This document shows positions 1 through 64,000 of a DNA stretch of 64,000 nt, in pieces. Every line of letters starts with the position of its first letter. The stretch's first letter is position 1. Below the pieces are notes generated by a model. That model did not search any database and was not told the DNA's origin. It saw only the letters and a program-made list of their open reading frames with translations. Made by a program: the position numbers and the translations under genes. Source of the DNA: Rhina ancylostomus (lineage: Eukaryota); the NCBI GenBank assembly GCA_030265395.1, contig JARFYF010000022.1:37466550-37530549 (forward strand). The letters are read 5' to 3'.

Positions 1-37
1 TGTTGATGAGATGCCCAGCTCAGCCCAGCCCAATCAG

Positions 38-87
38 GAACACAACAAACAAGACTGACATATTGCTCCATGTCACACAACTTTATT
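38..87 (-). terminator. Polyadenylation signal of nap1l4 (AATAAA 82-87) with downstream GU-rich element
   Basis: Minus strand AATAAA, followed ~27 nt later by GTCTTGTTTGTTGTGTT, with upstream TGTA motifs; implies a ~0.9 kb 3'UTR. Confidence 0.7.
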
Positions 88-966
88 AGAATACTCTGGC
101 TATTCTGTACAAATTGAAAACAGCATAGTAAGGTACATTACAACTGTGTAGAACAAGGTAAGGCTGGAGCACTCTATGCTGGACAGTACTGTGCACTGGC
201 CATAAAAATAGATGTGTGTTAAAGATTTTTACTTCCACAGGAATACTGATGATGATTCTCACAACATCCTAAATGTGCATCTGTTCTGGAGATGAAGTGG
301 ATGCAACTGGAACTAAATGTCCAGGAAATTGGATTTTTCTTCCCCCCCCACCACATGCTGGTTGGTAGTTCTGTGTAACAGTAATAAATAAGTCTATGAT
401 AATAACACTTCAGCACAGCCTCCATGTATATATAGTTTTGTATACCATCACCATTTTGGACTTCAACAGCAATGGCAATAATAGCACAGTTGGACTGGGT
501 AGGAAATTAAGCTTTTGTAATATATTTAAATATTAATGGAAAGAATGCTAAAACTCTGTAGCTGCTCACAAATATTGGGCAGCACAGGAAAGATACACTT
601 CAGAAGACTGTGAAAATCACCACTGACTCACTCAGCATAGTTGCAAGTGACAAGCGTGTAACACTCACTACATTTCAAAATACCAGTGTTCATTAGAGCT
701 GCAGAGTGCATGCTTGCTTTACCTTACAGTCGTGAACCCTTCAGCATTTTTGAAGTAGAATTGTTTTTTTTTCACTGTAAAATAAGCAAAAAGTAGGAAA
801 AGGAAAAACTGAAATTAGAGCAACCCATGCATTTTAAAATAGTGTTTAGCTTATAAGATTGTGCCGCAGTAGGGAGGTGTTGCCGCAACTGCACGAGAGT
901 ATTTTAGATACACTTTATCACATGGCATCAGTCTCTAGGCAGTGGTGTTTCCTCGGTACCACACTC

Positions 967-1005
967 CTATTGCTGCTTGCATTCAGCAGGCTGGTTGGGT
1001 TCTTT
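967..1005 (-). CDS. nap1l4: nap1l4 terminal coding exon (KEPNQPAECKQQ*)
   Basis: ttcctctcttccag|AAA GAA CCC AAC CAG CCT GCT GAA TGC AAG CAG CAA TAG. Confidence 0.95.
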   Translation of the reverse strand, partial: KEPNQPAECKQQ

Positions 1006-4000
1006 CTGGAAGAGAGGAAAATATCTGGTCAGCCAGAGTTCTCACAGGTCTACTATCTGCAGCACTGGCATGCATGCTAGCCAATGTCTGGACAATAAGA
1101 ATAGCACTGGGATTGAGGGAGAGTTAATGGAAGTAGCTGAGATGATCCTACTCATTTGGGACTTTTAGTATTAATGAAATTTTAGGAAGCCTAGTGGAAC
1201 AGAGACAAGAGGGAGGGAAGAGTACAATTACTAGAGCTCTTTTCTTACCCACCATATTTTAAAACAGCTCAGTGAACAAGAAAATGAACAATGGAATATC
1301 CCCAATAATTCCAGATCTGGCAGAGAAATGCAAATGAGTTCATTTCCAATCTCACTAACTTTTACTTGCTTGTAAAAATACAAATGGGAACAAAGATGGA
1401 GGTTTNNNNNNNNNNNNNNNNNNNNNNNNNNNNNNNNNNNNNNNNNNNNNNNNNNNNNNNNNNNNNNNNNNNNNNNNNNNNNNNNNNNNNNNNNNNNNNN
1501 NNNNNNNNNNNNNNNNNNNNNNNNNNNNNNNNNNNNNNNNNNNNNNNNGATTACTTTCAAATGCAAACAATCAGAATCTTCTCAGGAGGAATTCTAGTAA
1601 TAACCAATCATTAAAAGAATGATAACTCAGTAATACTCTCAATAACACAGGCCACACATCCTCTTATCCCTCACACCCCCACAACCCATCATCCCACCAC
1701 AGATGTCCATCAACTGCACTCCCCACTATTACCCTATAATGAGGGGCAATCAACAGTAGCTAATTAACCCAGCAGAATATATTTGTGGGTGAAAACAAGA
1801 AACCCAGAGGAAATTCATGTGAACACAGAACATGGAACTCTGCAGACAACGCTCAGTCAGCTTGAACACAGGTCCCTGAAGTTGAAGCAGCAGCACTTGC
1901 TGTTGCACCACCATGCCATCTTTCACATGACAGGAGCCATACCAAATTAATAGTTGGTACATCCCAATCCCAGCTAGCAAATATATCCTTTATCTTCAAC
2001 AAATGTAAACAGCAAAATATAAATGAACATGAGGTGCTTGATATACAATATGTACATGAGAAACAGAAAATGCTGGAAATTCTCAGGTCAGACAGCATCT
2101 GCAAAGAGAAGTGTTAAAATTTTGAGCTCTTGATCTTCCATCAGAATATATATATTTTAAAGTAATAAAAAAAAGTTAGAAGTAAGTAGACCCGCAGAGG
2201 AATTTAAATATGAGAATTTTAAATTGTACATTAAGGGACTGGATGCCCACTTAGGTCAGCAATGACAAGAATGCTAGGAGAATGTACATCGTATTGGAAA
2301 TTGATATAAAATTGTTGCGGATAAGTGGATGACAAATCCTGGGTAGGTTATGGAAGACAAGAGATTGCAGATGCTGGAGTCTGGAACAAACTGGGCAAGA
2401 GAAGATTTTGGGAAGGAGGCTGGGATGCATGGAATTCAAGTTGCAGGCATAGAATAGGAAGGAAAGCCATCGAGATGTTTTGGCTTTGATCAGATAGATG
2501 AGATAGAACCAAGTATATCATCCATTTATAGAGGACAAGGGATTAACATACTGTGGTCATGTTATAATGCCACAGAGACTGAAAGACAGATTAGGTTGCA
2601 ACTTTGATAAGAACATAACAAAAATGGGAGAAGTAGACTATGAACCTGCTCCATTCCACAAGATCATGACAAACTAACATTGGCCTCCACTTTTCAGCTC
2701 AATCCCTATCACCCTGAATTTCATTCATCCAGAAATCTCTCTCTCAACCACATATTTAATGAATCAGAACCAAAGCACTCAAGTTGAGAATTCCATACAG
2801 TGACAACTCTCAAAGAAGAAACTGCTCATCTCAATCTTAAATGGGACTCTTAATCCTGAAACTATGGCCCCAGTTCCAGATTCAACCAACAAAACCAATA
2901 TCTTCACACAATCAACCTCTATCGTCCCTACCAGAATCTTCTGCATCTCAGTAAGGTCACCTTTCTATTCTTGAATTCCAAACTTGCTCAACTTTCCTCA
3001 ATCTTTTCATCCCAACAATCACTTTCTCCAAGGATAATCAAAGTACTGCTAATGTGATCTCACTGAAGTCCTGTGCAGTTGTGGCAAGGCTATGCATACC
3101 CTCAATACCATGAGCCCTTAATTTGCATTGCAACCTTCTTTGTAGAACTTCATGGAATGCCTCGTTGAAATCAAAATACACTACATCTGCTGGTTTGCCT
3201 GTATTGACCCCATTAGATGCATCCACAAAGAACCATTCAATTTGTCAAATGCTACAGNNNNNNNNNNAATTTGGCATCCTTGGGACTTTGATGCTGCATG
3301 AGATTTATGGAACTGTTGGATGTTACTCCTATTCATAAATCCAACATTATTATTTCACTTGTTTCAAAAAAAATACAAGTTGAAAGGGAGCAGGAAATAG
3401 AACCTGGTGAGTTGAGTTTCAGCTTGCCAAACAGAATTAAACTAACCTAAAAGCACCGTCAACCCCAACTCCAGCCGCAAACCTACCCACATTCAGGTGT
3501 TCCCAACCCTCCCAAGTCCAGCTTACATTCTGGATTCTGGCCCGAGCCACATACACTCCCTCCTTGCACTGCAAACTAATGAGTGAGCCAGATGCCAAAT
3601 CAATGGGATTTATGAATTATTGGATACCAGGGTATCCGAGTTTTAAATGCACTTTTTCATAAAACTGATCTGCCTAATCACATGATGATTTGAAAGGGGC
3701 GATTCAGTGTTCTTAAAGACAGCTACCAGGAAAGAGTCAAACGTGAAAGTTTCAGGAAAGATGGATACAGATTGAAGAAAGAATATGCTTAATGTGTTGA
3801 GAGAAAAGGAACAAAATAAGCAATTTTTTGGAAACTGAGAAGCATCTTCAAGATGAGAAAACAATGTTACCTAGGCATGGGTGGTGTGGAGAATGGAGTT
3901 AGAAAGAAAGTATCAAAAATCAGTTGGTCAGCATTTTATTAGAAATGAAGTCAAACATTTGGAAGGTGGGTCCAAGGAACAAAATGAGAATGCCTAAGAA

Positions 4001-7000
4001 ATAAGGGGAGGATGGATTTTATAAATGGAACACCGGAGAAATGTTTGGGTTGGAGGAATAACGATAAGCAGAAAGCCATTGAATAAATGATTGGATCTTT
4101 TCAGCAAGAGACTTGGCCTGCTCATACTTCCCAGGTGAAATAAGGACACAGACAACTGTCAGCTGTCCTCTTGCCCCACCTTCCTAAAACCTCAGGTTAT
4201 CTTTCCACTCAAAGATTACTGTACAACTACGGGCAGTTTCGGTAGAGAAAAGCAAGACTAATGCTCAATTTGGTATAGTTAGATTTAGTGATGGATATAA
4301 CTGTCTCATATGCGCACCTCAAGCACTGAGGTTGAGTTGGATCACAGTGAACCCAACATGTGTATTTGAGAGAACAGAGTGTCATGGATGATTCTGTAAA
4401 CTTGCATCACTAAAGCCTAAAAGTGACAGTTTTATGATAGTGAATAGAGTCAATCTTCAGCAAGAGAAAACATTAAACTTTCAATGTTTTTCAGTAATCA
4501 TTTCATCTGCTGAAGGAAGAGTACACAACACATGGCCTGTACACCACATTCGGATAGATCTGTTCTGTTTGCACTCACTATCCCAGCAGCCTTGTTTCTG
4601 TCCCATATGGTCACACACCACACTGGTGGCTCGCAGATGACTTGCTAGCAGTTTCCAGAAATACCCAGGACAACCTCAACTCTTTTAAAAGGAACAACCT
4701 GTGACAGAGAATGCTGTACAGCCTGCAATTGAAGACCCAAGGCAGTTCTCAATTTCTTCCCTAAGCCAAATTCCGGGTCCCTTTCATCCCAAGTCACGCC
4801 AGGACCAGGGACCCAGAGATGAGACACACAAGGACTACATCAGACCTGGTCTCACCTTCCAAGCCCAGGTCCAGACCCACTTGTAATGTACTGCAGGCAC
4901 ACATCTGGAAGGTGGATAGCAACAAATGGAACAGTAAGGACTATGGCATTTGCAGCTAAAAACATGCATCTCCTGAGCAGTCTTGGAAATCATCTGACTA
5001 TCTGGGGGGAAAAAAAGTGTGCCAAAACAATTACTGCAATGGATCTAAACTGTGAATTACAACTCGAAGGGTAAAACTGTTCAATGCCAGAAATCCTTGC
5101 AGGGTAATCAGAATGAGTTTTGTGCAGTTTTACAGGACCTGCAGGATAGGGTAAAGGGAACAATGTACATGGTAATGGTTTGAGAGAGATTCCCACATGC
5201 ATTGCACCCTTTGTACTGCTTCCACATAGATGTGACTCCCAAAACCAAAAGTTTATCTACCACTTTGTTTACCCAGCCAGGTGCATCTTACAAGTTCAAT
5301 CTCATTAAAGGACAACATGCCAGAACATCGATCTCACTCCTCCAGCATTCACTTGGAAGGCAAGGGCATGAAACTATGTGCAACTTGTACCTGATACTTA
5401 AATAACTGAGTGTTTCTAGGACCTTGAAGGGATTTGAAGCAGAATTCCATGCTGCTAACCTAGCCCCAAACAATAAAAAGGTACAATACATCCAGCCCTG
5501 GAGTCCAAAATACAACTGATATTCACAAAATGAATGCAGTTGGATCAGCCTTATTAGCTGCAGACCAAATCAGAATTCAATTGATCTTACACCTAAGCAC
5601 GTAATACTAAGACGTGCAGTTGAATCTTCATAAATTACAGCTGGGAAGTAGGTGCGCACAGTAGTGGTGCTACACTTGCAACTTAAAGTTGAATTTCAAA
5701 TCTCACTATGGTAAGTTGCTTCCATTCAGAAAGATTGCAGAGCTGTTGTAAATAAAATCTGACACACCAATGTACTTCATGGAAGCTTTCTAATCCTATC
5801 TGGTTTAACTTGTACCTAAACAAGTTCCATAATATGTGGTTGACTTCATGCTTTGGACAAGCCACTATGTTGTGCAAAATAAAGGAGTGATGACCAAGAT
5901 ATCAGATAAAGAGAAGGCTGCAAATCCTTTCTAGCATTTGGTGGTAAAACTGGATCATTTAATCATCTATTAGCCAAAATACAAAACTCATCCTCCAATA
6001 TCCATAGGTATGCCTCATTTCATCAGTAACACAACGAAACTGAAGGGATAAAGAGTGTTATACTTTCAAGCCAGAATGCTTTTCAGATATCTCAGAAGTG
6101 TCTGCAGCTGGTGAAGACCCTTGGCTTCAGGTAAAGTGCAAAAGAAACAACCTGCCAAATACTACATACTACACCCCAAGTTGCTGAATTAGTACTTTTG
6201 TCAAATACGATTAAATATTAGGGGAAAATCAAGGGCATGGAGAACAGACAGACTAGAGATTTTTAGAAATCCAACAAAGGGCCCAGCTGTCCAGTGGACG
6301 TTCAAGGTCTCCACGGAAAGGATACAAGGCAGTTATTCCCACCTTCCCACTTCTCGCCCCCCACCACCCAAGTCCCCGCACTGGGGAGTCTAGAACTAAA
6401 GAATCACAGTCTCAGAATAGTCAGCAGAGATAAAGGAAAATATCTTTCAAATTCTCTGCCCTGGTGAGCTATGGAGCACAGTCTGAGTTCATTCAGAACA
6501 GGAATTGATATTCTACATATTTACAGGATCAGAGATCAGAGGATCTGGGCATAGTGCAAGAAAATAGCATTAAGGTGAAGGATCAGCCGTGACTTCGATG
6601 AATGGAGGAATGTGGAAAGGCCAAATGGACCATACCTGCTCCTAAATTTTATATTCTTATGATGGGCTGAAGCATTTGTTAGAAAACTGATTAATCCCAG
6701 GGACCAACCCTATTTGAGCATCATACCATGCATAAATTAGAACTAACAGGTCATACACATTCTTGCGCAAAGTAGCCTTAAACCGAATGGACGAGAACGA
6801 TGTATGGTAACCTGACCAGAGGTAGCCAAGAATTGTGGCAGACAAACAAAGAATATTTCACTTTTAATAATATATATACCTGAAGAGTAGACCACAATAC
6901 AAAGCTGAAGTACTGACATGCGTCTTAACAAAATGTATTGAGCAGATATTCCCATTTAATTATCTTAGATTCCAGCATCTAGCCAACTTGGTTAAAAATA

Positions 7001-10000
7001 AGCTTTTAATATGAAAGGGATAGTTTCCACAAAGCAGACTGGAAAATGAAATTGTATGATACAGTTACAGAGCTAACTCAAAACAATCTTAAATTACTGT
7101 AGAGACAAACATTGAAATACTGAAAAATTTCCAAATTGGTTCAGCCTTAAAATGAGTTCAATTGTGACTAAAGATACAGAGTAAAAGTTAAGCAAAAGGT
7201 GATCAGAGAAATAAGGCAGAAAATTCCCTTACCTAGAAACGTACAATTGTTTTACTGAGATATGAATTATACCTAAGCAGGGGAAAATTCAGAACAAAAT
7301 AGGTCAATATCAATGTCACTGAAATGAAATAATCAGGGCTAGGCAAACTCTAAAAAGGTATTCAAACCTACCAGATACTGAGCTTAAATAGCATAGCAAT
7401 GTTGAAGAAATGTTAGGGAGAGTCAGCAATTACTGAGACCTGATCAGATTGGATACCGATATCAATCATTAATGCCTACACAAATTACTCTTTTTTTGTA
7501 TTACAAAATACTTAAATGTCTCAAGTGTTTGGAACAGAGTCACATGTGCTGTCTCCTAAACTTAGTCCTAATAAGCATTTAAAATACATTTCAATCTTTG
7601 CTTAATAATCCAAAGAAGTCAAATTCTTGAACACAGTGTACTTTTTTGGAGCATGCTCACAATCACTTATGATTTTAATTCAAAGGTACAGCAGCCCCAG
7701 TCCCTTATCCAATATGATAGAAAATGCATACCAAAGGTAAAATGGAGATTTAAAAAAAAGTTATTTCTTCTCACAATACCATAAATAAAACACTTGAAAG
7801 CATCTACGTTGCTGTTTTGCACAATTTCCTAATCTGCACAATAATCCAGTATATCTACAAATAGAAAATAACTTGTGTTAAAAATTCAACTATTCAGTAT
7901 TAATATGAATTTTGTTTAACACATTTAGGATAAATCAAATAGTTACTCAAGAGTTTATGGTAAATCCCATTTCTCTTTGTACACTTTCAATAGGAAAGGT
8001 TGCTCTCCAACTCCACATACAAAACCAAGGGTGAAAAAAATTCTGGGAGATCTGCTTGCGCGACTGTAACTACTCTGTAACTGGACCACATATTCAATGA
8101 AGCATTTAAGGAAGAAATGACAGGGTAATTGTACTGGCACGTTATTCATTTCCATTACATATTAGTATAGCCACATCAAATATTAGGCTGGTTGTGATGA
8201 TTTATATGTCGATCTTTATCTCCTTTCAAGAAGTCCATTAAAAAGGTGTTAGATAAACAAACACAAATTGCTTTAGATAGACCAAAATGAGATAACCAAA
8301 TCACAAATTGTAAGGAAAACTGCATCATATACAGAGGATGCCTCCTTTGAAAAGGAGGCAATGAGAACATTGCCAATATGTTTTCTGAGATGAGTTAAGA
8401 AATGGTATTGAAAAAGCTGATGGCAGGTAAATCACCAGCTCTGGATGTGCATGCTAGATAGTGAGAGAATTAACTGTAGTTATTATGGAGGTGCTAGGAA
8501 AGAATAAACCTGATTTTAAATGTATTAGTTTAATATCAGTGGTTTGGTTGTTGCAGAAAACCTGCAAAATACTCTGAAGTTGATGTCAAATATGGAGTCC
8601 AATTCTGGGAATTACAATTTGGGAAGGATATATAGATGGTATTCAAGATTTGCAAGGAAGGATACAGTTTTGAGGGAATACAAACGTGTAGATGAGACTT
8701 TTTGTAATGTTCCTTTTGGTTCTTTAGTCAATTACCTCAAATCTGGGGCCTATGCTTAATGACCCTTTAATCACTGGAAAACTTCCATCTGAACTCAATA
8801 TTCAACTCAAGTCTTCCTCAGCCTTCCACTGCAAGAAGAACTCAACTGAAAATAGTTAGCGCACTGTACTATGCAAAGATTACAAAAAAATCACCATGCA
8901 GTTTTACTAAGGAAAGGTTAAAACAGCTGCAAAAGAACTGTACAAGAGTAAAAGTACAAACCATTTCAGAAGTCCCCAAGATTGACTTGGGAATTGTTCA
9001 TTGTAAGGACAGCATTTAACTGTGTTCTCTTTTAACATCGTTAAGTGAAATTTTAACTAACACTTCTGGACTATGCTTTGCTTCATTTTAATCTAATAAA
9101 AGTTATTTACCAGTTAGATCAGTATTGATTTGGTGGATTAAGTCTTGTATTAGTGGAATCAAATAAGGAAAATGTCATTACTAGGACACAGAAGTGCACT
9201 TAAGATTCTAAAACAAAAGTTGAAAAAACTGGTTGATCATTAACTGCAGTTTACCTTTTAAAAAGGTTCAGATTCAGTTTGGGGTATTGTGGATAGGAAG
9301 ATAAAACTCCTTCCCAATTTTCTGAATTGAATTATATTTGAGCAGCTGTTTTGAAAGACAACTTCAGCAGGACATGTATTGATGGAACAGCCTTTGCTAA
9401 AACCCAAGTTTTGTCCTAAAGTACTGACCACCTAGAAACAATAAATGAAAATCTCAATTTTGAGACTGACTGTTATGGCCTGACTTGACTTTTGTAAAAA
9501 CCAGTTTTGTGCAAGAAAAAAAAACCTGTCAAGGCTTTAAAAGATCAAAGCTCTTGAAACATTCCAACCAATACAAAGTAATAGTCCACAGTTACTGCAA
9601 TTTAGGACCACACTAAGCCTTGGGGAAGAGAAACAACAATCTATTAAAGGCCTTGTGTGGTTAAGGTTGATTTATTTGAAATTGAGGAATGACTAATTGC
9701 TTCAGAAGCTCAAGGCAACATATCCAAATACCAATAGTTAAAACTATAAAAGGATAACGATTTACCTTAAATCACTACATGCTGTTATTTACTTGTTTAT
9801 CCTTTTATATTTGGATATGTACATACTACACGAGTACACGAAAATAAACAAGAACAAAAAAAAAATCAAAAGGTCTACACAAACCCTAAAAATGAATTAT
9901 GGTGGCTTTTTATATAAATCAACATCCAATTGATTTTAAACACAAGTTGATGTTGAGCTCTGCATACACCAAAGAAATATTCCAATGTTACAGAAATTAC

Positions 10001-13000
10001 TGAAAATCCTTTCAATTGGTGTATGGTAACCTGAACTTTAGAGTACTGGAATTAAAAACTAGGAGCCTAAAAACAAAATCTGAGATTTGCAAATTGTAAA
10101 ATTAAAATCAGTAAATGCAATTCAAAAAATTATTTAAGAAGAAATAAAAACTTTTTTTAATATTTTAAAATCTCAGATTTACTACTGGGCCTAGCTTCCA
10201 CCCAACTTCCAAGGAATCTTAATGCCCTTAGTGTAATTAGGTGATGAATACAAAAAGGTCAAAAGGTGTTGACACAACTCCAGATGCCTTAAAATAATGA
10301 CCAGTGATGGAAATAAAACAAATGTTTCTGGGCAAACGTGGTCAACTTTTTTTTAAATATACACACAGCTAGATCAAGTTAGATCATACATAAATTCAGG
10401 AAATATTTTCAATACATTATGCAAACCAGATAAATCGAAGATCAATTGACTAAATCTGTACATTCCTTTATACACAGCCTCCTTCTCATTGTCTTTTTGC
10501 TGAATCTTTTAAGTTTCAAAAACCTGGAATCGGAGGCTGCCAAGTTTAGACCAAACATAACTTCAAGCAGCATCCAGGTTTCTCTTGCAACATTTTAATA
10601 AGGGAACAAAGATGTGATGCCTATCATTGCATGAATAGCAGCTCGCATGAACAATTGTATTTTTGAGCAACTCTGAAATTCAATAGTTGAAAATTTTATG
10701 ATTCAATGTACTAGAAATTTAATTATTTTGAACTGTAGGAACATACATAAAGGATAAATTGAATGCTAATAACAAGCAACAGGTAAATTGAAATCCTTTA
10801 GCTGACTGACCTGCTGAGTATTGCCAGCATTCTCTGTTTAGTTTCAGATTTTCAGCACCTGACGATGCTTGCTGCTGTTTAAATTAAGACTAAGATGGCT
10901 GCATTTTTAATTTGAAGCTAACAAAAACTCACTTTAGGATCAATCTCAGCATCGTCATCTTCATCTCCTTCTTCCTCATCATCATCATCCTGTAAAGGGA
11001 ATGTTTCAGATTATTAAAGTAGACATGGCATTAAACAGAACTTGATGTCACAAATTCAAGACAACTTGAAGTGGATGAAACAAATTTGTAATTATTGTAA
11101 CAAAAGCCACAATAATTGACTACAGCCCCCACCCCACCACCTTCTTAAGGCACAGCTTCATCAGGATCTTCACCTAGTCGGAAGGCAAAGTGTCATTCTT
11201 AATACCTCATGAAGAACACATACATCATACAGCAAGATCTTCCCAATACTGAATTCCTCACATTATACTGCGTGCCATTCTCTTGGGAATCACTTAACCA
11301 ATCTACATCTCATCGAATACTCTTCACATCTTAAAAATATCCCAGTTTTGTATCTCCTGCAAATTTTAAAATATTACATCCAATTTGCTAAGTTATTGAA
11401 ACAGATTATAAACTGGAGCACAAACACTGATCCTTGTGGCAATCAATTAGTCACATTCTGAAAATGACACCAATATCCCTTTCTTTTTTCGTTAATCCAC
11501 ACACATTCATGCTGATATTTTAGCCCAATTCTTTGAGACCTAATAGTGTGCAATAATCCAATGCGTGACATCTAATCAAGTGCCTTCAAGATCCTAATAT
11601 ACTAGACTTGCTGGATCAGAACTTGGTTATCTGAGCTCAGCCCAATAGGGCCGGAGTATGTTTTGTACAAGTTTGATATGAATATCAAAAAATAATGTCG
11701 TCTTCAGGCTTGGGTTGGTTTTGATGGGCCACAATCAGCTTTGGTATTAATTTTATACACGAGCGGATATCTGCACTGGATTTCCTTTATCGAACTGTGA
11801 TTACATTCTCAAATAACAGATTTGTCAAATGCTATTTTCCTTTCATAAAACTGTCTGGACTCTGCTAAAGTGTATTGCGAATTTCCAAGTGCCCTGCTAT
11901 CACATCCTTAATTTTAATCACGGTCAGTAACAATATGAGAGGTAACAATTATAGCAAATGCAAACTTGTACTTACAAAGTGATAGGAGAAGCTATTAAGC
12001 CCATCCACACCAACTTACAGGTAAAGAATATATCATTTATATTGCTTCTGGTGTAATGAGGTTAACTTAAGAGCAAGGAAACATGCAATTTTCATGAGTA
12101 AATAAAACCTGTTAAGGTAAACTGGAGACTTGTGAAAACATTAGTAGAGTCAATCTTACTCAAATTAAGGAAATCAAGACAATTCCAATTGTTATTCTTT
12201 AAAGGGCAAATTCAAGACAAAAGCATATTTAAGATTAAAGGAAGTTTTAAAATAAAAAAGGTTGGTAGTTATATCAGCCAAAGAAATGAAACTTACTGTA
12301 TAATTACTTACCTCCTCTTCACCTTCTTCTCCTTCCTCCACTTCATACTGGGGGGAAAAAAAAAGCACATTTCGTATGAAAGCTATAAGCTTATTAAAAA
12401 GGTCAGAGGTATAATTTTGAAACTGTAAAGCAATCTTCAATAAAAAAGATCAAACTAAAAAAACGTGAACATACTTCACATGCACTAAAGCTGTTCATTA
12501 GGATCCTCAATACTGAGAAACTAATTTTTCTGGATGTTGACACGGATTCTGTAGAACTTGCTTCCAAAGAATTTAATTTGATAAGCCAAAACCGAATTCA
12601 ACTACGAGATGATTGTATTCATATAGCGAGCCAATGAAAAGTTTTGCATTAAACCAAAAGGGCTGAACTGACTTGTGGCGGCTGTCAGCTAGAGTCTAGC
12701 TGGCCCCAAACACATCCTGGAATGACATGGCTCCACAGCAATTCTAGATGTACCGAGTGCCAGATGCATCTTCACTCAGCTCCACTGCTGAAGTCAGAGT
12801 CCAGCAGCTGAGCTCAATTGTACAGGAACTCCATTACTTCAATATGCAAAATTTGCCTCTCTGATCCTGTACCAGATATGATTCATATTGGAATCCCTAT
12901 TCATTGGAATGGGGTTTCCACTTAGATTAGGAAGAGAGTTTTTTTGCGCTTTATTTCAGTGCATTATTTATTCATGACAATGTATTTTATTAGAAAATTT

Positions 13001-16000
13001 TCTTAAAAATTAGTTTACTTTGCTATCTGCCAACTTTACACAATTAGTTCATTAGCAATCACTGCAATAGTTGTAAGTGAACATAAATATAACCCAATAA
13101 CTTCCAGTACTGTAAAATCAACAGTCAGCCCAATCTACAATGAATGTGTTGAACGTATAGCTAGTAAACTGAACTATAAAGAACTAGTATCAGGGTACAA
13201 ATCACTGACAATAAGGAGACTTTTCCTTAATATTTTATCCAAAAACTTGTGTTTAGTGAACTTTTCCATAGTGACCAAACATTAATTTTGTTTTCAGATG
13301 GAACAAAGCAAATGAAAATAATCTAATAACAAACTAATCTGTTTTGGATTGATGACATTAATAAAATCATTAACAGCAATAAAGTGTGTCAGATACTATT
13401 AAGACCAATAACTGAAGTGTTGTATTTTATTTAACAGGCTTGTGTAAACATATTGAATTACAAGTGCAGAAAGTAATAGTAAATTGATAAACTGTACTAA
13501 ATTAATATAAACAGCCCACAAAGGAAAATAACCTGTGATATAGCTAAGAGCAAACTACAAATGTCCTTCAACAGATGGTGAAGTCACAACTATTTTTTTT
13601 GGAGCATCTAATAAATTCATATTTATATTTAAATTAAAAATATAANNNNNNNNNNNNNNNNNNNNNNNNNNNNNNNNNNNNNNNNNNNNNNNNNNNNNNN
13701 NNNNNTCTCAGCATTCTTGGATGAATTAATGTAACTGGATCTCTAAAGGAACTATCAAAGCTCCTCTGCTTCAGACTGTTCATAATCTCCAAACGCTTGT
13801 TCCTTTCAGTTTAATATTGTGACCAAGCATTTAAACCATCAAAACAAATACAAAGCATTTAGCAATTGACAAGTGATCCACCCTCACAACCTGCTGCCAT
13901 TAGTGTGGCAGATAGTGCAGCTTCATATCCTCTAGATTTTTAATGCAAAGCTTACACTCATCCACGTTCAAGATCCACCTCTGACCACATGCCCATTAAA
14001 TATACATAGAACACCACAGCACAGTACAGGCCCTTCAGCCCACAATGTTGTGCCAACATTTTATCCTGCTCTAAGATCCATATAACCCTTCAAACCCCAC
14101 ATAGTCCCCTATTTTTCTATCATTCACGTGTCGATCTTTCTTAAAAGTCCCAAATGTATCTGCCCCCACAACCTCTGCTGGCAGTGTATTCCACGCACCC
14201 ACCACTCTTTGTGTAAAGAATTTACCCCTGACATCCCCTGTATACCTTCCTCCAATCACCTTAAAATTATGTCCCCTCATGTTAGCCATTGTCACCCTGG
14301 GAAAAAGTTTCTGACTGTCCACTCAATCTATGCCTCTTATCATCTTGTACACATATACATGTCCATTAAATAATCATTTTCTTCCCTTTAAAGTATTTGG
14401 CTTTATGTTGTGTTAAAAACAGCCTGAAGAATATTGCATCTGATATTATGCTGAATGATATTTCTTCTTAAAACAGACTTTAGGGAAATTGAGTCAATCC
14501 ATTTAAATAACTAAGTGATTTAAAAAGAGCCACTGTGTTCAGGTCACCAAACCTAGACAACAAAGCTTCAAAACCTGAAAAATGGCAAATCCATTTATCT
14601 GTGAACAGTTTTCTTACTTGAACATTTTTACCAGTCTATTATAGTCCAGTCTATAGACAGCATCTATTCCCTGCCCAATTTGATCCCAGATTTGATGGGA
14701 GCTTTTGATTAGAAAATCATCTAGCTCATGAAAGGACTCCTGACCAATTTCACTATAGAACCAAAAATCATATTTTGTTTTAATGCTCATGCAAGGATTT
14801 TGGCAAGATATTAAGATATTCTTCTATACTGTTATCTCATTCTGCTACCCTTTCAACCCCTTGCTTATTGAGAATCTATCTTTGCCTTAAAAAATATTCA
14901 AAGTCACCACTTACACTACTCCAATGAAGAGAGCTCCAAACACTCAGACTCAGTAAGGGAAAATAAAATCATCTCATCTGTCTGAAGGGTGACCCCATAT
15001 TTTCAAAACAGTAATTCCAAGTCCTAGTTGCTCCCATAGAGGAAACATCCTTTCCACATCCATCTTATCAATACTGCTTAGGATCTTGTATGTTCCAATC
15101 AAGTTGCCTCTTTCTTCAAAGTTCCAGCAGATATCACCCCAGCATGTCCAATGTTCCCTTATAAGACAATCCACACATTCCAGGTATTACTCTACTAAAC
15201 TTCTAATGAAATCCTTCCTAAAGTAAGGAGACCAATTCTGTACAGTACTCCAAATGAGGTCTCAAAGTCCTAACTTAAGCATAATATCCTTATTTTTGTA
15301 TTCAACTTCCCTCACTATGATAACATTGTTACCTTTTCTCATTTTTGCTATATCTGCCTAAGAGCTTTTTGCAAATGATACATGACACCTAGATCACTCA
15401 GCATTTCAACAGCTCTACAGTAAAATGGGACAATTTCATATTTTCCCACATTGAACTCCCTTTGCCAGATCTCTGTCTACTTCACAACTTTCTGACTCAT
15501 CTTTGTGTCAATGTTAGCAACCATTCAGTGCCTTCATCCATGTTATTAATGTAAATTGTATAAAGTTGAGGCCCCAGCGCCAGACCCAGTTTAGCCTTCT
15601 GCCTATTTTTGAAAGCCTTTCCCCATGCATCTTCCAGATACCCATTGTTGTGCTTAGTATTAAAGAAGTTAAACAAAGGTAGATAAGGGCTAGACCACTG
15701 AATTCTGAGGATTTCCATTCAACATGCATTCCCATGTTCCCAATTCTGACATCATTCTATCAATAACTGGCTGATGGTTCCTTTCACCAAGTATTCATTA
15801 TCAGCCTTAAACCACTGCTATTTGTTTCAGTAATGGTCTTTCATGAGAAGTTTTATCAAAGGCATTTTTAGAAACCCAAGTGGAATATTTAGAACAGCAG
15901 AGGTACAGCTTGTAAAGTTGCTGCCCGACAGCTCCAGTGGCCTGGGTTCGATTCTGACCTCCAGTGCTGCCTGTGGAGAGTTCACACATTCTATTGGGGA

Positions 16001-19000
16001 CCACTTGCATTTCTTCTGGGTATTTGAGATTCCTTCCACATTCCAAAGACGTGCAAGTCGGTAGGTTAATTGGTCACCAAGTTACCAGGAGTGTGTAGGT
16101 GTGTGGCAGAATCTGGGGGAGTTGATGCCAATAAGGGCAGAATAAAATGGATGAGTATAAATGAGTGCTTGATGGTCATTACTAAAGGGCCTGTTTTCAT
16201 ACTATATGACTCCAATGTCCAACTAGATTTTCTCTAAGTATTGACACAGTTTGTCAGGTAGTCTTTTCTAATCCAAAGACATCTTCGGCCATTTAGATTC
16301 TTCTACAGATTTTCAAGTTTTCCCCTTGTAATTACTTCATTATTTTAATGGCTGGCCTTTGATTGATCAGTCTGCATATGTATCGATGTCATCTGACCTC
16401 TTTTGCCAATGAGTACTTAAGCTAGCTTCAAATCCAGTGTCACCTCCTCTGTGTTCAATTTATTCATACTGACTGAATAAATTGTTTTTACTGTTCTGAA
16501 ATAGACACCAACTGTTCCAATTGATTCATTTTCTTTCAGTCCTGTTACTGAAAAACAGAATCTTTGCATTGGTATATCACCAATTGGGTTGTGAATTCAT
16601 CATGAACACCCAGTATTCAATATCATAGTTACTTAGTTTCACCTCAGTGAAACTCAAGGTTCAACTATTTTCTATTTTAAAAGTTTCTGTTAAAATTACA
16701 AGAAATATACTCACATCTTCATCATCATCTATGGCTTCTCCAGTAAAATAGAGAACAGCTCGAGGGACTATCCGCTCACGGAAAAAGTGCCCAATTTCAA
16801 AATCTGTGGCTAAATTAAATTCTGAATCTTCATCCTAGGAAAATAAAAACAAAACCCTGTTCGTAATTACCCTTAGTCACTATGTAATAGTCCATTTGCA
16901 CTAATATTATGATTCAGGCAAGCTCTTGACTTTACAGCAGAATCACAAGGGATATCAGCTTAGCCTGCAAACTAGGAACTATTAACAAGGCACAGATAGG
17001 AATATCAGTGGATTAACTTAATTTCACCAACTGAGATTATATTCAAGGCCATATTTTATTAATTTATTAACTCTCTCATTCATATTATTGAGAAATAGGT
17101 ATTTGTGCAGAAGCCATCACTACAAGTAATGAAATAAAATTTGATAAAATGTTACTTCCATTAAAAGTCATGATGCACATTGGATCATTGATAAATTCAG
17201 AAACACAATTTGATCATTAACAATATTGTCCTTATGGTCTCAGTGGCATTGTTACAAGACCTCAGTCAAAGGTTGATAGAAAAGTTAAATCATAATATGT
17301 TAATTATTCCATTTCATAAACATGCCTATACCACTGATTGTTGTTTGAGGACAGGAAATAGTGATTATCTTTTCTGTAAAGATTTTTTTCAAGATCTGGG
17401 CATTTTATTGCCCATCCTGAGGTGTTCCTTGAGAAAGGGGTGATAAAACCTGTCAGAACCTTTCAGAGTCAACTACTGAAGTCTACAAAAGGAATAATGA
17501 ACAGGCTGACCCAATTTCTTTGAAATTTAATTGTAGATCAAAGTATTAATTCCTTTCTTCTCATGAACCCCGTGAAAACACTTACCATTTCTGCCTCACC
17601 ATGTCCAGAAACTGAAAAATCAGAAGAAAAAAAAATCAGTTTATTCTTTGCAATGCAGATCTCTTGGGGGCGAGGAAGAGATGTTCCAAGCAATGTCCCG
17701 TGAACTAACAATTTTTAAAATAATTTTTTAAAAAATCAGACCATGGTAATACTGTCCTGCTAAAACCTACATGCCAGGCAGTAACCATCTTAAAAAACAC
17801 CTCAGTACCTATCTACAACACATTCAGTTCTCTCTTTTCCTCGAACTGCGAGCTCCTCCCACACACCAATGTATTTCATAAACGGAGAGAAATGCAAAAA
17901 ATTAAAAATATTTGGGAAACTACTGGATTGTAAAAGAATAAACCCACATTAAGCTTTTTATATCATATACCAAAATTATGCTGCATGATTAAAAGGTCCA
18001 AAATGCAAAACATTTAATTCAATATACAATGACTGACAGCTCGGACAACCAATATCACACTGTTCAGCATCAAAAGTAACAGATCTTTTAAAAGGTTTTT
18101 AAAAAGCATTTTACCTCATGTATGCTGAATACATTAATCTTGTTCACATCTGCCCAAGTGAGATAGAACTGCATGCTCAATAATTTGGCAACTATTCAGA
18201 AGTGCAAGTATGCCTATAATTAATGTAGTTCCAAATCCATACCAGGCAGTCTAGATCATTGCTAAATATTCCCATTTTCAAAATTCCAATTTTGCTTTTC
18301 TTGCCTATCATTTAACTAATGCATAACACTTTGAACAAAGTACTTTAAAAATCAGTGCAGGGATTTCATTGTGCGCACATATATCAGGCACTTAGTCCAA
18401 AGGCCTTTAAGTTTGATAGTTGTGGAAAAAATTCTTTAATGCAAATAAGGATCATTACACTGTAGCTCAATTATATCTGGGATTAGTAATCAAATGGAGG
18501 ATGTAACCTTAAATTTTTTTTGGGAAATCGAAATGTGTTTCGAAGAATAAAATGAATTAAGACCTTAACTATACATTGAATCTATGAGCACATCTAATTT
18601 CTGATGCTTCAAAGTTGAGCTTGTAGGTAACAAGTTGCTGCAATGCAGCTTTTACGAATGTAAGAACCTCAGTTTAGAAACAATAGTGAAACTGATTCAT
18701 CCAAACTGCTTTAACACACGCTTTAAATCAGAATCGGATCCTCTATGAATAATCTCAGCACTGAAGCATGCCAAATGCCTACTCCAGCTGATGAGTCAAG
18801 ATTAACATGGTTACCACCAAGCCAATATCAGCAGTAAAGCACCGCTACTTCCTGTTGGCTGACAATCTTTGCTGTAATTAGAAGCATGTTAAACATCCAC
18901 ACCCCTGTTAACTATTTCTCACATGCACTTTATGAGCTGATTAAATTCCTCTCTATCAGTTCAATTGAAGGCTTGGCTGATCAAATTCCACTTATACCTT

Positions 19001-22000
19001 AATCATTCTCCTTGTTGCTAGGAGAATGCCATATTCATTCTTAAACTCGAACATTCCTTAATGGGCGTGAAAGCTAACAAGGGCATAGGAAACAAGTTAT
19101 TAAGGAGGGCTCATTAAACATGTAAACTGGCAAGATTATCGAAATAGATTATTGTATTTGGTGGATAAAAGAGATTTGTAAAGCTTGCCTTTAATCATTT
19201 TGTCGGAATAGACCAAATCTGTTGGATTAGGAAACAACTGCTTCCCCTTTAAGTACATTAGGTACTTCATGCATTAAGTTGTTTGGAAGGCAAAGAAAGG
19301 GTATGGAGATTATTTATGAGGTTTTGTGTTTTTAACACATTTCATATTACCCAGAATTATTGTCAAACGTCAAACTGATTTCTTCCAATCTGAATGTGGC
19401 CATCAAGTTTTGAATTAGCCTAAAAGTACAAGTATTCCTTTGTTTTAACTTACAATATGAANNNNNNNNNNNNNNNNNNNNNNNNNNNNNNNNNNNNNNN
19501 NNNNNNNNNNNNNNNNNNNNNNNNNNNNNNNNNNNNNNNNNNNNNNNNNNNNNNNNNNNNNTACAATATGAAGAATTCAGATGTTTTACACAAATCCACT
19601 TTTAAATAATGCTACTGGTCCTTGAAGTGGTTTCCACTTTTACTTATAGAGTTTCACAGTATTGCTTTCAGATTAATGTTTCTAATTTAAAACATTGCAT
19701 TGGGGAAAACCCAATGGTGAGAGCAGTACATCAACAGGTACCAGATCAAGCAATGATGCATTAGAACTTCCTCTTCCTCAGTCTTTCTACGATTAGTATT
19801 ATTCTTGGGCTCTTAATAACCACATCCTATTTCTTCATTTAACATGTCACATTTTATAAAATACCAAAGTTTACAGCACTGTTATCATTTTAGAAGATAA
19901 ATGAATAGCTAAAACGATAGGATTGAGGTGTGGAGATAGTCAAGCCTTTAAAATCTATGTCTTCAGAAATAGTCTGGGATTCTGTAGGTGTAAATAATGT
20001 GCCCGTGTTTAACTTCTTTCAAAAAGGATCTTCCTGCAAGTTAAGCTGGGTAGAAAACCATGTAAAAGATTTCACAGGTCTGTTTTCTGCCCCATTCCGA
20101 AACACATAATTGACTTGAATGTGCAAAAAAATTAGTTTTGGCTAACATTCATTTAATTTGTACTACTAAAACTGCTATTCTAAAATCATATGGAAAGTCT
20201 TAGAAGAATTTCATTTAAACTAATTTGGCATTTCAGCTCAAGGACTAATTCAAATTCAACCCATACTAAAGAGATCAGTCTTCCACAGCCCACTGTGAAG
20301 ACATTGATGTATTTCAACACAATTCCTATTGTGCACCAATATCTCCAAATTGCTACTAATTTAGAACTACTCCTGTTAATTCAATTAAACCTAAATCTTT
20401 GATGATAGGAAATGGATTATGGTCCTTTAAATTATATGGTTTTGCATTGTGACATAGAAAGAAGCAAATCCTATTCCCAGCTTGGCACAAAATAGAGGGA
20501 GCAATTGAAACAAACCAGATAATAAATTGTACATTTTAAGAAACCAAACATGTGCAGGTGCTCTTCATTGTGCTCTTCATTGTGCTCTACCAATTTTCAT
20601 GTGAATAATACTCTGCAGCNNNNNNNNNNNNNNNNNNNNNNNNNNNNNNNNNNNNNNNNNNNNNNNNNNNNNNNNNNNNNNNNNNNNNNNNNNNNNNNNN
20701 NNNNNNNNNNNNNNNNNNNNNNNNNNNNNNNNNNNNNNNNNNNNNNNNNNNNNNNNNNNNNNNNNNNNNNNNNNNNNNNNNNNNNNNNNNNNNNNNNNNN
20801 NNNNNNNNNNNNNNNNNNNNNNNNNNNNNNNNNNNNNNNNNNNNNNNNNNNNNNNNNNNNNNNNNNNNNNNNNNNNNNNNNNNNNNNNNNNNNNNNNNNN
20901 NNNNNNNNNNNNNNNNNNNNNNNNNNNNNNNNNNNNNNNNNNNNNNNNNNNNNNNNNNNNNNNNNNNNNNNNNNNNNNNNNNNNNNNTATTGTAACCTTT
21001 AATTGGTGAGTGGGAGAACACAAGGGCAAATGGGTTTTTCCACTGATGATTCACCAAATCCAGGAACTGTACATTTTAGAATCCAATAAAATACACTGTA
21101 CTGCACTGTATCTAGCATTTCCTTTTCTCCCCCCTGCAACACAAATATTTATGTTTCACAGAATGTCCTTTTACTAGTTGATTCTTAATAAAAGAGTCGA
21201 CAGCTAGTGGTAGTGAATAGAAGAGAGCTCTTTTTGGGCAACCTGATTCAGTATTAATTACTCCAAGTGAAGGACGAAGTTATTGTGGTGGAAAGCACCT
21301 TTTATTCTGTGGTAGGATACACATACCATTAGCCTCGCTTCATACTTATAAGACTACCAATGTTATGAGCAATGCTGAGTGAGATACCTCAAAATAATTT
21401 CTGAATTCTGTTACTTTTCATGCTTATTACAAACAGTTAAGATTTCAGGTCCAGAAACCTTCATCAGCATTTTGTTTTGATTTCAGATTTCCAGCATCTG
21501 CAGTTTTTTCAATTTTTTACAACCACTTTTCATGTGCCTCAGATACTCATTCCATCCAAAGCCACTCCCAACTCCAAACCATATTTCCCCTCATGACAAC
21601 CTATCCCACACTCCGCTTCCCCAATAGCTCCTTCTGACCTCCAAGTTCAAGAGGCCCATGGATTTCTTTTTGCCACAAAATTTTGACCAGTTAGTCATCT
21701 GCACCCAGTTTTACTTTTTCCATTAACAAATTATTCCTTCATTTAGCTCATCTTCTGCAGTGTTAAATTTAACCCCCAACTACAAACACCACTTAGTATA
21801 ATTGATCCAGAATGCAATGTTTAAAAATTACTGACTGCTATTCTTTAGTTTCTCCTTTCCATCCTTCACGAAGATAGCCCACATCCCCTGCCAGCTTTCA
21901 ATGCTTTTGTTCTATTCAACCTTCTCTTTCAATATTCTGTACTTAAGTTTTAATACGTCATTGAGACCTGTGTCCATCACTTGAATATCTTTATCCAGGA

Positions 22001-25000
22001 CGTGATCTACCAGAGAACTCAGTCCACATCAGTAATGCCCTCTGTAACAAATACTTCCTACTTGTGCTACTTTTCCTCTCCTCTCCCATCCCCAACCAAA
22101 TTCTTTCAGCATCTGCACAAGACCACTTGGTTCGGCTTCTGCTTATCCTAATACAGATAGAACATTTGTTGCAGTAGCTTCTTTCCTTGACCCAGCATAT
22201 TTCTTAACCACAATCATTTTTGACCATTTTCCTTATCTGTGCCATTTATGCATCATTCATATGCTGGGAACAATTTTTGCACATGTTGTGACTTGCCACT
22301 CCATTTACAAGCTGCTTTATGGACTTATAAAATACCATACAAGGCAATAAAACAGCTTTTTGATAGATAAATGTGCATGAGGCAAACAGATGCAATTAAT
22401 TCATAAATGTCCTTTCGCTTCTTCCTCCAAAAAGAATTCAACTGTAAAATTGAGAGCCCCATTTACAGATGATGATAGAATTAGAACTTGCTACCTTTTT
22501 AAAAGAGTATTTTTTTAAAAATAAAAACAGGTTGCTTTCTCAATTAAGTTATAGATGAAAACTTGCATGGAATCAGGCAACTGATAAAAATATTCATTTC
22601 AATGACCGTCAGGCGACTGGACACGAGGTGCAACTCAGAATTCATACCAGTCATAAGGCAATATAACTGTCTTTAAAGGTTATTTCATCAGTTCAAGTTG
22701 GCAGGTCATGTCCAATTCAATTGTTATTTTTCCAAAGGAAAGACACCAAATAATCCAGAGATTTCTTAATCTTCAATTCTGTACGCTGTATTGCAGAAAA
22801 AGCCAATTTATCATGTGTAATTTTCTATTAATCTTTAGAAGGATTTCCAGAGACATTAAACTTAACTGTTTAAGAGAAAATTAAACACATACAGTGCAAA
22901 TCTACTTTGCTATGCTGTGGATGCAACATTGAATCTATACCTTCAAGTAGGTCACCCATCGATAATATTGGCTCTCTCTCCATTACCACAGCCTGACCTG
23001 CAGGGCACAGCCTACAGCTGTGCATTTTAGATGGAGTTCTCACTTTCTAACTGCCCTCATTTCATAACTTTTGTTCACATCTCTCCAACTGCCCCCATTA
23101 ATCTAGCAACCAAATAACCATGTCTACAATATATCCCCACAGCAATCCCTGGTCTCATCCTATTCGAGACAATTTCCTTTGCCCTACCCAACACTTCCCC
23201 ATAATCTCAGTAACTTAAAACTAGTTTCTCTTTCCCAGTTCTGACAAAGGGTTTTTGAGCTGAAACAACTCTAGTTTCTCTTTCCATAGATGCTGCCTGA
23301 CTTGCTGAATATTTCTAGCACTTTATTTTCATCTCAGATTTCCAGTATCTGCAGTTTTAAAATTTTCACTTATTGCAAAAATGCCTTTGTTTTGTTAACA
23401 GTGGACTTGCATATGTACTGTACAGACTGTTTTGGTTCTATTTAAATTCATAAACTGGACTTTCACTATTTTACTCAGTTTTTGGGAATGGTATTTTGCT
23501 TTTGACTAACTAATTACAAAAAATTCTCACCTTTTACTGGATTAAAGAAGTTGAAGAAGGAATCATTGGGTACTTGTTTGGTGATGGTTCGGACAGTCCC
23601 TCTGCCTTTGTGCTTCTGTTTCTTTTTAATAGTTTTCACAGTTATATTCTTTCCTTTCTTCCAGTCAATAGTACACCTGTTAAGAAGTTGATGATTAGCC
23701 TCATTCTAAGCTAAAGCAGAGCAACACAACTCAGCATCAGTGCACCACTGGGGACCGGACTCTAATTAAATTTGGCTATTACTCATTGTTCTAACATTTG
23801 AAACAATTGCATTGATGGTAACAGATGGAAAGAAAATAGGGTAAATCTGCAGATTTTATGGCAAACCATATTCAATTATGCCTACATGATTACTATTGTA
23901 ATTCAATACATAATATGACTGAAATGAGTCCAGTTTAATCTTTTGACTGTGACAATATAATACAACTAACTCAATCTTGGGTTAAAAATAGAACCACAGA
24001 GCATAAGCTATAGCTAAAAATTAATCATAAGATCAGACCTGTATAAATCAATTTATCTTGCAGGTTTTGCTCAATAGTGTAGCTGGCCAGGTATCCTTAA
24101 CAAGTGCAGCATTTCTGTTTTCTTTCTTGGTGCTTCCATTTTTGTTTTATTTGAAATGGTTCACATTAATTCCAACTTAAACCATTACAATTAAAGTATG
24201 TTCAAATATAATGGTTGCTAAAAATTGTAAGTATTTTGGGTACTTAAATTTGAACCCCTCCTCCTTGGTTCAAGAAATAGTGAATAATGACAACTAATTT
24301 CAACAGCGGCAAAATTATGTTCCCAACTCTGAAGAGGTCAGAGGTACCATAAACATCCAACCTACAGAGTGCCAGGATTAATATAGCACTGGAATGGAAC
24401 CTGATGCAAGACAAGAGACAAGTAACAGGTTACGAACAGTGCAAGACCAAGTAACTGAGTTTACTTGGAAAGATACATTTGCGGATAGAAAGATGTCATT
24501 TTGCACATTACTAATGCAATAGTACTGGCTTCATATTAAGGCTATAAATATTATATTTTAATATATTATTCAAATAGTAGAGGAAAAAGGAAATTTGTCA
24601 ATTAAGTGGCCAATTAATCTCTGAGGAGAATGCCAGTGAGTACAGGTGTAAGCAAATTGATAAAAATAGAGCTTGGTTACATTTTATCATTTGAATCTCA
24701 GCTATAGGAAAATGTTACAGAAATCTGCAGCTTGGTCTCGGATTTATTTTTAATTATTTTACTGCATGGACCATCGATTTCAAGTCAGAGTCATAGTAAC
24801 TGGCTGTCCAATGCCAACAAAATGTCGGTAACAAAATGTCAGGTCAATTATGACTTTTCACTCACCCTACAAAGTCAACTATCTCTGGGCCCTCAAAGGA
24901 GAAAGGATCAGTCTCATCTGGTTCGGACTTCATCTTGTAGGTTTTGGTTAATACTGAGTTTGTGAAGTAATCATTTGGTTCAAAGTGAAATTCTAGTGTA

Positions 25001-28000
25001 AAACTCTGTGGAAGAAACAATTAAAACAAAAATAAGCTTAAAAAGCAAACCTTTACCATTTTCATCCTCCACTGACCCAATGTACTCAAAACACTGAATA
25101 AGTGACCTTTTTAATGTTAAAGGAATGAAAGAGCTGTTCATATGAAAATATGACACCTATTTCCTTTGCTGATATTAATCAATTAACTAGCAATCTCCCA
25201 CAATCTGATCTGTAATTAAAACTGTGGCTATTCCATTGACAAACTCAATATTTCTGCGACTCAAATCTGAAAGTCATACTGTCCTCAATTCGTAATTACC
25301 AAGATGAAATCTACATTTTCTCTTCCCTTACACAATTTTTATCCAATGTCAATTTACACCAGTGAGATGCCATTGGCTATATTAGCACCAATGAAAAGCA
25401 CATGTGAATAGTCAAAGTTTATTGTAGCCCTTAACCAGTATTTGATGCCCCAAATTTGAGCCGTTACTAGTCCAAACCTACTGATTTAGTGTTCCTTTGT
25501 CACTATTCAAACGATATTGTCTTCTGGATAACTTGTGGCATACAACCACTATGTCACTGTCACACACCTGTTTTCTGTTTAGAAAACATTCCCAGATTAT
25601 CTATAACAATATTAACTTCAAAAACAATTAAGAGAGCTTGAGCTGTTAAAGGCAATATGCAAACAAAACCTCTCTGTACTGTTTGCGCTAATAATGCATT
25701 AGCCAAATGGAGTTCCGAAGAGATAACTACAAAAATCTGCAGAATTATGAATTACCCCCGCTAAAAATGCCTCGTGCTGCCACCTAACCAAAGATCACCA
25801 CATTATTGAAGATGTGGCAGGCAAAATGAAATATTGTATGCAGAAAATACAAGGAGCTTGATCAGTACAGTTGATTAAAGTAATTGCAGATACAGTTTAA
25901 GTGCTCAGTGATGAGCAGTGATCTGCAAAGGACCAAGCTACAGTAAGCTCATAACTAAGTCTTCCACTACCGGAATTTTAACCAGTCTCAATATAAATAC
26001 TAGCATTCATAAAATGTTTTATTCCACTGCAATGTGCTTTCTGCAATTAGAACATTTGAGGCGCAGCCAAATACAGAAGACAGTCCATAGCAACAATAAC
26101 TCACAATGAACTGAATGAGCAATTTTATCTTTGGTTAAGGTTCATGCATATTGGCCAGTATCAGTGCTTTATTCTCCCTATTCATATAATGCCATGAGAC
26201 TAATAATACTCACGTGAACCAAAGGTACAAGGGCCACAATTTAAAACCTCAACAAAAAGACAACACTTCCAATTGTGTATTATTCATCATTATGTGGAAT
26301 AGTTAGCCCAAATTAGGCAGCTAAATCCATAATATTAGAAATAACACTACCATTTCAGATACGCTAGCATAATGCCACCATTGCAAATTATCGATTGGGA
26401 TTGGTTTAAAATAGCTTGCTGGGGTTATGGGAAGCTGAGCACAGATTCAGAAAGGAAGGGCCCACCGCTCAATCTGCTTTATTCACTATACTCCTTTGTG
26501 TTCAGTCATATTCAGTGAGACTCTCCTAATTATTTTCAACCAATATTTGCTGTCTTCTAAACTTTTCCAGCTCTGCTTTTCTCCTTTCTGAACCTGTGCT
26601 CAGCTTCCCATAACTTCACCAAGCCATCTTAAACCAATCCAAATAGCACTAACAAACTTCCAGCCTTTTGCGATGCACTTTCAGGCCAGTAAAAGGTCCC
26701 ACCTTCCACAGAACAAGTCTCTTTGCTCCAACATACTCATGTTACAGGGATTTAACAAATTGAGAATTTCAAACACACTAACTTCCATCTTTCCCTTGCG
26801 ACATAGGAAATAACCATTCGACCCTTGAGTGCGTGCCAGCTGTCTCTCAACTCCCACCCACTGGGTGGGTAAAGGGCATTACAAGAAACAGATGCTATGA
26901 CAGAAAGACCTGGGTAAAGTTGTGAACAAATACTGGCTTTCACAGGGGTGGGAGGGAAACAATGCTGACATTATACTTAAAGAAGAAAGAATATGAACTA
27001 CTGGATGGGATAAATATGGCAGGGAAGGAAGAATGGAAATGAATGGATTTAACATGTTTAAAAGTCAACTGCCAGGCTTAGATGAAATACATCCCAGGCT
27101 GTTAAAAATGAGGAAATTAAACTGCAGGGGCTCTGACATTCATTTCCAAACCTCTATGGTTATAGCAGTGCCAGAAGATTTGGAGAACTGCCAATGTTGT
27201 ACCATTGTCTAAAAATGATTAAACATCCCAGTTAATTTCAGTGGTGAAAAATTATTGCAATCAATTTTGAGGATAGGTTGAAATTTTCATTTAGAAAGAA
27301 ATAGGTCATGTCTAATCAACTTCAGGTTGATCTTCAGAAACTTTCAGAATTTCAGGTGATAACAAGGAGAGTTGATGTGGACAGTGTTTTTCAGTCTGTG
27401 TGAATTTTAACAAAACTTTTTGACAAGGTCCCACGTGGCAGGCTGGTCAAACGTGGAAAAAGCCCATGGGATCTGATATTACCTGTGTAACAAAAAGCAC
27501 GGTATAATGGTCCATTGGCATTTTTGCAAATGAAAGGCTGTTTTCTGTGGGGTTCAACTGGACTCCGTGCTCAGTCCCTTGTAACGTGTTAATAATTTAC
27601 GTTTAAACTGTACTACAGAAATTATTACAAAATAAAAAGGATCAAAAATTGGCTTTGTATTAGGAGAAAGAATACAATGGTGGAGGGTCTGAATCCATCT
27701 TGAACACAGGAGATTAATTCCACGCAATGATCAAGTTATGCTCATTGCAGAGCCTTTCAAAAAGTGTACTATAATGCCACCTAGAGGTTTTTTATAAAAA
27801 TTTCTACCTCAGATTGAGACAGTGTGGAAATGCATGAAAGAATGTGATGCAGGAGAGACAGAAAGTGGGAGAATTGGATTGAAATGGTGAAGGGTAGAAA
27901 TAGGGAGTAGGTGGGGGCAGAGGAGAGAGGCCAAGGGCAATGAGTTACCCAGGGAGGGAACAACAGAAAAGTACAAAGGCTAGCAGAAAAATGTGGCATG

Positions 28001-31000
28001 TAGTGAATTGGGGAAGGGCCGGAAGGACTCTGGAGAGGGAGACAGAGCACACAAATGTACAAAACGTAAAATGGGGACTGGATATGACAACAGGAGAGAC
28101 CTGAAGAGAGCAGTGGTAACAGCATGTCACACATATTCAAAGAAATGAAGTGCTGATTCATGATAAAGAATATGCTATATTGCACTAGTTTCATATTGAA
28201 GTACTATGATTCTGATATTACATTACGAAAGTTCCATTATAAATCAGTACCAATGCAAATATCTTAATGCCTCTTAAAAATTTCAAGATAGATTTTTTTT
28301 GCCATTTCTATTGTTTGTCAGGAGCCAGCTTGTCCTCAAATAACCAAAGACAAAGACAGTTAAATGGCCCTGTACATTGACCACAACCATGAAATTATAC
28401 TTTGAGGATGTTGTCGCCTGAGGAATGTGCCTGGTGCATTTTTTTAAGAAAAGCACCATCCTGTTACAAATATAGTAATAGCAACAGTAAAACAGATGCT
28501 AAATGGATCACTAAGTAATATGAACTTTAGTCCAAGTCAAAGCATGGTTAAAACTATTTCCACAGTTGTAATGTTGGAATACATTAATCATTCACCTCTC
28601 AAAACTGATACTTGGTTCCAAAATTCAACGTAATGGGTTCCATTCCAGTACAAGGCAATGAAAGCTTGATACCAATCATCGTAGCCTGATCTTTTCTAGA
28701 ACTGGATCCAGGATGGTTACATATATGCTGAATCATAAAATTTGAGAACAGACAGGGGCAACTAATTGGATCACAGGATTAAAACAGAAATCTCGGCACT
28801 CTCTTTTCATTATGCATACACCCTGCTGTACCTTTCAATGTAGGCTTTCTACTTGATCTCCTACTGGCTGTGCACTTATTGTCCCTTTACACCCTTCTCT
28901 GGAAAACAGAAAACCTTTCTCCATCTTTCACTTTACTCTTTGCAGTTCCTTGTCACACTCTGTACACTTCTTGCTCACTTTGTCTCTAGTATCTCTCCCC
29001 TGTTGTGTGTAGAGAACACTTCTGCACAGCAGTAGTTGATGGATCAGGTTTGAACTTCCATGGAGGTCAGGCAGAGACCATGAAAAGTCCTCACACCACT
29101 GTGGAGACTCAGGCAGATCCTGAAGTCTGTCGTGCCTGTTGGTGATCTTCCATTAGCTCCTCCTTTACCAAACTACCTCTACTTTTCATCTCCTTTTGCC
29201 TCAGATTCTGGCAGTCCCCAAGATCTCTGCTTAGCTGTCAGGCAATTACAGTAAACTATCAAATGGAGATCTTGCTCACCGCAGACAGAAGAATTCTTTC
29301 TTGACAAGGCCATCGACAATTTCAAGTTCCTGTGGTGCTGTAGCTTTCACTATGACTGCAGTGATGGAACATAGGTAGAAGCCAAGCAGCTAGCAGACAG
29401 CCCTCTTCCCCACAATTTGTATCCATCATTTCAGTGGCACCTCTAGAATATGTTTAACAAGGTAAATTGACAAGGAATCAAGCTGTCATACGAGATCTAT
29501 AGATAGCAAGCACTGACCATGACTAAGTTTCTTTCTCAGTCAACCACACCTTGAACGTGTAAGATTTCTGCGTTTTGTGGGGAAGATCAAGGCACAATGA
29601 GAAGTCTCACTGATTGAAGGTTGGTGAATCCCATAATGCAGCCAGATCTACATACTCCATTCAACTCACATTCTCTGCTAACAGGAAAATAAAGATAATC
29701 CTTTATCCTTAAACTTAAATCATCAGTTACCTTCCTAACACTACAGTGAATAGTCAACTGTAAGATACAACTCACTTTAACCACGGCCACCTGGAATGAT
29801 TCAGAGGCTAAGAATTCCAAGTGTGACGGCAATCTTAAGCTCGATATGCAAATATGGCTGTGCATCCTGGGGATCCACCGACGTTAGAATCCGTGATCTT
29901 CTAATGGCCAATTTTGTAAGCTAGGAGAAAATGAACCTTGAGAGGTTCATATAAAGAGTGTGTTGTTGCAGCCTCACCAGGTAAATGCAAGAATTTCTAT
30001 ACTTCCTCCATCAGGGATCTCATTCTGTCTGCTATTCTTCCAGCAGAACTAACAGGAACACAACACAAAAAACTGTTTTACAAAGAGTGCAAGTGTTCAA
30101 ATAGCAATATATTTTAAAGCAGATGTCTTAGTGGTTAATCTGAGTGTTTTTCAAATTGCATCTTCAGAAGGCTGCAGAATTTGGAACTGGATGTAGGGAT
30201 AGCACTTGAGCTGAGTAGCTGCAGAGTTATCAGTATTACCAAAACAGTCTTTCAAGAGTAGCCAAGAATTTAGAATATGAAGGGAAATTTCAGCTGGCAA
30301 GAATTTTAAAACTGCATTGCATGACAAATAATATTATTGCATCATATCACATGCATGTTTAACTTCAAAACTACATCATGCATACCAGCAGAATTCTCAA
30401 CGAGAACTATCTGGTTGAATTTCTTGAGTGACACACATCCAACCCATAAACCATTACTACAATTCACTCTGGAAATCATCAATATTTATTCATGCAGTGC
30501 CAAATTATTAGATAATACTTGTTCAAATTTCTAGGTCACTAACTTTTGCCAAGGCAAAGACTAAAAATTAATAAAATTTCTTCACAAGATGGTTCACCCA
30601 CTTGTATTGTGAAAAGTCATTTTATATTTTATGGAATTACACCTGAAAACCACTTATAGTGTGCAAGGGATGTGCAGACTGATCTCAGACAAAGGTACCT
30701 GGAACTATAAGTGTTGGAATCTGCAAACAACTCAGTTCTATTTTCAAAAATCAAATTCAGTGTTAATCCACATAAAAATACACAGAGGAAGCTATTCAGC
30801 TCTTGGCACTTTTTGAAACACTTAATTAGACCTACTTGTTCTTTTGATTCTGCAAATCTTTTCAGTAGTCAAAGTTTTATTCTAGACTGTTCTTGTAACT
30901 TTTGATTTCAAACATGGAGAAAAGTGATGGGGATGGCCCTCACCACATTGCAATTGCATTTTCCTAATAGAAATGCCATTCAAGAAATTTTTTCAAATCT

Positions 31001-34000
31001 TCTGATTCAAAGTTTTGATATAATTTCGCATCTCCCTACGTCACTTGCTTGAGGCCCCACCACAATGGTGAGTTAGTTTCCTAGTTTTCTCCATTTTTAT
31101 TATATATTTCATCCTTGATTTACACATTTTTGTCCTTTTTCCACCCTCGTTACTAATGATCTTTTAAATCTAGAGTATTAAAAAGTCCAAAGTTTGTTTT
31201 ATACTTACCACGATAACAACTCTAATAATGTTTTCACCCAATTTTTAAACACTATTAACTGCCTGGTAACCTATCTGCAGTTTTAATTTGGAGTCAAGAC
31301 AAAATATCATGCCGAATCTTGACCAATATGTAACAGGTAAAAATGGTAAGTTACTGTTAGATCATCTGTTATACTTTTGAAATTTGACAGCTGATATCAC
31401 AGGCTTTGATGGAAGCTGCAAAAATGGCAGTTAGACAAACATTCACAAAAGATANNNNNNNNNNTAGACACATTTCCACTGCAGAATCTCTTCTTAATAA
31501 AAAGGAACTTTGGGGAAGTGCCTTATAAGACTGCTGGGTCTGGAAAAAGTGCACCACCACCCCCACACAAAAAACCATGGAGTAAAAGATCTCATTCTTC
31601 ACATCACTTTAACCAAGGATCACACACTGTCCTGCTCCTGCACCCTGCTTTAGTCTTCTTCATCTGACAATGCCTAATCTATCACTTTAGTTAACAACCA
31701 AGTATGAAATTACTAAACTTAACACTGTGGAGTTAAACTACACCACATGTTGAGAAGCCAAACCAAGTTTCCCATCTGAAACACCATTTCTTAAGCAATT
31801 AACAATCCAAATTAGCTACTTCCTGAAATTGTGCAATTCCGATTACTAGCAGGTTCTTCCAAGTTCAAATCAGTTTTAATATCCAAAAATCCTATATTTA
31901 GCCTTAAAAAGACATCACTCACCATTTGCTCATTGGGCTCTGAGAACTTCACTCGGACATCCTGCAAGTGTTTCAAGATAGGCTCATCATGCTCCTGGTG
32001 AGAAATATATGTAAATGCGCTCAGATCTTGACATTACATACTTAATCCTAATAAATAAGATTTTGCATGCTAAACAACCTGCTTATTCCTTATTATGCAG
32101 CAGTATCTGCAGCCCAACTCATCAACATCATTACTATTCCCTCCCCATCACAAACAAATTCAGAGATTTTATTAAACAAAATTAGATAAGTGAAAGGTTA
32201 GAAATGGTGTTCCACAAAGGTCATTATTTATACCCAATTTGGACTTGATCAGTACAGTTTGAAAATTTGTAGATGGTCCCAAACTAGTGATATAACTAAA
32301 AGCACAAGGTATAAATATAAAAATGCAGCAAACTTTTCAAAATGTATGAAATGAATTCCAATCAAGCTTTAAATTTCAATTGAAATACATTTTAATAGGG
32401 CCACATTCACCTTGGAAATGTCTATATTGGGTACAGCAATACAGTTACACAAATCAGAAGACTGATGCAGAATCATAGGCCATTTAGAAAAAAGGGAAAG
32501 AATTGAAAACCAAGCAGTTAAGCCTAAATGGCCCTTGTTATACTGTACTCAATTATTCTAGTCCCTGCAGTATATAAAAGGATATGGAGAACTAGAGAAG
32601 GTACAACAATACATAAAAAAAAACTGGACTGCAAACAGACATTAAGAGTCTGACATGGAGAATAGATTGTGGTTCCTTTTCTTCCTGAAGATAGATAACA
32701 GACAAGAATTCAGAGGCCTTTAGAATTATACATCTACCTGAATGAACTTCTGTAAACTTTTCATTTGTGGACTAAATCAGAACCAAAGGCCAAAAATACA
32801 AGATGATCACCAATAAATCTGAATGGGAATTCAGGAGAAATCTCTTAACTGAGCAATAATATTTAGAACTTAATATCACAAAGAAGAATTGAAAATAGAA
32901 GGGAATCATTTAAGGGAACGCTGGTTGACATGCTGTCAACTGGTGGGATCAGATGAAGTCACTGGACGCAGGACTGGGGAGAAAATTTACAGGTATTACG
33001 TGAAGCAGAAACACTTAAAGATCTAATGGACTAGAAAGCAAGATTATTTATGCTAATGCTCCATTAATTTCATATGCTGACATGGCAAGCCACAGGATGC
33101 ACTGTTTCAGACAGGCAAAATATTATTTCACAAACTATAGCGTGCCTTTCAAAGCTAAAATGTGCACTTTATGCTTCAGATACCATGCCCAAATCACTTC
33201 CCACCCTACTATGGATTCCTGATGTAAAAATCAGCCAAAAGGCAAATTAAAATCATGACTTAGTCAGATGAGCTTGTCATTTAAGTTGAAAGACTCAAAA
33301 TAATGAAAGTAGTTTTAGACCCCCCACCCAACTAACTGGCTTCCCTTAATAGCCTAAGCTCAAGTCAAATCAGTCTTTAAAACCTAATACCAAGAAATAC
33401 AACTCTTGTTTATGTGCACATATCCCCAAAATCTCTTAAGACCATCACCATTTCATGTTTTCACCCCCTTGGAAGTTCCACCACCTTTTTTTGGCTGGAA
33501 CTGGAAGACCTCAATTTTTCTAGCAGTTCAATCTAATCCTCAAAGTTTTGCCCATTCATTTAACATACTAATATAGTAAAATACTGCCTCCATCTACACT
33601 GCTAACAGTGGCTTGTACTCTTGTTAGTTACAAACTTTGATGGGGCTTTTTCCATCCTCCAAATACCATAGAAATATGGAGGCCTTAAGGAGATTCTTAC
33701 AATTCACAGACTTGCAATTTAAGTACCTGCTTGTTATCCCTACTTTCTTCTCCAGTCGCTCAGGTGAATTCCTAACCAGGCTGATATTTGCCTTTTCATT
33801 CTAAGGACTTCAACTTTTAGTTAAAAGTCTCTTAAAAGTGCTTTTTGCAAGTTCATGAGAGATCCACAAACATTGCCCTATTAATTCAATCATCTCAATG
33901 AAGGCAACCAAATCTGTTGGAAACGAGTGATCTTTTCAATGAAGCATTCAAGAAGAGTAGATATAGTAAGATGTAGCAATACCACACATAATATACACAA

Positions 34001-37000
34001 TCAGATAAAACAGGCAATAGATTAGTTTAAAATTTTTTAAAGAACATACATATTAAATAAAAATAAATAACTTTGTTAAACTATTTAATTGCATAACAAT
34101 GTCAAGAACTGAAAATGAAACCCAGGACTAGAAGGTTATGCTCCCCGAAAGAAAAACTTGTTAATCCAGGCAAAAGTACAGCAACAACACAATTAGAAGA
34201 GATCTGTATTCAAGCCGATAATCATGCTCTTCTCTTGCTCACCTCCACAAGTTCACTTAGCATATCTACATTCCTGAAAATTGTGACCCAGAATTCAGGG
34301 ATTCCTTTGGGATTCTCATCCTGTTCCGATTCTTCTTTCTTCTCTTCTATTGCTGCTTTCTTTTTCATTTCTTCCTATTTCAGACAAATATTTTGATAAA
34401 ATATTACTCATTGCACTATAATGATCAGAAAGTAAATGTGGCAACAAGCTCTTTATGCTTGACCACAAAGATGCAAACCAACAGAAAGTGCTAACTTCCA
34501 TTATTTTTTTTAAATTAAAATTTCAAATACACTTATCCTCTCAGTCAAATTGCTGAACACTGCTTGGTTAACTGTGTTAAGTACTCACTTTTCACTTTTG
34601 AAACACAAATGTACTTTAGCAGTAAAATAACAAAAGGTATCTATAATCAGAGGCATAGCTTTAAGGCAAGGAGTGGAGGGTTTAGAGGGGGTACAAGTAA
34701 GAATTTTTTTCAGCTAGAGGGTGGTTGGAATTTGGAATGCGTTGACTGAGAGGTCGATGGAGGCAGAGACTCTTAGTATTTAAGTATTTAGACAAGCACT
34801 TGAATCACCCGGGCATAAAAGGCCATGGACAAAGTGCTGATAAATGGGTTAGCACAGATGGTACTTGGTTGGTAGAAAGGGCTCGATTCTCTGCTGTACG
34901 ACTATAACCAATATTTACTGCTTGAAACAGTTCCATAACACCTTCAATAACTTTGCTGATTAGGGACTAGACTGATTAGACTGCAATTAGTCTGACTGGA
35001 TTTTGGGTGTTTGACCTGATGGCAAGACACTATGGGTCCAGAGTCAATGTTGGAAGATTCCCTGTGCTCCATGCCGTCTGTATCCAACTGTTCCGAGCTC
35101 TACACTGTCCTTTGGTGGATCGGGACATAACAACGGACTGTGATGGAGGATTCTGACGCTGTCTGTATGGGATGGGAGTGAACTTGTGGGTTTGAGATGG
35201 TGGGGTCAGGGTGGGAGAAAAAAGGTATGGGAGGGTTTGGATAGGAGGACTGAGAGGTATCCAGTCATGGGACAGATGGGTAAACAGTGCAGCAGAGGAG
35301 AGACAAAAGAGGGAAAAGAATAGTGTGCCACAGCTCTGCCTTGCTTTCCCCACAGGCTCTCACCTGGTCCACAATTCACACACTCAAACCTCCAGCAGAC
35401 CCCATCACCTGGCTCTGCTTTTTAATTTTTCTGTACATAACTCCCCAGGCAATAGCTCATCCTGTTTTCTTGAAAATGAAAGGCCACAGTAATTACTCAC
35501 TTACATAATGTGTACTATTTGCAGTGAGCAGCTTTTGATTGTTGGACATTGAAAAGATGTTGGGGTTTTAAGAAATGCTTTCTTAAAACTGATGTTCTCA
35601 AATAAAGGGGGAGCAACTTGTTCAGAGGTTAATTAATACAGCAGATTTTGCAATATAGCTATATTTTGATTAGAAGAAATAAGCCCATCAGAAATGTCAC
35701 AGGGTTGGTCAGATTTGTATTCTGTACTGATCCAATAATGGAGAAATTCTCCCCCACCTCCCAGAATGAAACTTACTGCTAATTCTTCCTCTTCTTCCTT
35801 GTCACTGTGCCATTCACACTCTGCATCTGTGGGTTCGACATTGCCTGTTGTTATGTCTCGTCTCTGCAAGAAGTAAAAAATAACTGAGCAACAAATGGGT
35901 TGCAAATAATTGATAATTAATGGTAATATCCTACATTATTGAAAATAAAGAATGCAAGAATATTTTTGGTGTGCTGCATTCTTGCTAGTAAAATAAAGAT
36001 GCATTAAAATGTGTAACATTTAATCCATCATTTTAAGTCTTCCTAATGAAATAGCAACTTGAACAAGCACAAGATGAATGGGTCTTTAACCTTCCAGGCT
36101 GTGATTGAAGCTTGCTAGGTTAAAGATTGGTTTGTCTCAGTTTCTATGAATTCAACATCGGCAAGGACTATGGTATTTAAGCAGTCACAGTTGCATTATT
36201 CTCTCCCAGACCCAGCAACCTACACAGATTTGACTAGCATAGCACCTGCAGCTAAAAAAAATCATTTGGCGTATTTGTTAACATCCTAACAAGAATGATC
36301 AAATTAGAATTTTATTCCGACCATGGTTGACCATGCCAAGAGCATACTTATTTCCCTGTTTTTACTTGCTCAAAGTGGTGGCAACCTTCTTGAAACTCTA
36401 ATCCTGATACTTACACTGCTTCCACAACAATGTTAGATACTGAGCCCAAGGATACTGCTCAGGCAATAAAATGGTGATGATAAACTGAACTACAGTATTG
36501 GAAATGGAGAGAGATTTCTTCATTGTCACTGTCTACTTAATTGCACCATGGAATCCCTTAGCCACACAGAATGCAACTATTCACCAACACCAAAGGCAAA
36601 AAGAGTTGACCAATTATTCCAGTGGTGCTCACACCATGAATTTATAATCATTAAAAACTAAGTTAGGATAATAAACTATTTAAATGAAAGAATCTGCAGG
36701 GCTGTAAAGAGGGGGTGGGAGAGCAGTAGCAGCTCTTACACAGCTATTTGACAGCCTCTTCCATGTAGTACCCATTCTGCACATATTTGAAGGGGCCGGT
36801 ATCATGATTGCTCTCGTCTCACCAGAAGCAGAGAAATTTAAGTGAACTGCCTGAAAAGGCCATTAACAAACAAGTTGAGAACAAATTCCCCCAGTGTATC
36901 CATTTAAACTATGCTACTGAATGATAAAAAAGATTACTGAGTATGAAGTTGTTTAGGGCTGATTTTTGTAAGGGCAAGAGAGGACAAAGTGGCAGTAAAC

Positions 37001-40000
37001 TTCAGTAATTTACCATGGTTTCTTTGACAGCTCCAACCAAACAAATGGCCTCTGCCACCTAGGAGGGAAAGGCAACAGGTACAGGGAAACACCAATGCAA
37101 ATTCACTCTCCAAGTCACAAACCATACAGACTTAGAAAGGTATCACTGTTCTTTATTGTTGCTTTGTCAAGATCCTTAATAGGAGCATTGTGGAACTACC
37201 TCCATTACAAAGGCAGCAGTATTCAAAAAGGTGGTAGTTCATCACCTTCCCTAGGACAAATAGGGATGGACATTAAATGCTGACCTTGTCAGTGATGCCA
37301 AATTCTCATGTAAATAAACTGATGACAAATTAAGTGATATAGTTAAGATCATAGGACCATTAAATCACAATATGAAGACCCGAGGAAAGAAGTGAACATT
37401 TCTAACCAACAATTAGGTATGTGATTGAATGCTAAAAAGATGCAAGGATCAAGGCAAGAAGCTCAAAGGCATAGATACCAGAGGAATAAGGGAACAGAGG
37501 TGAGATTCAGTGAAAAGGGCATAATATTCATGTAGCATGATTAGACCCACAGTGAGATGTTAGGTGCAATGGTCAGCAAGAGGCGGCAAATTAGTTATAT
37601 ACGGAAGCAACAAGCAACTGAAAATGAGCCAGAGACAACAAGAAATTCTGCAGACGCTGGAATCTGAAACAATACACAGAAAGTGCTGGAGGAACTCAAT
37701 GAGCCAGAAAGTGCTGACTGCTGGTGGAGATGCTGAAACTGAAGTCTTGGATATGCATTGTGAAAGATAATGACAGATTTGACTTTCTAGTGTGGAGTCC
37801 AGTAGCAAAACTCAGTCTTGCTATATTCCTCAACAGCACCTGAAGAAATCATTTTGGATTCCAGGCCCAGCTCAAAAGCAGAAATAGAAATGAATTCAGT
37901 GAGAACTGGAGAGAGGTTTAGGAGAAAATGGTTTTGCTTTGTTTTTGGTAATTAAACTTTAAAACAATATAATTCTATTTTAACTTTTTTCACTTGAATA
38001 TCGTAACTTTTAAAATGTCTCTGAATGGTAGACATGCAAAATCTATCAACATTATTTATAACTTTTACGGTTGTGTGCAGCTTTGCCAGCTGTCAGGATC
38101 GTTTCCAGAGGCAGGACCCGATCACTGCACCACCCAAGGCCTGCAGACAATGCTAATGAATTGAGATGAAGAGGGAGAATGAGATAGGCCGCCTGCAACC
38201 AGACAGACAAGCATGGACGTGGGAGGACTGTGGTCCATCAATTCTAGACAGAGAAACTGTGCCACATATCTGACTTCATGCATATGCAGGTTGGTTTAGT
38301 TATGACAAAAAGAATGTCAAGGCATAGATAAATCATTGGATCAGAGAGTAACAGCACAGAAATAGGCCTTATGACCTACCAAGTCCATGCCAACCATCAA
38401 GCACCCATTAATCTCCACCTACTGCATTTTATTCTCCCCACATTTTCATCAACTCCATCCTCCTCTACCATACATCAATACACTAGTGGCAATTTACAGT
38501 GGCCATTTAGCCTAGCTACTGCATTGTTTTGCAATGTGGGAAGAAACGGAACACCCTAAGAAATTCCATGCAGTCCACAAGAATGTGCAAACAGTGGAGG
38601 ACAGGAATCTACCTGGATTACTGGAGCTGTGAGGCAGCACCTCTATTAGCTGCACCAGTGTGCAGCCTGATAATAAGTACCTTAGGAGGAAAGCAATTTA
38701 ACCAAAATTCAATTGAAGCATCCAAACAAGAGATTATAGTGGACTGTTGCCTCACAGCTCCCGTGATTGACAATCAATCTCTACTTCCAGTGTTGTGCTG
38801 TGGATTTTGCACATTTTCCTGTGACCATGTGGGTTTCCTTTGGTGTTCTAAATTCCTCCCACATCCTACAAACACAATTTATGGACGTTTGTAAATTGCC
38901 CCCGGTGTGTAGCTAAGTGGTAGAATCTGGGGGAAATGGGATTGCTGTGAGGAGAATAAAAGGGAATTAGTGTAAATGGGTGCTTGATGGTTGGTGCTGA
39001 GTTGGGTGGGCTGCAGCGCTCAGTTCTGTGCCTAATAACTATGACTAAAACTCAAAGCAATTAGGGAAGAGACCATTTAACTGTGTTCATATTGGAGGAA
39101 CAGCTTTAACATTCCAAGCTTAAAAATTGTACTCAAAATAATACTTCTAACTTAATGTCAAATTGGACTTTACTGGACCATCATAAAGGAAACTTAAGCT
39201 GCAACATCCACAAGATCACAAGACAAAGGAGCAGAAGTAGGCCATTCAGCCCATCAAGTCTACTCCATAAGCTAAACTAATACTATTCCTATCTAGCCCC
39301 AATTTCTGGCCTTACCCCCATATCCCTTGATACCTTAACCAATTAGATACCCATCAATCTCCTCCTTAAATGCCCCTAATGATTGGGCCTCCACAGCTGT
39401 ATGTGGCAAAGAATTCCATAATTTCACTACCCTCTGGCTAAATAAATTTCTCCCCATTTCTGTTTTAAACCGGTACCCTCTAATTCTAAGATTGTGCCCT
39501 CTAATTCTGGACTCACCCACCAGGGGAAACAGCTTAACCACATCTACTCTGTCCAGTCCTTTTAACATTCGAAACGTTTCGATGAGGTCTCCTCTCATTC
39601 TTCTGTATTCAAATGAATACAGTCCAAGAGCCGACGAACGCTCATCATAAATAAGCCTTTTCATTCCGGGAATCATCCTTGTAAATCTTTTCTGAACCCT
39701 CTCCAACATCAGTACATCCTTCCTAAGGGGCCCAAAACTGCGTACAGTACTCCAAATGAAGCCTCACCACTGCCCCCATAGAGCCCCATCAACACTTCCC
39801 TACTTCTATACTTCATCNNNNNNNNNNNNNNNNNNNNNNNNNNNNNNNNNNNNNNNNNNNNNNNNNNNNNNNNNNNNNNNNNNNNNNNNNNNNNNNNNNN
39901 NNNNNNNNNNNNNNNNNAGTCTCCCAGGGTCCCCACATCTGGCACTCCAAACATAACACTAATCCCAGATGCATACTGCTATGGCACTGTCTAAAGCAAC

Positions 40001-43000
40001 TACAATAAACTAGTAACTAACCCCTGCTCTATAAGTCTCACCTCTTACCTCTCGCCTCACATATTAAGAAAAAAGCAATTTTGTTTTAAATATGTATGAT
40101 CTACATACAACAGTTATAACATGACAAAAATTGGGAAAATACTTTTACTATGATAGTTTGGGGTATTTCAGGAAGAGATAATTAATAATTGTATTAAATT
40201 CCAAATTATTGGCCTAAACAAATTACGGAGCTACTTATGAGATAAAGCATTGCTTTCATACAAATATACAAGACAACTTTTTTTTTTAAGTGCACTCGTA
40301 CCTTTTCAAAGTATGGCTGGTAAAGGGCTGCATATTTCCGCTCCAATTCATGAACTTCCTCATAAAATTTGGCTTCTATATGGGCACACTTAACCTGAAG
40401 GTGCTTCAAGGCATTTATTCTTCTCTTTACAGCTTTAGGTAAACTGCAAAAAACAAATGGTTGATCATTCATAGCTGATACAAAGGGCAACTTATGTTAC
40501 ATGCTTTTAATGCAAATACAGACTAACATTACCACCAATACCTCTCTCCCCCCTCCCCCAACCAGCTTATCTACTCAATTTAAATAATTAATAGCTAAGT
40601 TGCTCAAGCAACGTGCCAGAACATGCTACATGCACTTGTTTGAGGAGAGTACAAATATACCCTTTTCATAGATTTCTGTCTGAGGCTGACCCAAACCTTA
40701 ACAGTTCAGTTCTGTGCAGCAAATAACAACATGCAAGACATAACATGATCACATGAACAAACTGGAATAAGTCTGACCACAAGGCAGTTGAAAACCTGAT
40801 AGCTAGCTAAGCCACAATCACAGTTTTATTAGTATCAAACCATTATGGCCTCTGAGGATTGCTAGATGCCCTGTACATTCAAGAACTTAAAATCAAACAA
40901 TTAAAAACATTAATTTTAAAATGCAAATTAACCAATACTTTCCCTGCAGCCTTTCCTTTCCACTGAAGTAAATGGACTTGCTGTTCCAAGGCTAGTTCTG
41001 ACCTGGCACAGATTCAGCAGGCAGATGAAGCTGCCAACAATCCTCAGCCCTACTAATCCATGACTACCCAGCTACACAAACTGTCAATTCAATTCATTCA
41101 CAGTTCTGTGTTTAGTGACTGCAATTGAAGTCAATGACAACAAGCAGTATAATGTTCTCATTAAAAATCTGTAAATACTTGGAATTTTTTCTTGGAAATT
41201 AATTCTATATTCACTTTTATACATTAGCAGTCGAATGATTCCAGTGTGGGAAGATCAGCACCCTAGAAAGTATATTGCAATTGACCCAACATCTCAGCGT
41301 TGAAGAACAACTGTTGCAGGTTCCTCAATTGCTCAGCCATCAACGTGCATGGTACTGCATGATCGTAAGTAACAGTGCGCTGCACCAGCAGCTTCCAGTT
41401 GACAGCCAATTGGTATTAAAGGATATGAGCCACATTCTAGCAAACTATCAATGTTCTGAAACGAAATTGGAGAATAAAGGAGCACATCTCCAATGTTATC
41501 ATTTTTACAACTGTACCTTTAAAATTAAGGTTTACAACTACGGGCAAGGAATGTTTACATTATGGGAAAATCTCAATCAAAAATGCATCACATTGCAATA
41601 TCTAGGAGCAGGGATGTGCAGTCTTAATCACTGTAGAATACCTATGATCATGCGTCCACTAGATTACTGTGTCTATGTTACAAAACCTGATGTAACCAGC
41701 TATACAATAAACAAACTAGGAATTTCTAATTTCTTTTTTTACCTATTATATGAAAAAATAGAATCTGAACAGTTTACATGGCACTATGACACTTCTGATA
41801 CTCGATCAGCAGTATCGATTTCACATCTGCCCCCAATTACCACCACTTCACAATGACCTACTCTGTTCTCTGACCTAATGTACAAGTTAACATTTTGTCA
41901 TTGCTCCACCAGGCTAAGCTACAGATCAGATTTCAATCAGTTTTGCTGCATCGATATGCCAGTGGAATATTGATAGATATACTCTATAAGTATTAAAATA
42001 TTTCCTCTTGTACATTTTAGAAAGAAGCCCAAATCATCATAAACCAATTATTACTTAGCAAATTACCAGTTTCCTCCTTTTTCTGAGACTGAGTCATTCT
42101 GCTAGTACATCTTGATGAAACATCCCAATAAGAAAGAAAAATTCTAAGGAGTGTACCTTACAGCTACAAAAGAAAAGTCAAGAGTTCCAAGGCAAAAAGC
42201 AGATATTGCCTTTTTGTTATATTCTTTCCAGTCTTCTGAGAACCGATGGATGTCCTTTACATGGATTTCCACAATGCACCTGATCAGCTGTCACATCAAA
42301 GGTTATTGAGGAAAACAGAAACTCATTGCGTAGGAGCTAATGCACTGATATGGATAGAAAACTTACTGGCCAACAGGAAACAAGAGGCATAGATTTTTTC
42401 CTGGTTGGCAAGGTTTAATGAATATGTGCCACAGGGATGAGTCCTGGAGCTTTTTTTTAAATAAAACATTTATATAACTGACTTGAAGGCACCAAAGATT
42501 ATAGTTACTGCATTTGCTGATGATGCAAAGGCAGGTCAGAACACAAGTTGCAAAGAGGACTTGGCAGTTAAAAGGGATATAGGTTGGTAAGATCGATTCT
42601 TGATGAGGGTGTGAAATATTACCAGGGGAAAGCAAGAATGCAGAGCTGAGGTTCCAAAATCAGTCACAATCTCAACGAACAGCAGTTTTATGGTATCAAT
42701 TAACATATTGTTGCGCCCAATAAATTTACATGCATTACATAAACCATGTGAACTTATTGCTGGCTTAAACTTGAAGCTGGGAATTCAGTGGATGAACATC
42801 AAGAAGGTCCCATCAATCCACAGATAAGGGTATCAGCAGGTGAGGGAGGCAATATTAACAGTGGAAACTGTGACAGAAACACCACTCATGGGTTTAAAAA
42901 AAAACCAAGATCACAAACAATCTGGGTTATCCTAGTACGTGGAGGGGGGAAAATTTTTGAACTTAACTTTTAAACTATTTTGTTTTTGTGCACTACTATA

Positions 43001-46000
43001 CTCACGTTTCAATGTAGCTTGAAGGAGTGTGTGCAACGCTGTCAAGTCTTTCCTGCAAAGCTGCTAATACCTGTGGATTCTGCATGACCTGGGCTGTCAA
43101 TTTTGCTATAAGAGAGGAAATGTGTTTTCACAATTATTCCATCAGAAGCATAGTCAACATCTGACAAAAAGAACACCATTAGTTCCTAGTTCATTCTTCA
43201 TTCCTGAACTCAAGGATAATCTCTGTGGAACTCTCATTTACTCGATATCACCATTTCTCTTGTCTTAAAACACATTATCATCTAGTTTTAAATGCAATGA
43301 CAATTCTAGCCATGGCTCAATGCAACCAGAAGATTGCCTAGAGCCTGCATGAAATTTAATGAATCTAAATTACAAAAATAACCATTAAAAAATGACTAAT
43401 TATGATGGACATGGCATGTGGTTGGAGAACATGGGAGCTGCTGGAGGCCACTGTGATTCACTGCAATCACATTTGCAGCTCAAGGAACTTCAGCTCAGTT
43501 GATGAGCTGGAATCAGCACTCCAGAAACTGAATGCAGGAGTGAGGGAGTGTTACCTGCATACTGTTGAATGTACAGTCACACCCCAAAGGCGAACCAATG
43601 TGAATAGGAGCACAGATATAGTATTTTGCAATCATGTACAAGTCCTGAAAGATGTACTGCTTGCCTGATGCCAGGGTTTAAGGAAATCTCCTTGAAGGAC
43701 AATGGAGGGGAAGATCTTGAGAGAATCAGGGAGCACTGAAACATGCCCTTCAGCCTAACTTATTTATGCCAATGTGCCTACCTGATCTAGTCTCATTTGC
43801 CTGCATTTGGCCCAGATCGCTCTAAACTTTCCGATCCATCTACGGCCCAATTTCTTTTAAATTTAATTGTATCCACCACTTATTCTGGCAGCTCGTTCCA
43901 TATACCCACCACGCTGCATGGAAAATCTTGCCCCTCAAGTCCCTTTGATATCTTTCCTCTCTAGTCCCCTTTAAATCTTTCCTCTCTCACGTCAAACCTA
44001 TGCCCTCTAGTTTTGGATTCCCTTACCCTAGGAAACAGACCATGACCATGCAGCTCATCTAATCCCTTCATGATTTTATAAACCTCCAAAGTCATCCCTC
44101 AACCTCCTTCACTCCAAAAAAACAGTCCCAACCTACTCAAATCTCTCCTCATCATCCAAACTTTCCAGTCCTGGCAACATCCTTGTGAATCTTTTCTGCA
44201 CCTTCTCAAGCTTAATCACATCCTTCTGAGACCATGGCGACCAGAACGCCACACAATACTTCAAGTGTAGTNNNNNNNNNNNNNNNNNNNNNNNNNNNNN
44301 NNNNNNNNNNNNNNNNNNNNNNNNNNNNNNNNNNNNNNNNNNNNNNNNNNNNNNNNNNNNNNNNNNNNNNNAATCTTTTCTGCACCTTCTCAAGCTTAAT
44401 CACATCCTTCTTAGACCATGGCGACCAGAACGCCACACAATACTTCAAGTGTAGTCTCACTATCGTCTTGTACAGCTGTAACATGACGTCACAACTCTTC
44501 TACTCAATGCCCCAAACAATTATGGCAAGCGTGCCATATACCTTCACCACCATCATAACTGTTTTGACACTTTCAGGGAACAATGTTCTTGTACCCCTAG
44601 GTCCCTCTGCAGGGCTCTGCCATTTACTGTGTATATACTGCCCTGGTTTCATTTCCCAAAATTGTATCACTTTTCACTTATCTGAGATATATTCTATCTG
44701 CCAATCCCTTGTCCATTCTCCCAGTTGATCTAGATCCTGTTGTGACCTTGGACGACCTTCTTCACTACTACTTCACCATCTATTTTAGTGCCCTTCACAA
44801 ATCCGCTCATCATGCCACCTAAATTCTCAAAATCATTAGTAAATATGACAAACAGGGAATCCAGTACTCATCTCTGTGGAATATCATTAGCCACAGCCCT
44901 GCAATCTGGGAAAACAAGTTCCATCACCATCCTCTGCTTCCTACCAATCCAATTTTGTATCCAATTGGCTAGCTCACCCGCATTCCTGTGATCTCACTTT
45001 CTGGAGCCATAGAGACCACCTCTATCTACTGCTTATCCTCATCAATCCTCTTTGTCACATCTTCAAAATAAAACCTAATCAAATCTGTGAAACATGATTT
45101 TCCAAAGCTATGCTGACTATCCCTAATCAATCCTTGCCTTTCCAAATACAGATAGATCCTGCCCCTCAGAATCCCCTCCAGTGTTTTTTTTCTCCAGCAC
45201 AGATGTTAGGCTCACAGGCCTGTAGCTCCCTGACTCGTCCTTGCAGCCCTTCTTAAATAAAGGCACAACATTAGCCACCCTCCAGTCTTCCAGTAACTCA
45301 CCCATGGCTAACAAATTGATAAAAAAAAATGTCACAGCCCAGAAATTCATTTCTTGCTTCCCACAATGTCCTGGGATACATTTGATCAAACCCTGGGTTT
45401 GATCCACTTTTATACACCTCAAGACCTCCAACATCATCTCTTTCATAATGTTGAGACGTTTCAAGACATCACTGTTCTCTTTGCTGAACTCACCAGCTTC
45501 CACAGTCTTCTCCATAGTAAATACTGAAGTACTCATTTAAGACTTTTCCCATCTCCCATGTCTTCACACACAGACAACCACACCAATCCACGCTGACCAA
45601 GATTCCCATCTAAGCCAGTCCCATTTGCCCATGTTTGGCCCATAACCTAAACCTTTCCTATCCACGTACCTGTCCAAGCGTCTTTAAAATGTTAATGTAC
45701 CGGCCTCACCCACTTCCTCTGGCAGCTCGTTCCACATCCGGACCATCCTCTGGGTGAAAAAGTTGCCCCCAGGCCCCCACCAAATTACATCAGTAATAAG
45801 CAGACTGTAGTGATTAAATTACTGATGTTGTTTCTTCTCTTGCCCCAATGTGTTAAACTAGGAAAGTACAATATTAACCAGTGATCTCTTTTAAAAAAGA
45901 TAAACTCTTGCAACTTCATTTCACTAGTTATAATTTTAGACAACCCAGTAAGCATTATACTCTATTTCTTTTGGAGCATACTGTAAAACCAGCTGCTAAT

Positions 46001-49000
46001 TTGTACACAGTAAGATTCCATAACAATGTGGTAAATGATCAGGTAATCTGCTTGAAATGGTATTAGGTTCGGGATGATTATTGCTCAGGATGCCAGTAAG
46101 GAATACATTGCTCTTCAAAGTAGCGCCCCACATGGCGGAGAGAAACAGAGCGATCACTGTTACTGTTGCGTAGGACTGTAGAGGATTGGATTGGGTTTGG
46201 CCATGATGCTCTTGTGGTTAAAATCTGACCATATTTGCTGCTCAAGCTTATACAAAGCAGAAATATTTGGTTGAGTTAGCNNNNNNNNNNNNNNNNNNNN
46301 NNNNNNNNNNNNNNNNNNNNNNNNNNNNNNNNNNNNNNNNNNNNNNNNNNNNNNNNNNNNNNNNNNNNNNNNNNNNNNNNCTCCAACCAATGAAGACCTT
46401 ATCGATTTCTGCCTTAAATACACCCAATGATTTGGCCTCCACAGCCTTCCAGAGATTCATCACCCTCTGACTGAAGAAATTCCTCTTCACAGTTGTAAAG
46501 GGATGTCCCTTTATTCTGAAGCTGTGCCCTCTGATACTAGACTCTCCTACTAATGGAAACATCCTCTCCACATCCACTCTATCCAGACCTTTCAGAATTC
46601 ACTAAGTTTCAATGAGATCCCCCTCATCCTTCTGAACTCCATCGAGTACAGGTCCAGAGCCAAACACTCCTCATACATTACACCTTTCATTCCCATGAAC
46701 CTCCTCTGGACCCTCTGCAGGGCTAGAACATCTTTACTTAGATATGGGGCCCCAAAATTGCTCAATATTCCAAATGCAGTCTGACCAATATCTTATAAAG
46801 ACTCAACAGTACACCCTTGCTTTATATTCTAGTCAATAACATTCTATAAATGTTAGTGAATGCTAACATTACATTTGATTCCCTTACTACCAACTCAACC
46901 TGCAAGTTAACCATAAGGGAATCCTGAACAAGGACTCAAGTCCCTTTACAACTCTGATTTCTGAATTCTCTCCCCATACAGTAAATAGTTAACACCATTA
47001 TTCTTCCTACCAAAGTGCATAATCCAACACTTCTTTGCACTGTATTCCATCTATCACTTCGATGCCCGTTCTTCTAACCTGTCAAAATCCTTCTGCAGAC
47101 TGCCTTCACAGCACTACCTGTCCGTCCACCTGTCTTGGTACCGTCTGCAAACTTGACCACAATGCCATCAGTTCCTTCATCCAGATCATTAATATAAAAA
47201 GTGAAAAGTTGTGGTCCTAACACTGACCCCCGCAGAACTCCATTAGCAGACATCCTTTATCCCGACTCTGCCTTCTGCCAGTCAGCCAGTCTTCTATCCA
47301 TGCTAGAACCTTTTCTCAAACACCATGGGCTGTTATCTTCTTTGCTGTTATCTTCAAAGCAGATGCTGCTTTGTATGCAGCATCTTGTCAAAGGCCTTCT
47401 GAAAATCCAAGTAAACAATGTCCACTATTCTCCTTTGCCTAACCTGCTTGTTATCTCCTCAAAGAATCCCATCAGATTTGTCAGACAAGATCTCCTCTTA
47501 ATGAAACCATGCTGACTTTGCCCTATTTTAACAGGTATTTCTACGTACTCTGGTTTCATCCTTAAATAGACTTTAAATTCTTATCAACCACTGAGATAAG
47601 GCTAACTTGCCTATAATTTCCTGTCTTTCACCTCCCTCCCTTCTTAAACAGGGTGTTATATTTGCAATTTTCCAGTCCTCCGGGACCTTCCCTGACTCAA
47701 GTCATGCTTCCACAACATCTTCAGCTACCTCCTTCAGAACTCTGGTGTGTAGTTCATCTGGTCCAGGTCATTTAACTTCAACCCTTTCAGTTTCCCCAGC
47801 ACCTTCTCCTTAGTAATGGCCACTACACTCACCTCTGCCCCGACTCTTGAACTCCTGGCATGTTACTAGCGTCTTCCACTGTGAAGATGGATGCAAAGTA
47901 CCTATTCAGTTCATCTCCCACTTCATCCCATTACTTCTCCAGCATAATTTTCCAGCAGTCCAGTGTCCCCTCTTGTCTCTCTCTTACCCTTTATGTATTT
48001 AAGACATTTGCATTCCTCTTTTATGTTATTGACTAGTTTACCCCATTTTGTCTTTCCCCCCATAATAGCTGTTTTTAAGTTGTCCTCTGTTGGTTTTTAA
48101 AGGTTTCCCATTCCCCTGGCTTTCTGCTAATCTTTGCCATATTCTATGCCTTCTCTATTGCTTTTATGTTGTTCCTGACTTCCCTCATCAGCCATGGTTG
48201 TCATGTCCTCCCCTTAGTATGCTGCTTCTTCCTTGGGATGAAATTCTGCTCTCTCCCAAATTACTCCCAGAAACTCCCGACATTGCTGGTCTACTGCCTT
48301 CCCTGCTAGAGTCCCCTTACAATCAACTCTGGCCAGTATTTGTATAGNNNNNNNNNNTGTATAGCTGTAACCTAACGTCCCAACTCTTGTACTCAACGTC
48401 CTGACCGATGAAGGCAACCGTACCAAATGCCTTCTTCACAATCCTGTATACTGCCTCTCTACTTTCAGGGAAATATGCACTTGTACCCCTATGTCCCTCT
48501 GTTCTACAACTTTCCAGTGCCCTACCAGTGTGCAAGTCCTGCCCTGGTTTAACTTAACAGCAACACCATCTCCCACTTGTCCAAGTTAACTTTCATTCTC
48601 TGGCCCATTTCCCCAAGTTGGTCCAGATGCCCCTGTAAACCTAGGCAACCCTCTTCACTGCCCACTCCACCACCAAGTTTAGTGTCGCCTGTAAATGTAC
48701 TAACCATGTTAACAGTATTGTTGCCACAATAGAAGTGGCCACAGAGAAAGTGGATATATTAGTGTGACCTTCCAAAATTCTGGAAAAGTGCCAGTGGATT
48801 GGGAAACTGCAAACACTGTGACCAATTGAAGAAAGGAGAGTGAAAGGCATAGGAATCTATGAGCCAGTTAACCAAACATTGGTCAAAGGGAAAATAATGG
48901 AATCCATGATTAAGGAAATAACAATAGGATCAAAATTGTAAAGTTAGTGATTCAACATGGTTTTTATGAAACAAATACTTTTTGACAAATTGAGCTTCTT

Positions 49001-52000
49001 GAGCATGTACCTAGGAGGGTGGATAGAAGGGAACTAGTAGATGTATTTGCTGAAAGAACTTTTTAAAAAGTTAATGCTTTCATTACTTTAAGAGCTTTAA
49101 ATGTAAGAGACATAAAGAAATACATTTTTGACTCGTTTGACACCAACCCAAGTGTTACGTATCAGCAACAAGAGAAACACACTGAGACATGTATAAATGT
49201 TAAAAACTACTTTATTAATAACTACTTATNNNNNNNNNNNNNNNNNNNNNNNNNNNNNNNNNNNNNNNNNNNNNNNNNNNNNNNNNNNNNNNNNNNNNNN
49301 NNNNNNNNNNNNNNNNNNNNNNNNNNNNNCCTCCACAGGTTACCGACAAAGTGAACTCCACCGGATTACTCTCAACAATCCATACGTGGATTGCAGTGAC
49401 AGTCACGGTTATTGTTTCTCATCCATCGACAGAGAAAACAAGCAGGCTGGTGTCTCTCTCTCATTCTTCTGTCTTTTTCTCCTCTCTCTCCTTCGGACTG
49501 ACTCCGACTGGTTGTTTCAACAACAACATCATGACGTTCTTTAGCTTCTGTTGACGTAAGCATGCCACACACACACACACATTATCTAGAAGGGACACTC
49601 ACTAATAGTCCTAGTCCGTAACACAAGTCATGGGATATGGCCACTCATGTTTTCTCAGCAGCTGCTAACTGGCAATCCTTCTTCTACTCCTACCTCGTGT
49701 CCCCAACATTATGAAATTATGCAAGGAGAGGCTTTGAGATGTGGATTCTGTGAAAAAAAATTCTTACTCGATCTCCACAAAAGTGCAGACAGTAATTCTG
49801 TCAGCAGCTATCTCAAGCAGTTCATCGGCTCGCCCTTTCCCTTTTTATACTAGCTAGCTCCCCTCAGTCCAGATGAAGAGTCTCAACCCGAAACATCAAC
49901 TGTCCATAGATGCTGCTTGACCTGATGAGTTCCTCCAGGTTGAGGGCTGTGACACACAAAGAAGGTTCATTTAGGAGCTATCACAACTTATGGAATGTGC
50001 CCCGGAGTCAATATCTTCAAAATATGCAAGGTAAAGAAAATGTAAACAGGGAAAAGCAGCAACTGCCCAGAAGAAAAAGGCAAACATCGAGGAATCACGA
50101 TTCTACATCCTAAGTGATAACTAGGGCTGTTAAGTCAACTATTCTCTCCAATTTGCTTTATAATCTCTATCAATGGAAGTTAAAAAAAAACTTAAAAGCA
50201 TGCTTTGAGACTGTATTGCAGTCAAATTGTTAGCAAACGGAAAGCCTTGAATTTCCTTTGGTTTGACTGTACATTAAAACCAGAGGCTGGCACCATCAAC
50301 GTAGAACCCAAATAATCTTTCTCAATCACAAATTCTTAAATGTAGTAAAAGATTTGACACTGCAATGGCTTAACCTGCTTAGCTTTATAAGACAAACTAA
50401 TCTAAATAAAGTTACTCTTCTGCTGATGCATGAATGTTTTATTGAATTATTTTAAAATAGTGTTTATTCTTCCAAAACAAATACTGTCATATAATGTTCC
50501 AGACTAGTCTGCATATCCAAATGGCACCAATGGAGACTCGACACATTGGATTTAAAATGGCACTAGAATGGAACTCGAAGTCTGAGGAATAACAGGAGGT
50601 TACGAATAGTGCAACTGGATGTACTGAAAAGGGCAAATGATAAAAAGCAAATACTAAACATGTACATTGTTTCCCAAATTTAATCCAAAAAAATTACAGG
50701 TTAACTATTTTTAATAATTAACAGATACTATGGCAATAACTGTACCTTTTCCTTTGATCTCAGTTGGCTGTTTGTCGATCCCCAAAGGTTCTACAGAAGT
50801 ATCATCCCCTTTACTGAAACACAAAACAGCATTGTCAGATAGACTACAGATCAATGAGCATAGGACTGCTGCTGAAAACAGAAGTGAAATTAATTTAACC
50901 AAGCCTCCCCTTTATTTTTAATTCACGCATACACTGAGTAAGAATGCATAATTTGCAACATAATATTCATGTTAAACTACATCAAAATCACTGGCCAGTT
51001 TAATCAAAATTAAACAATTCCTAATTCTGAGAGTTTAAATTCAGCAACTACCTGCCTCCATTTCCCAAAATGCTACCTGTCTCCTTCCCTTCATACCCTT
51101 CCTCCAAAAACAAAACATTATTAATTTCTTGCGTGCTTGTACAATTACAAAACTAAGAAATGCTGCAGGAAACACAACCAAATAAGCCAACATCAAAATT
51201 AGGTTAAATTTCAACTAAATACAATAGCAGATCTAGCAGATGTTACACCACAAATGATTCCAATTAATTATTAGTGGAAACAGCATCAGTGTAGTCCCCT
51301 GGCATAAATTACTCCAGACCCAAAATACAAAAATGAATAACTTAATAAGCAGATGAACCATCAAATTCACCTGAAGAGATTCACAATTTGTGTATGGGAA
51401 ATTTCAAAACCAAGTCTTATGTTGAGCATGCATATTCTTCCATTTTTGCCAATCTAACATGAACACACTTGTGACAAACTCATTAAGGCTCCATCTCAGG
51501 GGAGATGAAAACATTTTCCAAGTTGTACATCTGTTAAAACAGAGGTGTGATGCATGATGAGAAAGGGGAGTCAAAAAAAATGATGCTCTTGTTATCTTTC
51601 ACTTCTACCTATTGAACCTTTCCCTTTGCTATTCCCTTCTATCACATAATTCCATGTTCCTAGTTCTGCTCTTCTCAGAAGTCTCTCAAAAATCAACTGC
51701 TTTGTGTTTCTGCTGTGCCCAAGAACTGAACAAATCTTATCAGTAATGGCCACAGATAGCCACAAATGTCTTCCTAGCTTTTAGCAGAAAACCATATTTC
51801 TCATTACTAATGTATTTAGATTTATATACCCAAACGAGTGTCAGTTTTTTTAAAAAAATTGATTACAGATGTGATTTCTGTTGTTCACACTGAAATCAGA
51901 AAACATACTTTGGATGATCTAATAATGTTCTGCAGCTATCCAGACCTTCCATCAGGGTTTCTCACACACCCCACTGCAAACTTTTGCTCCATTCTAGCTT

Positions 52001-53016
52001 CAAAATAAACTCCATTTGCTAAAACTAAATGATTAACAAAGTTCAGAACTAATTGTACGTTTGAAGATTAATTCAGTCAAACAAATGATTAGTTTCATGA
52101 AAAAATATACATTATCAATTTTCCCATCTCTAGCAAAAGTGTCATAGATTGGAATCAAGATGTTTCGTGTATTTACACCTCTAAAATCATGTCTTGGTTG
52201 AGATGTCACGCAAGGCTACTCAAAACCTCTGGTTGCACTAATTTACTGCCTTCAGTTGGACCAAGAGTAATTTATAGCATGCACCAGTTTCTCTGCAAGT
52301 TTCCACAGTACTTCAGTTAAAAAAATTATACAAATAGAGATTTTTAAATGAGGTGAGACAACGAAACAGTGTGTAGAGCGAGACGTGGGTGAGCAGAGGA
52401 GAAATCTTTTTAGAATTGTGAATTTTGAGAATTCTGTTGGAGAGCACTGTGGCTGCAGAGTCATTAACGGTCTTCAAAGTTGAGATAGATTTCAATATAA
52501 GGGTCTGGAGCCGAGCCCAAAATCCTCATCAGCCATGATCTGAGGGATTGCATGGCCTAACCCTACTTTGTAATGTTTTTCTGGATATTTCCCATGGATG
52601 TCAAATACTCAGGTTGAAAGGGATGAAGGTGGAGAAACCACAAATTATGTCAGCATATTGTCTAATTTCTTACAGCAATGCTTCATTGTTGCCTTCAAAC
52701 ATTGAGAGTAGAGGAAAAATGCTTAAAGTAACTTGACATGGCAAAGATCACGGTAAGTATTCTGCATAACATAAGACACCAACAACTTACAATCCAAGCC
52801 ATTTTAAAACCATAAAAAATCTGTAATTTATTGAATTCCACATCTTAAACAACATTCTAATATGCACAGATATCTAACTACTAATTTTATAGTAGTTTTA
52901 TCATTTTTGGGAATATTACTATTTTGATCTTCCCATGCCAAAAACTGCAATTTACATGAACGCAAATGAACAAGTTAATGGTTTAACACGGCCTACCTGT
53001 TCTTATCTGCCATCAT
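967..53016 (-). CDS. nap1l4: Nucleosome assembly protein 1-like 4, spliced CDS of 14 coding exons (1185 nt, 394 aa)
   Basis: Exons join in frame with GT-AG boundaries. The translation contains the NAP-family motifs LPKAVKRRINALK, KGIPEFW, DWKKGKN, SFFNFF, DFEIGHFFRERIVPRAVLYFTGEA and C-terminal KEPNQPAECKQQ. HTPSSYIETLPKAVKRRINALK and the hosted SNORA54 favour NAP1L4 over NAP1L1. Confidence 0.96.
1625..1918 (-). mobile_element. tRNA-derived V-SINE-like element, degenerate
   Basis: Minus strand GGCATGGTGGTGCAAC head, GGGACCTGTGTTCAAG B-box-like, V-domain-like TTTCCTCTGGGTTTC. Confidence 0.6.
2610..3245 (-). mobile_element. CR1 LINE fragment, degenerate
   Basis: RT remnant ADVVYFDFNEAFHEV (ORF 3038-3226) and CR1-type 3' tail. 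Confidence 0.75.
6380..6661 (+). mobile_element. CR1 LINE 3' end
   Basis: GGGGAGTCTAGAAC...CAGTCTCAGAATA...GGCCAAATGG...CCTGCTCCT...TTCTTATG. Confidence 0.7.
7233..7272 (-). CDS. nap1l4: nap1l4 alternative 40-nt cassette exon encoding V-stop (CDS 7267-7272)
   Basis: ttttcccctgcttag|GTA TAA...TTTCTAG|gtaagg; strong splice sites; gives DPKV*, like the mammalian NAP1L4 isoform ending NPKV. Confidence 0.8.
10933..10989 (-). CDS. nap1l4: nap1l4 coding exon 13 (DDDDEEEGDEDDDAEIDPK)
   Basis: 57 nt, ttacag|...|gtgagt; matches human DDAEINPK. Confidence 0.94.
12312..12347 (-). CDS. nap1l4: nap1l4 coding exon 12 (YEVEEGEEGEEE)
   Basis: 36 nt, cccccag|...|gtaagt; acidic tail. Confidence 0.93.
14004..14355 (-). 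mobile_element. CR1 LINE 3' end
   Basis: ORF2 C-terminus RGHNFKV...FFTQRVVGAWNTLP (ORF 14071-14322). Confidence 0.9.
14840..15575 (-). mobile_element. CR1 LINE fragment
   Basis: RGNLIGTYKIL...DVERMFPL and LGPQLYTIYINNMDEG. Confidence 0.85.
15895..16217 (+). mobile_element. V-SINE-like tRNA-derived SINE
   Basis: B box GGTTCGATTC at 15945-15954, V-domain-like core, CR1-like tail AAGGGCCTGTTTTC. Confidence 0.8.
16715..16834 (-). CDS. nap1l4: nap1l4 coding exon 11 (DEDSEFNLATDFEIGHFFRERIVPRAVLYFTGEAIDDDED)
   Basis: 120 nt, tcctag|...|gtgagt. Confidence 0.97.
17586..17611 (-). CDS. nap1l4: nap1l4 coding exon 10, 26-nt micro-exon (VSGHGEAEM)
   Basis: tttttcag|TTTCTGGACATGGTGAGGCAGAAATG|gtaag; needed to restore frame (phase 1 to 0); corresponds to human ASGDGESL. 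Confidence 0.88.
22960..23360 (+). mobile_element. Penelope-like element 3' end/pLTR remnant
   Basis: CCCAGTTCTGACAAAGGG...TGAAAC...ATAGATGCTGCCTGACTTGCTGA...AGATTTCCAG module, recurring through the window. Confidence 0.6.
23531..23676 (-). CDS. nap1l4: nap1l4 coding exon 9 (CTIDWKKGKNITVKTIKKKQKHKGRGTVRTITKQVPNDSFFNFFNPVK)
   Basis: 146 nt, AG/GTGAG; basic NLS-like stretch and SFFNFF. Confidence 0.97.
24315..24444 (-). ncRNA. SNORA54: H/ACA snoRNA SNORA54 homolog (copy A)
   Basis: GCACTGTTCGTAACC...GGTTCCATTCCAGTGC 5' hairpin, H box ATATTA, second hairpin, ACA three nt from the end; SNORA54 is hosted in NAP1L4 in mammals. Confidence 0.9.
24866..25005 (-). CDS. nap1l4: nap1l4 coding exon 8 (SFTLEFHFEPNDYFTNSVLTKTYKMKSEPDETDPFSFEGPEIVDFVG)
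   Basis: 140 nt, ccacag|...|gtgagt. Confidence 0.97.
26020..26330 (-). mobile_element. Old DeuSINE-like SINE fragment
   Basis: Reverse-orientation resemblance to 59940-60315. Confidence 0.45.
26945..27610 (+). mobile_element. CR1 LINE RT fragment, degenerate
   Basis: CCAGAAGATTTGGAGAACTGCCAATGTTGTACCATTG (PEDW..ANVVPL) and TTTGACAAGGTCCCAC (FDKVPH). Confidence 0.8.
31923..31994 (-). CDS. nap1l4: nap1l4 coding exon 7 (EHDEPILKHLQDVRVKFSEPNEQM)
   Basis: 72 nt, ccag|...|gtgagt. Confidence 0.96.
34243..34374 (-). CDS. nap1l4: nap1l4 coding exon 6 (EEMKKKAAIEEKKEESEQDENPKGIPEFWVTIFRNVDMLSELVE)
   Basis: 132 nt, AG/GTGAG, KGIPEFW motif. Confidence 0.96.
34585..34905 (+). mobile_element. CR1 LINE 3' end
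   Basis: AGAGGCATAGCTTTAAGG...AGAGGGTGGTTGGAATTTGGAATGC, CR1-type tail. Confidence 0.75.
35777..35863 (-). CDS. nap1l4: nap1l4 coding exon 5 (RRDITTGNVEPTDAECEWHSDKEEEEELA)
   Basis: 87 nt, ttgcag|...|gtaagt. Confidence 0.96.
36990..37315 (+). mobile_element. LINE (L2-like) 3' fragment
   Basis: TAGGGATGGACATTAAATGCTGACCTTGTCAGTGATGCC tail; related pieces near 17400 (-) and 53750 (+). Confidence 0.5.
38335..38668 (-). mobile_element. V-SINE-like element
   Basis: Minus head GGTGCAGCTAATAGAGGTGCTGCCTCACAGCTCCAG; V core GTTTCTTCCCACAT. Confidence 0.75.
38735..39045 (+). mobile_element. V-SINE-like element
   Basis: TTGCCTCACAGCTCC head; GTGGGTTTCCTTTGGTGTTCTAAATTCCTCCCACATCC core. Confidence 0.75.
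39208..39817 (-). mobile_element. Young CR1 LINE 3' end
   Basis: Intact ORF2 C-terminus (ORF 39335-39709: LERVQKRFTRMIPG...RGHNLRI...FSQRVVKLWNSLP). Confidence 0.93.
40302..40443 (-). CDS. nap1l4: nap1l4 coding exon 4 (LPKAVKRRINALKHLQVKCAHIEAKFYEEVHELERKYAALYQPYFEK)
   Basis: 142 nt, lies within ORF 40206-40490; NAP dimerisation helix. Confidence 0.97.
42190..42690 (+). mobile_element. CR1 LINE RT fragment
   Basis: ATGGATTTCCACAATGCA and TTTGCTGATGATGCAAAG (FADD.K). Confidence 0.7.
43006..43105 (-). CDS. nap1l4: nap1l4 coding exon 3 (AKLTAQVMQNPQVLAALQERLDSVAHTPSSYIET)
   Basis: 100 nt, AG/GTGAG, strong NAP1L4 similarity. Confidence 0.96.
43405..43715 (+). mobile_element. CR1 ORF1-like remnant
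   Basis: C..WELLE...HIC...VDELESALQKL zinc-finger/leucine-zipper-like pattern (ORF 43402-43668). Confidence 0.5.
43730..45775 (-). mobile_element. CR1 LINE fragments, nested
   Basis: EDWRVANVVPLFKKG...SYRPVSLTSV, LKYCVAFWSP, LEKVQKRFTRMLPG; a second 3' end at ~45590-45775. Confidence 0.9.
46381..48720 (-). mobile_element. CR1 LINE fragments (ORF2)
   Basis: ERMFPLVGESSIRGHSFRI, FFSQRV, QHGF and VPEDWK motifs. Confidence 0.88.
48725..49060 (+). mobile_element. CR1 LINE RT fragment, opposite orientation to its neighbour
   Basis: GTGCCAGTGGATTGGGAAACTGCAAA, CAACATGGTTTT. Confidence 0.7.
49153..49623 (-). mobile_element. LTR of an LTR-retroelement (solo, or collapsed around an N-gap)
   Basis: Inverted termini TGTTACG...CGTAACA, 4-bp TSD CAAG at 49149-49152 and 49624-49627, minus-strand AATAAA at 49211-49216, CpGs retained. 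Confidence 0.8.
50492..50614 (-). ncRNA. SNORA54: H/ACA snoRNA SNORA54 paralog (copy B)
   Basis: GCACTATTCGTAACC...GTTCCATTCTAGTGC (compensatory change in the basal stem), variant H box ATTTTA, TCCA...TGGA hairpin, ACA+3 nt. Confidence 0.8.
50746..50813 (-). CDS. nap1l4: nap1l4 coding exon 2 (SKGDDTSVEPLGIDKQPTEIKGK)
   Basis: 68 nt, tttcag|...AAAG|gtacag; phases 2/1 bridge exons 1 and 3; sequence is divergent. Confidence 0.8.
52330..52590 (+). mobile_element. CR1 LINE 3' end
   Basis: GGAGAAATCTTTTT...GAATTCTG...TTCAAAGTTGAGATAGAT...TCAGCCATGATCT. Confidence 0.65.
52997..53016 (-). CDS. nap1l4: nap1l4 coding exon 1 (MMADKN+AG); whole exon 52997-53030 including 5'UTR
   Basis: ttcttcctag|TTGGACCATCGTGA ATG ATG GCA GAT AAG AAC AG|gtaggc; resembles the human MADHS start; phase 2 fits the next exon. 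Confidence 0.85.
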
Positions 53017-56000
53017 TCACGATGGTCCAACTAGGAAGAAACAAAACAGGGAAATGTCAATATTACTTCAGTCATAATGTCATCTGACAAAAGGAAAGAA
53101 ATACAATGCAGTTACTTTTGGATGGAAAATTAACTGAAAATAACAGAAATTTGAACCCACTGCCGTCAAGAACTTTAAGAAGTCCCAGGACAAATAATAT
53201 GATTAAGAGAAAAAAATTAATCTACTGCAATGCAGGACATTTACATCAATATTCTAAGGCAATAGGTATCACTTCGATACTTAATATAATTTTTAACCAG
53301 ATGAAAATTAATATATCAAAATACTAAGACCCATTGTTAATAAATGTAGCTCAGTGTGTAAATAACAATCTTGAATTCTTTAAACAATTATTTGACCAGA
53401 GGATTAAGAAAAATTTACTTTCCAATGCTACTTTCATTAATCTGAGATATGAGCAGAATTCAGTATTGACAAAAAACACAGATAAACGATGGGACAATTA
53501 AAACTGAAATGTTAAAATTAAGTGAAATATCTTACATTGTACTGAAATGTTCAAATATTTTCACAGCAGTGAGGTTTTTGCTTAAATGTTGTTCAATAAT
53601 AAAAATTTTGTAATTATGTCATTCCACTTTAGTTCTAGTTGTTGGCCTTTCATAAACAATTGATGCTTTACTTCTGAAATTATTCACAATGTAAGGCTCA
53701 GTTAATCTACAGGTGATGTGGGCCAAAGGTTTCTTAAAAACTAAGATGGGTAATAAATACTTTCCTTGCCAGTGATGCCCATGTCCAAAGAATAAAAATT
53801 ATTTATTTTCTAGATAGAGCTGGCCAGAATTATATTGTGTCATATGTTTTTATAATTGTGTAAGCATGTCAAATGTTATCCACATAAACAAATAAACCAA
53901 TCAAATTCCATACAATGCTACTGCAATGGAATAATAAGCTTGCCCCATGATAGTGAATTATCAGAACAGTTTGCTAACTGACCATAAATGACTATTGCAC
54001 AAGCCTATTAGCTTTCCGGCAACTTAATGAATGACAACATAGTAGCTATTGTTCCTATGGAATTCACAATCTTGTGATTTGAGCTGCATCAGCACCTGCA
54101 GTCAGAATTTGGCAACAAGACACAGGTGCTGATGTTCACACTGCTCAAGTTTGATTTTACTTTGGCGACAAAAACAAAAACACCCAGGATTTCAGTGACA
54201 CCAAAGTGGAAGTAGTTTAAAACAACTGGGAATGCAAATAAATCCAAATAGATGCCAATGTGGATTGAAAAACATGAAAATGCATTTTAATGCTGCTGTT
54301 CTTAACAAACCTTGACTGGCATACATGCCAAAAGTAGTATATCTCCCAAAAGTTAAAAATCCAAATGAAAGCAAGGAAAAAAATGATCTTATTTCCCTCA
54401 GCATTTAAGTCAAGATCACATAGGATTTTGAAATGTTCAGGCAACCAGGGTTTTTCAACCCACTTAATTTGACAAATAAGTTTGTTACGCCACAGGACCT
54501 GTAGTTGTTAACTGAACAACTGGAAGCTCTAATTAATCCAGGGAAAGCTGCTCAATTTACAGTGTCAGTTTACTCATTACAGTGCAGCTGAAATCACACT
54601 CCACCAATGCTGAACTGTTAAGTCCATCTTCACATGATGACAAACCAGCATGTTGCAATAAAATCTTCATGCAGTTATTGAGCGAAATAAATTTTAAAAA
54701 ACAAAAGCTGAGGTTTATATCGTCTTGCTTCAGTAATGGATTGGTGACAGATTCCAAAGGCTGACTTCTAAGCCAAATTCCATTCCAATAAATCAGGTTT
54801 TACACTGGGATTAACAAGTCAAAAGTCAATTCTCTTAGGGAAGTATTAACCACATAATAACTACAACACTGAAACGAGTTATTCAGCTCAAATGATCTAT
54901 GCCATTGATTTAACGAAAATATTCCAATCTTGCCATATTCCTCTATCCCCTGCTTCTGTGTAAAGAACTTCATCCTAATTTGCTTCTGGAGAGTCCATCA
55001 TCCTCCAGGTCTATTTAAATGGCTGCAGATAGTTCCTATCATTATTGCATGCAAACACTGCCATTGATATCCTTAGTAACATGACCCCAGTAGGGCTGAG
55101 ATTAAGATTAGGCACAATTTTATTCGATGACAGAGCAGATTCAAGGGACCATACAACCGACTCCTGCTCTTATTTCTTATACTTTTTTCTGCATTGACCA
55201 GACCACCAGCTCCACTCATACCCCCCCCTCTTCCCCAAAAAACATCTACCAAAGCATTCCTTCACCACTATTTCATCTGGGCCTCCAATTTTCTATTTTC
55301 AAATGTGATCAATCCCTTAAAACTTTATTTTGTTTACCCCATTCACTATTTTGCACTTGTTCCCTTTAAATACAACACTGGAAACAGCCCTCTCGTGAGG
55401 AAGTTGCAAAATATTAACAACCTTGTCCATGCCTTCACATATTTCCTTTTCCATTCCTAATAAGGCCTATTCTTTCCTTGGTTGTCCTCTTGCTTTTTAT
55501 GTTCTACATTGTTTTCATTAGCCAATTATTTTTCATACCATTTCTTTACCTTCCTCAATTTACCTTCACACTTACACTTGGTATATTCTTCCAGGCTTTC
55601 TGCTGATTTCAAGGTCTCAATGTTCTACACAAGCTTCCCCTCTTTGCCTTATCCTACCCACTCTGCAAGACTTGGTTCTGTCCAGCCTGTCCACATTAGC
55701 CACTTGCAAGATCTAATGCTCTTTAGGTTAACATTTTTATGCTTATCCACTAGATGAGTTTTCAACTGAATAGTACAATCAGAAGAAACTTCTGAAAGTG
55801 AGGTAAAAAACACATGGCCTGCTGCATGAGTTCCACTCAGTCTTAATCCCTGTTTTGTTAATTTTTGATCAGACCATACCAACATTTTATTGTAACCAGT
55901 GGGAAATACATCTGCTTCTGACAAAAAAAGATGGGAAGTAGATATTATTGACAAAGTTGAGCAACATCCACCTGCAGATGTTAGGCAAGTTAACTGCAGG

Positions 56001-58419
56001 TGGGTCACGTATTAAAAAAACAAATGCATTTCTGGGATATTAGCCATCTTGCAACAAATAGTGTGTACAATGACCCAGTGATTATTGTAAGCCTTGACAA
56101 CCCCTTGGTTTGAGTTCAAACCACAGAAGGTTACAAAAAACAAAGAAAAATATCTGGTTTGGTAACTGCAGCTACTATCAGAACACAAAAGCTACTGCTC
56201 GTTATAAAAACACTGCTTCACAAATGCCCGAGGGAAGGGAATCTGCAACCCCTAACAAATTCAACTTGCATGCAACTTCAGTTCAACATGACATGCTAGG
56301 ACAATTTTGGAAAAGCAACAAACACTGCTTTGCAACTGTTAACAATGTCTCAGAAAGAAAACTAGCATGAAAAGCTCCCAAGGCCCTTTACCAGAAAGTT
56401 ATATTAATGTCACATGTGCACAGGAGCCATTTTTCATTAACAGAACAATAAAAACAAGACGAGTTATGAACTATCCATCCCCTCTTGAAAGAGCATGCAA
56501 TCCTTACACTTTCTGTGAAAACCTGCTGGCTTATGGTGATGCTTCAAAGTTTCCTCAGTCACCTTCAATCAGCATCTTCTACATTATATAAAGCAGTTTG
56601 GTTCAAATGCTGCAGCAGGAGCTATTCTGAGAAGACTAAGTTGGCCTTCACCCATTTCATATTCTGAATTGATAAAACCAGGAATATATACAAATCTACC
56701 AGAAAGTTGGGTAATGAGGTTTAAAATGCACCTTTAGATGAAGTAGGACATGAAGCATTGGGAACAGCCTTCCTCAGCATTGGATGGTTGGAGAGGGGGA
56801 CAATATTAAAAGTTAAGGGTAGAGCTTGTTGCAGCAGCCCAGTGATGGTGGCACTGACCTTGCAGTCACAATGAAGGCAAAACTGTCAGCACTGTTTGCT
56901 TCACAATATTCAGCTGTCGACTTCCAAATGTGCACATGCTCAGTTAAATACAGAAAAACAGTCTTTTTTGTGATACCTTGATCCTCCAAAGGATGCAATT
57001 CTTTGCAACTTTCCCCAGTCCAATCAGAAAATCATACCCAAGAAAAACAAGGATTTTTGAACCATTCTTGCTGTAAAATGCCCCCAAAAGTATTTATTTA
57101 ATTGCATAAGAGAGCAGGCTTTAAATAGCATAATAAGTCATAATAATTCCTTTGCAATCTCTGTCTTAAAAACACTACATGTATAGATTGTAACACTCAA
57201 ATTTTGAAATACAATGAAACTAAATAAATGTTTAAAGTTTTTGGTATTTCAGCCTCTACCCTCATCTCACATGTTAGCCCTAATCTTGATTTTATTCTTT
57301 ACAATGATTCAAGTGCTCTTCAAATATTGCACATCTTGCATTTTGATTTGTTGTCCAAATTCCTCAGCACAATTCTCTGCTTGGTCCCCTTAACCATTTC
57401 ACTGTTGCTGGATACAAGGATCCCCTTGAGCCGATCAGTGACTGCAATCGGACAGAAAAGTGGAAAGTCCAACTCACAGATTTCTTTGAGCACCATTGAT
57501 GTGCAGCCGACTACATAATCCAAAGTAATGTATTTTTTTTCTTTCCAAAGTTTAAAGTGGAGGAAATGACACATAATAACAAAGGACCAGTGGCGGGTTA
57601 CCCAGAGGATTATCATCAGAATATAAATACAACCTTAACCGATATTTACAGATAATGTCACCAAAGGCAGCAGGAAGCCTAGCTTCCTACTAGTGCCTGG
57701 AGATCTGCAAAATCAAATGAAGTTGCACTGAACAAGAGTTGCTTTGGGAAAGGTAATAGCAAACTCAAACAAATGTAGTCTATTAAAAATGGACAAAAAA
57801 GGGCCATATTATTGATCAAATTAAACCGCAGAAAGGTTGGCAAGGATAATGCACCATGTTAGCAAGCAGTTGTGATACATGACAATTTATGGCACAGGGT
57901 CAAGAACCAGGATGCATAGAATGAAAACAAGTGGCAAAAGAATAAAAACTAAAAAAAGTTCCTTTTCTCCCCTCACACAGCAATCCAAGAGTCTGGTTTG
58001 CACCGCCAAGAATAGCAGTAGAAGCTGCTTCAGCTGTAGGTTTCAAAATGGGCACCAATAAGTATCTGAAAGGAAAGTATTTGTAAAGCTATGGGAAGTG
58101 AGATTAGCAGGATTGTTCTTATATAAAGTCAGTATGAATTGAAGGGCCAAATGGCCCCCTTCCATGCTGTAACCAATGATTCTGGTTAGAAGTATCCCAT
58201 TTTTCTCATTAAATTCAACCTCCTAAATTCAATTTATGTTATTGTTGCCACTCACATGGATGCCCATTCATCCCAATGCACTAAATATCCAAACAACTTC
58301 AAAACTGTTCACAACAATAGCTAGAGAAAAGTTCTGAGACTGAAATATTTTTACAATCTTTTGAATTTTACAACTTCCAAGTAAAATTTGATGCACTTTT
58401 TTCTTCTTTGCTCCATCAT

Positions 58420-59100
58420 GATACTATCCTTAAACTATTCCAGTGCTAGCCATCAGAATATAGTAAACGCATTTCCATTAAAATAGCTTCTGACCCCAAA
58501 TCCTCTGCAATCTACTATAGATTAATCCTTCACCATCCAAGACTTCCTTCACAAGCAAAGCTGTTCATCTTTTTCAACTGATCATTTAGGGAAACAAAAC
58601 CCTTTAGACCATAATTTACTTTCAGCAACACATCTGATGGTTTCCCTTGACCCAAGCATCACCACCAAAACCTTGGCATCCCCCACAATTCATTGCTGAA
58701 TTTCAAATTTCATTTGCTGTCATCTTCAAGATATTTCCATCTTTGCAACTGTGTTTTGCCCACCCATACTGCTGACTATTTATCTCTGGTATTACAGCTC
58801 TCCAATATCTTTCTTGTGGCTCACCACCCAAAACTCCCAAGTTCTATTGCCTATATTTTGTCCTGCATGAAGTGCCACTTTCCAAAGACTCTTATTCACT
58901 TACATATATTAACCCTCTGTTCTTCATTGCATTTAATTTAAAATTTATCTTTAAATTCTCTGCAGCTTGTCCCCATCCTGGCTTTACAATTTCTTCCTGC
59001 TTTGGCTCCTCTTCGTGGTCCGTGCTTAAAAAGTTCAGCCTCTATAACATCCTGTCTACTATTAGGAAACCTTCCCCAAACACAATTGTTCTTGAGAAGG
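58420..59100 (+). mobile_element. Old L2-like LINE fragment
   Basis: C/T-rich strand with decayed L2 ORF2-like content (HFHLCN, AAYILS, FNLKFIFK). Confidence 0.4.
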
Positions 59101-59719
59101 TCTGCTAACCCTGGATATATATGGTCAGTTCATAGCAGCACATACTAACAATGAAAACTAGTTTTTGCATTTATTGCTCAGGATTGGGGGGTAGTACTGA
59201 GGTATGTGTTTTTACCTTCTTAAAAATCACTAAAGGCATGCATGACTGTTCAATATTGTGTATTCCTTTTTTGAACAAGCATAGAATGTAGATACAAGAA
59301 AGGTTAACACTTACTACCCATTTCAGTTGTCTTCTAAACTGAATGGCTTGATAGGCCATTTAAGAGATTAACCATTTTGCTGCATCAGAGATCACATGAC
59401 AGACCAGGTAAATGGTAGAACATTGATGAATCTGACAGGATTTTATAACAATGCAGCACTTTCATTGTACCATTACAGAGGCTCTTTATCCTAGATTTAA
59501 TTACTTGTTTAAATTCCCTTGCTGCATTGTTGAGATGCAAACTCGTGTCTCTGAACCAATTATCCAGGTCTGTGAAAACTATCCAGTGACAACTGAGAAA
59601 AGTCAGACGTGTTGAAGTTTAACCTTCCTTATTTACTTCAACATTTATTCAATTCAATAACATAATTGCGCTATTTATTCACTTAGCAAGGAGGATGCAT
59701 TCCCAGTGCTAAAATGGGT

Positions 59720-59885
59720 CATTATAGAATCATAGAGCACATGAATGTGCAGAGAATGGAGGGATATGGACATTAAGTAGGCAGAAGGGTATCAGTTTAG
59801 TCATGCATTTCATTAATAGTTTAATTAGTTTGGCACACTGTGGGCCAAAGGACCTATTCCTGTGCCGTACTGTTCTCTATTCTAA
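59720..59885 (+). mobile_element. CR1 3' tail
   Basis: GGAGGGATATGGAC...TGTGGGCCAAAGGACCTATTCCTGTGCCGTACTGTTCT. Confidence 0.7.
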
Positions 59886-59939
59886 TAACTATGCTTTCAA
59901 ACCCACAATTCTAGCCATCAATTGACATTTTCACTTCAG

Positions 59940-60315
59940 AAAATTCCTGGTTCAATTTCCACTCCAGAAGATTTGAAAACACAAATCCAGCTTGATACTA
60001 CAGCAAACCACTGAATGATGTGAAACTGCTGCTACAGGTGCCAACTTCCAGATGAGACTAACCCAACATTCCATCTACTCTCTCATGTAGACATACAGTT
60101 CCCACGGATGTAGGTAAACTTATCCTTGGTATCTTAAAGTAGTTTTGGTCATTATCAAATAACTGTTCGTGGGAGTTTGCCGAACAGAAAATTGTCTGCT
60201 GCATTTCCAACATTCCAACAGTGATGATGTTCAAGGAAGATATTATTGGATGTAAAACTCCCTGCTTTATCCCAAAAAGGAATGTGAAAGTGCCATACAA
60301 TATGTCTACTTTTTC
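59940..60315 (+). mobile_element. DeuSINE-like SINE
   Basis: B-box-like GGTTCAATTTCC, Deu-like core GGTGCCAACTTCCAGATGAGAC and GTGGGAG...AAATTGTCTGCTGCATTTCC, L2-like tail. Confidence 0.6.
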
Positions 60316-61969
60316 CTCTCCAAATGAAACCCAAATTAAAACCATTCACAAATCAAACTTTAAAAGCAATTTTAAATAAAAAACACAAACAGTTCTTTAC
60401 AGAATTCTGACCGTGTATGCATGATGAAAGCTCTACTCAGCACAGTATCAAGATGAGTTTGAATAAGCAGTAAGAGTAATATTGTGAAAAAAATTTCAGA
60501 GAAAGCCAGAGATGGGGACAACAATCTTGAAATGGGAGCATCAAAGGGTAGGACAGTTAATTGGAAAGGGACAAGTGATTAGATCAAGTGAAAAATAACA
60601 GGAGACATGAAGTACAAACAAATGTTCAGTGATCAGCCAGGGAGCACCTCAGTGCAGGGTGGTTTAATGCTGAGGGGAAAGCAGAGAGGCAGCTAAATAG
60701 AAGTCCCTCAATTTCCAGTGATCAAATTGGACACTTCCTGCAGATGATAAAGAGGGCAGAGAAGGCAGAAGGACTCAGGTGCAAGAAAAAGTTGTGCTCT
60801 CCAAAATGATGGCCCAAAACATTTTATGTCAAATGTTGGAAATGCAGCACAGTAGCCAAAAATCAATATTTCTAGTTTAAGTATCCCCAGAGTTGACTGA
60901 CCATTCTAACTACCGCAGTTGAAACTGCACACATCAGAAAAGGATAACAGATATAACCTCCACCCACTCCCCTTTCAAAAAAATCTGCCAAAATGATGCC
61001 AGCGATCACTACCCACAAAAATCATAGGACAGAAGGGAATTAACATTTTGGAAAGGGAAAAACTGGAACAGTGAATATTGGATTTAAGTAGGCCACTACT
61101 GTACTTCACCATGTTCTTTCATAAAACAGGATTGAAGTCCAAACTGTACCAAAACTGGGCAAAGGAATTTACATTAATAGACACTTCCAGCAATGATTAA
61201 ACTAATAGAAATCAATGGCAGCACCTAAGAGCATAAAGTTGCAGGCCCACTCTAAAATTTAACATTAAATAACGATCTAACATTTTCTGTTTTGTACCTA
61301 GGGCAGGGAAGAGCAATTTGTTGCCGTGGCTCCTTTTCCATGATACATTAAACAAAGATGTGTCTGCCTGTAGATGCAAAATTCCATGGGACTAAGGTGC
61401 TTCCCATAAAAGGTGGCACTTCTTCCTTCAGTCACCAAAAGAAACCAAACATCTGGCCATTTGCTTTGAGCCCTTACAGCAAGTAGTTTGGCTGCAGCAT
61501 AGGCCTACAGTATTGCACCCAAATATAATTTATTGGTTTAATGAAGTTTGACAAATTAGAAGAGTCAATAGATAAAATAACATGTTCTCGAATCGTGGCC
61601 GGTGCTGTACAAAGTGTGCCTTTGTCTATGAAGGAAGTGCAATCTCCATTGTGTGCAAATTCATCTGCCAATCTGTGCACAGCAAGGCCCCCTCAAGGTC
61701 AACATATGAAATTTTAAAAGTGAAGTTAATTTTGATAACTGAGGAAAAATATACACCTAAATTCCAGTTTGGCTTAAATGGTGCAATAAAATCTGAAGGC
61801 AAAAACAAAGGGACCCTATTCTGGTTCTAGAAGGGAAGAAATAATAATAAAAATATGCAATAGAACTATAATGCAAAATACTCTGTATGCACTAAGGAGT
61901 GGCAACAACAGAATAGATTCCAAGACAAGAACTTGGGAAAACATAATGGAGTTCTTAAAAGTGATATTT

Positions 61970-62855
61970 AAGTTTCAAGTTGATGACCTTTCATAGGGAC
62001 TGGGAAAAGTTATGACTGAGAAATTCTACAGCTCCTTTTTCAAAGCAAAATGTCTCAGGGCACGATGGATATTAACCAAGTCCAACTGCAAAAGGAGATG
62101 TTGGGCCAACAACATCTTCAAAGAGCTAAGATATCCGAGAATAGTATTCACATTCAACTGATCATCTACCCTGATTTTACTGCTTCCAATGCAACATGTC
62201 CAAACCCACCTTATCCCATCCTCGACCCAGACAACCCCCTTCCCCTGCTCACTCCTCCATCTCCACCAATACTCACTCTCTTCCCACAAGATCATTCAAT
62301 GCAACCACAGGATATTTAATTTTTATTTCCTTTCCATCAATCAGGGCTGCAAACATTCTTTCCAGATACAGCAACAATCTACATACGAGTGTCCGTTTAT
62401 TGCTTCATAATCACTGCTCAGGATGTGGGCTCCTCTGCTCAGTCCAGAAACGTGACCCAAGTTTATGGTCAACAGTCACTTTAATACTCCATTCCACTCC
62501 AAAGTCCAATTCCCACATTATTCACACAACAAAATGAAGTACAGCACCCTAGCTTCTGACTAGTCATCTATTACTTCAGAATTTTACAAACAGTACTGTT
62601 TCTCCCACTAGTACCTTCTCCAGGCCAATCTTGTTCCATTACCTTTTTTGCCTTGCACCATCATTCCCAAATCTCTTCTCTCCATCATGTTATGACACAC
62701 CATCTCTCATTTTCTCATAACCTTCCTGATAACTTAAACTTGTTTATCTCTAACTTTTGTTAGTTTTTGATGAAATATTAGCTATTAACCATTTCTCTTC
62801 AGATGTTTCCAGTAGTGTCAACATTTTCTATTTTATTTCAGTTTTTCAGCGTTTA
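61970..62855 (+). mobile_element. Penelope-like element remnant with inverted terminal modules
   Basis: Decayed GIY-YIG region HCSGCGLL..SVQKRDP (ORF 62196-62537); pLTR-like modules at both ends in opposite orientation. Confidence 0.55.
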
Positions 62856-63039
62856 CAATTTTGTTTGCGCTGTATAAAATGTACATTGTTATTTCCAACC
62901 TATAACATTCCTTTATTCAAAGTGCAACTATACATTTAACCAGCATCCACTTAAACCTGGGACTTGAAAACAAGCTGACAGCTACAAGTAAAGACCTAAT
63001 TATTTCTTAACTGTAATGAACATCAGATTGTAAAAAACA

Positions 63040-63770
63040 CAAGAATAAGCCAGTCAGCTCAGAGACTGCACAACCATTCAATAACATCACAGTTGATACA
63101 ATTTTGGCCAAAACGCCACTTTCCCATTCTCTCCCCATTACCATTGTAGTTTAAGCATCTTTCATTCTCACCCTGAATTTATCCAAAGACTCCACCTCCA
63201 AAGCTTTCTTTGGTAGAGAATTCCAAAGATTCACGATCCTTAAGAAATTTCACCTCATCTCCATCGATATTGAGCAACCCCTTATTCTTTAGCCATTCTC
63301 CTAATTTCAAGATACCCCCACCAGGGGAAACGTCCTTTCAGCATTCACCCAGTCAAAACCTCTCAGCATTTTGTTTCACTAAGATTATCTCCATCTTCTG
63401 TACTCTTGAGTATAGGGCCCAATCTGCTTAATTTTTACTCTTGTCAACTCCATCCCATAAATCAACCTCATGAACCTTCTCAGTGTGGCCTCCAATGCGT
63501 GCACCCTTTCCTTAAAGATGCAGACCAAACCAGATGCAAAACTCCATGCAAATTGTCACACCTATAAAATTACAGAGCTTCCTTACTTCCATACTCTTTA
63601 CTGTTTGCTATAAAGAGTAATCTTTCATTACTGTGCCTATTTGGGTGACATACCTGCACATTTTTTCCTTTGTATTTCATACACTAGGACCCTCAGGTTT
63701 CTTTGTACTGCAACATTTTGTTGATTCACTCCATTTAGATAATTTGCATTTTCTTTCTTCCTTTCTGAGT
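63040..63770 (-). mobile_element. CR1 LINE 3' fragment
   Basis: GAATTCCAAAGATTCAC, AAGAAATTTCACCTCATCTC, CCAGGGGAAAC on the plus strand. Confidence 0.75.
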
Positions 63771-63782
63771 GGATAACCTCAA

Positions 63783-63990
63783 GCAAAAAACAAAACTGCT
63801 GGAAGAACTCAGCACGTAAAACTGCATCTGTGGAGGAAAGGGGATGGTCAACCTTTCATATAGAGGCCCTGCATCAAGACCCCAGTCATCCAGTCCTAAT
63901 GCAGGGTCGTGACCCAAAATGTCAACCATCCTTCGGCCTCCGTGGATACTATTTCACCCACTAAATTCTTCCAGCAGGTCATTTTTTAGC
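63783..63990. repeat. Inverted pair of Penelope-type pLTR modules (~98-bp arms, 12-nt spacer)
   Basis: 63783-63880 is an imperfect reverse complement of 63893-63990 (CTGCTGGAAGAA/TTCTTCCAGCAG, GGATGGT/ACCATCC, CCCTGCAT/ATGCAGGG). Confidence 0.8.
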
Positions 63991-64000
63991 TCCAAATCCC

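Follow-up and report, generated by a model that had tools for sequence, protein, structure and literature searches.

We identified a real, conserved, stop-carrying exon of 40 nt in the NAP1L4 gene of the ray Rhina ancylostomus, and this exon is most likely a cassette that decides whether NAP1L4 retains its CKQQ tail, a predicted farnesylation site. The gene lies on the minus strand of the 64,000-nt stretch of contig JARFYF010000022.1 that we analysed (the whole stretch is called the window), and its relevant features are collected in Table 1. The exon (7272-7233, minus strand) starts with GTA TAA, ends with TAG and is flanked by AG and GT, and all of its coordinates, together with the distance of 34 nt between its stop and the last junction, agree with a preliminary description of this DNA. 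In-silico splicing reproduced the two C-termini claimed in that description, i.e., DPKV when the exon is included and KEPNQPAECKQQ when it is skipped, and retention of the intron gave DPKVSFC. Upon inclusion, the 12 codons of the tail become 3' UTR. The 151-nt region around the exon has a single match in the genome, namely itself, no tandem repeats were found within window positions 1-20000, and a motif scan found neither RBFOX nor QKI motifs within 250 nt of the exon. At window positions ~1700-3650 and 10800-10860, many unrelated contigs stack with loose ends, as expected of interspersed intron repeats.

Table 1. Features of the NAP1L4 gene around its stop-carrying exon (window positions)
Feature	Position	Strand	Description
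Host gene NAP1L4	76..50815 (first coding bases not included)	minus	Pfam NAP exons, tblastn exon chain, tree
Upstream acidic coding exon	10933..10989	minus	57 nt, phase 0, ends DPK, donor GTGAGT; joined to the 40-nt exon in X14
Polypyrimidine tract and TAG acceptor	7273..7297	minus	AG at 7274-7273; pyrimidines at 15/20 positions before the acceptor
40-nt stop-carrying exon	7233..7272	minus	codon 1 is V, codon 2 is a stop; sequence and spliced assemblies
TAA stop of the short (DPKV) form	7267..7269	minus	34 nt upstream of the last junction (7233/1005)
Donor GTAAGG of the 40-nt exon	7227..7232	minus	used in assemblies X14 and X22
Coding start of the last exon	967..1005	minus	KEPNQPAECKQQ and stop; CaaX-type CKQQ at 981-970; translated only upon skipping of the 40-nt exon
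Second acceptor, 4 nt into the last exon (exon start 1001)	998..1005	minus	frameshifted tail NPTSLL...ETDAM
3' UTR of the last exon	76..966	minus	one AATAAA at 87-82 (motif scan); X14 and X22 contigs span 1005-76 with no further joint

A genome-wide profile search with Pfam PF00956 (NAP) found exons of this domain in the window and at one other multi-exon locus, on contig C29, whose best named matches are all NAP1L1. A single weak NAP-domain match (E 6e-4) at C56:17285335-17285448 is perhaps another family member. In a phylogenetic tree of 25 rows, hand-chosen to span the clades, the window gene is placed inside the NAP1L4 clade (100/99), among chondrichthyan NAP1L4 sequences, and it is 99% identical to Heterodontus NAP1L4 over 321 columns.

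Spliced inclusion of the exon was observed in relatives of the ray. Four of the 24 listed runs were aligned to the window, all of them assembled contigs, presumably of RNA, from other, related organisms. The joint 7233>1005 is present in two of the four runs (X14 and X22) and the joint 10933>7272 in one (X14), where a single 2207-nt contig joins 12312>10989, 10933>7272 and 7233>1005, the latter two joints having clean GT-AG ends; thus, in related animals the exon is included between its flanking exons, as seen at both joints in X14 and at the 3' joint in X22. In the X14 contig, the exon has no differences over the 38 listed bases, versus 65 substitutions and 59 gap positions in the 930-nt last exon, a degree of conservation that carries little weight when taken alone (P about 0.06). 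The skip joint 10933>1005 was found in none of the four runs, of which X1 and X12 have no coverage of the last exon. Therefore, of the three junctions named for checking in the preliminary description, the two for inclusion were recovered in the relatives' assemblies but the one for skipping was not, and skipping rests on annotated isoforms; since contigs drop rare variants, its absence from the four runs is not proof that it does not occur. The included form is the assembled one (depth 80 and 219), and these contigs, which yield no inclusion ratio, suggest that inclusion is the main form in the two informative samples, X14 and X22. Two catshark gene models lend independent support, as they read the 40-nt exon off-frame, with the first 8 residues (YNSYLSKT) equal to the frame-1 translation of the window. 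A strong acceptor-like site is also present in the 3' UTR at window positions 800-774 (minus strand), and it is unused in both contigs covering the 3' UTR.

The same two C-termini are annotated for NAP1L4 of other jawed vertebrates. The rows considered here are the named NAP1L4 matches listed (up to 15 members per cluster), sorted into clades by hand on the basis of their source names. They include no unnamed fragments, non-NAP rows or amphibian rows, are mostly predicted gene models and are not independent of one another. Among the rows listed, forms that add one residue and stop account for 7 of the 24 chondrichthyan, 4 of the 15 ray-finned, 4 of the 8 coelacanth, 4 of the 23 reptile/bird and 15 of the 61 mammalian rows, and CKQQ-type forms account for 7, 6, 4, 10 and 27 rows of the same groups, respectively. 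Both forms proposed in the preliminary description are thus annotated in cartilaginous and ray-finned fish, coelacanth, reptiles and mammals, and annotated short/long pairs, in which one form ends in a Cxxx motif and the other does not, occur in skates, rays, chimaera, bichirs, eel, coelacanth, snakes and mammals. When 23 same-species pairs were picked by hand (14 of NAP1L4 and nine of NAP1L1), in 22 of them the short form matched the long one exactly up to its final residue. The codon before the stop mostly encodes V, but A in coelacanth (three of four rows) and conger, and E in bichirs; hence the name "V-stop" given to the exon in the preliminary description holds for one residue plus a stop, but not for an invariant V. 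Outside cartilaginous fish this evidence consists of protein ends rather than exon DNA. Since NAP1L4 and its paralog NAP1L1 each have annotated long and short forms across jawed vertebrates, these likely reflect an old splicing switch.

A further annotated C-terminus uses the second acceptor in the last exon. The 27-residue tail that it yields is annotated in Narcine and Pristiophorus, and the CKQQ motif is lost there too. The +4 frame of the window reproduces the tails of these two models (P0093 and P0094), and because both join DPK directly to the +4 acceptor, they imply splicing past the 40-nt exon. The odd tails of P0002, P0089 and P0091 and the LCTRYK end of P0001 have no convincing match in the window or in the 10 kb downstream of it.

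The paralog NAP1L1 appears to have the same arrangement. On contig C29 of this genome, a 9.7-kb intron separates a DPK-ending exon from a KDPNPPSECKQQ exon, and between these DPK and CKQQ exons we found, from sequence alone, a 38-nt candidate exon (AG/GTT TAA...TAG/GTAAGG; C29:43252990-43252953, minus strand). It has QKI-type motifs on both sides, two downstream (33 and 63 nt) and one upstream, and a 250-nt scan found no motif that it has in common with the NAP1L4 exon. Among the NAP1L1 rows listed, V-stop forms are found in 6 of 30 chondrichthyan, 7 of 86 ray-finned and 6 of 30 amphibian rows (sharks, teleosts and frogs), and the frog short/long pairs differ by exactly 10 residues, matching the X1 and X2 forms of Xenopus Nap1. 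No such form was found among the amniote rows listed (0/82 reptile/bird and 0/90 mammal, 0/172 together), 12 of the bird rows being partial, ending at K and hence uninformative. The mammalian NAP1L1 rows P0456, P0466, P0541 and P0556 (primate, shrew, marsupial and mole) have a common CaaX-less tail ending in FQRWLQ, which is possibly a later replacement route to unfarnesylated NAP1L1. A possible short intron, still speculative, was noted in the NAP1L1 3' UTR at C29:43250370-43250300 (minus strand), ~35 nt past the CKQQ stop; if it were spliced, the long form would be safe, and the V-stop would lie more than 50 nt from the last junction.

An OSBP-family gene, the NAP1L gene and a PH-domain gene occur in the same order and on the same strand at 37.44-37.66 Mb of C22, the contig of the window, and at 43.24-43.37 Mb of C29. 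This identity of order and strand indicates that NAP1L1 and NAP1L4 arose by block duplication, which we infer to be a whole-genome duplication. We take the PH-domain neighbour to be PHLDA and the OSBP-family genes to be OSBPL5/8; a PDB search with the PH-domain neighbour gave no match. Since NAP1L1 shows the same stop-exon arrangement, the arrangement likely predates the NAP1L1/NAP1L4 duplication. Thus, the preliminary description was right that the arrangement is old, but its date, the jawed-vertebrate ancestor, is probably too young. The probable history is that of an exon that existed before the block duplication, has been retained by NAP1L4 of every lineage sampled, and has been lost or silenced by NAP1L1 of amniotes.

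Alternatively, the stop exons of NAP1L1 and NAP1L4 could have been gained independently, in which case the switch would be real in each gene but not older than the duplication. This is in line with the DNA comparison, as the similarity of the two exons is not significant: their acceptor regions agree at 18 of 32 positions, versus 17-19 for seven control acceptors, and the alignment is unconvincing. It is also in line with the outgroup, for which no short form was found; three invertebrate-like rows all end in ECKQQ, and no row from lamprey, hagfish or amphioxus is present among the named matches listed. A metagenome scan with a ray NAP1L4 returned 12 loci of 25-54% identity, i.e., distant relatives, none useful for vertebrate exon structure. 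However, the two exons occupy the same intron position in the same phase, are of similar size (40 and 38 nt), begin with a V codon and TAA, and end with TAG/GTAAGG, and this agreement in position, phase, size and first two codons makes a common origin likely. Moreover, pseudo-exons with a stop as the second codon are rare under the same strict filter, by which the 38-nt candidate is the sole match in the 9.7-kb NAP1L1 intron; elsewhere there is one match in 28 kb of other NAP1L4 introns, one in 53 kb of the opposite strand and, apart from the real exon, one in the NAP1L4 intron; a V codon at the start is absent from the two filter-passing pseudo-exons whose start is known. These counts are to be read with the fact that the filter was defined after the 38-nt candidate had been noticed, and a looser filter admits a second V-stop candidate (27-80 nt) in the same NAP1L1 intron. 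We therefore regard two separate gains as somewhat unlikely and retain a common origin as the preferred reading.

Three other explanations bear on the NAP1L4 exon itself. Proteins ending in V might be read-through artefacts of the upstream GT donor, the exon being a chance pseudo-exon, and many database rows are indeed retention artefacts that start with V (e.g., P0030 and P0143). However, retention at this locus would give DPKVSFC rather than DPKV, the exon is spliced in X14 and X22, and A- and E-ending forms exist, for which read-through of a GT donor is ruled out; we consider this explanation hardly credible, and for this locus the joints in X14 and X22 refute it. With its in-frame stop followed by a spliced intron, the exon might instead be a poison exon that lowers NAP1L4 output through nonsense-mediated decay. 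Such decay is expected when a stop precedes the last exon junction by more than ~50 nt. In this case the stop lies only 34 nt from it, and the two contigs covering the last exon have no downstream joint: they run unbroken from 1005 to 76, near the only AATAAA, which places the start of the last exon at 1005, and the 50-nt rule then predicts no decay. If the acceptor-like site at 774 were used, the stop would lie more than 50 nt from a junction and the V-stop form would become a decay target, but the included form is assembled at the depths given above without a 3' UTR joint, and the short protein is reported as the most abundant one in frog eggs (PMC10987829). A decay function is thus very unlikely. 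A more substantial alternative is that the exon is nearly constitutive in cartilaginous fish, with NAP1L4 mostly lacking the CaaX tail and the CKQQ form a minor, unregulated by-product. This would agree with the missing skip joint, with the unbroken passage of the X14 contig through the exon, and with the skate models, since the short form P0076 is backed by Logan and 66 contigs but the long form P0078 by two contigs and not by Logan. On the other hand, rare variants are dropped from contigs, human NAP1L4b is reported to be expressed (PMC12315405), and in every lineage sampled the tail codons have stayed open, with CKQQ at their end. An open frame in codons that inclusion turns into 3' UTR implies that the skipped form has been under selection. 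A nearly constitutive exon is thus unlikely, and a cassette exon remains our preferred reading.

Splicing is known to set the prenylation motif of other proteins, e.g., KRAS4A/4B, CDC42 and lamin A/C, via alternative C-terminal exons, with KRAS and CDC42 having two CaaX motifs each. Whereas these genes swap motifs or use alternative last exons, in NAP1L4 a tiny internal exon removes the motif and the 3' UTR is common to both forms. A close likeness is the IDX exon of HRAS (p19 versus p21 H-Ras; PMC4631104), a short stop cassette just before the CAAX exon whose inclusion removes the motif, as is the case here. However, IDX is 82 nt long and is followed by two more exons (4A and 4B) in an unrelated gene, whereas the NAP1L4 exon adds one residue and is followed by one junction, 34 nt from the stop. 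In the orthologous human gene, CKQQ is described in the longer isoform NAP1L4b (Q99733-2) only, not in the canonical one, and NAP1L4b is expressed in Th1 cells (PMC12315405). The exon, the mechanism and the conservation are not described in the parts of that account available, and our own comparison with human NAP1L4 is by protein rather than exon DNA. For the paralog in Xenopus laevis, Nap1 (NAP1L1) X1 is ten residues longer than X2 and carries a farnesyl-cysteine as determined by mass spectrometry, whereas X2, the most abundant form in eggs, lacks the cysteine (PMC10987829 and its preprint); this matches the frog V-stop pairs. However, it is a passing mention in a glutamylation study, with no exon named and no link to NAP1L4 in the accessible text (PMC10987829). 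An exon described as new and specific to gorilla NAP1L4 (bioRxiv 2021.11.10.468034) was set aside as lineage-specific, and the accessible portion of PMC12948261 contains nothing on isoforms or farnesylation. Both isoforms are thus already annotated in databases, and a difference between isoforms in farnesylation has been published for Xenopus Nap1 and deduced for human NAP1L4b. The literature deals with the isoforms of human NAP1L4 and of frog NAP1L1 separately and in passing, and a full-text search, which covered few subscription journals, found no paper that treats the exon, how far it is conserved, or its occurrence in the two paralogs.

According to the mechanism that we propose, inclusion of the exon would add one residue and a stop, so that the protein loses the CaaX-type tail but not its acidic domain and the mRNA retains the 3' UTR, and skipping would restore the CKQQ tail. 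The included mRNA is expected to escape nonsense-mediated decay given the position of its stop, the long form would be farnesylated as in frog and human, and the ratio of the two forms may set the level of NAP1 prenylation. Few proteins have a Cxxx motif across eukaryotes, and NAP1 is one of them (PMC12609287). Farnesylation of the CKQQ-bearing long form, in line with the preliminary description, is in print (PMC12315405 and PMC10987829); it has been reported for human NAP1L1 and NAP1L4, in the case of NAP1L4b by deduction (PMC12315405). In human cardiomyocytes, prenylation of NAP1 is reported to affect its nuclear residence and its partners during mitosis, and the C383S mutant is reported to have remained in the nucleus for twice as long (286 versus 143 min) and to have completed division in 33% of cases, with n=3-9 nuclei (bioRxiv 2024.07.01.601625).

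It is possible, if doubtful, that one tiny stop exon older than the NAP1L1/NAP1L4 duplication constitutes a regulated switch of NAP1 farnesylation in vertebrates, kept in NAP1L4 from shark to mammal and lost from amniote NAP1L1. Work on "NAP1L4" needs to state the isoform used. Should both paralogs have retained one exon since early vertebrates, a selected role of the unfarnesylated form would follow, and the exon would offer a single handle on NAP1 prenylation, by a splice-blocking oligo or a small deletion, that spares other prenylated proteins. If the switch is real, the "canonical" short NAP1L4 would be a natural equivalent of the prenyl-dead C383S mutant, and cells, for instance those of heart muscle, would adjust mitotic nuclear exit and proliferation by including the exon.
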